Source: an uncultured Alphaproteobacteria bacterium | GTDB lineage: Bacteria; Pseudomonadota; Alphaproteobacteria; Sphingomonadales; Sphingomonadaceae | Length of the DNA: 64,000 nucleotides | Direction: 5' to 3' | Assembly: GCA_963750615.1 (NCBI GenBank) | Contig: CAVVRK010000006.1 | Location: 132,017-196,016 of the forward strand | Program-made: the position numbers and the translations under genes | The notes under the pieces: model-generated | The model's input: the letters and a program-made list of their open reading frames with translations, nothing else | What the model was told of the DNA's origin: nothing | Database searches by the model: none | Part shown: positions 1 through 64,000 of the stretch, piece by piece | Layout of the letters: every line of letters begins with the position of its first letter | How positions within the stretch are numbered: the first letter of the stretch is position 1

Positions 1-671
1 TTCCTTTTCAGCATGGCGACCTCGTGGCCAAAGTCGCGGTGCTGAGCGAAGCGGATTTTCATGATCTTAACCGACCAACGGCCTCCGCCGTTTCTGTCTG
101 GGCGCGATTTGCCCAGCCTTCGCGCCTTGTCTGGTGCGCCGATGACGAAGCGCAACAATCGGCCATCATGGCCATTGCGGGCGCGGCGCCGACATTGCTG
201 AATGCGGCGCTTGCTTTTGCTGAACGCGATGCCGGCGTACTCGACCTGTGGCAATCCGGGTTTCAACTAACGTACAGCGCCGAACTACGTGCCGAGCGCA
301 AAGACCGGCCATCGTCTGTGATTACATTTGACCCCGAACGCTATCTGCGTTTCGGCGCAGCGGCGCTTCACCACACGATGATCGCCAATGAGCTGCGCGG
401 CGACAAAATTGTTCTACTGCCAGGCGCAAAGGGCAGGATCGTTCAGGAAAAAGGACGGTGGCCGGGTTTGCGGCGGCGCGGCAAATTGCTCACCGTCGCC
501 CGTCTTGCCAAAGCTGCATTTACCTATGCTGGCGGAATTGACTATCTGGCCTGGAAGATAAACCGTCACGCAGGTACGCAGATCGAGGTGCGCCCATGGC
601 AGCGCAAATGGCCGCTGGTCGCGGCACTTTTTCTGGTGCCCAAATTATTGGCCAAGGGCGCAGTGCGCTAA
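1..671 (+). CDS. hypothetical protein, probably 5'-partial
   Basis: ORF 24..671 has no in-frame stop upstream as far as nt 3, so it likely continues left of the window. I recognise no motif. It lies next to the spt cluster. Confidence 0.45.
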   Translation, partial: PFQHGDLVAKVAVLSEADFHDLNRPTASAVSVWARFAQPSRLVWCADDEAQQSAIMAIAGAAPTLLNAALAFAERDAGVLDLWQSGFQLTYSAELRAERKDRPSSVITFDPERYLRFGAAALHHTMIANELRGDKIVLLPGAKGRIVQEKGRWPGLRRRGKLLTVARLAKAAFTYAGGIDYLAWKINRHAGTQIEVRPWQRKWPLVAALFLVPKLLAKGAVR

Positions 672-1322
672 AGTACCGACAGCTTTGGTCTGCTCAATAA
701 GGCCAGTCCGAACGCACCCGCATAAACTGCGGGCACCCAGAGGCTGGCAAAGCCGAATATGCCAAATAACATAGCGCCGAGCGCTGCCCCGCTGACCAGC
801 CCAAGCCAGAGCAGAAGATAGGGCAGCCAATCAAGACGCGCACCCCCGCTGATGCAGGTTGCAAGCCCCTGGCCGATTTTGACCAGTGCGCCCGTCATGT
901 AGGTTAGTCCGAAAGACACAGATCCTTCCCGCTCAAAAAGCGTGTTTTCCAGTCCCATGCAAAATGCGGCAAGGCACAAGCCAACCGGAAGATACCCAGT
1001 GTCTGCGATCAACGGCGCCAGAAGAAGCAACAACGATATGATGATGAGGATGAACGCCTGCCGCCGCGCAGCCGAAAGCACATTTCTGCGGCCAATCAGC
1101 GAGCCTGTGACAACGCCTGCCACAAAGCTCGACAACAATAAGCGCAACCAATCCGACATAAGGCGCGCCTTCAACGAGCCCAACACTGAAACGGGTTGAA
1201 TTGCCGCTCATGAATGACAGAAAGAAGCCGCCACTGGCGAGAAATCCAATGGCATCGACCATGCCCGCCATGGCCGCAAAACTTACGGCCAATACACGGG
1301 CATTGCGATCAAGCCTGTTCAT
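668..1322 (-). pseudogene. DUF1275/YoaK-family membrane protein, frameshifted
   Basis: The N-terminal half (MNRLDRNARVLAVSFAAMAGMVDAIGFLASGGFFLSFMSGNSTRF...) is in the frame of ORF 933..1412. The C-terminal half (...FVAGVVTGSLIG...GLTYMTGALVKIGQG...) is in the frame of ORF 668..1186. The frames switch near 1121-1150. Confidence 0.6.
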
Positions 1323-1332
1323 ATTCCCGTCG

Positions 1333-2532
1333 TCAAATGATCCCGACAGCCTTGCCCGCCCGTTCGAACCGGTCGAGAATGTCGGCGACTTGCGCGCTGC
1401 TGTGCTCGGCACATAACGAGCATCGCAGCAAGGTCATGCCCGCTGGCGTTGCGGGTGGGCGCGCAAGATTTACGTAAAGTCCGTTTTCAAGCAACGCCGC
1501 CCACATCGCCGCGCCTTTTTCCAGATCGGGCATGATGACCGCGATAATGGCGCTCTGTGCATTTGGTGTGCCCAACTGAAAACCAAGATCACGTAGCCCC
1601 TGATGCAGGTTTTTGGAATTTTCCCACAGATGCGCGCGCTTGTTATGGTTGTGCATCAGCTTGCGGATGCTTGTGGCCGAACAGGCAACTACCGCCGGTG
1701 GCAGCGATGCGGTAAACACATAAGGACGGCACACAAGACGCATGATTTCAAACTTCGGGTGGTTCGACACGCAGAAACCGCCAACCGTGCCGACCGATTT
1801 GGAGAATGTGCCGATGACGAAATCGACATCGTCAAGGACGCCCTGCTCTTCGGCAACACCGCGACCATTTTCCCCGATGAAGCCCATGGAATGTGCCTCA
1901 TCAACCAGGATCATCGCGCCAGCCTCTTTCGACACGCGGATCATTTCCTTCAGGGGCGCCACATCGCCGAGCATGGAATAAACACCCTCAAGCACAACCA
2001 ATTTTCCGGCGTCAGCAGGCAAACGCTTCAGGCGCTTTTCCAGTGCCTCGACGTCATTATGGCGGAACGCAACGATTTCGGCGTCGCCCATTTTGCAACC
2101 GTCGTAGATGGACGCGTGGCTGTCGATGTCGAGGATGATGTAATCGCCCTTGCCCGCAATCGTGCTGATGATTCCCAGGTTCGCCTGATAGCCAGTGGAA
2201 AAGACCATGGCATGGTCCATCCCGTAAAATTCTTTCAGCGCATCTTCGCACTCCTTGTGGCCCTGAAAAGTGCCATTCAACACCCGGCTTCCCGTTGTGC
2301 CAGCGCCAAACTCGTCCAATGCCTGCTTGCCCGCCGCAATCACATCCGGGTCGAAAGTCATGCCCATATAATTATAGGTGCCAAGCAAGATTGTTTCCTT
2401 GCCATTGACGACAGCGACGGTCGGTGATTTCACCTCTTCCATCACGAGGCTGAACGGGTCCTTCACACCTGTGGCAAGCAAACCTTCACGTTGCGCGATG
2501 AGGGCGTCAAATTTGGAGAACAAGTCGGTCAT
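1333..2532 (-). CDS. spt: serine palmitoyltransferase (PLP-dependent alpha-oxoamine synthase)
   Basis: 399 aa. Near-colinear with Sphingomonas SPT as I remember it (LLGTYNYMGMTFDPDVIAAGK, VLEGVYSMLGD, GTFSKSVGTVGGF with the PLP lysine, ARPPATPAG). Confidence 0.95.
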   Translation of the reverse strand: MTDLFSKFDALIAQREGLLATGVKDPFSLVMEEVKSPTVAVVNGKETILLGTYNYMGMTFDPDVIAAGKQALDEFGAGTTGSRVLNGTFQGHKECEDALKEFYGMDHAMVFSTGYQANLGIISTIAGKGDYIILDIDSHASIYDGCKMGDAEIVAFRHNDVEALEKRLKRLPADAGKLVVLEGVYSMLGDVAPLKEMIRVSKEAGAMILVDEAHSMGFIGENGRGVAEEQGVLDDVDFVIGTFSKSVGTVGGFCVSNHPKFEIMRLVCRPYVFTASLPPAVVACSATSIRKLMHNHNKRAHLWENSKNLHQGLRDLGFQLGTPNAQSAIIAVIMPDLEKGAAMWAALLENGLYVNLARPPATPAGMTLLRCSLCAEHSSAQVADILDRFERAGKAVGII

Positions 2533-2550
2533 GAACGTCTTCCGTTATAG

Positions 2551-2835
2551 TTATGCGGCGGTCATCTTGGTCACGGCGTCGACAAGCTGGCCGACATTTT
2601 CGATCTCAGCCTGTAAATTCATGCTGATGATTATGTCGAAACTGTCCTCGACTTCAGCCACAAAATCCATGACGGTCAGGCTGTCCCATTCAAGGTCGCC
2701 CGCAAAGGTCGTTGCTTCGCTGACTTCAACGCCTTTTTTGTTGAATGGATCAATCAACCCCTTGAGGCGATCGAACATTTCACTCCGGTCAGTCATACAT
2801 AAATCCTCGAATTTTTGTGGCGGGCACTTCGCCAT
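2551..2835 (-). CDS. acyl carrier protein (sphingolipid-cluster ACP)
   Basis: 94 aa and acidic, with the DSL phosphopantetheine-site motif (LEWDSLTVMDF). Immediately upstream of spt in the same operon. Confidence 0.85.
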   Translation of the reverse strand: MAKCPPQKFEDLCMTDRSEMFDRLKGLIDPFNKKGVEVSEATTFAGDLEWDSLTVMDFVAEVEDSFDIIISMNLQAEIENVGQLVDAVTKMTAA

Positions 2836-2887
2836 ATCCGCGCGCTATGGCAAGGGAATAAGGCGGCAAGAGGGCAAAATGTGATGG

Positions 2888-3792
2888 CTACATCCAGCGA
2901 TGTTCCTGATACCAACGGACTGTGTCCGCAAGCCCCGTCGGCGTAGCTATTTCCGCCTTCCAAAGACTTTGTGGGGGCGCTGCTTCGGGGTCAACGGTCC
3001 AGTCAGGATGTGCAAGATAACTTGCCCGGTCAGGCGTAAGCTTTGCCTTCGGCCCGCGCAAGGCACGGTCAGCCCGTCCCGCAATTTTGAGTAGCAGTGC
3101 CGGGGCATGAACTGTTGTTATGTCTCGTCCGACGGCTGTGCCAATGGCTTTTGCAAAATCCTCATGGCTCCAACCTCGCGCAGTGCCGTCATCAGCTTCC
3201 AAAATACGCTGCGACAAATTTTCAGCCGACAATGTCGCTGCCAACAGTCGCGCCAGATCGCCGACATGGATCACTGACACGCGCCCGCGCGGCGGTAGCA
3301 ATGCCCAGCCTTTCGCCGCAATGCGAAACATATCGAACATCTCGGTATCACCCGGGCCATAAACGCCGGGTGGACGGATGATCGTCCAATCAAACGACGA
3401 TGCGCCCACCAGATCCTCTGCCTTTGCTTTGCTTGCGCCATACATCGACAGTGACGGATGGCGGGCTGCCAAGGACGAGACATGGACGAAGCGGCTGATG
3501 CCGGCTGACTGCGCAGCCGCAAGCATATTTGCCGTGCCAGTGACATTGCCGCTTTCAAAACCGGCGGCATCGGGTGCGTTCACGACGCCAGCGACATGCA
3601 AGACAGCCTGAGCGACGCTGCACAGATCGTTGAGGCTGGTTTGATCATCAAGACGGCCATGCACCCAGGTTACGCCCGCTTTTTTTGGCTGGTCGCGGCG
3701 TGTCAGCGCGCGCACATGCCATCCGTCAGCAACCAGCCGGTCAAGCGTTACGCGCCCGACAAATCCGGTGGCACCTGTTAAAGCAACGGTCT

Positions 3793-3796
<4 letters not shown>
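2888..3796 (-). CDS. NAD-dependent epimerase/dehydratase (SDR) family protein; possible ceramide-pathway reductase
   Basis: 302 aa with an N-terminal Rossmann motif GATGFVG. Its position beside ACP-spt matches the bacterial ceramide clusters described in Caulobacter. The functional link is inference. Confidence 0.75.
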
Positions 3797-6011
<2,215 letters not shown>

Positions 6012-6027
6012 TCAAAACCCTAGCCCG

Positions 6028-6116
6028 TCGCCCTGAACTTGTTTCAGGGTCCATCGTGCATCTCAACTCTTCGGGTGAAGCTGGCAAATGGATGCTGAGA
6101 CAAGTTCAGCATGACG
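6028..6116 (+). repeat. double-hairpin intergenic repeat, copy 1
   Basis: GTCGCCCTGAACTTGTTTCAGGGTCCA ... ATGGATGCTGAGACAAGTTCAGCATGACG. Two hairpins (CCCTGAA/TTCAGGG and ATGCTGA/TCAGCAT). A second copy lies at 9026-9115. Confidence 0.65.
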
Positions 6117-6131
6117 TGTGCGAAAAACAAA

Positions 6132-6207
6132 TGGTGGAGCCTAGGGGAGTCGAACCCCTGACCTCTACACTGCCAGTGTAGCGCTCTACCAGCTGAGCTA
6201 AGGCCCC
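6132..6207 (-). tRNA. tRNA-Ala (anticodon GGC)
   Basis: The reverse complement GGGGCCTTAGCTCAGCTGGTAGAGCGCTACACTGGCAGTGTAGAGGTCAGGGGTTCGACTCCCCTAGGCTCCACCA folds as a cloverleaf. G3:U70 identity pair, anticodon loop CTGGCAG, encoded CCA. Confidence 0.9.
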
Positions 6208-6281
6208 ATCGCGCCGTCCAGAAGACGGCATTGGTGAGGAGCGCCACTAGCGGGCGCTCCTGCATATATCAAGCAAGAAGA

Positions 6282-6599
6282 TTAGATATCGTCAGGCTCA
6301 TCTTCGGTGCCAGCAACACCCAGATCCTCGTCACCGCCCAAGTCGACATCATTGTCCGGCGAGACATCGCCATCGACGGCGTCAACATCGATATCGAGAT
6401 CGTCATCGGCCAGATCGGCGTCGTCCTTCTTCTTCTCGACTTCTTCAAACGGCAATGGCTGTTTCGATTTCAGAACTGGTTCAGGTGTCCACTGATTGCC
6501 GCATTCGATGCATTCAACTGGTTCGTCCTTGGTAAGGTCGTAAAAACGTACGCCACATTTCGGGCAAGTGCGCTTGGTTCCCCATTCAGCCTTGATCAT
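6282..6599 (-). CDS. zinc-ribbon protein with acidic tail (TIGR02300 / FYDLN_acid-like)
   Basis: 105 aa. MIKAEWGTKRTCPKCGVRFYDL...CIECG, then a D/E-rich C-terminus. Confidence 0.7.
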   Translation of the reverse strand: MIKAEWGTKRTCPKCGVRFYDLTKDEPVECIECGNQWTPEPVLKSKQPLPFEEVEKKKDDADLADDDLDIDVDAVDGDVSPDNDVDLGGDEDLGVAGTEDEPDDI

Positions 6600-6724
6600 G
6601 GCGGGTTAATTCCTTTTTAAACTGGTTTGGAAGGGCGATGCACATCCGTGAATCACCGTCAATTGGCGCGGCCTTTGCCACAGCGGCACGCCGCTGTCAA
6701 AAATTACTGTGGTCGTTGACTTGA

Positions 6725-8089
6725 GTGCGCATCATCCGCAAAGCGCAAAAGGTCATGCACAACGTTCAGCCCCGACCCGGAATGTTTCAACCCATTGGCC
6801 CGTTACGCGGCACAGCCAAGGTGCCAGGTGACAAATCCATCTCGCATCGCGCACTTATGCTCAGCGCACTCGCCATCGGCAAAAGCAGGATATCGGGGCT
6901 GCTTGAAGGTGAGGATGTGCTGGCGACCGCAGCTGCGATGCGCGCGATGGGCGCGGACATTACGCGGACGGGCGAAGGCGACTGGACCGTACACGGCGTC
7001 GGCGTCGGTGGCCTGATGCAGCCATCGGGCGCGCTCGATATGGGCAATAGCGGAACATCTACCCGTCTGCTGATGGGGTTAGTCGCAAGCCACAGGATTA
7101 TTGCTACCTTTACTGGTGACGCAAGTCTTTCAAAGCGTCCAATGGGGCGCGTGATTGACCCGGTAAGCCAAATGGGCGCGGAGTTTACGTCGAGTCCCGG
7201 CGGCACCCTGCCGTTGATGGTACGCGGACTGGTTCCGGCGGTCCCGATAAGCTACCGTCTTCCCGTCGCCTCCGCGCAGGTCAAAAGCGCCGTCCTGCTT
7301 GCCGGGCTGAACATCGCTGGCATAACGGAAGTCATCGAACCGGTGCCGACACGCGACCATAGCGAACGCATGCTGCGCGGGTTTGGTGCCAACCTGACGG
7401 TTGATGTAGATGCGAGTGGAGTCCGGCATATCCGGTTGATGGGTGAGGCGGAACTGACGCCGCAGCAGATTGAGGTCCCCGGCGATCCGTCCTCGGCTGC
7501 ATTCTTTGTAGTTGCTGCACTGATTACACCGGGTAGCGAAGTCACCGTCACGCATGTCGGCATGAACCCCACCCGCACGGGCATTTACAAGATGCTCGAG
7601 GCGATGGGCGCTGACCTGACATATTCCAACCAGCGCGAAGTGGGCGGGGAGCCCGTCGCCGATATCACTGCACGGCATTCCGCCTTGCGCGGGATCGAGG
7701 TTCCGCCGGAAGTTGCCCCGAGCATGATTGACGAGTTTCCGGTATTTTTTGTCGCTGCCAGCATGGCGCAAGGGCGGACGGTTACCAGCGGGCTGGACGA
7801 GCTGCGCGTGAAGGAATCGGACAGGTTGGCACTGATGGCCAGCGGCTTGAAGGCAATCGGCGCGCAGTTGGAAGAACGCGAAGATGGTTTGGTCATCGAT
7901 GGAACGGGCGGTGAACCGCTTGAGGGCGGTGCGACCGTCGCAAGCGCGCTCGACCATCGCATCGCGATGAGCTTCGCCGTAGCGGGCCAGCATTGCTATC
8001 ACGCGGTAACCGTTGATGATGTGTCGCCCATCGCAACCAGCTTCCCGACATTTGAAACAATCTTAAACGATCTGCAGGTTCAACATTGA
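6725..8089 (+). CDS. aroA: 3-phosphoshikimate 1-carboxyvinyltransferase (EPSP synthase)
   Basis: Motifs PGDKSISHRALML, LDMGNSGTSTRLL and RVKESDRL. The true start may be an internal Met (6755 or 6782). Confidence 0.93.
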   Translation: MRIIRKAQKVMHNVQPRPGMFQPIGPLRGTAKVPGDKSISHRALMLSALAIGKSRISGLLEGEDVLATAAAMRAMGADITRTGEGDWTVHGVGVGGLMQPSGALDMGNSGTSTRLLMGLVASHRIIATFTGDASLSKRPMGRVIDPVSQMGAEFTSSPGGTLPLMVRGLVPAVPISYRLPVASAQVKSAVLLAGLNIAGITEVIEPVPTRDHSERMLRGFGANLTVDVDASGVRHIRLMGEAELTPQQIEVPGDPSSAAFFVVAALITPGSEVTVTHVGMNPTRTGIYKMLEAMGADLTYSNQREVGGEPVADITARHSALRGIEVPPEVAPSMIDEFPVFFVAASMAQGRTVTSGLDELRVKESDRLALMASGLKAIGAQLEEREDGLVIDGTGGEPLEGGATVASALDHRIAMSFAVAGQHCYHAVTVDDVSPIATSFPTFETILNDLQVQH

Positions 8090-8373
8090 CCGAATATCTC
8101 TCACCTTTTGCTGCTGATCTGGTCGGTTTTGTGGGTAGCTTTTTCATTGTGGCTGCATTTGCGTATAGCAATCTGACCACCCAAATGAACGCCTTGTGGT
8201 TCAACGTCGCCAATTTCCTGGGCGCCGCATTGCTGACGATTTCACTGACCGTCAATTTCAACCTGCCGACAATGGTGCTGGAGGTTGTGTGGATGGCGAT
8301 TGCCCTGTTCGGTATTTCCAAGGCGCTGATGACGCGCAACGCGGCTGGCAAAGCCCAGGGCAATTCCAAATGA
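8086..8373 (+). CDS. small integral membrane protein
   Basis: 95 aa with about 3 hydrophobic helices. Start overlaps the aroA stop and stop overlaps the cmk start (ATGA), suggesting translational coupling. Confidence 0.6.
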   Translation: MTEYLSPFAADLVGFVGSFFIVAAFAYSNLTTQMNALWFNVANFLGAALLTISLTVNFNLPTMVLEVVWMAIALFGISKALMTRNAAGKAQGNSK

Positions 8374-8996
8374 TCATTGCCGTCGACGGGCCGACTGCCT
8401 CTGGCAAGGGAACGTTGGCAAAGGCACTTTCCGCGCATTTTGCGTTGCCGTTTCTTGATACCGGCATGCTGTACCGCGCCGTGGGACGGCAAGTGCAACT
8501 CAATCACGGCGATCCGGATAACCCGAGCGATGCGCTGGCCGGATGCGCGTTTCTCGACAGCTTACTGGACGACGCCATTTTGCGGACAGAGGAAGTTGGC
8601 GGGCTGGCAAGCCGGGTGTCGGTCCATCCGCTGGTACGCGCGGCGCTGAACCAGCGGCAAGTCGAGTTTGCCAACCAACCGGGCGGTGCTTTGCTTGACG
8701 GCCGTGACATCGGGACGGTCATAGCGCCGCATGCGGATGTAAAGCTGTTCGTGACTGCTCCCGCCGAAACCCGCGCCCGCAGACGTTATGATGAAATGCA
8801 GCGACACGGAATGGAAGTCGAATTTGCAGATATCCTGTCAGATATCCTTTCCCGCGACGCACGCGACATGGGACGCGTCGATTCACCGCTTAAACCCGCT
8901 GAAGACGCGCTATTGCTTGATACCGGCGATTTGACTATAGGCGACGCCGTTCAAGCCGCGATAGCGCTGGTGGAGTCACGGCTCCGCACGCGCTGA
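8370..8996 (+). CDS. cmk: cytidylate kinase
   Basis: MIIAVDGPTASGKGTLAKAL P-loop, then DTGMLYRAV. The ATG at 8370 was chosen inside ORF 8196..8996. Confidence 0.93.
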   Translation: MIIAVDGPTASGKGTLAKALSAHFALPFLDTGMLYRAVGRQVQLNHGDPDNPSDALAGCAFLDSLLDDAILRTEEVGGLASRVSVHPLVRAALNQRQVEFANQPGGALLDGRDIGTVIAPHADVKLFVTAPAETRARRRYDEMQRHGMEVEFADILSDILSRDARDMGRVDSPLKPAEDALLLDTGDLTIGDAVQAAIALVESRLRTR

Positions 8997-9025
8997 ACGG
9001 CGGGGCGTTCCAGATTGAGAACGCC

Positions 9026-9115
9026 GTCACCCTGAACTTGTTTCAGGGTCCATTTAGCCTCTGCACCCTGTGGTTTGTGTGGCACGATGGATGCTGAAAT
9101 ACACTCAGCATGACG
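9026..9115 (+). repeat. double-hairpin intergenic repeat, copy 2
   Basis: GTCACCCTGAACTTGTTTCAGGGTCCA ... ATGGATGCTGAAATACACTCAGCATGACG. Same ends and orientation as 6028-6116. Confidence 0.65.
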
Positions 9116-9244
9116 GATATACAATTCTGTAACCCTCTTAAAACGGACGCTTTTCTGCTATTCGGGCAGTAAGGCAACTCTGGTCAAAGACCGTCGGAAC
9201 CAACCGACTGGCCGGACAAAAAGTACGCAAGGAAACTCTAACCT

Positions 9245-10951
9245 ATGGCAACTTCGCCAAACCCGACCCGCGACGATTTCGCGGCACTTCTCGACGAATC
9301 ACTTGGTGGCGCAGACGGTGGCTTTGAAGGCCGCGTCGTAAAAGGCACCGTAACCGCAATCGACAATGACCATGCTGTCATCGATGTGGGTCTCAAATCC
9401 GAAGGCCGTGTGGCGCTGCGTGAATTCGCTATGCCCGGCCAGAAAGCCGACCTGAAGGTTGGCGACGAAGTCGAAGTCTTCGTTGACCGCGTAGAAAATA
9501 TGAATGGCGAAGCCATGCTGAGCCGTGATCGCGCCCGTCGCGAAGCAGCCTGGGATGTGCTTGAAGGCGAATTTGATGCCGGCAACCGCGTTGATGGCGT
9601 TATCTTCGGCCGCGTTAAGGGTGGTTTCACTGTTGATCTTGGCGGTGCAGTGGCATTCTTGCCCGGCAGCCAGGTTGACGTGCGCCCCGTACGCGACGTC
9701 GGTCCGTTGATGGACATCGCGCAGCCATTCGTCATTCTGAAGATGGACCGCAAGCGTGGCAACATCGTCGTATCGCGTCGCGCGATCCTGGAAGAAACAC
9801 GCGCAGAACAGCGCACCGGTCTCATCCAGAACCTAGCCGAAGGCCAGATCATCGACGGCGTGGTCAAGAATATCACCGATTATGGTGCGTTCGTCGACCT
9901 TGGCGGCATCGACGGCCTGCTGCACGTAACCGACATCAGCTACAAGCGTATCAACCACCCAAGCGAAGTCATCAACATTGGTGACACCGTCAAGGTACAG
10001 ATCGTCCGTATCAACAAGGACACACAGCGCATCAGCCTTGGCATGAAGCAACTCGAGAGCGATCCTTGGGATGCAGCCGTTGCCAAATATCCTGTTGGCA
10101 CAAAGCTTAAGGGCGCAGTCACGAATATCACCGAATATGGTGCGTTCATCGAACTCGAAGCCGGCATTGAAGGCTTGGTCCATGTTTCGGAAATGTCCTG
10201 GACCAAGAAGAACGTGCACCCTGGCAAGATCGTTTCGACCAGCCAGGAAGTCGACGTTGTCGTTCTCGACATCGACATGGAAAAGCGCCGCATTTCGCTT
10301 GGCCTCAAGCAAGCGCATGACAATCCATGGGCATCGTTCGCCGAGAAGTTCCCAGTTGGCTCGACTGTTGAAGGCGAAGTCAAAAATGCAACCGAATTCG
10401 GTCTGTTCATTGGCCTCGACGGCGACGTCGACGGCATGGTGCACATGTCGGACATCGCATGGGGCATCACGGGTGAAGAAGCGCTGCATCTCCACCGCAA
10501 GGGTGAGACCGTCAAGGCAATCGTTCTCGACATCGATGCGGAGAAAGAGCGCATTTCGCTTGGTATCAAGCAGCTGGAAAAGGGTGCCCCATCGGCAGCC
10601 GGTGCTGCTTCAGCAAGCGGCCTGAAGAAGGGCGCAACTACCACCGTGACTGTGCTTGAAGTGCGCGATGGCGGACTTGAAGTGCAAGCGGGTGAAGATG
10701 GCGCAACTGGCTTCATCAAGCGCGCCGACCTTGGCCGTGACCGTGACGAGCAACGTCCGGATCGTTTCCAGGTTGGTCAGAAGTTCGACGCGATGATCAC
10801 CGGTTTCGACCGTTCGAAAAAGCCGAACTTCTCGGTCAAGGCGCTTCAGCTTGCAGAAGAAAAGCAAGCCGTTGAGCAATATGGTTCGTCGGACTCCGGC
10901 GCATCGCTTGGCGACATCTTGGGCGAAGCTCTGAAGGGCGTGAAGAAGTAA
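9245..10951 (+). CDS. rpsA: 30S ribosomal protein S1
   Basis: 568 aa with six S1 repeats (e.g. GxVxxITDYGAFVDLGGIDGLLHVTDIS). Confidence 0.97.
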   Translation: MATSPNPTRDDFAALLDESLGGADGGFEGRVVKGTVTAIDNDHAVIDVGLKSEGRVALREFAMPGQKADLKVGDEVEVFVDRVENMNGEAMLSRDRARREAAWDVLEGEFDAGNRVDGVIFGRVKGGFTVDLGGAVAFLPGSQVDVRPVRDVGPLMDIAQPFVILKMDRKRGNIVVSRRAILEETRAEQRTGLIQNLAEGQIIDGVVKNITDYGAFVDLGGIDGLLHVTDISYKRINHPSEVINIGDTVKVQIVRINKDTQRISLGMKQLESDPWDAAVAKYPVGTKLKGAVTNITEYGAFIELEAGIEGLVHVSEMSWTKKNVHPGKIVSTSQEVDVVVLDIDMEKRRISLGLKQAHDNPWASFAEKFPVGSTVEGEVKNATEFGLFIGLDGDVDGMVHMSDIAWGITGEEALHLHRKGETVKAIVLDIDAEKERISLGIKQLEKGAPSAAGAASASGLKKGATTTVTVLEVRDGGLEVQAGEDGATGFIKRADLGRDRDEQRPDRFQVGQKFDAMITGFDRSKKPNFSVKALQLAEEKQAVEQYGSSDSGASLGDILGEALKGVKK

Positions 10952-10991
10952 GCTCAGGCTGCTCGAAACATCCGTTAAACAAGAAATAAAA

Positions 10992-11022
10992 ACCCGCTCC
11001 CGCTTCTGGGGGCGGGTTTTTT
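10992..11022 (+). terminator. rho-independent terminator after rpsA
   Basis: ACCCGCTCCC-GCTTCT-GGGGGCGGGT stem-loop followed by TTTTT. Confidence 0.7.
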
Positions 11023-11158
11023 CGTGCCTCTCTGGCACGTTGTGTGCCCAAAGCCGTTGTAATCTTGAAAAATTGCTGCCAGATTGGCCCTAGTAATTAT
11101 AGTTGGTAATTTACAACGCGTTGCGCCACAATCGCCGACCCAGAGCAAAGGACACAAT

Positions 11159-11437
11159 ATGATCCGTTCGGAATTGATCAAAAAGCTCGAGGCCGAGAAT
11201 CCCGAGCTGAAAACTGAAGAGATCGAAAAGATCGCTGATCTTTTTTTCAACCAGATAATACAGCGTCTCGCGGATGGCGGACGCGTTGAGCTGCGCGGCT
11301 TCGGCGCGTTTTCGACGCGCGACCGCAGTCCTCGCAAGGGACGCAATCCCCGCACTGGTGCATCTGTCGAGGTTCCGCCCAAGCGCGTGCCTTATTTCAA
11401 ACCGGGCAAGGAAGTCCGCGAACGCCTGAACAAATAA
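11159..11437 (+). CDS. ihfB: integration host factor subunit beta
   Basis: MIRSELIKKL...GGRVELRGFGAFSTRDRSPRKGRNPRTGASVEVPPKRVPYFKPGKE. ATG at 11159 within ORF 11084..11437. Confidence 0.9.
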   Translation: MIRSELIKKLEAENPELKTEEIEKIADLFFNQIIQRLADGGRVELRGFGAFSTRDRSPRKGRNPRTGASVEVPPKRVPYFKPGKEVRERLNK

Positions 11438-11494
11438 GCGCTTTGCGCAAAGGCTCTTGACCCGCCACGCGTAATGCTGTCTGCGCGTGGTCAA

Positions 11495-11580
11495 GTGGAT
11501 GTGGCGGAATGGTAGACGCTACAGACTTAAAATCTGTTGTCCGTAAGGGCGTGCGGGTTCGAGTCCCGCCATCCGCACCA
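11495..11580 (+). tRNA. tRNA-Leu (anticodon UAA), type II with long variable arm
   Basis: GTGGATG acceptor pairs with CATCCGC. Anticodon stem-loop ACAGA-CTTAAAA-TCTGT, T-arm GGGTTCGAGTCCC, encoded CCA. Confidence 0.92.
11521..11580 (+). repeat. attL-side direct repeat (3' 60 nt of tRNA-Leu)
   Basis: 60/60 identical to 57786-57845. Confidence 0.9.
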
Positions 11581-11618
11581 GTATTAAACTACTGTTTTAT
11601 CGATATAATGGTGTTAAC

Positions 11619-12833
11619 CTAAGCACGCTTAGCTTTGGTGCGATTACCTAGCGTGTGTAGTTCTGGTGTAATCTCGTCAAACATACCCGTGTCAATCGCA
11701 GCTATCGCACTATCAATATGTTCGTCCGTTAAATGCACATATCGCAGGACCATTTCGAGGGTCTTATGGCCACTGATCCGTTTGATAGTGGGAAGATCAA
11801 CACCCGCCTGTACTAACCTCGTAATGGCGGTGTGACGCATTACGTGAGGGGTAACCTTTTTTGGGTCTAGCCCCGCTCTTATAACGGCGCGCTGAAACTG
11901 GTCCGCCATAGTCTTGCGGTAGGGAGTTTTACAGTTCTTGCTCGTCGGGCTAAATATGTAGCCCTCTTGGTCATCTCGTCTTTTACGCTCGTCGGCCAGC
12001 ATTGTAGCTAAACTGGTTGTCATCGGTTGGATACGCTGGCCAGCCTTTGCTTCGGGAACGTGAATTCGATGGTTGTCAAAATCGATAGCGTCCCATCGGG
12101 TTCGCAACATTTCACTGTGGCGCATAGCCGTGTTTTGACCATACGCGATGAACAACCAAGCTGCTGGGTCTTGATCCTCAATGCCACCTTTTAGAAGCGC
12201 TGACTGATCCGCCACGGTCAAAATCACTATTTTCTTTCGCTTCTCTTCTTCCTTAGCGATCTTGGGGCGATCATCTGCCCTAATCCACTTCCACTCTACC
12301 ATCCGATTCATAAGATGGGATAAGGTGGCTAGTTCTCGGTTTACCGTCGCCGCTTGTGCCTTAGCGTCGATGCGTTGGCGAACGTATTTTTTTACTGTGA
12401 GTTCGGTTATCTTATCTACGCAATGGCCTTTGAAGAAAGGTATCAAGTGCAAATTCAAGTTGCGCTTTTTGTTCGGCAGGTCGTGGAACCCTTTTGCGCC
12501 TTCAAATAGAGTGCCTTCAAGGTATTGCAGATACGTCTCGCTAGCCTCCTGAAAAGTACGGTGCGTTTTTCGGCTAGTCGGGAGGTTTAACCGCCCCTCG
12601 CGTGCTTTAGTCCGAAAGGATTCAATTGCACGCTCCGCTTGTTCACGCGTCACGCCTTCGGACTCTTTGCCGATTACCCTGTGAATTCGTTGACCATCTA
12701 TCATTACGTTAACAGCGTAACGTATATCGCCGGTCTTGAGGCGTTCCACAATAATCCCGTGCTGTGTAATGCGTTCGCCTGCTACAAGAGCCCTAATTGC
12801 GGTCCTGCTAAGACGATCAAAGCGCAGTGCCAT
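11619..12833 (-). CDS. int: tyrosine-type site-specific integrase (P4-like)
   Basis: 404 aa. C-terminal catalytic motifs HVMRHTAITRL and LVQAGVDLPTIKRISGHKTLEMVLRYVH. Adjacent to the tRNA att site. Confidence 0.93.
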   Translation of the reverse strand: MALRFDRLSRTAIRALVAGERITQHGIIVERLKTGDIRYAVNVMIDGQRIHRVIGKESEGVTREQAERAIESFRTKAREGRLNLPTSRKTHRTFQEASETYLQYLEGTLFEGAKGFHDLPNKKRNLNLHLIPFFKGHCVDKITELTVKKYVRQRIDAKAQAATVNRELATLSHLMNRMVEWKWIRADDRPKIAKEEEKRKKIVILTVADQSALLKGGIEDQDPAAWLFIAYGQNTAMRHSEMLRTRWDAIDFDNHRIHVPEAKAGQRIQPMTTSLATMLADERKRRDDQEGYIFSPTSKNCKTPYRKTMADQFQRAVIRAGLDPKKVTPHVMRHTAITRLVQAGVDLPTIKRISGHKTLEMVLRYVHLTDEHIDSAIAAIDTGMFDEITPELHTLGNRTKAKRA

Positions 12834-13696
12834 CAGACAGATCCCAGCACGGAAGATGCTGTTCGGAAGTCCCTAATCTGGCCAGCAATTAGCTTTCCTT
12901 GCTCTTCGGCTTCATACTGTGCGGTGGACAGTTCCTTCAATTTGGCCTTCATTCCGTCCAACTCCACCTTAAGTCGAACCAGTCCCGCCATCATTGCACG
13001 TGCCCCGAAAGCAATATCGGGTGCTCCTGGCTTGTCATTATCTTTAAGTTCCCACTGATCTGCAGGAGAGTCCAATGGAACTAGCACACGGCGGCCGAGA
13101 AAAAGCAGCGTGTTGTATACTTGTCGCGATTCCAAACTCATGCTTTCAGTTGCGACAATGTCACTCAAATCTTGACCATCATTTTTACTAGCGTCAAATT
13201 TACCTTCGCTTGGCGAAGGTAAAAATTTTATCATTGCACTGGACATATGGGTGACCAGCGAACTGGATATGATGCCCCAATTTTCCAGCATATCGAGAAT
13301 GCCGTCTATTTTTCTTTGCTGGTCATTGATGCTGTTGGATATTTCCATCACTTCAGCCTCATTGATCAACGGAGGTCGAAAGTCCGAATATATCGCTTCA
13401 AGTGATTTTCTAACCGCCTCGAAGCAAACCTGATCGGCATGCCAGCGTTGTCCCGTGATATGCTCAATCTTACTGATCACACGCCGAATTGCCTGGAATA
13501 GAGAGGCAGTAGTCTCATCGACTGGTCCGTCATCCCGCAAGAAGGACTGCTCAAGACGGTTGACCAGTTCAGCATTCATCGAAACCTTATTACTGGCGGC
13601 GGAAGCAAACAGCTGCTGCCGAATTTTGTTACTAATCCGTACCTGAAGGCCAACCCAATCTTTAACCGGCTTCGCTTTCGCATGGTCATCACTCAC
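12833..13696 (-). CDS. Arc/MetJ-like (ribbon-helix-helix) DNA-binding protein with long C-terminal extension
   Basis: The N-terminus VRISNKIRQQLFASAASNKVSMNAELVNRLEQSF resembles the Arc-type RHH motif. Its stop overlaps the int start (TGATG), so the two are co-transcribed. Confidence 0.55.
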   Translation of the reverse strand: MSDDHAKAKPVKDWVGLQVRISNKIRQQLFASAASNKVSMNAELVNRLEQSFLRDDGPVDETTASLFQAIRRVISKIEHITGQRWHADQVCFEAVRKSLEAIYSDFRPPLINEAEVMEISNSINDQQRKIDGILDMLENWGIISSSLVTHMSSAMIKFLPSPSEGKFDASKNDGQDLSDIVATESMSLESRQVYNTLLFLGRRVLVPLDSPADQWELKDNDKPGAPDIAFGARAMMAGLVRLKVELDGMKAKLKELSTAQYEAEEQGKLIAGQIRDFRTASSVLGSV

Positions 13697-13708
13697 GAAA
13701 TCATCTCC

Positions 13709-13832
13709 TCATCATGTAGCAACATGATGACGCACCAAATAAATTCTGTCAAGATAGAAATAGTAGCAATGTGCTACTGGAGGATTGCATATTCCTAGTT
13801 TTTGTACTAATTAGCATAATAGCACTTTGCTA
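13709..13832. promoter_or_regulatory. divergent promoter region with three palindromes (candidate operators)
   Basis: CATCATG-TAGCAA-CATGATG (13709-13728), GTAGCA-ATG-TGCTAC (13763-13777) and TAGCA-CTT-TGCTA (13820-13832). They lie between the divergent genes 12833-13696 and 13846-14052. Confidence 0.4.
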
Positions 13833-13845
13833 CTATGGAGTAAAA

Positions 13846-14052
13846 ATGATGGAAAATGTGGACATTTGTCGAGTCGTCGCAACCCCCGACGGCAGAGTTT
13901 CGAGAGTTGAAGCTGCCAAATTTCTCGGCTTCAAGCCGAAGACATTAGCTGAATGGCATCGGAAAGGGTTAGGCCCCAAAAGCCAGTTGGTCGGAGGTCG
14001 TCGCTTTTATACCCTGAGCGATCTGAAAAGTTACGTCTTGCCAGTTGAATGA
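13846..14052 (+). CDS. helix-turn-helix DNA-binding protein (excisionase/AlpA-like)
   Basis: MMENV...VSRVEAAKFLGFKPKTLAEWHRKGLGPKSQLVGGRRFYTLSDL. GGAG RBS sits 6 nt upstream of the ATG at 13846. Confidence 0.65.
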   Translation: MMENVDICRVVATPDGRVSRVEAAKFLGFKPKTLAEWHRKGLGPKSQLVGGRRFYTLSDLKSYVLPVE

Positions 14053-14282
14053 ACGATGCATTGGCAACAGGGTTCGCTCAAAACCAAAAAGAGGCGCTGG
14101 ATTCTAGCAATTCTCCTTCTCGAAACTGAAAACTTGCTGGCAGGCATTTCATGCATCGCTGCATTTAGCTTGGACGCCTCAAGGCGTTCAAGCAACGCCC
14201 TGATTGCTGCCTGTGACGCGCGGGCGGTTAATCATTGTTCTGTCAGAAAATACCAGCCCTACGAGTTAGCGGGGATTACCCC

Positions 14283-14714
14283 ATGCCGTTCATGACACCT
14301 AACCGCCCCGCCCCGATCGATTTTGTCCAGATTAAGGCCGACAATGCGTTGCCAGGTGTCGTAGCCGCGTCGGTGAAGATCATCAAAACCGGAAAAGAGT
14401 TCAAAGCTCGCTGCCCGTTCCATGACGACCGTTCCCCGTCGCTAACACTTTACAATTCAGGAGGCTGGCGTTTGCAATGCTTCCGATGTGGGGTCGGCGG
14501 CGACGTGATAGATTGGGTGGCGAAGTTTAATAAGACATCGGTAATAGACGCGTCATATAACAATGAGTTACTGGGGCAGGAAGACAAAGTTATAGAGCCA
14601 CTGGATTCAAGAGAAAACCACGGCGCGGCGGCAACCGTTCCAAGGCTTAAGACCAAAAATTTGGCAATCCTTGGAACCATCGTTTATACAGTAAACGGGG
14701 AGGCATCGCAATGA
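14283..14714 (+). CDS. CHC2 zinc-finger (DnaG-primase-type) protein
   Basis: KARCPFHDDRSPSLTLY...LQCFRCGVGGDVIDWV is the CHC2 primase zinc-finger pattern. No TOPRIM domain follows. Confidence 0.7.
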   Translation: MPFMTPNRPAPIDFVQIKADNALPGVVAASVKIIKTGKEFKARCPFHDDRSPSLTLYNSGGWRLQCFRCGVGGDVIDWVAKFNKTSVIDASYNNELLGQEDKVIEPLDSRENHGAAATVPRLKTKNLAILGTIVYTVNGEASQ

Positions 14715-15010
14715 ATGCCTTTACCACTGTTAAACCAGTAGATGCCATTCGCACTTTCATGCCCGGTATAGGCGAAGCCGAATATGAATTGCGGGTAAAG
14801 CTTCGTACCATGCGCGATTGCGCATCCGTATTGATTGCCAGAACGGACAGTGACACGGCGAGAGCGTTAGCTTGGACGTGTTCCGAATATGCTACAGCAT
14901 ATCTTTATGCAATTGCTAACTATGACACGCTCAACGACGTTGGGCGCTTTTGTAACCGGCTGATGCTGACTGCATTGCAGGCCGAAGCTATCGACGATTG
15001 GAGGCACTAA
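14711..15010 (+). CDS. hypothetical protein
   Basis: 99-aa ORF, translationally coupled on both sides (ATGA at 14711, TAATG at 15008). Confidence 0.45.
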   Translation: MNAFTTVKPVDAIRTFMPGIGEAEYELRVKLRTMRDCASVLIARTDSDTARALAWTCSEYATAYLYAIANYDTLNDVGRFCNRLMLTALQAEAIDDWRH

Positions 15011-16278
15011 TGACCCTTCAACCAACAATTGACGAAATGTTGGCACTTGCCGACCTTGAACGAAGCGCCTGGCAAAACGCACACAATGAGCCTTTCAAAT
15101 TGCCACTTTCGACGCTCAATCTTGCCCAACTAGCAGGCACAAGAGCAACCGCAAAGCAATTCGCAATAGAGCAGATCGCGCCGCTGGCTGAAGTGACATT
15201 GTTCACGGGCCCCGGAAGTGCGGGAAAGAGTTTGTTAGGTCAACAGCTCGCCACAGCTGCTGCGGCAGGGCAAAACTGCCTTGGTCTTGGCGTTCAACCG
15301 GGGCCAGCCATATACTTGACATGCGAGGATGATGCCGACCAGCTTCATTGGCGGCAACAGCACCTATGCGAAGCGGCTGGCGTGGGCATGGCGAGCCTTG
15401 CGGGCAAGCTGCACTTGGTAAGCCTACGCGGAGTGATAGATTCACACCTATGCACGTTTGCGAGTGACGGCACGCTTGAACTCCAACCCGCCTATAATAG
15501 GCTGGAGGAGATGATAAAGTTAACTGGCGCGAAGCTGGTGTTTCTGGACAACGTGGCGCATCTATTCACGGGCAATGAAAACGATCGGGGGCAAGTGACC
15601 CGATTTATCAATCTGTTGAACAGACTTGCGGGAAGCACGGGCGCAGCAATTTTATTGATCGCTCACCCAAACAAAAGCGGTGACAATTATAGCGGCTCGA
15701 CGGCATGGTTGAACGCGGTCCGCTCGCAAGTGACGCTTGAACTTCAGAGGGATAATGACGGTAATATAATCGACCCCGATGCCCGCGTGCTCAGAACTGG
15801 CAAGGCCAACTATTCCCTGCTTGGCGAAGCGGTCAAATTTCGCTGGCATGAATGGGCATTCGTCCGCGTGGAAGATTTGCCCAGTGATACCCGTGCCGAG
15901 CTTGCTGACGTCATAAGGGCCAATGATGAAAACGCGGCATTCCTGAAATGCTTGGCGATAACCACCGAGCGCAAAAAGGCCGTATCTGAAAACCCCGGCA
16001 CCAACTATTTCGGCACGGTTTTTTGCAAGATGCCAGAGGGCAAGAAATACACGCGGGTTGCGTTTGAACGGGCGTTTGAGCGGCTAATAAGCCTTGGCAA
16101 AATCCAGCTCGACGCCAAGCTTTGGCAGCGTGAAAACAGGCAATGGAAATACGGAATAAAGTGCACCGACCTCCCCGCACCGACCCCCCGCACCGACCCG
16201 CCCCGACCCCCCAGCCAAGTCATTGATAATGCTTGCACCGACCCGCTCGCACCGACCCCCTATATACTACGTATATAA
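15010..16278 (+). CDS. RecA-fold AAA ATPase (RepA/AAA_25-like)
   Basis: Walker A FTGPGSAGKS and Walker B-like LVFLDNVAHL, plus LLIAHPNKSG. Start moved to the ATG at 15010 behind a GGAGG RBS. Confidence 0.8.
   Translation: MTLQPTIDEMLALADLERSAWQNAHNEPFKLPLSTLNLAQLAGTRATAKQFAIEQIAPLAEVTLFTGPGSAGKSLLGQQLATAAAAGQNCLGLGVQPGPAIYLTCEDDADQLHWRQQHLCEAAGVGMASLAGKLHLVSLRGVIDSHLCTFASDGTLELQPAYNRLEEMIKLTGAKLVFLDNVAHLFTGNENDRGQVTRFINLLNRLAGSTGAAILLIAHPNKSGDNYSGSTAWLNAVRSQVTLELQRDNDGNIIDPDARVLRTGKANYSLLGEAVKFRWHEWAFVRVEDLPSDTRAELADVIRANDENAAFLKCLAITTERKKAVSENPGTNYFGTVFCKMPEGKKYTRVAFERAFERLISLGKIQLDAKLWQRENRQWKYGIKCTDLPAPTPRTDPPRPPSQVIDNACTDPLAPTPYILRI
16163..16277 (+). repeat. five direct GCACCGACC repeats plus AT-rich palindrome
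   Basis: GCACCGACC at 16163, 16177, 16190, 16235 and 16249. TATATAC-TAC-GTATATA at 16261-16277. All lie in the last 40 codons of the ATPase gene. Confidence 0.6.
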
Positions 16279-16280
16279 AT

Positions 16281-16305
16281 GGGCAGGCCAGTGGGCCGCC
16301 TGCCC
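16281..16305 (+). terminator. stem-loop after the ATPase gene
   Basis: GGGCAGGC-9 nt-GCCTGCCC directly after the stop. Only a weak T tract follows. Confidence 0.4.
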
Positions 16306-16564
16306 AAGATTTGGATGATTATGATTGGGCCGCACCATGAGAGTGCCGGCACATGATGCACGCCAGATCGCTCGCGACATTGGCAGGTTGTTGCCTGACT
16401 GGTGAAAGCCCGAACGCTACTTTGAGAATAGGTCCGAAATCGAACATACCTGAAACGGCTCGGAAAATCCTTCAGGCGATGAGATAAAATTCGGTGAGGA
16501 CTCTGCTACTTGCAGTCCACGTCAAACATATCTGCGGCCAAGGACAAACGACAATAATCGCTAA

Positions 16565-16721
16565 AATTGTGTTGAAAAAATTGATATGCCAGAGCGTGGC
16601 GAAATTTCTTTCCAATTGATTGGCTCAGTTTGGAATATTGATTCAAGCGCCCGCGCGACAGGATGCAATCTTTTCTGTTCAGTGCAATAAAATTAAGCGG
16701 GCTGACTTTTTCAACAGAATT
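16565..16721. mobile_element. 157-bp MITE, copy A
   Basis: Ends AATTGTGTTGAAAAAATTG ... GACTTTTTCAACAGAATT. About 85% identical by eye to the reverse complement of the interior of 34930-35086. Confidence 0.7.
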
Positions 16722-17073
16722 CACAACATTCCTGCCATTAGCACCCCCTTGATCTAATCGATAAAAGCAGTCGCAGGCATCTGCAAAATTTAAGGTTAAC
16801 GAACGTCCGGTTCTGACGGCCAAAATCGGACCAGCGAAAGGATACAATGTTCGCGAGCGCTGACATAAAATCGACCTCCGAATGCGTCTGCACGGATACA
16901 GGACGCAGCCGCACGTTGCGCAGCCATCCACCGCGTCTTTGCGAATGCACGAGGTTGATTAGCGCGGCAGTCTCTGTTGACGGCTTAGAGAAAGACCCGC
17001 CACAGCATTTAAAGCTTCGCAATGACATGAGGATTTGCGCGGCTTGGCGGATTTTTCAATAGCACTCATACCC

Positions 17074-17913
17074 CTAGCTCTTGCCGCTACTCGCCTGCCC
17101 GCGCCGGTGCATGTCCCAGCCGCGATTGTGCAAATTCAACCATTGGCTCTGTGGACAAGCGGCAGCCAGTTCGGCGAATATTGTTGCATCGCTTGCATAA
17201 ACGTCACCGCTGACCCGAGCTGTTGAAATGAGATGTCTGTTAGCGATGATCGCCGTTGTCAGGACGTCGGCCAGCACCTGCTCACGCACTTCGTCCCAAT
17301 TGCCATGCTCGACCGCCTTGCCAATCGCTTTAGACGCGATGGGCTTTGCCGGGATACCTGTCGCATGGGCATATTCTGGCATGTGGACGAAGTGCCCCTG
17401 CCCCTTTAGCACATTGGAGAGGTCGATGCGCTCGCGGCTGTGGGGATGGCTGTCGCGAAGCCTTTTCGGCAGAACAAGCCCGTGCGTGGCTGCGGTGCGC
17501 CGCAGTGTCGGCATTTCTTTGCACTCACTCCCCCAGGCGACCGGCACCGCATCAGGATAGCGGTCGAGCAGGCCGAAGAATGCGCTGACCATCGCGACTT
17601 CGTCGTGCGTCCGCGCGTCGTGTACGCTTACATTATGGACGATGGGCTGAAGCGCTCCTGTCGGGTAGGTGATGAGCGCCCATGCGCCTGCAACCGCGTG
17701 ATGGTAGGGCCATTTGCACCTGTACTCGCCATCTGGATCGTCGGCACGGCGGTAAGCGTCGTATCTGTCGATGTCGTACTCATATTCGAAGTCGAAGATG
17801 CAGAAGGTCTCGGTTGGCAGCCGATCAAGTGACCTCTGCCGCGAAAAAGCGATTGCCTCTCGGTCGAGGTCGGTGACGTTGCCGTCGCTGGCGGCGGATT
17901 CAAAAAAGTTCAT
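17074..17913 (-). CDS. predicted 3'-5' exonuclease, PolB-exonuclease-like (COG3298-like)
   Basis: 279 aa. FCIFDFE looks like an ExoI DxE motif. Overall resemblance to the PolB-exo-like family is from memory. AGGAG RBS present. Confidence 0.55.
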   Translation of the reverse strand: MNFFESAASDGNVTDLDREAIAFSRQRSLDRLPTETFCIFDFEYEYDIDRYDAYRRADDPDGEYRCKWPYHHAVAGAWALITYPTGALQPIVHNVSVHDARTHDEVAMVSAFFGLLDRYPDAVPVAWGSECKEMPTLRRTAATHGLVLPKRLRDSHPHSRERIDLSNVLKGQGHFVHMPEYAHATGIPAKPIASKAIGKAVEHGNWDEVREQVLADVLTTAIIANRHLISTARVSGDVYASDATIFAELAAACPQSQWLNLHNRGWDMHRRGQASSGKS

Positions 17914-17997
17914 AACTATACTCCTGATACACGAAAGCCCGCCAGTGGCGGGCCTTCGTGGGTGAGATGGCGATATTGATGGTAAGATGCGCGACGG

Positions 17998-18936
17998 TCA
18001 GAATGCCGGGCCGTCGAGCTCATCTTTGATGGTGGGCTCGACCTTGAGCGGCCGGTGGCGCTCGGCGGCCGTGATCGGCGTGAGCAGCGGTGATTGGACG
18101 CCAAGCTGGTACAACCAGGCAACCTCAGCTTTGCAAGCGACTTCCTCGATCTCGGTCCACCAGGCTTTGCTGTCGGCATCCCAGCGGTAGCCGCGCTGCT
18201 TAAGGTCGTCCTTCAGCCGGTAGGGCGTGTATCGCGCATCGATCCGCATCGTTGACTGATCCGAGGCCAACAGCAGCCGCTGGAGCAGCGTCTGCTCGCC
18301 ATGTTGCTGCTGCAGCAGCCAGTAGAGCGACCAGACGTCCGCCGCCGCCCTGTGCGCGGTATTGAACCAAGACGTCTGCATCAGGAGATAGCCTTGGACC
18401 CGGCTGTCGAAGCCCAACATAGGCCAGTCGATCTCGGAGCAACTACACGCCCAGTCCTTGCCTGCGGCCGCCGGAAGCCGCCGTTCGATGAAGCTCACGT
18501 CGAATTTGGCATTGTGGGCAACCACCAGCGATGCGCGTGCGAGCATCGCCAGTGCCTGCCGGTCGTCGATCCGCTGCCCGGCAACGTCAGCATCGGTAAT
18601 ACCGGTAATTGCGGTGATGCGTGGATCAAGCCGGACGCCCGGATCCTCCAGCCAGCTGCGCGGCGGCATGACGCCTACTATCCTGCCTTCCGCGTCAACG
18701 GTGACCAGCATGATCGCTAGTTCGATGATTTGGTCGTGATTGGTATCGAGCCCCGTTGTTTCGACATCGCAGATTGCGATGACGCGGCCCCCGTCCGGGA
18801 TCGCGTCCAGCACGATCTCATATGGCTCAGGAACCTGACGTAGCACTTTGCAGGCTGCACTTGCCTCCTGATGCTCATCTGTACTTGCACGATTTGTCGA
18901 CCGCATACGCGCGGTAGGGTCTTGTATACTGTTCAT
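17998..18936 (-). CDS. DEDDh 3'-5' exonuclease (DnaQ/epsilon-like) with C-terminal DUF5710-like domain
   Basis: ICDVETTGLD (ExoI), VAHNAKFDVSF (ExoII) and HRAAADV (ExoIII). The C-terminal KQRGYRWDADSKAWW resembles the small domain seen on plasmid primases. ATG at 18936 behind AAGGAAG. Confidence 0.85.
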   Translation of the reverse strand: MNSIQDPTARMRSTNRASTDEHQEASAACKVLRQVPEPYEIVLDAIPDGGRVIAICDVETTGLDTNHDQIIELAIMLVTVDAEGRIVGVMPPRSWLEDPGVRLDPRITAITGITDADVAGQRIDDRQALAMLARASLVVAHNAKFDVSFIERRLPAAAGKDWACSCSEIDWPMLGFDSRVQGYLLMQTSWFNTAHRAAADVWSLYWLLQQQHGEQTLLQRLLLASDQSTMRIDARYTPYRLKDDLKQRGYRWDADSKAWWTEIEEVACKAEVAWLYQLGVQSPLLTPITAAERHRPLKVEPTIKDELDGPAF

Positions 18937-19340
18937 GGATTTACTTCCTTTGGCAAAGTTGATGAGGCCGAAGGCCGAGTGCTTTTTTCCACTCTTCCTT
19001 CTCACCTCACATCACCTGACCCCGGTCAGCCAAATAGATTTATGAACGTACTTGGACGATCGAGCTGGTGATCGCCGGTTGCGGCGGCATTCTGCGACAC
19101 TAGCGACAGTCACGTTCCGAACTAAACTGGGGCCAAATCGCGGCGTCTTATTATTGAGAAGTTGGGTTCGTTGGGAGATCGCAACATGCAGCTCAATAGA
19201 GGTTAGCATGCTGCCGAGACGTAGCAGGACGGATTTGGATCAACATTGGATAGCTATGCATTGTCGACCCACGATAATATATTTGCAGTAATCTTATTCA
19301 AGCATTGCAATTCGGCTGAAGCGCCCGCATATGATGCGGT

Positions 19341-19946
19341 ATGAATGATATTGCACTTTCGTTGATTCGCCTAGGTGAGATCGCTGAAGTTCGCTCCGGA
19401 TTTCCGTTCCGTGGCGCAATTGACGCACTTCCGCTAGGCGATACTATGGTGCTTCAGGTTCGTGATGTGACTGTGAGCGGGTCACCTGAATGGTCAGGCC
19501 TACCCCGCAAGGAGCTCCCGAAGTCGCGCCCGCCCGAGTACCTTCGAGAAGGTGACGTGCTAATCACCACCAGAGGGCGGCGAAACGACGCCTTGGCACT
19601 CCCTTGCCCACCAAGTGAAGCGGTCGCGGCCACAAACCTATTTGTCATCAGGATACTGAACTGCGCGCGCCTGCTGCCCGGCTTCCTAGCATGGCAGATA
19701 AATCAAAAACCCGCGCAAGAATTTCTCATGGCTGCAGCCACCGGATCCCACATCCTCAATCTTACCCGACCAGCCCTTGAAGCGCTGCCAATCGCATTGC
19801 CAAACCTCAATCAGCAGCAGCGGCTAGTAGACCTAGCTACCAGTATTGCGCAGGAACAGACACTGCTCTCCCGCCTAATTGAAAACCGTCAGCTGCAGAT
19901 GGACGCACTGGCGGCGGCATTTCTGACAGGAAAGACAATCGCATGA
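19341..19946 (+). CDS. hsdS: type I R-M specificity subunit, half-size (single TRD)
   Basis: 201 aa: one target-recognition domain plus one conserved helical region (LPNLNQQQRLVDLATSIAQEQTLLSRLIENRQ). Stop overlaps the hsdM start. Confidence 0.8.
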   Translation: MNDIALSLIRLGEIAEVRSGFPFRGAIDALPLGDTMVLQVRDVTVSGSPEWSGLPRKELPKSRPPEYLREGDVLITTRGRRNDALALPCPPSEAVAATNLFVIRILNCARLLPGFLAWQINQKPAQEFLMAAATGSHILNLTRPALEALPIALPNLNQQQRLVDLATSIAQEQTLLSRLIENRQLQMDALAAAFLTGKTIA

Positions 19947-21457
19947 ACGACCAGATCAAGCAGGATACGGTGAACAAGGCTGCGTGGGCGGCTTGCGGCA
20001 CGTTCCGCGGAACGGTCGATCCGGCCATCTACAAGGATTACATCCTTGTGATGCTGTTCCTGAAGTACGTCAGCGACGTATGGCAGGACCACCATGACGA
20101 GTATGTTCGGCAGTATGGCAACGAACCAGCTCTCATTGCCGAGATGATGAAGAATGAGCGCTTTGTCCTGCCTGTAGGTGCCACGTTCGCGACCCTCCAC
20201 GCACGCCGTCACGAATCCGGCAACGGGGAGCGGATCGACAAGGCCCTGTCCGCCATTGAGGACGCCAACCTCGGCAAGCTCAACAACGTTTTTCAGGATA
20301 TCAGCTTCAACGCTAACAAGCTTGGTGAGGAAGCCCAAAAGAACGACCTGCTTCGCCAGTTGCTTGAGGACTTCGCCAAATCCGAACTGGACATGCGTCC
20401 GTCGCGCATTGGCAACCTTGATGTGATCGGCAATGCCTACGAATACCTCATCAAGAACTTCGCTTCAGATGCCGGACGTAAGGCCGGAGAATTCTACACG
20501 CCGCCCGAAGTATCCGAGCTGATGGCCATCCTGATGGACATGCGAGAGGGCGAAGAGGCCTGCGACCCCGCCTGTGGCTCTGGTTCGCTTCTGATGAAGT
20601 GCGGGCGCCGCGTGCAGGAGAAGTACGGCAGTAAGAAATATGCGCTGTTCGGCCAAGAGTCGATTGGCAGCACATGGGCTTTGGCCAAGATGAATATGTT
20701 CCTCCACGGCGAGGATAATCACCGCATCGAGTGGGGCGACACCATCCGCAACCCGAAGCTTCTCGACGGCGATGACAAGCTCAAGCATTTCGACGTAGTA
20801 GTGGCGAACCCGCCATTCAGCCTCGATAAATGGGGTCACGACACGGCAGAGAGCGACAAGTTCAAGCGCTTCCGTCGTGGCCTGCCACCTCGGACGAAAG
20901 GCGATTACGCCTTCATTCTGCACATGGTCGAGACCATGAAGCCGCGCACCGGACGCATGGCAGTTGTTGTGCCGCACGGCGTTCTTTTTCGTGGCGGGGC
21001 AGAGGGCAAAATCCGCCAGAAACTAATCGAGGAAAACCTGCTCGATTGCGTGATCGGTCTGCCGGAAAAGCTGTTTTACGGAACTGGCATTCCCGCCGCG
21101 GTCCTGATCCTGCGCAAGTCGAAGCCTGACAAGGACGTGCTGTTCATCGACGCGAGCCGTGAATTCAAGTCAGGCAAAAACCAGAACCAGCTGACAACTG
21201 GCCCCGACAGCAACCTCGCCAAAATCATTGCAACGGTCGAAGCCGGGCAAAGTGTGCCGAAGTACGCTCACCTTGCTTCGCGTGATGAAATCAAAGCCAA
21301 CGATTTCAACTTGAACATCCCCCGCTACGTCGACACGTTCGAGGAAGAGGCGGAAATCGATCTGGTGGCGATCCGCACCCAGCGGCTGAAGCTGAAGGAA
21401 GAACTAGCTGCGCTTGAAGTGAAGATGGACGGCTACCTGAAGGAGCTTGGCTTCTGA
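19943..21457 (+). CDS. hsdM: type I R-M DNA methyltransferase subunit
   Basis: 504 aa with the HsdM N-domain, AdoMet motif DPACGSGSLL and catalytic NPPF. Confidence 0.95.
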   Translation: MNDQIKQDTVNKAAWAACGTFRGTVDPAIYKDYILVMLFLKYVSDVWQDHHDEYVRQYGNEPALIAEMMKNERFVLPVGATFATLHARRHESGNGERIDKALSAIEDANLGKLNNVFQDISFNANKLGEEAQKNDLLRQLLEDFAKSELDMRPSRIGNLDVIGNAYEYLIKNFASDAGRKAGEFYTPPEVSELMAILMDMREGEEACDPACGSGSLLMKCGRRVQEKYGSKKYALFGQESIGSTWALAKMNMFLHGEDNHRIEWGDTIRNPKLLDGDDKLKHFDVVVANPPFSLDKWGHDTAESDKFKRFRRGLPPRTKGDYAFILHMVETMKPRTGRMAVVVPHGVLFRGGAEGKIRQKLIEENLLDCVIGLPEKLFYGTGIPAAVLILRKSKPDKDVLFIDASREFKSGKNQNQLTTGPDSNLAKIIATVEAGQSVPKYAHLASRDEIKANDFNLNIPRYVDTFEEEAEIDLVAIRTQRLKLKEELAALEVKMDGYLKELGF

Positions 21458-21618
21458 TGGCTGGCGAGATCATCCTTTATACCACCGAAGCCGGGATCGG
21501 TCAGGTTGGCCTGACAGCGGTTTACGGTAACGTCTGGCTGCGTCTGGCCGACGGCAAGCAACCAGCTCCAACTCTTAAGCCGTGCTTAATAGTTCAAACT
21601 GAGGGCGTGCTGTCGTGA
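21457..21618 (+). pseudogene. remnant of a RhuM-like gene (N-terminal ~35 codons only)
   Basis: MAGEIILYTTEAGIGQVGLTAVYGNVWLRLADGKQ resembles the N-terminus (IxxYQTEDG...VWLTQ) of RhuM-family genes that often sit inside type I R-M operons. The ORF ends after 53 codons. Confidence 0.35.
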
Positions 21619-22898
21619 CGATCGTGGACAAAGCGTCGGCTTTCCCGAAGTCGGTTCAGGCCGGTATTCCGCGGTTGGGGCGTTGCCCTGAAGGCTGGAC
21701 ACGTGAACCGCTAGCCCGTCATCTTGTCGAGAACCTGCGGCCCGTGAAGCTTTCCAACGACGCCGAATATGATTTGGTGACCGTGAAGCGGTCACGCGGG
21801 GGGGTGGTGAGGCGAGAGCACCTCAAGGGTCGTGACATCTCAGTCAAATCCCAGTTTCTGCTGCATAAGAGCGATTTCCTCATTTCTAAGCGCCAAATCG
21901 TTCATGGTGCCTGCGGCCTTGTGCCTGCCGATCTGGCGGGTTCGATCGTATCAAATGAATATGCCATTCTGGGAGCGAAGCCGACGATTGACCTGAATTT
22001 CCTCAATCACCTAGCACATTCGGCCTATTTTCAGCAGACATGCTTTCACTCGAGCATCGGCGTGCATGTCGAAAAGATGATCTTCAAGCTGGACCGGTGG
22101 CTAGCTTGGGATTTTGATCTCCCGCCGCTGCGTGAACAACGACGGATTGCCGAAATTCTATCCACATGGGATCGCGCGATCGAAAAAGCAGAGGCGCTGG
22201 TCGCAAATGCCCGCAGCCAAAAGAAGGCCTTGATGCAATCCCTCTTCACTGGGAAAAAACGTATTCCCGGCTTTTCTGGTCATAGACGAAAAACTACTCT
22301 TGGAGAGATATGCACTTTTGTAGGGGGTTCTGGATTTAAAGAAAGTGCACAAGGTAAGCGTGATGGCGATCATCCATTTATAAAAGTCAGCGACATGAAT
22401 CTGCCGGGGAACGAGGTAGATATTCATTTTTCACAAAATTGGATTAACGGCCCTGATCTTATTCATTTAAAAATTAAATTGATGCCAGTCGGCGCTGTAA
22501 TTTTTGCCAAGGTTGGAGCCGCGCTACATCTTAATAAAAGGCGCAAAATTGTCCGCCCTACCGCTATCGATAATAACATGATGGCAGCCATTCCACATGG
22601 AAATCATATTACTAGTGAATATCTATTTTTTTACTTGTCTCAAGTTGACCTTGGAGAGTTTGCTCAATCCGGGGCAGTGCCCTCGGTTAATCAACAGCAC
22701 CTCTCAGTGATACCGATTCTTGTGCCAACAGTTTCTGAACAAGAAGCAATCGGCTCTATGTTATTTGATGCTGACGGTTGTATTTCCAAGTTATCGGCGC
22801 AGGCCATATGCCTTTGTCGCGAAAAAGACGCCCTGATGCAGCAGCTTCTCACCGGCAAGCGGCGGGTGAAGGTGGATTTGGAGGGAGAACCATGCTAA
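21615..22898 (+). CDS. hsdS: type I R-M specificity subunit (two TRDs)
   Basis: 427 aa with two TRDs separated by conserved repeats (LPPLREQRRIAEIL...; VPTVSEQEAIGSML...LLTGKRRV). GTG start. Confidence 0.9.
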   Translation: MTIVDKASAFPKSVQAGIPRLGRCPEGWTREPLARHLVENLRPVKLSNDAEYDLVTVKRSRGGVVRREHLKGRDISVKSQFLLHKSDFLISKRQIVHGACGLVPADLAGSIVSNEYAILGAKPTIDLNFLNHLAHSAYFQQTCFHSSIGVHVEKMIFKLDRWLAWDFDLPPLREQRRIAEILSTWDRAIEKAEALVANARSQKKALMQSLFTGKKRIPGFSGHRRKTTLGEICTFVGGSGFKESAQGKRDGDHPFIKVSDMNLPGNEVDIHFSQNWINGPDLIHLKIKLMPVGAVIFAKVGAALHLNKRRKIVRPTAIDNNMMAAIPHGNHITSEYLFFYLSQVDLGEFAQSGAVPSVNQQHLSVIPILVPTVSEQEAIGSMLFDADGCISKLSAQAICLCREKDALMQQLLTGKRRVKVDLEGEPC

Positions 22899-23106
22899 TC
22901 ACCATTTTACTCGGAGATCCGGTTGGTGATCCAGTGCTCGTCAAAGCGATATATCGCTTTGACGAGCACTGGACCAAAAGTCAACTTCTGATTGACAAAA
23001 CTGCTCCGCATCGCTATCTAGTTCGCAACAGAGCCCTCCACGCCTCTCAACGATGCGCACCAGGAGGGACTTTTTTTGCCCGCAGTGCAAGCAACGTGGT
23101 GCGCGC

Positions 23107-24045
23107 ATGACGCTGCCTCCCCACCCACCTCAGAAGGTGCCATTCAACAAGCCGGCACTGACCTTTGCCCAGCAAATCGCCAAGCTGGAGTCAGAAGGCA
23201 TGACAGTCGCCGATCATGCGTTGGCGCAGCGTTGCCTGCAGCATATCAGCTATTATCGACTCAGCGCTTATTGGCTCTATTTCGAACACCCCAAGGGGCA
23301 GGCAGGACCGAGATTCAAAGCTGGGACCACGTTCGAGGATGTTGTCGCACTTTATGAATTCGACCGCGGCCTGCGGCTGCTTGTGCTGGATGCCATAGAG
23401 CGCATCGAAGTCGCGATAAGGGGCAGTTGGGCCTATGTCTTGGCGATGAAGGCCGGGTCGCATGGATATCTGGACTGGCGGCATTATTCCGACAGGCGCA
23501 AATTTTCAGGAAACTGCAGGAAGCTCGACGAAGAGACGGATCGCTCAAAAGACACCTTCATCCTTCACTACAAGGCCAAATACTCAGGCCCGAAGCGCCC
23601 GCCTGTCTGGATGGCATCCGAACTCATGTCCTTCGGATTGTTGTCACGCTGGTATGCACTGCTGAAGGAGCCAAAGGACAGGCAAGCCGTGGCAGCCCCG
23701 TTCGGCCTTGATGAGGTCGTTTTCGTACCGGCCGTCCAACAGATATCTAATATCCGGAACACTTGCGCACACCATGGTCGCCTGTGGAACCGCCGACTGA
23801 AAGCAACCTTGAAGCTGCCCAAAAAGAACCCGCCGGATCTGGCAAACGCCCTCAATCGAGCAGCCAATGATCGGCTCTACAACAGCTTGGCGTTCCTAAA
23901 GCATTTGCTCGACCAAGCGGACCCAGGGCATCACTGGGGGCAGAGGCTGACCAATCACATGGCCACCCTGCAGGCCGGGAACGAAACGGATATGGGCTTC
24001 CCGCCAAACTGGCAAAATTGGAAACTCTGGGGTGGCACGCAGTGA
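23107..24045 (+). CDS. Abi-like protein (Abi_2 / AbiD-F family)
   Basis: LQHISYYRLSAYWLYFE...FEDVVALYEFDRGLRLLVLDAIERIEVAIR is the characteristic Abi_2 N-terminal pattern. Embedded between hsdS and hsdR. Confidence 0.8.
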   Translation: MTLPPHPPQKVPFNKPALTFAQQIAKLESEGMTVADHALAQRCLQHISYYRLSAYWLYFEHPKGQAGPRFKAGTTFEDVVALYEFDRGLRLLVLDAIERIEVAIRGSWAYVLAMKAGSHGYLDWRHYSDRRKFSGNCRKLDEETDRSKDTFILHYKAKYSGPKRPPVWMASELMSFGLLSRWYALLKEPKDRQAVAAPFGLDEVVFVPAVQQISNIRNTCAHHGRLWNRRLKATLKLPKKNPPDLANALNRAANDRLYNSLAFLKHLLDQADPGHHWGQRLTNHMATLQAGNETDMGFPPNWQNWKLWGGTQ

Positions 24046-27000
24046 CCACTCCCAACACAGACGAGCTTTCCACCTCACACATCCCGGCGCTGGCCACCTT
24101 GTGTGCGCTGGGCTGGCGGTTTCTGGCACCCGCCGATTGCTTGGAACAGCGTGGCGGCGAAGGTGGAGCATTGCTTCGCGCCGATCTGATCGCACACCTC
24201 TCGCGCCACCGGTTTGTCCATCGCGGGGCGTTCCACCCGCTTTCGACAAACTCGATCGATTTCATTGTTCGAACGTTGTCTGCTCCGCCGTTGCAGGATG
24301 GGCTGCTCGCAGCAAACCAACGGGTTTATGACTGGCTGACCCTGGGGATCACGGTCACCGAGTTCGTCGATGGCAAGAAGCTGTCCATCACCGTGCCCCT
24401 CATCAACTGGCAGGATGTTGAGGCAAATCGCTTCGTGGTGACCGAAGAACTTGCCTTTACCACCAGCGATGGCACGCGAACACGTCGGCCGGACATCGTC
24501 GGGTTCGTGAATGGCATCCCCATGATTGTGATCGAGGCCAAGCGCCCGGTCAGTGGCGGATCGCAGCGGATGGTCGAGGAGGGCATCAGCCAAACAATCC
24601 GCAACCAGAAAGCGGACGAGATTCCGCAACTATTCGCGTTTGCCCAGCTTCTGTTTTCCGTATCCGGCTCCGACGGTCGCTATGGAACCACGGGCACACC
24701 GCGCAAGTTCTGGGCATCGTGGCGCGACGAGGAGTTCGACGAGGCGCATTGCCTGGCGGTCAAGAATGGCACCGCCGCTGAAGATCGCGAAAGCTTGCTG
24801 ACGAACCGGGTCCGCGATGTGCGCGATGGTCTGTCGCGCCGTTGGTCTGCTGAAATGGCGGTGAACGAACAAGATCGGTTGTTGATCGGGCTGGCGACCC
24901 CAGCCCGTCTGCTAGAATTCGTCAGGTTCTATATGTTCTTCGACCGCAAGGTTGGGAAGATCGCCGCGCGTCACCAGCAGATGTTCGGCATCCGCAAGCT
25001 AATAGCAGAAATCTCGAAGGTTCGCCCTTCGGACCATCCCAAGGGGCCGGGGCGAGAAGGCGGCACGATCTGGCATACAACAGGGTCAGGTAAGAGTTTC
25101 ACGATGGTGTTGCTCTGCAAGGCGCTGTTGCTCCATTCGGAACTCGCCGAGTGCCGGGTCATTGTCGTTACGGACCGGACCGACCTTGAAAAGCAGTTGG
25201 CCGGAAACTTCCTGACCGCCGGAGCCTTTGGCACCTCGCTCTCCGACAAGGAAGGTGGCCGATCCAAGGCGAATTCCGGCCGCGATCTGGCCAAGCGGAT
25301 CGGCAAGGGGTCCGATCGGATAATCTTTACCATCATCAACAAGTTCGCCAGCGCCAGCAAACTTCCCGAATGCCGCAATGACAGCTCGAACATGATTGTG
25401 CTGGTCGATGAAGGCCATCGCAGCCAGGGCGGTGAAAACCATGAGCGGATGAAGAAGGCCCTGCCCCAAGCCAGCTATGTGGCGTTTACCGGCACGCCGC
25501 TGTTGAAGGGCGAAAAGACCGAGGGCCGCTTCGGGAAGATCATCCACGCCTATACGATGCGGGACGCCATTGACGACGGCACCGTCACCCCTCTGCTTTA
25601 TGAAGAGCGCAAGCCGGTACTCGACATCAATGAGCGCGCCATCGACAGTTGGTTTGACGTCATCACGCGCGGGTTGACCGACGAGCAAAAGACCGATCTA
25701 AAGAAGAAATACGCCAGCAGAGGCCAGGTTTATGGCGCAGAGGGGCGTATCCGGCGCATCGCCTGGGATATCGCCACCCATTTCCGGACCAATTTCAAAG
25801 ATCTCAAGTTGGGCTTGAAGGGGCAGATTGCCACCGACAGCAAGCTCTCCGCGATCCGCTATAAGAAGGCGCTGGACGAAACGGGACTAGTTTCCAGTGC
25901 TGTGGTCATCTCTCCGCCTGATACCCGGGAGGGACACGAAGACGTAAATGAGAGCGAACTGCCCGAAGTTCAGCAATGGTGGGCGGCCAACGTCAAAGGC
26001 GACCCGGAAGATAGCGAAAAGCAGATCGTCGATGACTTCTCAACTGAAGGCCGACCGGACCTGCTTATCGTCGTCGACAAATTGCTCACTGGCTTTGATG
26101 AGCCACGCAATGCGGTCCTTTATATCGACAAGCCTCTGAAAGCTCACAACCTTATCCAGGCCATTGCCCGCGTGAACCGCCTGCACGATGCCAAGCAATT
26201 CGGGTTTCTCGTCGATTACCGCGGCATCCTGACGGAGCTGGATACCGCTATCGGCGATTATCAGGATCTCGCTGAACGAACCCAAGGCGGGTTCGACATC
26301 GCCGACCTCGACGGCCTCTATCGCGATGTCTGCACCGAGTATAAGCGCCTTCCTAGCTTGCATGACGAGTTGTGGGGGATATTTGACGGCGTTCAGAATC
26401 GAGCTGACGAGGAGCAGTTCCGCCAGTTTCTTGTTCCGCGATATTCCGATTCGGAAGGCGGCGAACGCTCAGATCTGAACCAAAAGCGGCGCGAAGACTT
26501 CTACGAGGCGCTGACAGCCTTCGGCATGTGCCTGAAGACCGCTTTGTCATCTCGATCTTTCTTTGAGGATGGCGCATTTAGTGAAAAGCAAATCACAGAG
26601 TACAAGCGCGACCTTAGATTTTTCACGGCTCTGCGCCAGCAAGCAAAGCAGGATTCCTTCGAGACCATCGACTTCTCGCAGTACGAGAAACAGATACGTA
26701 AAATGATTGACACTAACGTCATTGGTGAGGAGATCGACGCGAACGGGCAATTGCTGCCCGTCGTTGGATTGGGACAACCTGCTGATCCAGACACTTGGAC
26801 CGAGGAGAAAACCAGAAACGAGACGGATATTATCCGCAGTCGCCTAACGCGGACCATTGAGCATGAATTAGCCGATGACCCATATGCCCAAGCTCACTTT
26901 TCCGACTTGTTGCGCAAAGCGATCGCCGAGGCCGCAGCTTTGTTTGATCATCCAAGGAAACAGTACGACATATTCGACGGTCTGGAGAGTGCTGTCACCA

Positions 27001-27320
27001 ACAGTACAGCGCCAGAGATACCACACAAACTAGCAAATCATTCTCACGCCAAGGCGTACTATGGCATTTTCCTTCTGCACAGCGAGGAGGCGGCATTCGC
27101 CTGGACAGAAAAACATGTGGAAGCTGCTTGCGCCATCGAACATCTGGTAGTGGCCGCCATCGCAGAGAATTCACTGAATCCAGCCAGTATAGAGGCTGCC
27201 ATTCGTAAAGGCGTATTGCCGGTCCTGTTCGGTCTCTTCGGTTTGGACAAAGCAAAGCTAATGACAGACGAGATCGTCAACATTACACGCATCGGACTCG
27301 CCAATGGCAAACTTGGCTGA
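24018..27320 (+). CDS. hsdR: type I R-M restriction endonuclease/helicase subunit
   Basis: About 1100 aa. N-terminal nuclease region (PDIVGFVNGIPMIVIEAK), helicase motif I TGSGKS and motif II DEGHRSQ. The start may be the GTG at 24042, overlapping the Abi stop. Confidence 0.95.
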   Translation: METLGWHAVTTPNTDELSTSHIPALATLCALGWRFLAPADCLEQRGGEGGALLRADLIAHLSRHRFVHRGAFHPLSTNSIDFIVRTLSAPPLQDGLLAANQRVYDWLTLGITVTEFVDGKKLSITVPLINWQDVEANRFVVTEELAFTTSDGTRTRRPDIVGFVNGIPMIVIEAKRPVSGGSQRMVEEGISQTIRNQKADEIPQLFAFAQLLFSVSGSDGRYGTTGTPRKFWASWRDEEFDEAHCLAVKNGTAAEDRESLLTNRVRDVRDGLSRRWSAEMAVNEQDRLLIGLATPARLLEFVRFYMFFDRKVGKIAARHQQMFGIRKLIAEISKVRPSDHPKGPGREGGTIWHTTGSGKSFTMVLLCKALLLHSELAECRVIVVTDRTDLEKQLAGNFLTAGAFGTSLSDKEGGRSKANSGRDLAKRIGKGSDRIIFTIINKFASASKLPECRNDSSNMIVLVDEGHRSQGGENHERMKKALPQASYVAFTGTPLLKGEKTEGRFGKIIHAYTMRDAIDDGTVTPLLYEERKPVLDINERAIDSWFDVITRGLTDEQKTDLKKKYASRGQVYGAEGRIRRIAWDIATHFRTNFKDLKLGLKGQIATDSKLSAIRYKKALDETGLVSSAVVISPPDTREGHEDVNESELPEVQQWWAANVKGDPEDSEKQIVDDFSTEGRPDLLIVVDKLLTGFDEPRNAVLYIDKPLKAHNLIQAIARVNRLHDAKQFGFLVDYRGILTELDTAIGDYQDLAERTQGGFDIADLDGLYRDVCTEYKRLPSLHDELWGIFDGVQNRADEEQFRQFLVPRYSDSEGGERSDLNQKRREDFYEALTAFGMCLKTALSSRSFFEDGAFSEKQITEYKRDLRFFTALRQQAKQDSFETIDFSQYEKQIRKMIDTNVIGEEIDANGQLLPVVGLGQPADPDTWTEEKTRNETDIIRSRLTRTIEHELADDPYAQAHFSDLLRKAIAEAAALFDHPRKQYDIFDGLESAVTNSTAPEIPHKLANHSHAKAYYGIFLLHSEEAAFAWTEKHVEAACAIEHLVVAAIAENSLNPASIEAAIRKGVLPVLFGLFGLDKAKLMTDEIVNITRIGLANGKLG

Positions 27321-28059
27321 AGTGCTTCCCGAGGAGGGCTGCTTCAATTACGGTACAGACACGATTTTCTACCGGATTACCCGCAACGAACGGCTTGCAG
27401 CACGAATAAGAGTGCATATCCATCCAAATGCTACAGTCGAGCTAGAATGCCCACTTGATACAAATCAGCCTCAAATCGATCTCGTTGTCGCACGACGGGC
27501 GCGTTGGATTTGGCGCAATCTTGGGGAGGTTAGCGCAGGTCGTCGGCACTCGCGCCCGCGCGAATTTGTGTCCGGTGAGACTCACTTCTACTTGGGACGC
27601 CGACACCAATTGAAAGTGATACCAGATAGATCATCTCCGTCTTCGGTTAGACTGACGCGAGGGTTGCTAGAAGTAAGTCTCCCCGTGGACGATCCAGCGG
27701 CTGTTCGACGTAGGCTGGATGCTTGGTACCGGCATCGAGCTGATGCTCATTTTAGCGAAAGACTCCGCGTCATTTGCGCAGACCTATCGTGGGTCGCTCA
27801 AGTCCCACCGATGGTTTTGCTTAAGATGCGAAAACAATGGGGAAATTGCTCTCCCGAAGGGAAGTTGACCCTCAACCCTGCGCTGATCAAAGCTCCTCGC
27901 CCTTGCATTGATTACGTTCTCAAACATGAACTCTGCCATTTAATTGAGCACAACCACAGTCCAAGATTTTACAGCCTCCTCGAACGTTGCGCACCGAATT
28001 GGCGAACCGAAAAAGCAGAATTGGATCAATTGGCCGAGTTGCTGCTCTCCGGCACCTGA
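27304..28059 (+). CDS. M48-family/DUF45 (YgjP-like) zinc metallopeptidase
   Basis: HELCHLIEHNHSPRFY contains an HExxH motif. Overlaps the hsdR stop, a common type I R-M accessory position. Confidence 0.85.
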   Translation: MANLAEVLPEEGCFNYGTDTIFYRITRNERLAARIRVHIHPNATVELECPLDTNQPQIDLVVARRARWIWRNLGEVSAGRRHSRPREFVSGETHFYLGRRHQLKVIPDRSSPSSVRLTRGLLEVSLPVDDPAAVRRRLDAWYRHRADAHFSERLRVICADLSWVAQVPPMVLLKMRKQWGNCSPEGKLTLNPALIKAPRPCIDYVLKHELCHLIEHNHSPRFYSLLERCAPNWRTEKAELDQLAELLLSGT

Positions 28060-28224
28060 GCGCAGTCTATCCGCAAGCAATATTCGCTGAATCTCGGCAG
28101 TTATGGTCGACCAAGGATGACGATGGAACTCAAAGAGGCAGGGATCGATGTTGGCGAACGCAGGGTCGGCCGTTTATTGCGGATGAACGGGATCAAGCCA
28201 GCTCATACGCGCATATTGGACTGA
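28060..28224 (+). pseudogene. IS3-family transposase (OrfB N-terminal) fragment
   Basis: This frame reads ...GSYGRPRMTMELKEAGIDVGERRVGRLLRMNGIKP..., the typical IS3 OrfB HTH_21 segment. It is truncated on both sides. Confidence 0.6.
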
Positions 28225-28318
28225 CGGCGCCAAGCTGCCTAGCATCCTTCCGATAAACCTCACGACACATCTGCCACTGTCCAACGGATAATCCCTATTA
28301 TATGACTTAAACGCTGCC

Positions 28319-28409
28319 ATGTCCGGAGCCGGGCAGGACGTGCAACCAACAGTCGTGCGGGCCGGCTTTGAGGGTTATTTTCCTAATCGTTCACGACAAC
28401 AAAATCATG
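28319..28409 (+). repeat. degenerate cassette-boundary-type repeat (outlier)
   Basis: Starts ATGTCCGG and ends CACGACAACAAAATCATG, 91 nt. Resembles the 88-nt class of the 34.8-46.1 kb array. Confidence 0.35.
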
Positions 28410-28449
28410 GCCTTTCGGAAGGCTCACCCTAAACGGCTAAACATTTACT

Positions 28450-31400
28450 TCAATCGCTCTGTGGGCTTAGGCCGCGATCAATCTGTCTTCCAATATCGAG
28501 ACCCAAGCTATTTTGCGGGTGAGGATTGTTGCCCCTAGTGATGTCGTTGTAGATGGAATCATCCTTGATTCGCTTTCGATCTTCGAGCGTAAGTCTTTTG
28601 GTAGCACGCGCGGCATCTACGTCTTTGATAATTTCTTCAGCTGCAAGTCTCCGGGCCACATCGTCATTGCGTGCTTCGGCCAATAGGTAGGTATCCAGCT
28701 TGGGATGAATACCGAGCACGAACGGACGACCTTTTTCCTCCGTCTTAGCCGGCACCAAGGCTGCATAGCGCGGGTCGGGTTTATTGTCGTCTTCCCGTTT
28801 TGAAAACTTCTGGGGCGAGCGTTCAATCTCGGTTCGTTCGTCAGCCAGCCTTGCCACCTCTTTCCCTTCAGGCGAAACTGCAAAGTCTACTTGATATTGC
28901 CTTGTGCTCTTATACCACTCGTCCGCAAGCTGTGGCATCGCTGCGTAAAGCTTACGACGCTCTGGGTCATTGGAATGTTTTGCAGCAATTTCGCGTAGCT
29001 CTTCTGGTGCATAGTCTGGAATTATTATATTCAATGGTGTGATCACGACCGAGCGATGCTTGGCTTCGATATACTTGCGGAGGCGAAATTCTTCACGGTC
29101 TGCAGCTGAAATGGTTTTGTCCATGGTCTCCGCCAGCTCGGGCGCGATCTCGATGCGTGATGGAACCTGCAATCGTTCTGCGCTGGAATTTGTAAGGATG
29201 AGGAACCTTTTGTTGTCGGTCTCTTCCCAGCGAGTTCCTGACAAGGTGCGCTCAAATAGTGCACGGCGCACGATGTCCTGATACGGGACTGCAGGCTCGC
29301 GTGTGCTCTGTGGCGCCGGTTTCGCTGTCGGAAGAACGGATGTAGCGGTTGCAGGCGAGGCGGCGACTGAAGTTGCTTTCGATACAGCCTCTGGAACCCT
29401 CTCAGAAGGCCGCTGGGACGCGAACGCGTTCGCGATGGCCAGTGATATATCCTTGTCATCGTGATAGTGCTGCAAGGCCTCTTGCAGTCGTTTGTCGTTC
29501 ATCTTGAGTGTAACGACCGCCTGGCCGTTGGGGCCAGTGCGGCTTTCAACTGCTTGGGGGTTGTTATTGAGAACTTCGAGTAGGTCATTGATGGCTTCAG
29601 TCTGAACTTCATAAATGACTTTCAGGCGTACTTCGAGGCTCGCGAAGTTAGGCGCATTTATGATTACATCCATGCGTGGATCTTCGTAGGCAAGATCGAT
29701 CTTGCCATTTCGCATGACCAGCCGAATTTTTTGCTTGAACACCGTGTCGACGAAATCATCCATCTGTGCCTTCGTAAGCGCGGTGACGCCTACGGTACTA
29801 ATGGTAGCCGTCTGGTCGAGAGTGCTGGACGGTGCTGACGTTGCTGGCTTATCATCGGAAGGGACCTGGGAGTTTGCGATCCCTTGCTCGGCATGAGCCT
29901 GCTGGATAAGTATGTCATAATCAGCGCGAGACTCCTCTGCCTCAATCTGAAGTAGTTTGGCCTGCTCCGCGGAACGGCTGACCTGCATTGCCTCGTTTGC
30001 GAACATAGTCTTGAGACCTGCAAGATGCGTGACGGCCTCGTTGAGCTTGTTCTCATAATCGCTCTTGTGACACATCTGGCGCTTGGAGGCTTTTTTGTCT
30101 CTGATCGCCTTCAGGTGCTTCTCGCACGTCAGTTTAACTTTGTGGGCACGCGAAGCTGCCCGGTCGATGTTTTCCTGCATCGTGCGTGCGATAACTTCGT
30201 GCTCGATTGCCGCACGGCGAATCTGCTCGTAACGGGCTATAAGGCGTTCACGAATGTCGGCACGGGGATCCTCACCAACAATTGCCTGATTGGCCCGTCG
30301 CATTTTGGCGATATCGCAGCGAAGCTTTTCCTCTTCCGCTTGACGGAAGCGCTGGATCATTGTCATTTGATATGTCCATTGGTTCCGTTCGTTCTCGCGG
30401 CCAACGTCCGTGCTGATACCTGATGTCTCATGTTGCGCTGCTTGGGTGCCAAGATGCTTGTCAGGTTGACGAGGTATTCCGATCTTAGAGTAATCGCGAG
30501 GATCGAGCCTGCGACGGTGCCCCGCTGATGCGAGCTCCTCGTTGGTGATGTCGGCTAATACTTTGCGTAGCTTCGGGATAAAGTCTTTCTTTTGGCACTC
30601 CCGGTGCTTTGGCTGAGCAAACGGGTTGCGAGTTCGGGTGTTCCCCGACACTGACTTTCGGGTGTAAGGAATGCTGAAGTCCCACTGCCCTGCAAACTTC
30701 TCGAAATCGGCCGTGCCCAGAATATTCCGCGCTTCGGCTTTCATAGTTGCTGTTTGGGTTGGGTCCTTAACGTTAGGCGCAAGGTGTGCGTTTGCAGGAT
30801 GCAAGCGATCATTAACAAAGCGCGCTGCCGGACGGTCGTGATAGATTAGATGGAAGTGCCAGTTCTTATCATTGTTCGTGTGATCAGGCGCATGCATGAC
30901 TGCGACATAAGGAAGGCCACGGCGCTCGAACTCTTGCGCAAAGGCGCGGAGGATCCGCACTCGGGCATCCTGATCAACCTCATGTGGTAGCTCGCCAATA
31001 ATCCGGTATTGGATACGGCCGCCACGAGCGTCTTCAAAGACGATACCATCGGCTTTGTCTTGCTGAAGTTCGGCAGTTGCTTCTTCTTCGTGATTGAGCC
31101 CGTCCACCTCGCGGCGTTTTGGCGGGTTCCAACCGTGCCGAAGCATGTGTGCGCGCATCCGATCATTGTCTTCATTCTGAATGCGAATCTCGCCCTTGGG
31201 ATCTAAGGGCTCTTTCGATTCGACCTCGAATTTCGGACAGTCGGGGGCGCTAAAGACGTCGGACCAAAGCCGCGGGTTCGCAATTACGCGGATGCGCATG
31301 TAGTCTTTGCCGGGGTTCCTTGCGTTCTTCTCGACAAGTTCCCAGAACTTGCGACGCTCAAACGGATCGGCATCTATGTTGGTATAGAGTACAGCGCTAC

Positions 31401-32190
31401 CATCGGCCTCAAGAGCCATGGCTTCCTGGCGCTCTACGTAAACACCGCCGACCGCTGCCTCGCCAAGCTTGGCTGCAACATCAGCGAGAATCTGTTCCTC
31501 GCCATTAGGACTCAACTCTTCGATCTTTTTCGACGCAGGCTTCTCAAAATCAGCCTCGATCTTTTCCAACGTCTCTCCTTCTTCGGCACTCGCGCGATCG
31601 GCACGTGCAACTGCACTAAAACGTTCTATGTAATCGGCATGGTCTTTCGCCGAACCCCGACGCGTTTTGCGTCTGGTGTCCGACTTGCGTTCGACCCTAG
31701 TCTTACTGATCGGTTCATAGCTAAAGTGGAAGCTGGTAACACCGTCGGCTGTCTCGGCCCGAATTGGCCGAACGATCGGAACAGCAAGCCACGTTAGCTT
31801 CGTGATCGCTGTACCTTTCTGCGGCGTTGGGTCGCGGCTCGGGTCTTTCCAGTCGTTGACCTCAGTGCGCTTAATATCTCCGCCCACTTTTCCAGTGATG
31901 TGGCTATCGCCGCCTGGCAAATATAGGTTCACCGTTTGGCTGATTTCGACGCCACGCATGGCTGAACGGGCAGCTGCCTGGTCGTGATCATCTCGACCAA
32001 TTGAGGGCGCACCTTCATTGTTAACGCTTGTTGGCTCCGTGCCGCCGCCAAACGAGGGCTTCACTTGTTGCCCGATCACCATCCCTGTGTTATCTAGATT
32101 TGGTCCGTCGATATAGACAGCCATCTTTAAGTCCAGCGACTGCTGTACTCCGCGCGCCAATTTCAGATTTTCTTCGAAATGCCGTTCCAT
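28450..32190 (-). CDS. large MobA/MobL-type relaxase-like protein
   Basis: 1246 aa. Residues ~150-460 hold ...RRGSAKDHADYIER... (candidate catalytic Tyr region), IIGELPHEV and VMHAPDHTNNDKNWHFHLIYHDRP (HxDxxxxxxHxH-like histidine triad). I saw no Walker A helicase motif. The C-terminal 700 aa is coiled-coil or low-complexity. Confidence 0.6.
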   Translation of the reverse strand: MERHFEENLKLARGVQQSLDLKMAVYIDGPNLDNTGMVIGQQVKPSFGGGTEPTSVNNEGAPSIGRDDHDQAAARSAMRGVEISQTVNLYLPGGDSHITGKVGGDIKRTEVNDWKDPSRDPTPQKGTAITKLTWLAVPIVRPIRAETADGVTSFHFSYEPISKTRVERKSDTRRKTRRGSAKDHADYIERFSAVARADRASAEEGETLEKIEADFEKPASKKIEELSPNGEEQILADVAAKLGEAAVGGVYVERQEAMALEADGSAVLYTNIDADPFERRKFWELVEKNARNPGKDYMRIRVIANPRLWSDVFSAPDCPKFEVESKEPLDPKGEIRIQNEDNDRMRAHMLRHGWNPPKRREVDGLNHEEEATAELQQDKADGIVFEDARGGRIQYRIIGELPHEVDQDARVRILRAFAQEFERRGLPYVAVMHAPDHTNNDKNWHFHLIYHDRPAARFVNDRLHPANAHLAPNVKDPTQTATMKAEARNILGTADFEKFAGQWDFSIPYTRKSVSGNTRTRNPFAQPKHRECQKKDFIPKLRKVLADITNEELASAGHRRRLDPRDYSKIGIPRQPDKHLGTQAAQHETSGISTDVGRENERNQWTYQMTMIQRFRQAEEEKLRCDIAKMRRANQAIVGEDPRADIRERLIARYEQIRRAAIEHEVIARTMQENIDRAASRAHKVKLTCEKHLKAIRDKKASKRQMCHKSDYENKLNEAVTHLAGLKTMFANEAMQVSRSAEQAKLLQIEAEESRADYDILIQQAHAEQGIANSQVPSDDKPATSAPSSTLDQTATISTVGVTALTKAQMDDFVDTVFKQKIRLVMRNGKIDLAYEDPRMDVIINAPNFASLEVRLKVIYEVQTEAINDLLEVLNNNPQAVESRTGPNGQAVVTLKMNDKRLQEALQHYHDDKDISLAIANAFASQRPSERVPEAVSKATSVAASPATATSVLPTAKPAPQSTREPAVPYQDIVRRALFERTLSGTRWEETDNKRFLILTNSSAERLQVPSRIEIAPELAETMDKTISAADREEFRLRKYIEAKHRSVVITPLNIIIPDYAPEELREIAAKHSNDPERRKLYAAMPQLADEWYKSTRQYQVDFAVSPEGKEVARLADERTEIERSPQKFSKREDDNKPDPRYAALVPAKTEEKGRPFVLGIHPKLDTYLLAEARNDDVARRLAAEEIIKDVDAARATKRLTLEDRKRIKDDSIYNDITRGNNPHPQNSLGLDIGRQIDRGLSPQSD

Positions 32191-32509
32191 ATTATGGGTA
32201 TAGGATAGACCTATGTTCCGCGCACAGGTTGGGAAGCGAAATATTTTGTTCTATTGGCTGACAGCGTCAGCGTCTCCGAGACGTCCCCCAGGACGGCGAT
32301 CCAAACATAGGCGAGGCAGAAGACCGCCGGAGGCTACACTCCGGAGCGACAGCGAAAGGGCGCAGCTAAGGTGTATGGAAGTCAGTGCATCACCTTAGCG
32401 TTATTGCGCCTAAAAAACTTGTTCACCTTCAGCGTTCATTTAGTTTGCTTGGAGGAGCGGCAATCCACCCCCCTTTGATTGTGAAAGTCTACCGATTGCT
32501 AAGAATTCT

Positions 32510-32832
32510 TGGCGGGATATCGCTGCGCGTAACAAGGTGAACTGATCCATTTTCCGCAAATATGGCGGAGTTTGGCGACGCGTTTCAAATTCCCTAAACA
32601 TATATCTCTGGCGGGGTATCACCACGCGTAACAACAAATGTTTTTCATTAGGCAGAAAAAGCGGGGGGGGTTGCTTCCGAGCGGCAAGGGTTCGTCCTAA
32701 AAGACCATATTGGCGGCGTTTGGTTACGCGTTTTGAAAACCCATCTATAACCGTTTGGAAGCAGCCCCGGCTGGGCGAACTGCCTCCAATCAGACGAAAT
32801 GGGTTTTTTGGCGGCGTTTGACCATGCGTTAC
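32510..32832 (+). repeat. five co-oriented 24-bp iterons TGGCGG-N11-GCGT(A/T)(A/T)(C/T)
   Basis: TGGCGGGATATCGCTGCGCGTAAC (32510), TGGCGGAGTTTGGCGACGCGTTTC (32563), TGGCGGGGTATCACCACGCGTAAC (32609), TGGCGGCGTTTGGTTACGCGTTTT (32711) and TGGCGGCGTTTGACCATGCGTTAC (32809). Confidence 0.7.
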
Positions 32833-32886
32833 GCTCAATGGCGGTCATCCTCCATTGTGGTTTAATCGCAAAAAAGGATTCGTAAG

Positions 32887-34761
32887 ATGAATGAAGATAA
32901 CCGGACCGAGGACTTCTTCTCGGATATAAATGGCCATGACAACGGTACCGACGACACTTTTAAAGATCGTGAGAATCATGTTGAAGCGCGCTCGGCAGAT
33001 TCCAAAAGAGGTGATACCGATGGCTTGGATGAAAGCAAAATCCATGACCTGAAAGCGATCGAAAAGAAACTTCCAAGTGAGCGTGTTTCGCTCATGAGAG
33101 AGCGGGTAATGCATTTAGAGGGGCTGGGTTTGGATCCAAAAAAGACACTGACCGACTTCACTTTGCTGCGGCAAATGCGTCCTGATCCGACATATGCGCT
33201 ACTCGGAAAGACACCTGCAGAACGCATCAAGCGCATGGAAATTTGGCTGGATAGACGCCGCCCTTCGGTACCGAAAGTCATCACATCTGGATTGCTAAAG
33301 AGCGATGATTTGAACGCCGTCACGATCCATAGCGCCCGTTTCCGGCAAGCATTTAATGATAGCGAAAAGCTCACCCGGATGGTCATAATGTGCACTGAAA
33401 TCATCAAGCGGCTCGAAGACAAGAGGTCCGAACAGGTTGCCCATCAAGAGGAAATCGAGTTCGCCGAAAAAGCGAAAGAGGCTGTAGAAAGCGACGCTGG
33501 GCCCTATGATCGCGTACAGATTGGCCGCGAGATGATCTGGATTATTGATAATCACATTGCTGAATACCGCAGCGATCTAGAGATGTTGGTGAGCCGTCTT
33601 AACAGGGCGAGAAGCGAAGAAAAACGGCTCATCAGTGCCATGCATGGCTGGTCAGTTGATATTGCACGTACCATCGAGTCTACCGGCTTTGATTCATCAA
33701 ACAACCGCAGCGTAAGGCGGAAAGTTATTCAAGAGATCATGGATATTCTTGAACGGCACGCCGGATCAATTCCGGAGCTTCGGGCTAAAATGGACCATCC
33801 GGAGGGGAGCTACCCGCTAATGAAACAGGTTCTTGAAGACCGGATGATAGTTGAGGAAGTTGAAGCAGAGGACACCATAGGCGACGTCGCTCCTATCGCA
33901 ATCGATCAGTTTATGCCCCAAATTTTGAGCGAAATTGAAGATGATGTTGTCGATAATATCAGTCAACCGCCACCTAAACCTTTAGCCCCAGCCTTTGACG
34001 TAAACGCTCGCTTTCTCCCGGAAATCAGCGAACCAACTCAGCGAGCGGATGGACATGGGCGCATTAATAGCATTGAGAATGCGGATTCGGCCTATGCGGG
34101 ATTTGAATCGCCAGTTGGCGACGCGGTTACGATAAGTGTACCTGGCCAATCAAACCCATGCGGAATCTTTGCTCGTTTGGATAGACGCGTCGCGTTCTTG
34201 GAGCAGTCGTCTCACACCCTCTTTGAAGGCGACCCAATGATCTGGGCAAAATTTGAAGTGCCGGCTGGACCTTACAGGCTTTTGCAGGTCGAGGGTAAGT
34301 CCAGTTTACTGCCTCGCTACACCGGATGCGGATTGTTGCCACCTGTCGCAAATCTAGAAGATGCGGGTGAACTATTGCGCACGAACAGTATGCCAAGTGC
34401 CCCTAATTCACTCCAAGATTGGGGCCCGGCGGGCAAGCAACCTCTATTGAGACCGCACGAATTGGATAGTACTTTGGACGATCCAGCCGATGCATATGAG
34501 ATCTGTCGCAAACTCGTCAATATGGACCGATGGCAATGGTCTGATGCTCACGATCCATCTGTTCTCGCCGAAGAGTCGGTTGTTCGTTGGTGGCTTTTCC
34601 TCTTGGCTGGACGCATGCGGCCAGGAAAAATCGATCTGCTATGGCCTGATGGCTTCTTCCATGGTGTGGAAGGCCACGACCCGGTTCTAAAAGATAACGG
34701 CCACTACCGATTGGTGCGAGTTGATGGCGGATCGAGAAGCTCGGCACTTAAATCCGACTGA
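32887..34761 (+). CDS. hypothetical protein (624 aa, acidic, no recognisable domain)
   Basis: Long uninterrupted ORF, divergent from the relaxase gene across the iteron region. Confidence 0.6.
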   Translation: MNEDNRTEDFFSDINGHDNGTDDTFKDRENHVEARSADSKRGDTDGLDESKIHDLKAIEKKLPSERVSLMRERVMHLEGLGLDPKKTLTDFTLLRQMRPDPTYALLGKTPAERIKRMEIWLDRRRPSVPKVITSGLLKSDDLNAVTIHSARFRQAFNDSEKLTRMVIMCTEIIKRLEDKRSEQVAHQEEIEFAEKAKEAVESDAGPYDRVQIGREMIWIIDNHIAEYRSDLEMLVSRLNRARSEEKRLISAMHGWSVDIARTIESTGFDSSNNRSVRRKVIQEIMDILERHAGSIPELRAKMDHPEGSYPLMKQVLEDRMIVEEVEAEDTIGDVAPIAIDQFMPQILSEIEDDVVDNISQPPPKPLAPAFDVNARFLPEISEPTQRADGHGRINSIENADSAYAGFESPVGDAVTISVPGQSNPCGIFARLDRRVAFLEQSSHTLFEGDPMIWAKFEVPAGPYRLLQVEGKSSLLPRYTGCGLLPPVANLEDAGELLRTNSMPSAPNSLQDWGPAGKQPLLRPHELDSTLDDPADAYEICRKLVNMDRWQWSDAHDPSVLAEESVVRWWLFLLAGRMRPGKIDLLWPDGFFHGVEGHDPVLKDNGHYRLVRVDGGSRSSALKSD

Positions 34762-34834
34762 TCAGAATAAGCGGGCATTCACAAGGCACTGAAGCGGCAG
34801 CATCGTTAGGCGTTGTCGATAGTCTACTTTTGAG

Positions 34835-34856
34835 CCCACAATTGCGGTATGCGGAC
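34835..34856 (+). repeat. core-like repeat (first of array)
   Basis: CCCACAATTGCGGTATGCGGAC is a variant of CACGACAACATTGCGGAC. Confidence 0.4.
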
Positions 34857-34877
34857 GTGTGTTCATCGGCTGAACGA

Positions 34878-35101
34878 AGGGCCGCTTTCGGACATTACGC
34901 AACAAAAGCCGACAGTCAGCAGACGACAAAATTCTGTTGAAAAAGTCAGTCCGCTTAATTTTATTGCGCTGCGAAGAAACGATTGCATCCTGTGGCACGG
35001 GAACTTGAATGAATGTTCCAGACAGAGCCAATGATTTGGAAAGAAATTTCGCGAAGCTCTGGCAGATCGACTTTTTCAACAGAATTCACAACATTCCGGT
35101 C
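34878..35101 (+). repeat. cassette-boundary repeat interrupted by a MITE
   Basis: AGGGCCGCTTTCGGACATT...GCCGACAGTCAGCAGACGACAA, then the MITE, then CACAACATTCCGGTC. The left 52 nt are colinear with the 62-nt site at 35158-35219. Confidence 0.55.
34930..35086. mobile_element. 157-bp MITE, copy B
   Basis: Perfect 18-bp terminal inverted repeats AATTCTGTTGAAAAAGTC / GACTTTTTCAACAGAATT. Interior inverted relative to copy A (16565-16721). Confidence 0.75.
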
Positions 35102-35157
35102 ATTCAGGCAACAAGTCCGTGCCTTCGTTAGCTGCCGTCGATTCATACGCTGAACGA

Positions 35158-35219
35158 AAGGCAGCTTTCGGACATTTTGCGTTGAAAGCGGTCTGTCGGC
35201 TCACGACAACATTGCGGAC
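35158..35219 (+). repeat. cassette-boundary repeat CBR-1 (62 nt)
   Basis: AAGGCAGCTTTCGGACATTTTGCGTTGAAAGCGGTCTGTCGGCTCACGACAACATTGCGGAC. Confidence 0.65.
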
Positions 35220-35225
35220 GTTGGA

Positions 35226-35504
35226 ATGCTGCGGCATACAGTGCTTATGAGCGAGCATGAACGCAGTCCTGAGGATCAATGGCACGACCAGTCCATGAGT
35301 GTGGTGCAACAGTTTGGTGCGGCGCTCCTAGAACTTAACAAAACCAATCCTTTTCCAGATCTGCCCTTGTTACCGAGAGCGATCAACCACCTCATGACCG
35401 AGCTTTGGGATAGTGGTTTCAGCCAATCCGAGATCAGGGAAGCCTTCAACGATGCAGTGACCGACATTTCTCGATATGCAGCTGGCGATGAGGTGCGAAG
35501 TTAA
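35226..35504 (+). CDS. cassette ORF A, hypothetical (92 aa; start may be 35247)
   Basis: The only ORF between CBR-1 and CBR-2. Its stop overlaps the first nt of CBR-2. Confidence 0.5.
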   Translation: MLRHTVLMSEHERSPEDQWHDQSMSVVQQFGAALLELNKTNPFPDLPLLPRAINHLMTELWDSGFSQSEIREAFNDAVTDISRYAAGDEVRS

Positions 35505-35590
35505 GTCTCCTTCCCACTCAATTACAGCGATACCGTAAACAAAATGCCGTTGTCAAAAGCGGCCTGTTCGGACAGCACAACAATGCGGAC
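35503..35590 (+). repeat. cassette-boundary repeat CBR-2 (88 nt)
   Basis: AAGTCTCCTTCCCACTCAA...AAAAGCGGCCTGTTCGGACAGCACAACAATGCGGAC. Confidence 0.6.
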
Positions 35591-35625
35591 CCAGAATAAT
35601 ACGACTGAGCTATAAGGATGACGGG

Positions 35626-35979
35626 ATGAATCGAAGCAATCTTCTTTGGTTTTGTGGTGGAGCTGCCGCCAGCACTATTGCCGGTCTCGCGGCTTACGTT
35701 CTGCAGACGCCCCAGAAGGAAGATCGTTGGTTCCTCCGCATTGCTGAAGATTTGGAGGTGTCAAAGCCTAAGTTAGTTCCTGAGAGCTGGCAGACCGCTG
35801 AAATCGCCCGTAGATGTGGCGCAAAGGTGTTTGACGCCATTCCAGGAGATGGAACGGATCAGGGGGATGCAACTCGTGTTCCGTTAACAGTTGAAAACAA
35901 CCCGGCTATGGGCTGCATTGTTGAACGCGCCAGGCAAGCAAATTTGTGGGTTGGCGTTCAATTGGAAGACGCGAACTAA
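35626..35979 (+). CDS. cassette ORF B, hypothetical membrane-anchored protein (117 aa)
   Basis: N-terminal hydrophobic helix LLWFCGGAAASTIAGLAAYVL. The single ORF in this unit. Confidence 0.55.
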   Translation: MNRSNLLWFCGGAAASTIAGLAAYVLQTPQKEDRWFLRIAEDLEVSKPKLVPESWQTAEIARRCGAKVFDAIPGDGTDQGDATRVPLTVENNPAMGCIVERARQANLWVGVQLEDAN

Positions 35980-36066
35980 TTGCTGAAACGCAGTGACATC
36001 TTGTCCATGCTAATGATCGGCGTAGCTGGTATAGCATTCGCAAAGTTGCGCCCAGAGACTAACAGA

Positions 36067-36127
36067 ATGTCGGCTCGCCAAAACTTTGAAAATATTTGGC
36101 ACTGCGGCGACACAACCCTAATGCAAC
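36067..36127 (+). repeat. degenerate cassette-boundary repeat CBR-2b (61 nt)
   Basis: ATGTCGGCTCGCCAAAAC...GCGGCGACACAACCCTAATGCAAC. Confidence 0.4.
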
Positions 36128-36196
36128 ATAACCGAGCCATGCTGCCTTAGGCTCTAGCCAAACTGTTTGGAACTGACAGCCTTGCCGTCCACTGCC

Positions 36197-36511
36197 CTAA
36201 CCAAGCAAGGTAATATTGGGGTGGTTGGCCAATCTGGCAATGACGCCGTCAATGCTCCCTTGATCAGCCGCAAAGTTGCTCCCACGAGAATGCATCTCTT
36301 CAATGACTGCCCATTCCAGGATGCCAAGCCACTCCTCTCCTTGACGACCCTCGAACACATCGAAAAAGCGACGAAACGGCTCTCGGCTTTCTAACCAATC
36401 CATCGAAGCTACAGAGTTTGCTTGGCGGCCCCATTCCTCGGACGTACTGATTGCGATTAGCACCTCGGTGATGCGGGCGGCGACGTCAGCTGATGCAAGA
36501 TTATAGCGCAT
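36197..36511 (-). CDS. cassette ORF C, hypothetical (104 aa)
   Basis: Complete ORF MRYNLASADVAARITEVL... Its 5' 61 codons plus upstream region are duplicated at 36559-36788. Confidence 0.55.
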   Translation of the reverse strand: MRYNLASADVAARITEVLIAISTSEEWGRQANSVASMDWLESREPFRRFFDVFEGRQGEEWLGILEWAVIEEMHSRGSNFAADQGSIDGVIARLANHPNITLLG

Positions 36512-36788
36512 TGGACTGGACTATATACTCCACGGCCAAAAAACGAAATGTCCGCTCTCCACTCCTCTCCTTGACGACCCTCGAACACATCGAAAAAGCG
36601 ACGAAACGGCTCTCGGCTTTCTAACCAATCCATCGAAGCTACAGAGTTTGCTTGGCGGCCCCATTCCTCGGACGTACTGATTGCGATTAGCACCTCGGTG
36701 ATGCGGGCGGCGACGTCAGCTGATGCAAGATTATAGCGCATTGGACTGGACTATATACTCCACGGCCAAAAAACGAAATGTCCGCTCT
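36329..36788. repeat. perfect tandem duplication, 2 x 230 bp
   Basis: By eye, 36329-36558 equals 36559-36788 with no mismatches. ORF 36457..36741 is the resulting truncated second copy. Confidence 0.85.
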
Positions 36789-36839
36789 TCACAACGAATC
36801 TGCCAGAGCGGACGGTCAGGTCACGACAACATTGCAAAC
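36778..36839 (+). repeat. cassette-boundary repeat CBR-3 (62 nt)
   Basis: ATGTCCGCTCTTCACAACGAATCTGCCAGAGCGGACGGTCAGGTCACGACAACATTGCAAAC. Internal 9-bp hairpin GTCCGCTCT/AGAGCGGAC. Confidence 0.65.
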
Positions 36840-36860
36840 ATCTGCCTCACATTGTAGATC

Positions 36861-37280
36861 ATGCAAATGAGCGCGTTTTCGACAGGTTGGACTTTTTCGA
36901 TTTGCCTTCCGATCTGCCTTTTCTTGGGTGGTTCGTTCCCAAATGATCATGAACTTGTGTCGCACGACCTGCGAGTTGAAAATGATTATTTCTTAGGAGC
37001 CGTTCCGATCAAGCCTGAAAAATGGGTAACTTCCTCTGACCATCCAGAGAGCCTTGTGGGGCGTATCGAAGTTGGGGAAGTGGGCATAGCATTTGACATC
37101 GCCGTAAACGGGCGAGTTGTAAATTGCAGGGTCACGGACAAGAGCGGTAATTCGCGCTTGGACAGTGTGCCCTGTAAATTGGTTATCCGACGCGCCAGAT
37201 TTAACCCGCTGCCGGATACCGAAGAAATCCAGCCTACTGCACGTGGCCAAATGCGATTTCGCTTCAGCCAAGTCAACTAG
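36861..37280 (+). CDS. cassette ORF D, TonB C-terminal-like domain protein (139 aa)
   Basis: N-terminal hydrophobic segment. The C-terminus ...VNCRVTDKSGNSRLDSVPCKLVIRRARFNP resembles the TonB_C fold signature. Confidence 0.5.
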   Translation: MQMSAFSTGWTFSICLPICLFLGGSFPNDHELVSHDLRVENDYFLGAVPIKPEKWVTSSDHPESLVGRIEVGEVGIAFDIAVNGRVVNCRVTDKSGNSRLDSVPCKLVIRRARFNPLPDTEEIQPTARGQMRFRFSQVN

Positions 37281-37283
37281 TCG

Positions 37284-37345
37284 AAGTCCGCCTCCCTCCC
37301 TTTGACGCCGAAAGCCGGCTGTCCGGGCACGACAACATTGTGGAC
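37284..37345 (+). repeat. cassette-boundary repeat CBR-4 (62 nt)
   Basis: AAGTCCGCCTCCCTCCCTTTGACGCCGAAAGCCGGCTGTCCGGGCACGACAACATTGTGGAC. Confidence 0.65.
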
Positions 37346-37360
37346 CACCGGTCATGGACC

Positions 37361-37897
37361 TCATGGGCGCTTGTAAATGGAGTATGCCCCCAATATGGTA
37401 AATTGAGGCACTGTAGTTGATATGACATCCAAGCAGCCACATCCTGTCATAAACCTATAGTGCTTTGCCGTTCCAGTCGCTCCCGTAGAATTTTCTGCAG
37501 TATTCCGCCACATCTCCGACTGCGCTTCCAAAAACGGATCGCCCACCACTTGGTAAGCAAAATGATTGGGGATAATCCCGCTCCACTCGTCTGGATCACT
37601 CTCGGTGCTAAGCGCAAACTCGTCCAACATTCGAACAATCACGTCGTTACTAGCAAAAGTTATCGCTATTATTTGGTCGTCATCTTCTGACAGGAATATG
37701 GCCGTGTTTGTTTGCCAGTCGAACGAGCACAAATCACAGTTGTACAAATTGGACCATGCTACACAGCTCTCAATGGGAGAGTATTGTATCATGCTATGCA
37801 GCCTACAACGTAGCTGCAGGCAAAGCCAAGGCCCTGTGTAAGTCGTCGTCGCTCGATCTTCGCATTTCCATCGACGCGATGAAACTGACATCCCCAT
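37361..37897 (-). CDS. cassette ORF E, hypothetical (~178 aa)
   Basis: ORF 37361..37924 trimmed to the ATG at 37897. The start codon abuts the left arm of CBR-5. Confidence 0.5.
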   Translation of the reverse strand: MGMSVSSRRWKCEDRATTTYTGPWLCLQLRCRLHSMIQYSPIESCVAWSNLYNCDLCSFDWQTNTAIFLSEDDDQIIAITFASNDVIVRMLDEFALSTESDPDEWSGIIPNHFAYQVVGDPFLEAQSEMWRNTAENSTGATGTAKHYRFMTGCGCLDVISTTVPQFTILGAYSIYKRP

Positions 37898-37957
37898 GTC
37901 CGTTTCCGATAACCAAAACGCCAAACCGGCCAGGCAGCAAACGACAACATTGCGGAC
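37896..37957 (+). repeat. cassette-boundary repeat CBR-5 (62 nt)
   Basis: ATGTCCGTTTCCGATAACCAAAACGCCAAACCGGCCAGGCAGCAAACGACAACATTGCGGAC. Confidence 0.65.
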
Positions 37958-37981
37958 GCCAGCAGAATTATCCGATGGAGG

Positions 37982-38554
37982 TCATTCACCCATTTGGTAA
38001 GTTGCAGTTGCGAGCACTTGCACCCTATCGAGTTTTTGACCCGACTGCTTTGAGCGACTGATGATTATGGACAGAGCGGGTTCCTGTCGGTTGCGGAACG
38101 TTGTCGTTACAACAGCTCCTTTTGAATTAGTTTTTAGCTGCTGCCAGCGATCGTTGAAGTTCGCCGATGACAGAACGGTCTGCACAATTGGTTGAAGATC
38201 GGTGCCGCCGCCGCCCGTAATGTGACACATGGGCAGCTGATCGGACACCACCAGAACGTAGCCAGCAGTCGGAGTAGAATTGATGCGCCAATATTGGTTC
38301 GCTCGTCGCATTTGCTTTGGCGGGAGGTTTACCTCTTCCACTCTGTCAACTCTGCCCATCTGCTCCCCAAGGCCAACCGCCTTGATGAACGGACCCGTTC
38401 CCTCAGTCCAACTTGCCGGATTTAGCAACCATTCCTCACACCCTCGCAGCGCACCGTCAAAACCTCGCTCAAGGCTCGGTTCAGCGTGAGCGGGCAGGAC
38501 GAAGACGACAGAGCCCAAGAAGGCGGACAGAATGTGACGCATAAGCTGATACAT
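37982..38554 (-). CDS. cassette ORF F, secreted hypothetical protein (~190 aa)
   Basis: From the ATG at 38554 the product starts MYQLMRHILSAFLGSVVFVLPAHA, which is signal-peptide-like. The start is uncertain (ORF extends to 38611). Confidence 0.5.
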   Translation of the reverse strand: MYQLMRHILSAFLGSVVFVLPAHAEPSLERGFDGALRGCEEWLLNPASWTEGTGPFIKAVGLGEQMGRVDRVEEVNLPPKQMRRANQYWRINSTPTAGYVLVVSDQLPMCHITGGGGTDLQPIVQTVLSSANFNDRWQQLKTNSKGAVVTTTFRNRQEPALSIIISRSKQSGQKLDRVQVLATATYQMGE

Positions 38555-38564
38555 ACCCGAATGA

Positions 38565-38626
38565 ATGTCCGCTTGCCACAACGTTTTCGCCACAGCTGAC
38601 GGGCCGGACACGACAACATTGCGGAC
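38565..38626 (+). repeat. cassette-boundary repeat CBR-6 (62 nt)
   Basis: ATGTCCGCTTGCCACAACGTTTTCGCCACAGCTGACGGGCCGGACACGACAACATTGCGGAC, followed by AT. This gives perfect 8-bp terminal inverted repeats ATGTCCGC/GCGGACAT. Confidence 0.7.
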
Positions 38627-38653
38627 ATTCAGCCTGAATGATAAACTTGCCTT

Positions 38654-38866
38654 ATGGTGACTATCTATATGCCGCTTTTAGATGAAGGTACGGATGTATG
38701 GCGTCCTGTTGATGCAACCGCGCTGAAGCGGGATGTCTACAAAGTGGGAGGGCAGATGGACAAGGACGAGATTTGGGCTTTCATGCCTGGCACCATCGTC
38801 CGCTGCGAGTCGAAGGTGCTTAATAACGGCGAAGCAAAATTAATTGCGGTTGCCGCTGCGGACTGA
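38654..38866 (+). CDS. cassette ORF G, hypothetical (70 aa)
   Basis: The single ORF between CBR-6 and CBR-7. Confidence 0.5.
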   Translation: MVTIYMPLLDEGTDVWRPVDATALKRDVYKVGGQMDKDEIWAFMPGTIVRCESKVLNNGEAKLIAVAAAD

Positions 38867-38954
38867 ACTTCAGCTCTCCACAACTTTCCAGTAATCTAAC
38901 TGGTCGACTGGCGACACTATAAGCAGACGGTCACGGCAAGACAACATTGCGGAC
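38867..38954 (+). repeat. cassette-boundary repeat CBR-7 (88 nt)
   Basis: ACTTCAGCTCTCCACAAC...AGCAGACGGTCACGGCAAGACAACATTGCGGAC. Same length as CBR-2. Confidence 0.6.
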
Positions 38955-38975
38955 ATCCGCCAGTCGTGCTTTCTT

Positions 38976-39344
38976 GTGTCTATGTCTACGCGCCCCTTCA
39001 ACAACCCTGAGCGAGAGTTTCTCGAGAAGATCGTGGAGAGGCTGCCCAAAGATACAGGGGAACGGTTGCTCGCCGACATGTCTGTCGCCCAAGTCATCGA
39101 AGAGGGTGACTTTCTCCAAGTCACGTTAAGCGGCTACGAGAGGCCAGATTACGAAGGACATCAGAACCTGCCTTTCGAGGGCAAGCTTATGGATGTGCGC
39201 GGAGAACCAGTGTCTATTCTGGTGAATATCGATCAGAACGAGCGACTGCTTGAGGTAGAAACTATCTGGTGGAACAGCGAGAGCGGAACGGTCCTAAACT
39301 GGTCCACATTAGAGATCATCGCAACGCCGCAAGTAAAATGCTGA
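38976..39344 (+). CDS. cassette ORF H, hypothetical (122 aa)
   Basis: The single ORF between CBR-7 and CBR-8. Its stop abuts the ACGTCCGC left arm. Confidence 0.5.
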   Translation: MSMSTRPFNNPEREFLEKIVERLPKDTGERLLADMSVAQVIEEGDFLQVTLSGYERPDYEGHQNLPFEGKLMDVRGEPVSILVNIDQNERLLEVETIWWNSESGTVLNWSTLEIIATPQVKC

Positions 39345-39428
39345 CGTCCGCTCCCCACAACATTTCAGCCATTGGCACTAGCTAAACTGATCCGCAAAAG
39401 CGGCCTTTGGCAGCCAAAAATCAGGCGA
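39344..39428 (+). repeat. degenerate cassette-boundary repeat CBR-8 (~85 nt)
   Basis: ACGTCCGCTCCCCACAAC...AAAAGCGGCCTTTGGCAGCCAAAAATCAGGCGA. Colinear with CBR-2 but with a decayed core. Confidence 0.4.
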
Positions 39429-39552
39429 TGAACGAACGTCATGTTTTGTGAAACCTAACACGATTAACGAATGGCTGAAAAGTTAGCGAGAACAGACTTC
39501 CGCTGCGGGCGCCTTTAACGTCAGCTTTCCGCGATTTTACTCTGAAACCGGA

Positions 39553-40941
39553 TGAGGTGGATGGCTCCCGCTCACGGCCTTTAAGTGCCAAGATGGGTTG
39601 CTGTCATGCAAACCCGAGCAAAGGAGCCATCCGCCATGGAGATTAGCACAATCGGCCTCGATTTGGCCAAGAACGTTTTTCAAATTCATGCAATTGACGC
39701 GACCGGCGAGGTTGTTGTGCGCAAAATGCTGCGACGATCGCAGATGTTACACTTCTTCGAGAAGCTGCCGCCATGCCTAGTCGGTGCAGAGGCCTGCGGG
39801 ACATCTCATCATTGGGCCCGCGAGCTGACGAAGCTCGGGCATGAAGTGCGTCTAATGCCGCCGGTTTATGTAAAGCCCTACGTGAAGCGCGGAAAGAATG
39901 ACGTCGCAGATGCCGAGGCGATATGCGAAGCTGTGACACGCCCTACGATGCGGTTCGTCGCTGTCAAATCACGCGAACAGCAGGCGGCGCTATCACTGCA
40001 CCGCGCGCGCAGCCTGTTGATCAGGCAACGCACACAACTGGTCAACCTGATGCGCAGCATGCTCGCTGAGCTTGGCATTGTCATTCCGGTTGGACTCGAG
40101 AAAGCGCTGCAGATGGCGCGCCAGATTGTCGATGGAGAGGTCGTTCTTGATCTGCCTGCAGAAGCAACGACCGTGGTCGCAATGCTGTCGGGACAAATGC
40201 TTCAGCTTCATGTGCAGCTTCGTAAGCTCGACCTTCGCCTTGCCCGCTTACAGCGCAGCGACGATACGGCGCGCCGTCTGGCAACGATCCCCGGTATCGG
40301 GCCTGTTGGCGCGACAGCACTTGCCGCATCGGTGACCGACCCAAGCCAGTTCGCCTCGGGGCGTCAGTTCGCCGCCTGGCTTGGGCTGACCCCGCGTCAG
40401 AACTCGAGCGGCGGCAAGGAGCGCTTGGGCCGCATCACCAAGATGGGCGACAAGTACCTGCGGCAGCTACTCGTTATCGGCGCAACGTCGCTCGTCCGAC
40501 GTGCCAAGGATAAGCCTGAGGCGGTAGATCCGCGCTTCGTCGCCTTGTTGGCAAGAAAGCCTGCGCGGGTTGCCACGATCGCGATGGCAAACAAGATGGC
40601 CCGGATCGCATGGGCGGTCATGGCGCGCGGTGACGTCTTCCGACCCGGCCACGTGCCGGTACTGGCAGCATGATGGATTAACAGTTTAGCTGGGGAGATC
40701 AGCTTACCGAAGTTGTGAGAGCGAAGTGATGTGATGGCAAAACCGGTCGGACCGGGAGCAAGGACAACCCAAGGAAAGTCCTAGGCACAATAGCCTGCAA
40801 AGCCGATAGGACCTTGCTCGTGGACCCCATCAGGGCCAGCAGTCTCAACCGACTGCACAAACAGGCCGGACAGACGACTGCACCCGACCAAATGCCAGTT
40901 CATCATTTTATGCTTGCAACGCGGGAGCCATCCACAGAGGA
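39553..40941 (+). mobile_element. IS110-family insertion sequence, IS1111-like subgroup (~1389 bp)
   Basis: Boundaries come from comparison with the uninterrupted CBR-10. 15-bp subterminal inverted repeats GTGGATGGCTCCCGC (39557-39571) / GCGGGAGCCATCCAC (40921-40935). A single DEDD-type transposase gene is followed by 268 nt of non-coding right end. Confidence 0.85.
39636..40673 (+). CDS. IS110-family transposase
   Basis: MEISTIGLDLAKNVFQIHAIDATGEVVVRK...VGAEACGTSHHWAREL...IPGIGPVGATALAA. AAGGAG RBS before the ATG at 39636. Confidence 0.92.
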   Translation: MEISTIGLDLAKNVFQIHAIDATGEVVVRKMLRRSQMLHFFEKLPPCLVGAEACGTSHHWARELTKLGHEVRLMPPVYVKPYVKRGKNDVADAEAICEAVTRPTMRFVAVKSREQQAALSLHRARSLLIRQRTQLVNLMRSMLAELGIVIPVGLEKALQMARQIVDGEVVLDLPAEATTVVAMLSGQMLQLHVQLRKLDLRLARLQRSDDTARRLATIPGIGPVGATALAASVTDPSQFASGRQFAAWLGLTPRQNSSGGKERLGRITKMGDKYLRQLLVIGATSLVRRAKDKPEAVDPRFVALLARKPARVATIAMANKMARIAWAVMARGDVFRPGHVPVLAA

Positions 40942-41060
40942 CTTTCCAGACACGACAACCTTGTGGACGTTCCAATTCCAAGGCACAATCGCCTTATGAG
41001 CTTTTTGACATTCCGATACCGATATGATGGCACTCCCACTCATGTTCTTGACGACTTCGG

Positions 41061-41666
41061 TTGCCCGATTGGGTTACTCCCGATAAGTTGACATTTGTCG
41101 GGATGGTTGGAGCAGGCATGGTGTTTGCTGGATACCTCAGCAGCAATATCGCAGAAGATTGGCTGTGGCTCACCATAGCTGGTTACATTGTCCAGTGGTT
41201 TGGCGATTCTACCGATGGTAGTTTGGCTCGGTATCGCAACATCGAGCGGCCGCGCTACGGGTATTTTCTTGACCATAGTTGTGATGGTCTTGCTACGACC
41301 TTAATCGTGGCTGGGATTGGCCTGAGCCCCTACGTTGCCCTGGAAGTTGCGTTAATAGCGTTGGCGGGATACTTGCTGTTATCAATTCACGCATTCTTGT
41401 CGGTTCGCGTTTTGGGCGAGCTGAAGCTTTCTTATTTGAATCTCGGGCCAACGGAACTGCGATTTGTTCTCATCGCCCTGACGATCGCGATGATGTTCTT
41501 CGGACACGGGTCTGGATGGTTCGGTCAAACCAGCGGCTTCGACATTTTTGTAGGAATGGTTGGTACTTTGCTTGTCACACTATTTGCGTCGCAAACTTTG
41601 CGTACCGCAGCGCGGTTAGCAAAAGAAGAACCTGCCCGGAATGAGGAGTGGCGAAGCCGGAAATGA
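41061..41666 (+). CDS. CDP-alcohol phosphatidyltransferase family protein (5' end uncertain)
   Basis: DSTDGSLAR...GYFLDHSCD matches the D(x)2DG(x)2AR...D(x)3D motif, with multiple TM helices. TTG start. A 31-codon ATG ORF (40996-) in another frame runs into it, so a 5' frameshift is possible. Confidence 0.7.
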   Translation: MPDWVTPDKLTFVGMVGAGMVFAGYLSSNIAEDWLWLTIAGYIVQWFGDSTDGSLARYRNIERPRYGYFLDHSCDGLATTLIVAGIGLSPYVALEVALIALAGYLLLSIHAFLSVRVLGELKLSYLNLGPTELRFVLIALTIAMMFFGHGSGWFGQTSGFDIFVGMVGTLLVTLFASQTLRTAARLAKEEPARNEEWRSRK

Positions 41667-42010
41667 ATTATCGAAAATACTCGGATGGGCGTCCGCTGAC
41701 CTCAACAAATCTGCCGAACACGCCGGCAGTGACAGCCCCCGAAACTGGGCACTCGAGAGATGACAATTCTAGTGAACGAATGTCAGGTTTTGACTGTCAG
41801 GATCGGGCCAGTGAATGGCTGGAATGTTAGCGGGATCTGCCAGCGAGTTTTGCTTCAGTTTAACCGTCCGGTTTCGCTCTTAATGCAGCAATAATTGCAG
41901 GTACGCACACGATAACATAGCCGCAACAAATGTAATCGTTGCGCTCCAAACTTAGCGCTAATCCATCACGCATGTTCCATAATCGCTAACGCTGAGGCAT
42001 AGGTGCGAAG

Positions 42011-43126
42011 ATGATTGTTTTTGGGCCAATGAGCATCACTTTGTTGATTTGCGCCGTACAGGGCCTTCTGCTTGCGGGGCTATTGCTGAACGCGCAGCGA
42101 AACACATTAGCGAATCGATGGTTGGCGCTGCTGATCCTCGCCGTGGCGGCGCTGATGACGCCTTACATCATCGGCTATGCCGGGTTTTATGAGAGGTGGC
42201 CGTGGCTAAGCTTTGCGCCGCTGTCCTACACTCTCGCATTCGGGCCGCTGCTTTACTTCTACACTTCCACGCTGATCGGCACGAGGTGCGCACGGGTTTG
42301 GCCGCATTTCGTGCCGGTGGCGATGCAGTTTACTGCCTATGCGTTGGTGTTCCCGCTCCCCTTGCAGACCAAAAACTGGTGGAACACGATTGCCCATGCG
42401 CCGCTGATTGACCCAGTGCTCGATATCGCCTCACTTGCGAGCATCGCTGTTTATAGCGCAGCGGCCTATCGCCGCTATCAGGCCTATCGCACTTGGCTGG
42501 GGGAAAACCGCACTGACGGGGTAGATTTCGAGCCCAACTGGATTCGCAATTTTCTGGTCGCGCTGGCGCTTATCGCGATAATTTGGGCTGGCTTCATGAT
42601 CGCCAAATGGGCCAACCCGGCACGCGATTATTTCGACCAATTCCCGCTCTATGTCGGATTTTCAGTTTTGGTGCTGTATCTTGGTATTGGCGGGTGGCGA
42701 CATTCCGAAACGCCTTTTCCGGCAGAAGCAACTGCACAATTTCTACCCCCTGAACCTGCCACATCTGTTCGGGACTGGGCAGCTCAGGGTAACGAATGGC
42801 TTACGCGGATCAATGCCGAGCAGTTGTGGCGCGACCCTGCGCTGACGCTCGCAGGACTGGCGCGTATACTTGGTACCAATACCACCTATCTCTCACGCGG
42901 TCTGGGCGCCGCAGCCGGCGAAAATTTCAACGCTATCATAAACCGCCGGCGAGTAGCCGAAATGCAGCAGCTGCTTGATATGCCTGGCGAGGAACGCGAA
43001 TTGCTGACGCTTGCCTTTGATGTCGGTTTCAATTCCAAGGCTAGCTTCAACCGCGCTTTTCGCGATCTTGCCGGGATGAGCCCCAGCCAATGGCGGCTCA
43101 AATCACAAAAATTGCTTGTAATCTAA
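42011..43126 (+). CDS. membrane-anchored AraC-family transcriptional regulator
   Basis: About 6 N-terminal TM helices plus a C-terminal HTH_18 (LAGLARILGTNTTYLSRGL...FDVGFNSKASFNRAFRDLAGMSPSQWR). Confidence 0.85.
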   Translation: MIVFGPMSITLLICAVQGLLLAGLLLNAQRNTLANRWLALLILAVAALMTPYIIGYAGFYERWPWLSFAPLSYTLAFGPLLYFYTSTLIGTRCARVWPHFVPVAMQFTAYALVFPLPLQTKNWWNTIAHAPLIDPVLDIASLASIAVYSAAAYRRYQAYRTWLGENRTDGVDFEPNWIRNFLVALALIAIIWAGFMIAKWANPARDYFDQFPLYVGFSVLVLYLGIGGWRHSETPFPAEATAQFLPPEPATSVRDWAAQGNEWLTRINAEQLWRDPALTLAGLARILGTNTTYLSRGLGAAAGENFNAIINRRRVAEMQQLLDMPGEERELLTLAFDVGFNSKASFNRAFRDLAGMSPSQWRLKSQKLLVI

Positions 43127-43195
43127 CCATTGAGGCGCGTGTGCTAAGCGTATCGGTCAAAGGAGGTAGCGTTACCAACCACTGGAGCGATCCTG

Positions 43196-45181
43196 ATGAA
43201 AAGCGTATATCTTGCCGCACTTGCGACCCTAAACACATTGCCATTTCCCTTGAGCGCTGCCGCCCCTGAAACGGCTGCGACCGCCACCCCCGCCGCCCCG
43301 CGTTATACTCCGCGAGAGCTCACCGCCGAGCAAGCCTCCCGCGATGTCGACCTGTTGATCCGCGCACTCGAAACGGTGCACCCAGGCCTATACCGCTATA
43401 CCCCCAAGCCTCAGATTGACGTAGCCATTGTGCAGCTCAAAGCGGCCGCCTCGGATCCGGTCACTGAACTCGCGCTTCACGGTCACATCGCGCGCCTCCT
43501 TGCCGCTATCCACTGTGATCACACGAAGGCGGAAATGTCTGAGGCGCTTACCGCATACCGCACCAACAATCCTACTCACCTGCCGCTGCGGTTCCAGCTG
43601 ATTGAAGGGAGGATGATTGTGATCTCGAACGACGGGCAGGAAGGCGCGCCGCCTATAGGTAGCGAGATTCTCAGCATCAACCGCATGGCCGTGCCTGTTT
43701 TGCTGCTCAAGCTGGCGCCGATGGTGTCCTATGACGGTACAACCGATCAGGCGATTGCGGCGAAGTTGGCCGATGATAGCGACCTGATGGGCGATGATTT
43801 CAACGAGAATTACCCCACTTTGTTCGGATTTCCGGATAGCTGGCAGATCGAATGGAAGCCGGTGGGTGGCACAGTCTCCACCGTAGCAAGCCTCCAGCCG
43901 ATCAAGTTTGCACAGTGGACCGCGCTGGCCGGACCAGGCGCAAAGTATCGCAGCGAATTCTACAACGCAATCACTTGGCGGATGAACGGCAAGGCAGCGC
44001 GGCTGGGCATCGATACCTTCGTCAATTATCGCAATCCAGTGCAGGCGACCGCCTTCCTTGGCGGCTTTTTTGCCGCCATGAAGGAGGCCGGGACCGAGCA
44101 CCTGATCCTTGACCTACGCAAGAATGGGGGCGGATCGGAGGATGTATCTGTGGCGCTTGGGCGCTATCTCATAGGCCGCCCGTTCACGTGGTCAAAGCCG
44201 GTCCGTTACAAAGCAGTGCGTTATGGTGACCTTCCGCAATATTTCGAAACCTGGGGCGACCGTGAGGCACGTTTCAATCCTCCCATGAGCGCGTTTACGC
44301 GGAGCACAGATGGCTGGTATGATCGCATCCCGCTGCTGAGCGGAGCAGCGCTAAGCGACGTGGACACTACCTTTGAACAAATGCCGATTGGAGAACTTGG
44401 TTTCAGTGGAAGGCTCACAATCCTGAGCGGTCCGCGGAACGGCTCAGGCGCTACACGCACAATTGCACAGCTAAAGGAAAAAGCTAGAGCGGTTGTGATC
44501 GGCGAAGATAGTGCCGGTAGCGCTGAAGGGCCAACTTCTGGCAGCATATTTCTGATGAAACTCCCCGAGAGCGGGATCAAGGTACGTATCCCCGAGGGTT
44601 GGAACCGCACCGATATTGACAGTTTTACGGTTGGCAAAGGTGTGGCGGTCGATCAGCTTGTCGTCCCGACGCTTGCCGATTTCGAAGCAGGGCGAGAACG
44701 AGCGATCGGCGTTGCTCAAGGCTTGCTTCTCGCTCGCAGCGATACCGCAATGCTCGTTGCCAAAGCGTTGGCAGGGACATGGACTGGAACACTGGATTAT
44801 CGCGATTACAGCAAAGATACCCGCGAAACCTTGCCCACCCTCATGCAGAGTGACGGAACAGAGCTTTTTTGGACCTTCGATGACGGCCCTGGGAAGACTG
44901 TGCGATCAGTTGAAAAATGGGCGTTCGATCCTGCTGGTCGAACCTTGGCTATCACTAGCGGTAAGAACGCACCCGATCAGTGGCGCGTAGCCGAAGCCCG
45001 CATCTCCGCCGATGCCTCTTCGCTCACCATCGTCCTTGATGGGAGTAGCGAGGAGCGTGGCCGCACGGTCATAGCCCGCAAAATCCTTACCCGTGACGGA
45101 AACCGGATACGCATCACTAAACAGACGCGCGTTACTGGGGAACCGTTTCTTATGCGGCAGAGCTATGAACTGCGGCAGTAA
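43196..45181 (+). CDS. S41-family peptidase-like secreted protein
   Basis: Signal peptide MKSVYLAALATLNTLPFPLSAAA. LILDLRKNGGGSEDV matches the S41 DLRxNxGG motif. Confidence 0.75.
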   Translation: MKSVYLAALATLNTLPFPLSAAAPETAATATPAAPRYTPRELTAEQASRDVDLLIRALETVHPGLYRYTPKPQIDVAIVQLKAAASDPVTELALHGHIARLLAAIHCDHTKAEMSEALTAYRTNNPTHLPLRFQLIEGRMIVISNDGQEGAPPIGSEILSINRMAVPVLLLKLAPMVSYDGTTDQAIAAKLADDSDLMGDDFNENYPTLFGFPDSWQIEWKPVGGTVSTVASLQPIKFAQWTALAGPGAKYRSEFYNAITWRMNGKAARLGIDTFVNYRNPVQATAFLGGFFAAMKEAGTEHLILDLRKNGGGSEDVSVALGRYLIGRPFTWSKPVRYKAVRYGDLPQYFETWGDREARFNPPMSAFTRSTDGWYDRIPLLSGAALSDVDTTFEQMPIGELGFSGRLTILSGPRNGSGATRTIAQLKEKARAVVIGEDSAGSAEGPTSGSIFLMKLPESGIKVRIPEGWNRTDIDSFTVGKGVAVDQLVVPTLADFEAGRERAIGVAQGLLLARSDTAMLVAKALAGTWTGTLDYRDYSKDTRETLPTLMQSDGTELFWTFDDGPGKTVRSVEKWAFDPAGRTLAITSGKNAPDQWRVAEARISADASSLTIVLDGSSEERGRTVIARKILTRDGNRIRITKQTRVTGEPFLMRQSYELRQ

Positions 45182-45305
45182 TGCTTTTCTAATATGCGAT
45201 CCGCGTGCCGTTTTGTAACTCGGACAGATCGATATTTGCCTAAAGCATAATGAAGTCACTATTTCATAATCTCTCCTTGGCCATTCAGGCCAAAGGAGTT
45301 GTGAC

Positions 45306-45938
45306 ATGGGAATTTCAGATCTTGATCCTGACGCACATGGTCGTCGTCCTTGGAACGCTGGCAATATGGTGGGCGCTAAGCGTCCGCTGAAGCCTCGCGA
45401 TGTCTGGGCAATTCGGTTCTTTCTAGACGAGCATCGACGACTGCGCGACCGCGCACTTTTTGATTTGGCTATCGATAGCAAGCTGCGCGGTTGTGACATC
45501 GTAAAAATGAAAATTGGTGATATCGTTGCTGGTGGGGTAATTCGAAATCGGGCGACGGTCATGCAACAAAAAACCAAGCGCCCCGTCCAGTTCGAGATCA
45601 TGACTGAGGCGCGCCAAACTCTTCTCAAATGGCTTAACCGTCGTGGAGGCACTCACGACGATTTCATCTTCCCAAGCCGTGTCAATTACATGGGCCATCT
45701 CAGCACGCGCCAATATGCACGGTTGGTTGATGAGTGGGTCGGGGCAGTCGGTCTTAATGTGCATGAATACGGGACACACTCAATGCGACGAACGAAAGCC
45801 TCGATGATCTACAAGGCGACGGGAAACCTCCGGGCTATCCAAATATTGCTGGGTCACTCAAACATTGAGAATACCGTCCGCTACCTGGGCGTTGACATCG
45901 ACGATGCAATTTCGCTGGCTGAACGGACGGAAATTTGA
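45306..45938 (+). CDS. short (210 aa) tyrosine recombinase, catalytic domain only
   Basis: Catalytic residues are plausible: R in DLAIDSKLRGCDIV, HSMRRT (HxxR) and LLGHSNIENTVRYLG (H...Y). Only ~35 aa precede the catalytic domain. Confidence 0.85.
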   Translation: MGISDLDPDAHGRRPWNAGNMVGAKRPLKPRDVWAIRFFLDEHRRLRDRALFDLAIDSKLRGCDIVKMKIGDIVAGGVIRNRATVMQQKTKRPVQFEIMTEARQTLLKWLNRRGGTHDDFIFPSRVNYMGHLSTRQYARLVDEWVGAVGLNVHEYGTHSMRRTKASMIYKATGNLRAIQILLGHSNIENTVRYLGVDIDDAISLAERTEI

Positions 45939-46065
45939 ACGTAATGGCTCCTCGCATTAGCGGGGAGCCATTCACCGGTTCGGTCATCTTGATCTGACCG
46001 AGATTTGACGGCCGGCCAGCAGGAATGTCAGACGGCGCCGCTTCTACTCGGCCACGTGTCATAGA

Positions 46066-46128
46066 ATGTCAGCTTTCCGCGCTTTTTGCCACGAAACCGG
46101 ACGGTCAGGACACGACAACTTAGCGGAC
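46066..46128 (+). repeat. cassette-boundary repeat CBR-10 (63 nt, last of array)
   Basis: ATGTCAGCTTTCCGCGCTTTTTGCCACGAAACCGGACGGTCAGGACACGACAACTTAGCGGAC. Lies 128 nt downstream of the short recombinase gene. Confidence 0.65.
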
Positions 46129-46475
46129 GTTTTTTTCACTGGTGGTATCAACTAAAGGCAGTCATTCGTTCAGTTTCCTTTTCTGGGCCGGGAGCGGACC
46201 GTCTGCTTCTGTTTGTGGATAAATGGATAGCTACCGTTTTGGCTGCCCAAAACGTCTGGCTTTCGCCGCTAACATTGCCACTCTCAAGTGAACGACACTC
46301 CTACCTAATAGCTGCTATAGGATCATACGTTGACCTTGACGATGCGGTGTCGGGATTGACAGTATCGAGAATGGATGGCTGCACTAGCAGAATGCGCCCT
46401 AGCAACCATTAAGCACTGCCCCGGCTTGAGAAGTTTCCCGAAGGCCATTTCGGTTAATAACGAGAACGAAGCTCG

Positions 46476-47666
46476 CTAGCCATCAAGGCCGGACCGCGAA
46501 TTGTCCGCCCACAGCAGTACAATATATCCAACAATTGCCGAAACGACCGACCCCGCCAGAACTGCCTGTTTGACAACATTTAAGTTCGCGGCATCTGAAA
46601 ATGCAAGGTCGCCGATAAACAGGCTCATGGTGAAGCCGATGCCGCACAGAACTGACATGCCGTAGATTTGTGTCCAAGTCGCCGCGGGTTTTGAGCATAA
46701 TCGCCAGCGGACGGCTAAATAAACAACAGAAAATATGCCAAGCTGCTTACCCAAGAAAAGTCCTAAAGCAATCGCAAGGCCAAGCGGCGTAGCCAAGCCG
46801 TTCAAATCGGTAAACGCGACCCCTGCATTCACAAAGCCGAACAAGGGCACAATAACAAAGGCGACGGGCTTGTGCAGTGCGTTTTCCAGAATATGCAGTG
46901 GTGATGTGGCTGCGTCGGGCGTACCTTTTGAGCGATTGAATGGAATAATCATTGCAAGCAACACGCCCGCAATCGTGGCGTGTATACCCGACGTCAACGT
47001 TGCCAGCCACAATGTTATTCCTAGCAGTAGGTAAATCCAGAGACGCTTTACACCTGCGTAATTCAGCGACGCACCCAATGCCAGTAACAGTCCCATTGAA
47101 ACGAGCGCACCCAAATTGAGCTTGGCCGTATAGAACAAGGCGATAATGGATACAGCGGCAATGTCGTCGATGATCGCAATGGTTACGAGGAGAAGCTTGA
47201 TTGCGGGTGGCGCGCGCGAGCCAAGCAGGGCGAGCACGCCAACGGCAAATGCGATGTCTGTGGCGGCAGGGATAGCCCAGCCTTGGATCAAGGTCGGGTC
47301 GCCGCCTGCAATCAAGAGGTAGATCATGGCGGGTAAGGCAAGCCCTGCCATTGCAGCAATCATTGGCAGGCGCCGGTCTTGCCAAGACGCAAGGCGACCA
47401 TCGGAGAATTCGCGTTTAACCTCTAGCCCGACCAAAAGGAAGAAAATAGCCATTAGGCCGTCGTTAATCCATAGTTTGACCGTCATCGGCCCCAGTTTGT
47501 CGCTTAATACCAAGCCAGAGCTGAGTGATTTCAGCGACGCATACGTATCGCCCATTGGGCTGTTTGCCATCACCAAGGCGAGCGCGGCGACAACCATTAG
47601 GACGATACCGCCCGATGCTTCTGACTTTATGAACTGACGAATTGCAGATGGACGCTTTGCAATCAT
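46476..47666 (-). CDS. nhaA: Na+/H+ antiporter NhaA
   Basis: MIAKRPSAIRQFIKSEASGGIVLM..., FFLLVGLEVKRE, IIDDIAAV. The ATG at 47666 overlaps the sodB stop (ATGA). Confidence 0.92.
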   Translation of the reverse strand: MIAKRPSAIRQFIKSEASGGIVLMVVAALALVMANSPMGDTYASLKSLSSGLVLSDKLGPMTVKLWINDGLMAIFFLLVGLEVKREFSDGRLASWQDRRLPMIAAMAGLALPAMIYLLIAGGDPTLIQGWAIPAATDIAFAVGVLALLGSRAPPAIKLLLVTIAIIDDIAAVSIIALFYTAKLNLGALVSMGLLLALGASLNYAGVKRLWIYLLLGITLWLATLTSGIHATIAGVLLAMIIPFNRSKGTPDAATSPLHILENALHKPVAFVIVPLFGFVNAGVAFTDLNGLATPLGLAIALGLFLGKQLGIFSVVYLAVRWRLCSKPAATWTQIYGMSVLCGIGFTMSLFIGDLAFSDAANLNVVKQAVLAGSVVSAIVGYIVLLWADNSRSGLDG

Positions 47667-48286
47667 TGTGGATAGCTCCACGATTGGTTTGCACCGTTCA
47701 CTGCGCTGTACTGCACGCTCGCAAAATCCCAATTGGCGCGTTCGCTAATAAAAGCTGTCAGGAAGCTGCCGCGATCATTTCGCCAATCGATATAATAAGC
47801 ATGTTCCCAAACATCGCATACCAACAGCGGAGTGACCTTGCCTTCAATCCAGACCAGCATTGCGTCATGTGTCGTTGAAAGCGACAATGTGCCAGCGCGG
47901 TCGGCGACGAGCCAGCACCATCCAGATCCAAATTGTCCTGAGCCCGCTTTCACAAAAGCATCGCACAATGCGCCATGGCTGCCAAAGTCCCGGATTATGG
48001 CGTCTGCCAGCGGACCCGCAGGTTTCGCTCCCGCCTCAGGTGACAAAGACATCCAGAAAAACGCGTGGTTCCATGTCTGTCCAGCAGCCTGGAACAGAGG
48101 GGTGTTACTCGTCGTTTGAGCACCACGAATGATAGCTTCAAGTGAAGCATTGGGGGCGTCATTCAAATCATTGGTCTTTTTGACATAAGCCATGAAATGC
48201 CGGTCATAATGATAGTTGAATGTTTCTGGTGATATCTGCGGTATTAATGCATCGCGAGTAAAGGGGAGAGGTGCCGGTGTAATCAT
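47663..48286 (-). CDS. sodB: Fe/Mn superoxide dismutase
   Basis: LPFTRDALIPQISPETFNYHYDRH, WNHAFFW and DVWEHAYYIDWRNDR. ATG at 48286 behind AAAGGA. Confidence 0.93.
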   Translation of the reverse strand: MITPAPLPFTRDALIPQISPETFNYHYDRHFMAYVKKTNDLNDAPNASLEAIIRGAQTTSNTPLFQAAGQTWNHAFFWMSLSPEAGAKPAGPLADAIIRDFGSHGALCDAFVKAGSGQFGSGWCWLVADRAGTLSLSTTHDAMLVWIEGKVTPLLVCDVWEHAYYIDWRNDRGSFLTAFISERANWDFASVQYSAVNGANQSWSYPQ

Positions 48287-48349
48287 GGTTTGTCCTTTCA
48301 AGGAGCAAAAATGGAAAGCGCGAACATGAGCCTCGCTAGTAATTGGGGA

Positions 48350-49933
48350 TTATTGCTCTGGCGCTGTCTCAGCCGCTTCGGCCCTGCGCTGGGACGGGCT
48401 TGGTCCAAACACAGACACAGTTGATACCAGATCGCGGCCATCTGTGATTCGCCCCCGAACTTTAATACCGGCGGCGTCAAACTTCGCCATCAGTGTCTCG
48501 AGCCTAACTTGGGCTTGTTCGCGTGTTTTTTCCCCTATCGGCATAGTCAGGCTGACAGATCGCAAGCCCCATCTTTGAATGGCCCAAACTGCCAATGCAG
48601 AGTCTGCGTCAATGGCCTCAGCAGAATTACTAATATTCAAGCTATTTTGAGCAGGCGGGATAAGCCTTACTTGCCAACCACCAGCATTGGCTTTGACCTC
48701 ATTCTCTATGTCACGATAATCGGCCAAAGTCCACCCCGGCGCCGCAATCGGGACGATGTTGACAATGCGCTCGGCGCGGTTGGTCCACAGCGATTGTACG
48801 GGAATACCAAGGCTACTGCGTATTTCGTCAAAGGGGGGGACATCCTTCGCGATACCCGTGACCGTCCGCTCCATTGCAGCGTCGACCATGGCGCGGGTTT
48901 GTGACGTGTAATCCGCCGCAACGACCTGCTGCAGGTTGAGTTCAACTTTGACGCCGAGCCGCTTCGTCAGCGCGTTTTGGACGAGCGTTTGCGCATTATT
49001 GTTGAATGTCGGCGCAATGATGACGGCTTCGATGGAAGGATTACTCCTCAACGGCCACGATATATCGAGCTGGGCAATGTTAGTGCCACGTATTCCCAGC
49101 TCCTCTTGCAGGATGTCGCGAGTTGCAGCCCGTGCCGACGCTTCGTGGGAAACGCGAAGCAGGGTCAACCCGAGCGGAGCGGCTAATGCCAAGAACGCCG
49201 CAATCCCACCGACCACGAATATGGGCGACTTTTCAACATTTCTCAGTGGCCTCGACGCTCCGCTGAGGCGAGCCATCATGGCGATCGCAAACGCTATGGT
49301 CGCGAGGTTGGTCAGGAAAAGAAGCAATGCGCCGCCTGCGAACCCCATTTGCAATGTCGCAAGGCCATAGCCGACGGTAGCGAGCGGAGGCATCAACGCT
49401 GTTGCAATAGCGACACCAATCGCGGTGGCACCCATCCGCTTCACGATTGCGTAACCTCCTGCAACCCCGGATAATAGTGCAACCAGCAGATCAAGGAGCG
49501 TCGGTTCGGTCCGAGCGATGATTTCAGAAGTCGCGTTACGGATCGGGCTGAGCCAAGTCAACAGAACTGCCGTGAGGATGCCAATTGCGGCACCGATTAT
49601 CACCACCTTGGCCGCTTCGCGGATGCGCTTGCCGTCGATTGAGGCAAAGCCAAAGCCGAGAGCGACAATCGGCGACATCAAAGGCGAGACCAGCATCGCC
49701 CCGATCACTACAGCGGGCGAACCCTGCAATAGGCCAAGCGTTGCGATCCCGGCGGACAATCCGCACATCAGCATGTAGCCGGATGTTGCAGCTCCATCAG
49801 CCTGAACCTGCGCCCGCAGTTCCTTCCCGGTTTCACCGGCAAGGTCGGGCAAAAGCAAATACCGCGCCGCCCTCTCGCGCCATTGCACTATTCTACTCTT
49901 CCAATTCTCGAAATCCATTGCCGACGCGTTCAT
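48350..49933 (-). CDS. DUF389 domain membrane protein
   Basis: GAMLVSPLMSPI and repeated hydrophobic blocks are typical of DUF389. The start was set to the ATG at 49933 behind AGGGGG (ORF extends to 50005). Confidence 0.7.
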   Translation of the reverse strand: MNASAMDFENWKSRIVQWRERAARYLLLPDLAGETGKELRAQVQADGAATSGYMLMCGLSAGIATLGLLQGSPAVVIGAMLVSPLMSPIVALGFGFASIDGKRIREAAKVVIIGAAIGILTAVLLTWLSPIRNATSEIIARTEPTLLDLLVALLSGVAGGYAIVKRMGATAIGVAIATALMPPLATVGYGLATLQMGFAGGALLLFLTNLATIAFAIAMMARLSGASRPLRNVEKSPIFVVGGIAAFLALAAPLGLTLLRVSHEASARAATRDILQEELGIRGTNIAQLDISWPLRSNPSIEAVIIAPTFNNNAQTLVQNALTKRLGVKVELNLQQVVAADYTSQTRAMVDAAMERTVTGIAKDVPPFDEIRSSLGIPVQSLWTNRAERIVNIVPIAAPGWTLADYRDIENEVKANAGGWQVRLIPPAQNSLNISNSAEAIDADSALAVWAIQRWGLRSVSLTMPIGEKTREQAQVRLETLMAKFDAAGIKVRGRITDGRDLVSTVSVFGPSPSQRRAEAAETAPEQ

Positions 49934-50220
49934 GCTGTCACCCCCTTTTCTCTGGAAAGCGGCCGCCAATACAATCAGGACGGCGGCGGCATTGTAGAGC
50001 GACAATCCCGGCTAATTCATTTGCTAGCTACTCTTCCTTTTCAAAAGGGACGTCCAGTGTTAGCTGCGTCTTGACAGTCCTGTCGCGGAAATCATCTTTT
50101 CACATTGGTCGTAAAACGCAATAGCCCGGTAATAACAAGGCGACTCTACTCGGATGAATTTTGACTTGTTGGAATGGCTTTGGAAATTCCGGACAGTTCT
50201 TGACCGGGTGGCTGCAATTT

Positions 50221-50664
50221 TTACTTTTTGGATTTTTTCCGAAGCGATGTCTCCGCCTGTCGGATCAGAACGGCCGCCGAATTCTGTCGAGCCTTAGCCT
50301 CGCGTCTTGCGTTGCGCGCAGCGTCGAGGCGCTCACGACTTTTGGTACATACCCGTTCGGCAACATCCCAACGGCCAGCCGCCAGGCGGAGTTGCGCGAC
50401 ATATTCCAGGGCAGCGGCAGATTTCCGCAGTTTCGGTATTGTCTGACGGGCAAAAAGATAGTCACGATAGCTATTTTGGTTTTCCAGTTGCGCAGTATAG
50501 AGCGCTTGCTCTGCTTTAGTCACCTGCTGGTCCGCGATATTGAATGCCCGATTGGCTTTTTGTCGTGCTGCTTTGGCACGGCTTAACACTTCCATCGCAT
50601 CAACGCGCTGGGCATCTGCCTCGGTCATCGAGAATAGTTGCATTATCCTTTTTAGCATTTCCAA
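50221..50664 (-). CDS. hypothetical coiled-coil protein (147 aa)
   Basis: ORF only. Charged, helical composition. Confidence 0.4.
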   Translation of the reverse strand: MEMLKRIMQLFSMTEADAQRVDAMEVLSRAKAARQKANRAFNIADQQVTKAEQALYTAQLENQNSYRDYLFARQTIPKLRKSAAALEYVAQLRLAAGRWDVAERVCTKSRERLDAARNARREAKARQNSAAVLIRQAETSLRKKSKK

Positions 50665-50762
50665 CTCCTACTATTTTGCTGGGCACTTAATTACGCCGCC
50701 AGCCGCGCGGAATAGCCGGCAGTCTCTCTATGAACCGGTCAGACTGTGACGAAGGCAAGTGC

Positions 50763-51689
50763 CTAAAGATTAGTGATCCGATCATCTGCCGATCCCATTG
50801 GTATTGTTCTTATATGTATATCACGTTGGGGAAATGGGATTTCGATCTTGTTTTCGCGAAACAATATCCACAATCTGTTCAATATCTCGGACTGGATATT
50901 GCCCACACCATCCTCCGGATCGCTGATCCAAACCAAAATGTCATGATCGACCGAATTGTCGCCAAAGCTTTTTAGCCACACTGAAGGGCTGGGCTCCTTC
51001 AATACCCGGCTCGGCTTTGAAGCCGCTTCGATCATCAGCTTTTGCGCCAAAGCCAGATCGCTCGAATAGGCGACCCCTATGGGGATTCTGATGCGGACAT
51101 TGCGGCTTGAATAGGACCAGTTCTCGACGCGTTCGGTCATCAGCAACTCATTCGGGATCAAGTGCTCCTTCCCGTCGCGCGTTATAACCGAGACGGCTCG
51201 AATACCGATCTTGTTTATTGCGCCGAATGTGTCACCCACGACGATCACATCACCTGGCTTAACTGACTTGTCCATCAACAGAATCAATCCAGCAATCAGG
51301 TTGCCAAGGGTCTTTTGCAAACCAAAACCGACTGCCAAGCCCAATGCGCCAGAGAAAACAGCCAGAGCCGTGAGGTCAATGCCGAGAAGATCAATACCGA
51401 TCATGACGGCAATCGTAACGACCCCGATACCCGACAGCTTTTGCAGCAAAGCCTTTTGCGAGAGATCAAGCCGCTCGGTTCGCTTAATCAGCCGAGAAGC
51501 AAAGCGCATTACTAAACGGGCGCCAACGTACAGTACGACCAAAACGACAAGTGCCGACACGATGTCCAGTACTGAGGTCCGGTGCTGCCCCCAGCTTACC
51601 GCCCAGCTGTCAAGATAAGTGGTAAAGCGCGTCCAGCCCTTTGCTGCTCCCGATACTGTCATGATATTCATCGTATCTCTCTTTTGCAT
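50763..51689 (-). CDS. mscS: small-conductance mechanosensitive channel (MscS family)
   Basis: TM helices followed by VKPGDVIVVGDTFGAINKIGIRAVSVITRDGKEHLIPNE. Confidence 0.88.
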   Translation of the reverse strand: MQKRDTMNIMTVSGAAKGWTRFTTYLDSWAVSWGQHRTSVLDIVSALVVLVVLYVGARLVMRFASRLIKRTERLDLSQKALLQKLSGIGVVTIAVMIGIDLLGIDLTALAVFSGALGLAVGFGLQKTLGNLIAGLILLMDKSVKPGDVIVVGDTFGAINKIGIRAVSVITRDGKEHLIPNELLMTERVENWSYSSRNVRIRIPIGVAYSSDLALAQKLMIEAASKPSRVLKEPSPSVWLKSFGDNSVDHDILVWISDPEDGVGNIQSEILNRLWILFRENKIEIPFPQRDIHIRTIPMGSADDRITNL

Positions 51690-51701
51690 TCGGGCCCGGC
51701 G

Positions 51702-53495
51702 TTAAAGTTGATACCGCCACACAAGGAGTGCCGACAGCGTAACCACCATAATAATCACCAGCGGAATGCCGGTCTTGGTGTAATCCTTGAACTGATAGTC
51801 GCCCGCTGACATGATCAGCATATTGGTCTGATAGGCTACAGGTGTCGCATAACACAGGTTACAGCCAAACAGCACCGCCAGCACCAGTGGTTCAACAGGA
51901 ATACCAAGTTGCTTGGCAAGGCTGAACGCGATTGGTGTCCCGACGGCTGCGGCGGTCGTATTCGACGCAAAGTTTGTCAAGATAGTTACGAATAGCATAA
52001 TCGCCGCCAAAACGCCAGCGGGCGGCAAATATTGCAAACCAATCGCCAAAAGCTGGCTCAGCCATTCGGCCGCCCCGCTATCAAGGATGATTTTACCAAC
52101 GACGATGCTAGCCGCCACGAGAACAACGACTTTGGCCGACAACGCTTTGCCGACGCGATCAAATTTCACACAGCCTGTCAAAAACATCACAATCGCCCCG
52201 GCCAGCGCAGATATGGCGATTGGCACAAGACCAAGGCTGGCTGGCAGCACAGCCCCCGCCATGATGGCCAGCGCCAACGGCGCTTTGGCTGTGCGCGGCA
52301 ATTCCTTTGCCCCTTCGAGAATGAGCAAACTCTGCTCGCGGGCCAAATTTTGAAGATTAGCTATCGTGCCCGAAACCAGGATGATGTCACCGGCCCCAAG
52401 CGGCGTGCGCGCATTTTGGACCGACCCGTCCCGGTGCCAGAAATGCTTGGCGTCATGTACCCCGAGAATTGCAACTTGGTAGTTGGCAACACCCGATGTT
52501 TCGACGGTCTTTCCGACCAGATCGGATTCCGCCGTCACAGAGAGCTCCGCCACGGCAAGATCCTCACCGGACTTGCCATATTCCGCCTTCAGCCGGTCCA
52601 GCAACCATCGCGGTGCAGTGGCAGCTTCCAGCATGCGCGCTGTTTCTTCCAGCGAAGCGTGCGATGTGAAAATCCCTATTCTCCGCGCGCTACCGGTGCG
52701 TTCATCCGAGCCGTCGTCAATCTTTACGTCAGAGGGCAAAAGCGCCTTTAAGGTGTCGAGTGATTCCGCGAACATTGGTGAACCATTGGCAATACGCAAC
52801 GTCGAGTAAAAGCGGCGAGGTTCATGCCCGATCTCGACCGAATTGTCAGGTAATAGGCGCGGCATTACCAGCCAGATAAACGGAATCGCAACCAACGCCG
52901 CCATCAGGACAATAGGGGTGAAGTGGAAAACACCCATGGGCGGAAGACCCAGGTCGGTTGCAATGGACACCACCAGCAGGTTTGTCGATGTGCCAATGGT
53001 AGTCGCCATCCCGCCGATGAGAACAGAGGCATTTATAGGGATCAGCGTTTTTGATGCGGGCATACCGCCATTGGTTGCGAGTGCTGCCATGATCGGCAGC
53101 AGCAACACCAGAACCGGGGTATCGTTGACCAGCATGCTCATCAGCATTGCCATCAGCAAGGTAACGATCAGCCCCAATTGCGTGTTGATACGCCAAACGC
53201 GGGTCAACGCGCGGGCTGCAGGATCCAGCGCGCCAGTCGTCACGAGCCCACGCCCCATCACCATCAGGGCGCAAATCGTAATCAACGCATAATGGCCGAA
53301 ACCACCAAAAGCGAGCTTGAGGCCATCGGTCGGACTTTGTCCGGGCAAGGGGAAAGCATAGAGACCAAGCGCAATTGCACTGATAGTCAAAAGCGAAATA
53401 ATCTCGACCTTTAGCCGTCCGGAGACAAAGCCATAGAACATTGCGATTGTGAGTGCGATGGCCGCAGCCGCATGGGGAGAAGGTAACTCAATCAT
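51702..53495 (-). CDS. SLC13/DASS-family permease with two internal TrkA-C domains
   Basis: 597 aa with hydrophobic N and C halves and a soluble central part carrying TrkA_C-like repeats. Start overlaps the K+ channel stop. Confidence 0.8.
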   Translation of the reverse strand: MIELPSPHAAAAIALTIAMFYGFVSGRLKVEIISLLTISAIALGLYAFPLPGQSPTDGLKLAFGGFGHYALITICALMVMGRGLVTTGALDPAARALTRVWRINTQLGLIVTLLMAMLMSMLVNDTPVLVLLLPIMAALATNGGMPASKTLIPINASVLIGGMATTIGTSTNLLVVSIATDLGLPPMGVFHFTPIVLMAALVAIPFIWLVMPRLLPDNSVEIGHEPRRFYSTLRIANGSPMFAESLDTLKALLPSDVKIDDGSDERTGSARRIGIFTSHASLEETARMLEAATAPRWLLDRLKAEYGKSGEDLAVAELSVTAESDLVGKTVETSGVANYQVAILGVHDAKHFWHRDGSVQNARTPLGAGDIILVSGTIANLQNLAREQSLLILEGAKELPRTAKAPLALAIMAGAVLPASLGLVPIAISALAGAIVMFLTGCVKFDRVGKALSAKVVVLVAASIVVGKIILDSGAAEWLSQLLAIGLQYLPPAGVLAAIMLFVTILTNFASNTTAAAVGTPIAFSLAKQLGIPVEPLVLAVLFGCNLCYATPVAYQTNMLIMSAGDYQFKDYTKTGIPLVIIMVVTLSALLVWRYQL

Positions 53496-54541
53496 TCCGG
53501 AGATGCCCCGTTCACGCTTACGACTTCGATGATTATGTCATTCTGCATGAGGGCTTCCGAGGCCGTTTCCCAGAATCCGATTGCTTTGCCGGAACGAAGA
53601 ACACGCAGGCCAACACCCGTTGCTATTCCTCTGAGCGGGGTTCCTACCTCTTCGGCACGAGCCGTTCGTTCGCGAAGCACCACCCGCCCGTCGGATGCAG
53701 CAAGATCGCGCAGATAATCGACCGCGTGATGGTGCGCCGATGACCGCGCCAGAAGATGTCCGCCTAGGCTAACCGGGTTAATCACAATGTCTGCGCCCGC
53801 TTGATAAAGAAGACTCTCATTTTCCTGCGCGCGAACAGTCGCACTGATCTTGATATGCGCGTTCAATTGCCGCGCCGAAAGCACGACCAGCGCCGTCGCA
53901 TCGTCCTTACCGGTTGCCACAAGAAGTGCAGTGGCGGTCGAGATTCGGGCGGCTTTCAGAACGGTATTGGTGCGCGCGTCGCCTAAGAGGCCGATCAACC
54001 CGAGTGCAGTCGCCTCGTCTATCCGTTCCTGCGACGGATCAATGGCGATAATGTTCTCGCATGGATGTCCGATACGCAGCAACTCTGCCGCCGCCCTTTC
54101 GCCGCCCGCGCCAAAGCCGCAGATGATAGTATGCCCCTTGAGTGTTCGTCTGGTCATGCGTGTTTTGAATTGCTCCCATTGATGTTGTAGCACGAACGTA
54201 TAAGCAGTCCCGAGAAATATGAGCCAAACGAATATCCTGACTGGTGTCACCACAAAGGTGTCGAACATACGCGCCCGGTCTGTGACCGGTACTATATCGC
54301 CATAGCCAACAGTGGTAACCGTGACAGCCGTAAAATAGACGACATCGACGAACGAAACCTGGCCATCGACATTGTCGCGCAAGCCGCCCCGATCAAGCCA
54401 GTGCCCGCCCAGCGCAATGCCGATCATGCCGAACACGATCAATGCGCGCACTGCCAATGCCTGCCAGACGCTCAGGCGCGGCTGGCGCTGGAACGCCAGT
54501 TTTGGTGACGTAGATGCGTCGGTCGGGATCAGTGGTTTCAT
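53492..54541 (-). CDS. potassium channel protein with RCK/TrkA-N domain
   Basis: Selectivity filter TVTTVGYGD, followed by the Rossmann motif IICGFGAGG. Confidence 0.88.
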   Translation of the reverse strand: MKPLIPTDASTSPKLAFQRQPRLSVWQALAVRALIVFGMIGIALGGHWLDRGGLRDNVDGQVSFVDVVYFTAVTVTTVGYGDIVPVTDRARMFDTFVVTPVRIFVWLIFLGTAYTFVLQHQWEQFKTRMTRRTLKGHTIICGFGAGGERAAAELLRIGHPCENIIAIDPSQERIDEATALGLIGLLGDARTNTVLKAARISTATALLVATGKDDATALVVLSARQLNAHIKISATVRAQENESLLYQAGADIVINPVSLGGHLLARSSAHHHAVDYLRDLAASDGRVVLRERTARAEEVGTPLRGIATGVGLRVLRSGKAIGFWETASEALMQNDIIIEVVSVNGASPE

Positions 54542-54691
54542 TCTCCTAAAATGCCTCTCCGATCACAACTGAAGTTCGAAGGGAACATCCAGCTGCTTGG
54601 TTCTGCCGCACAATACCGGGTAGGTAAATGAAAACCGATCAAATGGCCCGGTTGCCATTTTCCTAAAACCCACCGCCGGAACCATCCCACA

Positions 54692-56308
54692 CTAGCCGAC
54701 GCTTTGCGGGCTAAACCTGGTCGCTTGAGCCATTTGCCAATTTTTCTGGAAATATTGATGCAAACATTGTCCGTTTAATAGTTCCCCGGGCTTTAGAAAA
54801 ACATGCATCTGATCAAATTGCCGCACTTCAATGGGGCTGATCCGATGTGCCACATGGTGTGGTTGCAGATCGTCGGGATGGGATAATCCAGCCGCCGCCA
54901 GCATGTCAGCCAACGCGCCTAAGGTTTGATCGTGAAATTGCCTGACCCGCTCGGCTTTGTCCGGCACGACGAGGGCGCGCTGTCGCGACTTATCCTGCGT
55001 TGCAACGCCCGTGGGACATCGGTTGGTGTGGCAATTCATCGACTGAATGCAGCCAAGGGCAAACATATACCCTCGTGCCGAATTGGTCCAATCGGCCCCA
55101 ATGGCGAGGACCGTTGCAAGGTCAAATGCGCTGATGATTTTCCCCGCAGCCCCAATTTTTATGCGGTCCCGAAGATCGGCGCCGATTAAAACATTGTGCA
55201 CGAACAAAAGTCCCTCGCGCATCGGCATGCCGATACGGTTGGTGAACTCTGCAGGGGCTGCACCCGTGCCTCCTTCACCACCATCAACGACCACGAAATC
55301 AGGCACAATGCCGCTTTCTAGCATGGCCTTCACAATTGCCATAAATTCCCATGGTTGACCGATGCAGAGTTTGAAGCCAACGGGTTTCCCGCCTGACAGC
55401 GTGCGCAACTGGCCGACGAACGCCATCAATTCAAGCGGTGTGTTGAAGGCCGAATGGCGTGCGGGTGAGATGCAATCCTCGCCAATCGCTATCCCGCGTG
55501 CCTCGGCGATTTCGGCGGTTACTTTTCTAGCTGGTAATATCCCGCCATGCCCCGGCTTCGCTCCTTGGCTCAGCTTGATCTCGATCATCTTGATCTGCGG
55601 AACGGTTGCCTGTGCGGCGAATTTAACGGGGTCAAAACGCCCATCGATTGATCGGCAACCAAAATAGCCGCTTGCAATTTCCCAGACGAGATCGCCGCCA
55701 AATTCTTGGTGGTGTGGACTTACACCGCCTTCGCCCGTGTCATGATAGAATCCGCCCTCGGCAGCGCCTTTGTTGAGTGCACGAATAGCATTGGCTGATA
55801 GCGAACCAAAGCTCATTGCCGAGATGTTGAACACGCTTGCTGAATATGGCTGTTTACATTGATTGTTCCCTATGATCGTACGAAACGTCTTTGGGTCGGC
55901 CCTATCTGATGGCAACACCGAATGCTGGATGAATTCATAACCATCGGCATAGACATCAAACATAGTACCAAAGGGTTGGTCTGCCGAAATCGCTTTCGAC
56001 CGCTTATAGACCAGCGACCGTTGAGCGCGCGAAAAAGGCGTTTGCTCGTTTTCGCCCTCCAAAAGATATTGCCGGATCTCCGGTCTGATCATCTCGATTA
56101 TCCAGCGGACATGGCCAATCACCGGATAATTTCGAAGTATCGAATGGCGGGGCTGCGAAATATTCCAAATGCCCAGTAGGCTTAAGGCTCCGAAAACGAA
56201 AGAAAATATCCATCCCCATACGCTCGTTAGCCCCATGAACAACGCAACGCCAAATGATATGACGCAAAATATCCAGAATGCGTATCGGCCCTGGCCTAGG
56301 TTTTTCAT
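54692..56308 (-). CDS. FMN-binding glutamate synthase family protein (GltB domain-2-like), membrane-anchored
   Basis: 538 aa with two N-terminal TM helices, VVDGGEGGTGAAP, and the cysteine pattern CIQSMNCHTNRCPTGV. Confidence 0.85.
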   Translation of the reverse strand: MKNLGQGRYAFWIFCVISFGVALFMGLTSVWGWIFSFVFGALSLLGIWNISQPRHSILRNYPVIGHVRWIIEMIRPEIRQYLLEGENEQTPFSRAQRSLVYKRSKAISADQPFGTMFDVYADGYEFIQHSVLPSDRADPKTFRTIIGNNQCKQPYSASVFNISAMSFGSLSANAIRALNKGAAEGGFYHDTGEGGVSPHHQEFGGDLVWEIASGYFGCRSIDGRFDPVKFAAQATVPQIKMIEIKLSQGAKPGHGGILPARKVTAEIAEARGIAIGEDCISPARHSAFNTPLELMAFVGQLRTLSGGKPVGFKLCIGQPWEFMAIVKAMLESGIVPDFVVVDGGEGGTGAAPAEFTNRIGMPMREGLLFVHNVLIGADLRDRIKIGAAGKIISAFDLATVLAIGADWTNSARGYMFALGCIQSMNCHTNRCPTGVATQDKSRQRALVVPDKAERVRQFHDQTLGALADMLAAAGLSHPDDLQPHHVAHRISPIEVRQFDQMHVFLKPGELLNGQCLHQYFQKNWQMAQATRFSPQSVG

Positions 56309-56523
56309 TAAACACCCCTTCGTGAAGGCGGCGACTTACATGCCAGCCCCAGAATTGTAGCAGCTTACGTTTTGCAAGCGCGTTTAACAAAGCAAATTGG
56401 GGGCATAAGCTGAAATGAAATACGTGATAACTGGGTAGTATCTCATGTTGGAAATTAGCGACCAGCCTATCGCCATCACGCCGCTGCTTCTATATGCTTA
56501 GTGCAAAGCAAAGGAATCTGATA

Positions 56524-56700
56524 ATGAAAGTTATAGTTTGGATTGAAGTCCCCGAAGCAGATCCTTTCGGTCATCAATCCGAAGTTGAGGATGAAACGGC
56601 TATTGCAGATTGCCTGAGAGATGCTCTTGAAGAATTTCATGTAGCGCGCCCCGGTCAAAGTCTGTTCAATGTGCCAATCAGAATTGAGCAACATCCCTAA
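56524..56700 (+). CDS. hypothetical small acidic protein (58 aa)
   Basis: ORF 56494..56700 trimmed to MKVIVWIEVPEAD... Weak support. Confidence 0.3.
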   Translation: MKVIVWIEVPEADPFGHQSEVEDETAIADCLRDALEEFHVARPGQSLFNVPIRIEQHP

Positions 56701-57034
56701 ACGTGCCAACCGACGCCTTGCAGTGATGATAGGCAAGATTGCGACTGGTGAGGACGAAGATCAATCTGACGCACAGCCAATAATTGTGATAGGCGGTTAT
56801 CTACATTATTTAGGCAACAATGTTCAAAAAATGTCCAATTAGATTGAATAGCTGGCGGTAAGATTATTGATGTTCAAAGCCGAACAAGACATCTACTTCC
56901 CGAAACTATGTTTCAGGGTGGGTGATTACTCTGAAAGTCCAAGACTAATGAACTGTCACTAACTACGATAGTTTCTACAAAACTAGATTTTCTGGACCGT
57001 CGAATAAATCGGCCATATCAATTTACGAGATGTT

Positions 57035-57177
57035 ATGTCCGCTTTTTGGTACATTCAGCTTCAGCTATAATGACTTCATTAGGGCGTGAAGTTACCGTCA
57101 CGTCAATCGTCCTAAATGGCTGCTTTTGGCTTCCATGACCCGAAAGCCGACATTCCGGAATCCACAACATTCCGGTC
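57035..57177 (+). repeat. long cassette-boundary-type repeat near the island right end (outlier)
   Basis: Starts ATGTCCGC and ends ...AAAGCCGACATTCCGGAATCCACAACATTCCGGTC. The following ~120 nt (GTTAGCTGCCGT...GACGAAGGGCAG...) parallel 35128-35180. Confidence 0.45.
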
Positions 57178-57785
57178 ATAAGGGCAACAATTTCAAGGCA
57201 TGTTAGCTGCCGTTGGTTCACCGATTGGACGAAGGGCAGGTTTTGCGAACTGCAAAGCTCTTAACGAACGTCCGAAAAGTTAGCTGAAAGCTGCCGAGCG
57301 CTAATATCGCCAGAACGCTGTTTACATCATGCCAAAATTTATCCCCAAAATTAGGTAGTTAGAGGGGGCTGGGTTTGTCTGCACAGGGCGAAGTTGGAAA
57401 GGCTACGCAGGCAAATCAAAAACGCTTTAAAGAATGCGGCGCTCGTTTACCTCGATTGGAGACCGACGATATCGTTAGACTTAAAACCGAAGCTCGAAAT
57501 TGGAAAGCCTGCGCTTTGAAGGTCTGACCACGGTGTCTTGGCAACGTTTCATGCTCGAACAAATCTCAGCCGTTCTTCTCTGTGCATATTTAGGGCATTT
57601 AACTAACGTCACTATTGTCACTTACGTCAAGCAGAGTCGCCGTTCGTGTTGCGATGCAAATCGTGTGTAATTGTGCCCGGCATTACACGGATGTTCGCGG
57701 AATGTTCTAGACATCCTTGTTGGTCCAAATCTTATATATATCAATAGCTACGGTCAAATATAGTATCATTGGGAATGTTAAAAAC

Positions 57786-57845
57786 ACAGACTTAAAATCT
57801 GTTGTCCGTAAGGGCGTGCGGGTTCGAGTCCCGCCATCCGCACCA
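57786..57845 (+). repeat. attR-side direct repeat (copy of tRNA-Leu 3' 60 nt)
   Basis: 60/60 identical to 11521-11580. The 5' 26 nt of a tRNA are missing, so this is not a gene. Confidence 0.9.
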
Positions 57846-57896
57846 TTGGCCTAAGGATCCCAACACGGCCATTCAATTGCGTGGCGCCTGCCGACG

Positions 57897-58402
57897 TTAG
57901 CTAAGCGCCTCGGCGATGTGGACGCGGCCGATATCCAACGCTGATGATAGGTCAGCAATCGTGCGGGCCACACGAAATATGCGGGTGTACCCACGCGCAG
58001 ACAGCCGCATGGCCCCTGCCGCTTGCGCCAGCAACTTTTGCCCAGCGGCATCGGGCGTTGCAAACGCCGCAAGCGCGTCGCCATAAACGTCAGCATTTGT
58101 GCGCAAACGCGTGTCGGCAAGGCGAAAGCTTTGCAGGTTACGCGCCGCACGCACCCGCGCGGCCACTTCTGCTGATCCTTCTTTAGGAAGATCGGCGGGA
58201 GAGAGATTGATCGTGATTCTTTTGGGTGGCAGTGCAAGGCCAAGAGCGGAGATGGAGGCCCGAACGCGTTCGCGGCTTTCAGCAACAGCCTTATCGGGGA
58301 GACCTACAACGGCGAAGACAACCATTCCTGGAGCGACCTGGCACTGAACTTCTACGATGCGGGCTTCAGGCCGAGATAGGCGACCGTGGAAACTATCGAC
58401 AC
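57897..58402 (-). pseudogene. comM: comM/yifB (Mg-chelatase-like ATPase) remnant
   Basis: The N-terminal segment ...[45 protein letters not shown] is joined directly to the C-terminal segment [12 protein letters not shown]...[19 protein letters not shown]...HIAEALS. The whole AAA+ core (~330 aa) is missing. There is also a 1-nt frameshift near 58360-58372, after [12 protein letters not shown]. Confidence 0.7.
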
Positions 58403-58647
58403 TATATTATAACTCCATATGATACCTACAAGCCCTCGCCATATCGGGATGTGACACAGCGCAGGCTCGGCCGACAAGTCCAGAGATCGACGAGCTCTTC
58501 ATGCATCGAGATTATTACCAAACGCAACTTCCGGCGTTTCGTATACCAAAGGTTAGTATATCCGATTTGGATTAAATATAGTTTTGAAGGATATACGAAA
58601 ACCAGCAGACAGGCATGTCCTGCGGGAGACAGGCGCGCGAGACAGTC

Positions 58648-59319
58648 TTAGAAATCAACCTGCTCATAATGCTTGGGCGGCGTGATTACTTCCATCCGCT
58701 CCGATAGCAAGGGCCGGAAGCTCGGGCGGGATTTGAACATGGCATACCATGCCTTGGTTTGTTCATGACCATTCCAGTCGATACCGCCAAGATAATCGGC
58801 GACCGAAATTTGTGCAGCAGCAGCAAGATCAGCCATTGTCATCGTAGAACCCGCCAACCAAGCACGATGGTCAATAAGATAATCGATATAATCCAGATGT
58901 CCGTTTGCCAGCTTCATCGCCTCGCGCAGCACTTTGGATTCGGGCGGCTGCCGGTCGACAAGTCGTTTTTTCATGCGTTCGTGCAAAAGTGGCTGAGTCA
59001 CGTCGCCATAGAATTGTTCGTCAAACCATGAAACGAGCCGCCGAATTTCCGCGCGATATTGGGCGGTTCCGCTGATCATGGGATTGGTCGAAACCGTCTC
59101 GTCAATATATTCTGAAATAGCCACCGAATCCGCCAAGGTGATGTTACGATCGGGATCACGCATCACAGGCGTGCGTCCCGCTGGGTTCATCTGCAGAAAC
59201 TCGTCACGCTGCTCCCACGGATTTTCACGCACCAGGCTGTAGGGCACACCTTTTTCGCCAAGCAACAAACGCACCTTACGCGAAAACGGACAGAGCGGAT
59301 ATTGATGGAGATGCCACAT
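58648..59319 (-). CDS. glutathione S-transferase family protein
   Basis: 223 aa with an N-terminal thioredoxin-like fold (LHQYPLCPFSRKVRLLLGEKGVPY) and a C-terminal GST helical domain. Confidence 0.85.
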   Translation of the reverse strand: MWHLHQYPLCPFSRKVRLLLGEKGVPYSLVRENPWEQRDEFLQMNPAGRTPVMRDPDRNITLADSVAISEYIDETVSTNPMISGTAQYRAEIRRLVSWFDEQFYGDVTQPLLHERMKKRLVDRQPPESKVLREAMKLANGHLDYIDYLIDHRAWLAGSTMTMADLAAAAQISVADYLGGIDWNGHEQTKAWYAMFKSRPSFRPLLSERMEVITPPKHYEQVDF

Positions 59320-59380
59320 CGGTGTCTGTTAGGACCGGTTACACATAAATGGAAGAGGCTGAACCGCAAAAGCGGCACCA

Positions 59381-59566
59381 TTAATCAGATTTAGCTTTCG
59401 CGCCGGGCTCACGCTTGGCCTCCTTGGCGATATCCGAGTCAATTTGCGCTTCGGCGTCTTTCACCTTCTGCTCCGTCTCGGCATATTGGGCATCAAAATC
59501 CTTCTGACACCCGGTCACAACCAGAAAAGGTGACATCAGGGGAAACAACCAAAAGGCGCGGCGCAT
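59381..59566 (-). CDS. small lipoprotein
   Basis: MRRAFWLFPLMSPFLVVTGC contains a lipobox. Immediately downstream of tamB. Confidence 0.55.
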   Translation of the reverse strand: MRRAFWLFPLMSPFLVVTGCQKDFDAQYAETEQKVKDAEAQIDSDIAKEAKREPGAKAKSD

Positions 59567-62500
59567 TAATAATCCTTTTTATACCGGACATTTATGTTCG
59601 AGGTGCCACCGCTACCGATTTGGCTGAGTACCGATAGCGCTGGTGTCAGACTGATTTCCAGCTGCGTCGCTGTATAGCCGCGCGCGTCGGTAACAATTTC
59701 GACATAGACATCATTCGTAATGTATTGGCCAAAGGCAACCGCCATTTCACGTCCGGTTTTTTCATCGGCACCCAATAGACGCAAACGATTAAGACCCGTT
59801 GCAGACTGCAGGACACCAAGCGGGTTGAGTCCGCCCGCACCGCCACGCAAACTGTTCAACGAGCCGGCAAGCTGGACTGCCTGGATCGCCGAAAGTTCGC
59901 CAATAGAGTTTCCAAACAGGATCCGCGCCATGATTTCATCTTGAGGCAATGCCGGTGTTGAGCTGAAACTAATGTCAGGGTTTTGCCCTGTTCCACGAAT
60001 ATTGACGCGTACCGTCGTTCCATCGACTTCGCTTGCTGCCGCAACCCGAATGGATGGATTGGTTGCTGGTCCGCCATTGAAGGATATGCGTCCACTTTCC
60101 AGTTCAAATGACCGACCAGCAAAGCCGAGCGTGCCGCGCACAAGTTCCATTTCACCCGAAATCAGCGGTGCGTCGCTTGTACCTGTGATCCGCAATTTTG
60201 CGCCCCATTCTGATTCCAGCCCCATGCCGCTGACATATAGCTCGTCCGGCGCCTCGAGCCGGATATCGAGCTTCCAATGGCTTGGAAGACTGGAGATAGC
60301 ATCCGCATCGCCAGAAACGCGGGCACGACCAGTGGGCGGCTTGCGCCGGATGCCGGTCAACGTGGCAACCTTCGCAGCACCTTGGCGGATGATCTTGAAT
60401 CGCGTCTCGGGCAGACGCAACGTGCCAGTGATGAGTGCAGCGCCCTCGGCAGTGTTAGTAACGCTAATTTGACCCGTTGCAGTTGTCGAAATCAATTCGC
60501 TTCGGGCGACACGTGCGCGGTCGAGATCAAGATTAAGCTGTACGGGGAAACCCTTGGCTGCGCTTAGGTTGACGAACCCTTTGCCAGTGATCGTGCCATC
60601 ACCTGCTTGCGCACTAAGTTCGGTAACTTCCAGCTGGTCGTTGGTGAACAGGCCGCGCACGCGCAGCTTGGTTAGCCGCGTGCCATAAACGTCATTTTCA
60701 TAAACAAGATCATTGGCCCGGACGACGCCAGTCAAGCGGGGTGTCTGGACGCGGCCCGAAAAATCGGCCGCAACGCCGATATTGCCCGTCAGGCTCTGGT
60801 CCGCCAATGCAGCCAGCGAAAACAGCGTATCGGCCGGGCCATTATACCGGATGCCGCCGGATAAAGGCGCGGCGAGCAAACGCTCGGTCCAACTGGCATT
60901 TCCGGGCGGCAAGGGAGTCAAATCGATCTGAAGCCTGCCTACTGCAGCGCCGCGTCTACGGATGATGGCGCGCGCATTGCCCCCAGTCGGCAAAAGCCTT
61001 CCGACCAGACTGATATCCACAGGTTGCGATCGCGATCCCAAATTGGACCGGGCAAAACGCGTAATCTCGAGCCGCGCATCTGCCTGCGGAAATGCCGCCA
61101 GGGACGCTTGCAACCAATCAAAACTTCCGGACGCGCGCCCGCTCAGGCCAAGACCGGGCAAGAAGGGATTAAGCACAGCAATGTCGACCTTGTCGAGGCG
61201 CGACTGTACATTGATGACCTTCCCGTACGATCCCGCCAGCCGCACATTGCCGTCTGCTACGTTGATCTTGGATGGAAGAATATCATAGCTGTTGCGGCGC
61301 GGGATGACGCGGACTGGTCCATCCGTGGAAAAATCTATTCCGTTGGCGCGCCCCTTGGCGGCAATGCGCCAAAGCTGCGGCGTGAAGTCGGCATTGCCTG
61401 CAATTCGGAAAGGTACCTGGCTTCTGCCTTCGGCCAATATTTGCGCGGTGCCTTTTCCTGCGCGGTAATTGACCTTTGCTCTGGCGGCAGCAAGCGTCAT
61501 GTCCCGCACCTGCGCATTTTCCACCTGAACATCAGCGACGATTTGCGGGCTGTCATATAATATGATGTCGGCATTGATTATACCGCGGCCAATCGCCAGC
61601 TTTTCAGCGCCCGAAAGCGAGGCATTGAGCGCAACGGCGTCGACTACCACACGTTGATACGTCCCTTGCGCCGACAAGGCTATTGTCCCGTCGAATCCGG
61701 AACCTGCACCAGTTAATGCGCCAACAAACGGGCCAGACGCAGCCTGGCGAATACGTCCAGTGACGCCGATGCCAGCGAAATCCCCACGCAGGATATCAAT
61801 CGTCAGCGGGCCATTGCCGGACAGCACGTCCACATCACCGCTAATTGGTCCGTAAGCCGTCGAACCCGTGATCGCGATGGCAAAGCCCCGCTGGCTTCGG
61901 GTAACGACACCGACGACATTGGACATGCCAACGCCAAGGCCGGGATTCGCTGCGGTGATACGATAAGTGGGCCGGTCAAATGTGCCTGTCATGGCAACCG
62001 ATACGGGGCCATATTGGTTGGAATAGCCGCGTCCGTTGAAGATCACGCGGCCGCCTTCGGTTGCATAAGTGCCGCTGCCGCTGTTCAACCGGAACAAGGG
62101 CGATACGACAGTGGCGCGGGTGATCTGCAATATGCCGTTGGTGCCGTAGCGGATCCCGGCATTGACGAACATCTGTCCGCCCAAGAAATTCTGGACGCCC
62201 GCACTGAACAAACGTGTGGAGCGTGCCTTGACCGTGCCTACCAGCGCATATCCCCGTCCCAATGTGGTTTCCAGATCGACATCGGCTACAATGTTAAAGA
62301 GGCCGACCGAGCTGACCTCAAACCCGTCGACCTTGCCATCGAGCGCGCCTGTGTAAAAACCCTTGTCGATATCGCCGACGAGCAAGGCAGTTGCATTCAC
62401 CCGGTCAGAGCGGATTTTGAGGTTATCCGAAAGCAGCCGCCCATTGGCGATGGCAAGGTCACCATTTAAGCGCACATTGGTCAGAAGACCACCGGCAATC

Positions 62501-63729
62501 TGGTTGATTCCAGTGACTCGCCGCGCACGCGCATTGACCGGAATGACGAAACGATCAGCTCTCGTCTGCGCTTCGCCGGTGATGGTCACGTCCTCAAATG
62601 TCGTGGCATCAAAGGCAAGCCGACTTGCACTGGCCGAATAAGCAATGACCGGGGCAGCGAAGCTGTCATTCAGCAATGCTTTGCCCTGAATATTTGATCC
62701 GCTGACATTCGCGCCGATGATGGCCGGCCTGAAGATTCGAAAGTTCAATGCCAGATCTTTGAAGCTTCCTTCGCCCAGATCGGCAACGCCATTGGCATCG
62801 AGCGCAACTGCGTCCGAACGAACAGTCCCTTTTATCCGGGCATTGCGCTCGGCGAGAGTTGCCGCGACATCCAGTGTCGTAACGGGTGACAGTGCCCGCG
62901 TCAGCAAGCTGTCCGCCATCAATTTGGCGGGTGCAGCTGTACCTTTGACCGTAAATGTCCCTTCCCGCGCGGTAAGCGCAAGATTGGCAATATTGTCAGA
63001 TGCCAGCTGGGCGGTCAGATTGCCGTCCCATTTGCGCCAACTTCCCCGACCGCTCAGATTTGCTTTAATTGGTGCAGAGCGGCCCACCAATCCTGCGACC
63101 AGACCTTTGGCCGGTGCATCAAGTTTTAAATCGACATCGAAGCGATCATCGTCGGGCACGGCATCAAGTTTCAAGACAATGCGATCACCACGCAGACTGC
63201 CAGCGGTGGCATCTATGACGGCGCGCCTGTCGGCAATGAGTACCTTGCCGGATAATGACGCTATCTGCTCCTGACCCGTAATCGGTTTGGCGAAGACAAT
63301 CCTGTCCACTTGCAACCGCTCGATGCTGATATCGAGATCGGGCAGCAACGGCTCCCCGCGGTCAGGTACCACTCGGAATGCTGGCAAACGCGCCACATTC
63401 AAGGTGGGCGCGGTCAGTGCCTTGATATCCACGCCGCTTTTCAGATATGCAAATGGGTTCCAATCCAGACGGATTTCGGGTGCGCGAGCAAAGTCGCCTT
63501 TTGGATCACGGAAACGGACATCGCGCAGGATAGCTTCGCCGTAGATGGATCCCTCAATCTGGCCAATGCGGATATTCAGACCATTCTCCATCTCGATTGC
63601 GCCGATCTGCCGCGCCACGAAATTCCTGCCGGATTGGGTATCAAGCCAGATGTAGCTGCCCACCAACAACGCTAACAACAGCGCCGACAAGGTAGCAGCC
63701 CCTATGGCAACGCGCCGCCAGACCATCAA
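59566..63729 (-). CDS. tamB: translocation and assembly module protein TamB (DUF490)
   Basis: 1387 aa with an N-terminal anchor helix, a long beta-rich body and a C-terminal DUF490-like segment (GQYITNDVYVEIVTDARGYTATQLEISLTPALSVLSQ). The ATG at 63726 is probably the true start. Confidence 0.9.
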   Translation of the reverse strand: MMVWRRVAIGAATLSALLLALLVGSYIWLDTQSGRNFVARQIGAIEMENGLNIRIGQIEGSIYGEAILRDVRFRDPKGDFARAPEIRLDWNPFAYLKSGVDIKALTAPTLNVARLPAFRVVPDRGEPLLPDLDISIERLQVDRIVFAKPITGQEQIASLSGKVLIADRRAVIDATAGSLRGDRIVLKLDAVPDDDRFDVDLKLDAPAKGLVAGLVGRSAPIKANLSGRGSWRKWDGNLTAQLASDNIANLALTAREGTFTVKGTAAPAKLMADSLLTRALSPVTTLDVAATLAERNARIKGTVRSDAVALDANGVADLGEGSFKDLALNFRIFRPAIIGANVSGSNIQGKALLNDSFAAPVIAYSASASRLAFDATTFEDVTITGEAQTRADRFVIPVNARARRVTGINQIAGGLLTNVRLNGDLAIANGRLLSDNLKIRSDRVNATALLVGDIDKGFYTGALDGKVDGFEVSSVGLFNIVADVDLETTLGRGYALVGTVKARSTRLFSAGVQNFLGGQMFVNAGIRYGTNGILQITRATVVSPLFRLNSGSGTYATEGGRVIFNGRGYSNQYGPVSVAMTGTFDRPTYRITAANPGLGVGMSNVVGVVTRSQRGFAIAITGSTAYGPISGDVDVLSGNGPLTIDILRGDFAGIGVTGRIRQAASGPFVGALTGAGSGFDGTIALSAQGTYQRVVVDAVALNASLSGAEKLAIGRGIINADIILYDSPQIVADVQVENAQVRDMTLAAARAKVNYRAGKGTAQILAEGRSQVPFRIAGNADFTPQLWRIAAKGRANGIDFSTDGPVRVIPRRNSYDILPSKINVADGNVRLAGSYGKVINVQSRLDKVDIAVLNPFLPGLGLSGRASGSFDWLQASLAAFPQADARLEITRFARSNLGSRSQPVDISLVGRLLPTGGNARAIIRRRGAAVGRLQIDLTPLPPGNASWTERLLAAPLSGGIRYNGPADTLFSLAALADQSLTGNIGVAADFSGRVQTPRLTGVVRANDLVYENDVYGTRLTKLRVRGLFTNDQLEVTELSAQAGDGTITGKGFVNLSAAKGFPVQLNLDLDRARVARSELISTTATGQISVTNTAEGAALITGTLRLPETRFKIIRQGAAKVATLTGIRRKPPTGRARVSGDADAISSLPSHWKLDIRLEAPDELYVSGMGLESEWGAKLRITGTSDAPLISGEMELVRGTLGFAGRSFELESGRISFNGGPATNPSIRVAAASEVDGTTVRVNIRGTGQNPDISFSSTPALPQDEIMARILFGNSIGELSAIQAVQLAGSLNSLRGGAGGLNPLGVLQSATGLNRLRLLGADEKTGREMAVAFGQYITNDVYVEIVTDARGYTATQLEISLTPALSVLSQIGSGGTSNINVRYKKDY

Positions 63730-64000
63730 AACGCCTGTCCAATGGACACATAGACGCTGACCTTTGCCTCACCTGGCCTGCGGTTCAATGGCGTCGCCAA
63801 GTCAAGTCGGACTGGGCCAAAATTGGTATAAAAACGCCCGCCAACACCTACGCCCACGCGCAAGTCGTCAAATTTGGGAATGCTCGATTCATATGCCTGC
63901 CCAGCGTCAACGAAACCGGCGACACCGAAATTGCCGAAGCGATAGCGCCCCTCAAGCGCGAACTCATTCAGGCTTCGACCCCCAATTGGGTCGTTGCTGA
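63726..64000 (-). CDS. tamA: TamA/BamA-family outer membrane protein, 3' end only
   Basis: The reverse frame ends ...LATPLNRRPGEAKVSVYVSIGQAF*, with the C-terminal Phe typical of Omp85 barrels. Its stop overlaps the tamB ATG (TGATG). Confidence 0.8.
   Translation of the reverse strand, partial: SNDPIGGRSLNEFALEGRYRFGNFGVAGFVDAGQAYESSIPKFDDLRVGVGVGGRFYTNFGPVRLDLATPLNRRPGEAKVSVYVSIGQAF

Follow-up and report, generated by a model that had tools for sequence, protein, structure and literature searches.

A site array in a tRNA-Leu island

The locus lies in a 64,000-nucleotide stretch of DNA from a sphingomonad alphaproteobacterium (the window) and consists of small genes set between repeats, hereafter called sites (Table 1). 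There are 11–12 site copies of 62–240 nt, all on the + strand and all within a tRNA-Leu island, and most neighbouring sites have one small ORF in between. A scan of the window for the core motif CACGACAACATTGCGGAC with up to three mismatches gave nine matches, all on the + strand and at exactly the nine positions at which an earlier note on this DNA had read a terminal motif; the chance expectation is 0.17, and none of 100 shuffles reached nine. The site profile proposed in the same note was built with nhmmer from 71 sites and recovers the window sites on the + strand only. Its 11–12 full-length matches, in agreement with the claim of at least 11 copies in one orientation, are confined to the island. 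The flanks (1–11.5 kb and 57.8–64 kb) gave no significant match, as had been claimed, and the minus strand gave no full site, only low-scoring echoes of the palindromic left arm. The assignment of five sites to a 62-nt length class also holds, this class aligning without gaps.

Other parts of that description had to be modified. A left end A(T/A)GTCCGC, ascribed to every site, is found in about half of the window sites, but S1 and S9 begin with GGCAGC and GTCAGC. The rule of one ORF per unit applies to most units, but the interval 35591–36776 holds two ORFs and a degenerate site. Finally, the stretches taken for ORF-less units belong to a second site subtype, whose long left extension (TGAACGAAnGGCAGCTTTC...) they represent, and do not count as cassettes of their own.

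Table 1. Sites, genes and insertions of the array and its outliers, in window coordinates
Feature	Position	Strand	Remarks
Outlying decayed site	16540-16740	+	Split by related copy of the TIR-bounded insert; repeat comparison, sequence read
S0, first array site, long-left-arm subtype	34876-35104	+	nhmmer match 34876-34932, 32 bits
Insert in S0, 157 bp	34930-35086		Core split as ...GACGACAA-insert-CACAACATTCCGGTC; sequence read
S1, long-left-arm subtype	35127-35222	+	Perfect core; profile 35156-35222, 57 bits
c1 ORF, 92 aa	35226-35504	+	No Pfam family; gene also called in L130
S2, 88-nt form	35503-35590	+	Weak left arm; right half 35549-35590, 21 bits
c2 ORF, 117 aa	35626-35979	+	No Pfam family
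Possible decayed site between c2 and c3	36061-36135	+	GAATGTCGGCTCGCC...GCGGCGACACAACCCTAATGC, weak part; 65% copy, below nhmmer threshold
c3 ORF, 104 aa	36197-36741	-	
S3, 62-nt class	36777-36841	+	48 bits
c4 ORF, 139 aa	36861-37280	+	TonB_C domain, Pfam E 3.4e-7
S4, 62-nt class	37284-37345	+	42 bits
c5 ORF, 143 aa as called in L136	37361-37792	-	No Pfam family
S5, 62-nt class	37896-37958	+	44 bits
c6 ORF, 190 aa as called in L136	37982-38554	-	No Pfam family
S6, best copy	38563-38629	+	Perfect ends ATGTCCGC...GCGGACAT; 60 bits
c7 ORF, 70 aa	38654-38866	+	No Pfam family
S7, 88-nt form	38867-38957	+	Profile 38916-38957, 24 bits
c8 ORF, 120-122 aa	38976-39344	+	DUF6984
S8 left part, long composite site	39345-39552	+	Up to IS point ...GAAACCGGA; profile 39517-39552
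IS110-family IS	39553-40939	+	Transposase 39585-40673; transpos_IS110 346 bits (Pfam, NCBIfam)
S8 right part (core)	40940-40971	+	Profile 40929-40971
CDP-alcohol phosphatidyltransferase unit	41061-41666	+	
S8b, long composite site	41680-41921	+	Partly decayed; profile 41864-41921, weak
AraC-family regulator and S41 peptidase	42011-45181	+	42011-43126 and 43196-45181; cargo of the recombinase-bearing 4.3-kb unit
rec210, candidate enzyme	45306-45938	+	210-aa catalytic-domain-only tyrosine recombinase
S9	46064-46131	+	125 nt past recombinase stop codon; core motif and profile
Outlying decayed site near right island end	57115-57178	+	25 bits
Long-left-arm-type repeat after it	57202-57300		

Anatomy of the sites

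The conserved part of the sites is a 29-bp core, CTGTCCGGACA-CGACAAC-ATTGCGGACAT; 14 of 17 core positions either do not vary among the 71 sites or are conserved in at least 90% of them. In our reading, the core may be described as two imperfectly inverted 11-bp arms, CTGTCCGGACA and ATTGCGGACAT, around an asymmetric 7-bp CGACAAC block, and this right half of about 29 bp would correspond to a classical double-stranded tyrosine-recombinase core. The two arms match at just 7 of 11 positions, and the dyad is not clearly seen in the general alphaproteobacterial site variant. To the left of the core extend 30–200 nt of less conserved accessory arms, which in many sites are a weaker second copy of the core layout, ACGTCCGCTTT-CCACAAC-AAAGCTGCCAA. 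The site ends form an 8–9-bp inverted repeat, 68% paired.

An integron-type single-strand fold, which the earlier note proposed to look for, did not emerge: eight sites folded on both strands have no common hairpin (z-scores -3.4 to +1.2). RNAalifold gave no consensus structure across sites, covariation was weak, and no Rfam family matches the sites. What is conserved in the sites is sequence rather than structure.

Cargo of the units and insertions into sites

Most cargo ORFs (36 of 48) have no Pfam match, and the remainder fall mostly in differing families. Unit c3 is partly duplicated; a perfect 230-bp tandem repeat (36329–36558 and 36559–36788) ends in the left arm of S3, as had been noticed before. 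The insertion sequence previously placed at a defined position of a site is indeed an IS110-family element in S8, inserted between AAAsCGGA and GAC. Another locus, L029, carries a copy at the same motif, with a transposase 96% identical and DNA 94% identical. The insert in S0 has 18-bp terminal inverted repeats, AATTCTGTTGAAAAAGTC. The 4.3-kb unit with the AraC regulator, the S41 peptidase and the recombinase is common to the window and L131–L134; upstream of AraC in the 99%-identical L131, where only 335 nt precede it before the contig start, no counterpart of the CDP-alcohol phosphatidyltransferase is found.

A minimal tyrosine recombinase linked to the sites

The product of rec210 carries the motifs LRG (60), HSMRR (158), GHS (183) and VRY (191) and matches Xer models weakly. 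Its family is large, highly conserved and alphaproteobacterial, with 708 representatives at E<=1e-30, mostly of ~200–280 aa; identity is 79–94% across sphingomonad genera and 70–78% on plasmids of Rhizobiales and Sphingomonadales. The rec210 stop codon is followed within 150 nt by the start of a same-strand site at 35 of 50 non-redundant loci, the profile behind this figure having been built from 30 of those same sequences. Of the further sites around rec210 homologues, 73 share the strand of the gene and 6 do not; L184 has an array of six and L148 one of five. The short recombinase pointed out in the earlier note is therefore relevant, but it is not merely part of a terminal unit, its family being systematically linked to sites across Alphaproteobacteria.

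In the window, the 4.3-kb unit with rec210 occupies the far end of the array; the gene has no dedicated primary site next to it that faces the array. Most array loci have no rec210 gene within the sampled 8-kb stretch, and rec210 would therefore have to act in trans. Judging from the protein and its neighbourhood, rec210 may well be the recombinase acting on these sites.

The site family in other genomes

Among the matches listed, the exact 17-mer core is present in at least 117 genome stretches; about 76 of these come from Sphingomonadales and contain full sites, and two near-complete genomes hold at least 1–5 exact-core matches per genome. Loci were sampled by a perfect 17-mer seed, and genome-wide counts are lower bounds. 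We confirm that the site family is real and occurs in many Sphingomonadales. The window and the 117 loci together contain 152 sites. Copies in both orientations, which the earlier note named as one mark of a generic repeat family, were not seen in any multi-site locus: in each of the 29, all sites point the same way (sum(n-1) = 62). Neighbouring sites are a median of 545 bp apart; over 53 gaps, the longest stop-free frame takes up 88% of the gap in the median. Unit ORFs lie on the strand of the site in 70% of cases and on the opposite strand in 30%, while site orientation never changes. At many loci a lone site copy adjoins ordinary core genes.

Joints in near-identical relatives

Over 41813–46128, L131, L132 and L134 share 99.2% identity with the window, and this homology stops exactly at 46128, the end of S9; the triplet after CAAC differs (TTA versus ATT), and different genes follow. 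On the other side, the 99%-identical block common with L131 starts at 41813, inside S8b, at the core-like GGAATG-TTA-GCGGGA. Six contigs agree at 99.9% identity or more on the side of the recombinase but continue into several different DNAs on the opposite side; their breakpoints (9846–9866) lie inside the core, where ...GTCCAAC is followed by AAAGCGGAC, TTGGCTGCC or GAAGCTGCC. Divergence between L124 and L125 begins after ...CGCCAACGTCCG, and L046 changes at the core from the left part of a site as in L082 to the downstream cassette as in L018. The core flank of L065 and L112, 84% identical between them, ends ~40–60 bp before the first site, and their arrays differ. Furthermore, one site-bounded cassette occurs in two arrays of one genome (L038/L110, 82% identity).

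Comparing related loci unit by unit, as the earlier note had suggested, thus revealed differences with breakpoints at the core: homology is lost there at window site S9 and in three more site-bounded comparisons. These losses of homology between 99–99.9% identical relatives show that the sites behave as recombination joints. The crossover point is not precisely placeable because 99%-identical relatives have more differences in their site sequences than in the flanks. Breakpoints within conserved repeats of 17–35 bp could alternatively stem from homologous recombination.

Proposed mechanism and alternatives

On balance, the repeats are probably the recombination sites of a gene-cassette system, analogous to integrons but unrelated to them, with a minimal recombinase and double-stranded sites. 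Two such sites would be recombined by a 210-aa tyrosine recombinase of the rec210 family; between direct-repeat sites the intervening unit would be excised as a circle with one site, and the reverse reaction would insert the circle at any other site. Repeated insertions would build arrays of mostly single-gene units, in which the asymmetric crossover block would fix site orientation and the ORFs, lying on either strand, would require their own promoters. The recombinase gene would itself be one array unit, often with a toxin-antitoxin pair, and the conserved sites would serve as landing pads for the IS110-family element and the small TIR-bounded insert. We infer the double-stranded substrate, the cleavage position and the circular intermediates, as well as the role of rec210 as the enzyme.

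An unlikely alternative is that these are true recombination sites of another enzyme, either host XerC/XerD, as in Acinetobacter dif modules and IMEX, or a large island integrase, rec210 being only cargo or the resolvase of its own unit. The absence of rec210 within 8 kb of most arrays would fit, as would its weak match to Xer models and the presence of own integrases in array islands (11619–12833 in the window, also in L120 and L141). However, the core is unlike dif, whose consensus is GGTGCGCATAA-TGTATA-TTATGTTAAAT, a 60-nt tRNA-Leu repeat serves the window integrase as its own attachment site, and the gene-site module and same-strand arrays around rec210 homologues would be left unexplained. 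Somewhat more doubtful is that the sites are selfish extragenic repeats (REP/BIME- or MITE-like), with joints produced by homologous recombination and "cassettes" that are simply small genes in a variable region. Uniform orientation at 29 of 29 loci is unexpected for such repeats unless their insertion depends on the replication strand. The sites are also few per genome (the at least 1–5 exact 17-mers in two near-complete genomes, among the matches listed), their gaps are tightly packed with one ORF each, the same cassette occurs with sites in different contexts, a dedicated recombinase gene accompanies the family, and no target-site duplications were noted by eye at site boundaries. On the other hand, many loci consist of a single copy beside ordinary core genes, the 8–9-bp ends are 68% paired, REP-like repeats are typical targets of IS110-family elements, and the conserved 17–35 bp could support rare RecA events.

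It is highly improbable that the sites are cis-regulatory or RNA elements placed after genes, such as a terminator, an sRNA or a protein-binding insulator. They are intergenic, the site comes after the terminator hairpin of the recombinase gene, and 70% of unit ORFs lie on the site strand; yet the other 30% do not, at constant site orientation, Rfam and folding gave neither a match nor a conserved structure, and relatives have their joints precisely at the core. A divergent integron remnant, that is, an attC cluster without integrase whose folded single strands would be read by an IntI encoded elsewhere, has the slightest chance of all and is largely refuted. Architecture, unit size and mostly unknown cargo do resemble chromosomal integrons, and attC is a known target of IS110/IS1111-type elements. 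However, the earlier statements that IntI is lacking and the sites are non-canonical are borne out: the best matches to integron-integrase models in the window score 19.8 and 68.6 bits, where the cut-off is 265, and RYYYAAC/GTTRRRY ends are absent from the sites. The fold z-scores of the eight sites, without a common hairpin, the missing consensus structure and the weak covariation also speak against it, and integrons, In0 and CALIN were absent from all 243 alphaproteobacterial genomes surveyed (PMC4889954).

Comparison with known systems

Membership of the integrons was rejected, the array having neither IntI nor attC ends nor a conserved folded single strand. Of the earlier reading as an integron cassette array, the site-bounded, mostly single-ORF units in one orientation remain. 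The architecture is present but the features that define integrons are lacking; therefore, the system works like an integron and is not one. We found no published description of it, and it may represent an integron-like means of gene capture in Alphaproteobacteria, from which integrons are reported to be absent.

As in integrons, mostly single-ORF units of ~0.3–1.4 kb each end in a site whose length varies and whose ends are conserved, site orientation is the same throughout, the cargo is heterogeneous, mostly of unknown function and includes toxin-antitoxin units, IS110/IS1111-type elements target the sites, and close relatives differ by units. In contrast to integrons, the candidate recombinase here is a 210-aa catalytic-domain-only protein of another family rather than IntI, its gene is a unit inside the array instead of part of a fixed platform with attI, and the sites are conserved in sequence, not fold, without RYYYAAC/GTTRRRY ends. 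Moreover, ~30% of ORFs lie on the opposite strand, a common promoter is not evident, and the host clade is Alphaproteobacteria.

In Acinetobacter, plasmids carry dif modules, units between 28-bp pdif XerC/XerD sites (PMC6449649, PMC13141974), and pdif sites are targeted by dedicated IS (PMC10132070). Shared features are small accessory-gene modules between double-stranded tyrosine-recombinase core sites, shuffling of modules between replicons, the lack of an integrase beside most modules, and the dedicated IS. However, pdif sites are 11-6-11, dif-like and alternating, whereas ours are all direct, 62–240 nt long and unrelated in sequence; dif modules use the host XerCD enzyme, whereas here a dedicated small recombinase family accompanies the sites; and dif modules are plasmid-borne, whereas the present arrays are on chromosomal islands as well as plasmids.

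The sites of Tn4430 TnpI/IRS and Xer cer/psi likewise have a short inverted-arm core, an asymmetric crossover region and extra binding-motif copies on one side, which could impose directionality, but a transposon or plasmid carries one of them, for resolution; they are not multi-copy unit boundaries. TnpI of Tn4430 has 284 aa with an N-terminal domain, unlike the catalytic domain alone of rec210 (210 aa). REP/BIME with RAYT are also short extragenic repeats with inverted ends favoured by IS110-family elements; however, REP occur in hundreds of copies in alternating orientation, do not enclose single genes and have an HUH transposase as their partner instead of a tyrosine recombinase. Finally, IMEX arrays at dif and tycheposons at tRNA genes share direct attachment-site repeats between successive cargo segments and the coexistence of elements with and without their own recombinase. 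Their repeats are duplicates of host sequence, either dif or a tRNA gene's 3' end, and sit at a single chromosomal position, whereas here the site is element-borne and found at several loci per genome, with units of mostly one small gene.

Directly oriented sites in the window and their island

A motif search of the window with CACGACAACATTGCGGAC (up to three mismatches) returned nine matches, all on the + strand, where 0.17 are expected by chance; they fall on the same nine core positions listed in the earlier, sequence-only note. A profile built from 71 sites and used to search the window gave 11-12 full or partial sites, every one on the + strand (see table). Three stretches taken previously for units without an ORF (35101-35219, 39429-39552 and 57178-57300) proved to be the long-left-arm form of the site. 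The small ORFs between the sites lie on both strands, and two of them have a Pfam match (TonB_C, DUF6984), the others none.

Sites found in the window, and loci of other genomes or metagenomes (L-numbers) with toxin-like unit partners or dienelactone hydrolase-linked sites
Feature	Location	Strand	Remark
S0	34876-35104	+	profile; interrupted
S1	35156-35222	+	profile
S2	35503-35590	+	profile
S3	36777-36841	+	profile
S4	37284-37345	+	profile
S5	37896-37958	+	profile
S6	38563-38629	+	profile
S7	38867-38957	+	profile
S8	39345-39552 + 40940-40971	+	profile; IS-split
S8b	41680-41921	+	profile; long, decayed
S9	46064-46131	+	profile
Outlier site	57115-57178	+	profile
Toxin-like unit partner	L124-L129, L140		Fic + MazE
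Toxin-like unit partner	L184 4264-4832		ParDE
Toxin-like unit partner	L141 7376-7870		PIN
Dienelactone hydrolase-linked site	L065 2605-3706
Dienelactone hydrolase-linked site	L112 2034-3089
Dienelactone hydrolase-linked site	L093 7213-7963
Dienelactone hydrolase-linked site	L101 2703-3478
Dienelactone hydrolase-linked site	L003

The array lies inside a 46-kb island running from tRNA-Leu(taa) (11495-11580) to an exact 60-nt repeat of the tRNA 3′ end (57786-57845). The island carries an integrase (11619-12833, - strand), an Arc-like protein, an AAA_25 protein, exonucleases, a MobA/MobL relaxase (28450-32190) and a type I restriction-modification locus (hsdM, hsdS and hsdR, 19341-27320); it is an integrative mobilizable element enclosing the entire array. 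The profile found no site in the island flanks (1-11.5 kb and 57.8-64 kb), as the earlier note had stated for the flanking core DNA. The different repeat family reported there corresponds to a hairpin repeat, CCGTCrCCCTGAACTTGTTTCAGGGTCCAT, at 6025-6070 and 9024-9069, which is unrelated to the sites.

The site family across genomes

The 17-mer ACGACAACATTGCGGAC is present in at least 117 stretches of species-representative genomes. About 76 of them are from Sphingomonadales (Sphingorhabdus, Novosphingobium, Altererythrobacter, Sphingopyxis, Sphingobium and Erythrobacteraceae) and contain full-length sites; the other ~41 listed stretches belong to unrelated phyla and have no profile match, consistent with chance matches. 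Over the window and these listed loci (at least 117) we counted 152 sites. The same-direction arrangement recognized in the window holds in the relatives too: orientation is uniform in all 29 multi-site loci, and as n-1 summed over these loci is 62, the probability of this by chance is about 2^-62. Neighbouring sites are separated by a median of 545 bp. Across 53 gaps of 150-1600 bp the longest stop-free frame takes up 88% (median) of the space between sites, reading with the site in 37 gaps and against it in 16. No Pfam match was obtained for 36 of 48 gap ORFs, while the rest fall in diverse families, PEP-CTERM alone occurring twice.

Among the matches listed, exact-core stretches number 1-5 per sampled genome, S. 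profundilacus having four and S. contaminans three; by this measure site abundance would not be that of a REP family. The 38-nt core matched three plasmid records, all from Novosphingobium, so the ACGACAACATTGCGGAC-core lineage is mainly chromosomal. When ORFs of at least 100 aa were clustered across the site-bearing 8-kb loci, the recurring families were SDR, dienelactone hydrolase and acyl-CoA synthetase; a recombinase gene beside each array was rejected, since this clustering gave no recurrent recombinase. Immediately 3′ of a dienelactone hydrolase gene, five genomes from several genera have a site, so arrays may enter the chromosome at a conserved position. A distinct site subtype, ATGTCTGttAAT.GGAAATC..., is found in L065, L112 and L093, and also in L110 and L023.

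Site anatomy and folding

The ends of the 71 aligned sites have the consensus AAYGTCCGC...ACGACAACATTGCGGACRTT, and the full consensus reads AAYGTC[C/A]GCTTTCC...AAAGCGGAC-TGTCnGGAC-ACGACAAC-ATT-GCGGAC-RTT. Conservation is near complete over the right ~35 nt and loose over the left part. Read as a duplex, the right part would be built like a simple tyrosine-recombinase site, CTGTCCGGACA-CGACAAC-ATTGCGGACAT, whose 11-bp arms are inverted at 7 of 11 positions around the asymmetric 7-bp CGACAAC, and the left half of many sites appears to be a weaker direct copy, ACGTCCGCTTT-CCACAAC-AAAGCTGCCAA. The AAC/GTT triplets fall outside the inverted arms.

Folding was analyzed on the same alignment and on individual sites. 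A two-hairpin model of the 71 sites is 73% paired with weak covariation, a terminal-pairing model is 68% paired with none, and RNAalifold predicted 0 pairs on the aligned sites. When eight window sites were folded as single-stranded DNA, on both strands, z values ranged from -3.4 to +1.2, mostly no better than for shuffles, and the shapes differed. The attC-like folded-strand model was dropped because pairing models, RNAalifold and DNA folds revealed no conserved structure, and no attC-like shape common to the eight sites emerged on either strand. Integron attC sites are conserved as a folded single strand, with paired R and L boxes and extrahelical bases; given the inconsistent folds and the near-invariant right part, the present site is instead conserved as sequence. 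An Rfam gathering scan of the window detected tRNAs and an abiF RNA only, with no match at the sites.

Comparison with known systems

IntI is a tyrosine recombinase with an integron-specific additional domain. None was found in the window: the integron-integrase model TIGR02249 (cut-off 265) gave 68.6 bits for the island integrase and 19.8 for rec210, the 210-aa tyrosine recombinase encoded at 45306-45938 (+), while PRK15417 gave 45 against a cut-off of 435. The 71-site consensus also lacks the attC ends RYYYAAC...GTTRRRY. The array fails every integron-defining feature tested (IntI, attC ends, folded strand), the first two as the earlier note had already remarked; the sites differ from those of integrons in being conserved as sequence, not as fold. 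In functional class it is an integron-like cassette array, with units of about one ORF, same-direction sites and joints at sites. Of the integron reading proposed previously, the cassette architecture stands and the membership does not.

Other repeat systems were compared in the same way. In dif modules, 28-bp sites (XerC-6 bp-XerD) alternate in orientation and have ATAA/TTAT inner arms; here all sites are direct, and the core CTGTCCGGACA-CGACAAC-ATTGCGGACAT is without such arms. MITEs have terminal inverted repeats, a target-site duplication and random orientation, whereas an 8-9 bp inverted repeat is present in about two thirds of our copies, orientation is uniform, and inspection of the aligned site flanks by eye showed no flanking duplications. 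By these membership tests the sites match neither dif modules nor MITEs. REP/BIME elements are intergenic, genome-wide, in high copy and in both orientations, and are associated with a RAYT (HUH, IS200/IS605-like) transposase; the uniform orientation and the few exact-core stretches per sampled genome among the matches listed would be unlike this pattern, and sequence inspection of the 8-kb site-bearing loci revealed no transposase-like recurrent ORF family.

A literature search (core sequence, integron-like arrays in Sphingomonadales or Alphaproteobacteria, non-integron cassette systems) found no published account of the system; the matches to the core sequence were discarded as chance primer matches. 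In function, integrons and the Acinetobacter dif modules (PMC6449649) come closest. That integrons are unreported in Alphaproteobacteria, as the earlier note remarked, agrees with a survey of 243 alphaproteobacterial genomes with no integron, In0 or CALIN (Cury et al., PMC4889954), an absence that the IntegronFinder authors find "extremely puzzling" (PMC4889954).

Joints between alternative DNAs

Over 41813-46128 the window shares 99.2% identity with three metagenome contigs (L131, L132 and L134), and all similarity stops precisely at 46128, the final S9 base. At this joint the triplet after CAAC differs between the two sides of the comparison (TTA versus ATT), and S9 is followed by a serralysin/type I secretion cluster in the relatives and by NhaA in the window. 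On its left the shared block begins (41813) within S8b, at the core-like GGAATG-TTA-GCGGGA; in L131 the ~137 nt upstream of the block, with which the contig starts, resemble the left part of S8 and not the CDP-alcohol transferase unit. From the S9 and S8b joints, the 4.3-kb AraC-S41 peptidase-recombinase unit is site-bounded and has at least another right-hand neighbour in a close relative.

The P0002 loci, six contigs encoding a 93%-identical recombinase, are at least 99.9% identical on the recombinase side and continue on the other into several different DNAs (small ORFs, Fic/AbiE, an ICE-like element, plasmid backbone, LacI/TonB genes). Their breakpoints (9846-9866) are within the core of a site that lies 80 nt away from the recombinase gene, where ...GATCGTCCAAC is followed by AAAGCGGACATCC, TTGGCTGCCCC or GAAGCTGCCAC; two of the six have a single substitution inside the 7-nt block. 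L124 and L125 diverge immediately after ...GGACCGCCAACGTCCG, and L046 has its site left part in common with L082 and its downstream cassette in common with L018. A common flank of L018 and L082 was set aside, as it proved inverted relative to the site. L065 and L112 share an 84%-identical flank which stops ~40-60 bp short of the first site, after the dienelactone hydrolase gene, and their arrays differ. In S. contaminans one site-bounded cassette of ~290 bp is present in two arrays. Exact-protein look-ups for the left part of the array (35.2-39.3 kb) gave the same strain only, or no match. The relatives display the unit-level polymorphism, with joints at sites, that the earlier note's reading entails. 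Since the right arm is kept in all partners and the sites have extra substitutions, the joints are placed to the core, not to the base.

The sites diverge faster than their 99-99.9%-identical flanks (S9 against L131, and the core in L118-L123): S9 differs from L131 4388-4454 at 6 of 68 nt, more than in the flanks. This would be consistent with mismatch-containing exchanges between non-identical sites.

The recombinase

The candidate enzyme, rec210, is little beyond a Phage_integrase catalytic domain (residues 42-195 of 210 aa), with the motifs LRG (60), HSMRR (158), GHS (183) and VRY (191). By NCBIfam it is not a Xer protein (~60 bits, cut-offs 220-335); its closest solved relatives are Xer catalytic domains (E ~4e-6). 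The family is large and unusually well conserved: identity is 79-94% across sphingomonad genera, and 70-78% for copies from plasmids and chromids of Sphingomonadales and Rhizobiales. At E<=1e-30 it has 708 representatives, and in the best 150 of these lengths are mostly ~200-280 aa.

The window, L004 and the majority of 80 metagenomic recombinase loci show the order gene, GC-rich hairpin, site, the site having the canonical core (L151, L149) or the variant ATGAACGAAnGGCAGCTTTCA...GGAACGnCnGC-wnT-GTYGGCG. It lies within 150 nt of the stop codon in 35 of 50 non-redundant recombinase loci, a descriptive figure since the profile was made from 30 of the same loci. Additional, independently found sites in recombinase loci are on the gene strand in 73 cases versus 6 on the opposite one. 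Sites can also array around the gene, as with the five of L148 and the six of L184, whose units carry arsenic resistance, ParDE plus recombinase, a kinase, LysR plus dehydrogenase, and HipA. In two cases (the P0002 loci and L186) a site is upstream, on the opposite strand.

A toxin-antitoxin pair or other toxin-like gene commonly shares the unit with the rec210-family gene. Just upstream of the recombinase RBS (window 45270-45305), and in all aligned homologues (L118-L141), there is a palindrome GGCCA-N3-5-TGGCC, which may be an operator or a 5′-UTR hairpin. L131 has a second short (199-aa) Phage_integrase-family gene at 12283-12882, 8 kb past the recombinase.

Proposed mechanism and alternatives

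The repeats are very probably site-specific recombination sites bounding mobile units. Site-bearing units would be excised and inserted, giving arrays of fixed site orientation, by a minimal tyrosine recombinase acting on sequence-defined and probably double-stranded sites. We lean, somewhat less firmly, towards this full model of an integron-like cassette system with rec210 as the enzyme. Some of the joints may instead be products of homologous recombination. An enzyme other than rec210 may act on the sites, as most arrays are without rec210 within 8 kb.

Integrons are the textbook platform for the capture of single genes. We consider it an evenly balanced proposition that Alphaproteobacteria own a widespread gene-capture system of their own, made of a ~210-aa, catalytic-domain-only tyrosine recombinase and ~65-nt double-stranded sites, of which the ACGACAACATTGCGGAC Sphingomonadales arrays are one lineage. 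On chromosomes, islands and plasmids alike, such a system would assemble arrays of mobile cassettes, of one gene or larger, and the recombinase gene would itself be a cassette, stabilised by toxin-antitoxin pairs. If true, it would be an independent solution to single-gene capture, with a recombinase some two thirds as large as IntI and plain double-stranded sites, and would account for one kind of variable region in sphingomonads and, probably, in rhizobia. It would also supply a marker of mobile DNA where present annotation says just "tyrosine-type recombinase/integrase", and possibly a very compact site-specific recombination tool.

Elements inserted in the sites and other features

The element at 39553-40939 belongs to the IS110 family (DEDD transposase, Transposase_20, site-specific insertion), with Pfam PF01548 and PF02371 and 346 bits for NCBIfam transpos_IS110 (cut-off 140); it interrupts S8 at AAAsCGGA|GAC. 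In L029 two IS110 relatives (4578-5980 and 1733-2776), with transposases 96% and 68% identical, adjoin sites, and the 96%-identical copy is at the same motif. The defined insertion position described from a single site thus recurs in another genome's locus, and suggests an IS110 lineage specialised on these sites. A 157-bp ORF-less insert (34930-35086) with 18-bp inverted ends (AATTCTGTTGAAAAAGTC) splits the core of the first site, ACGACAA|...|CACAAC, and related copies are at ~16555-16721 in the window and at ~330 in L108; it is either a core-targeting MITE or an ORF-less unit brought in by the same recombination.

A perfect 230-bp tandem duplication (36329-36788) repeats part of ORF c3, one of the cassette ORFs, plus the S3 arm; its second copy runs into the left arm of S3 (GTCCGCTCT), so that the junction lies in a site's left arm, as first noticed by eye. 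In the restriction locus of the island, an Abi_2/AbiF gene (23053-24045) sits between hsdS and hsdR, and the Rfam abiF RNA match (23034-23069, 44 bits) is just upstream of it.
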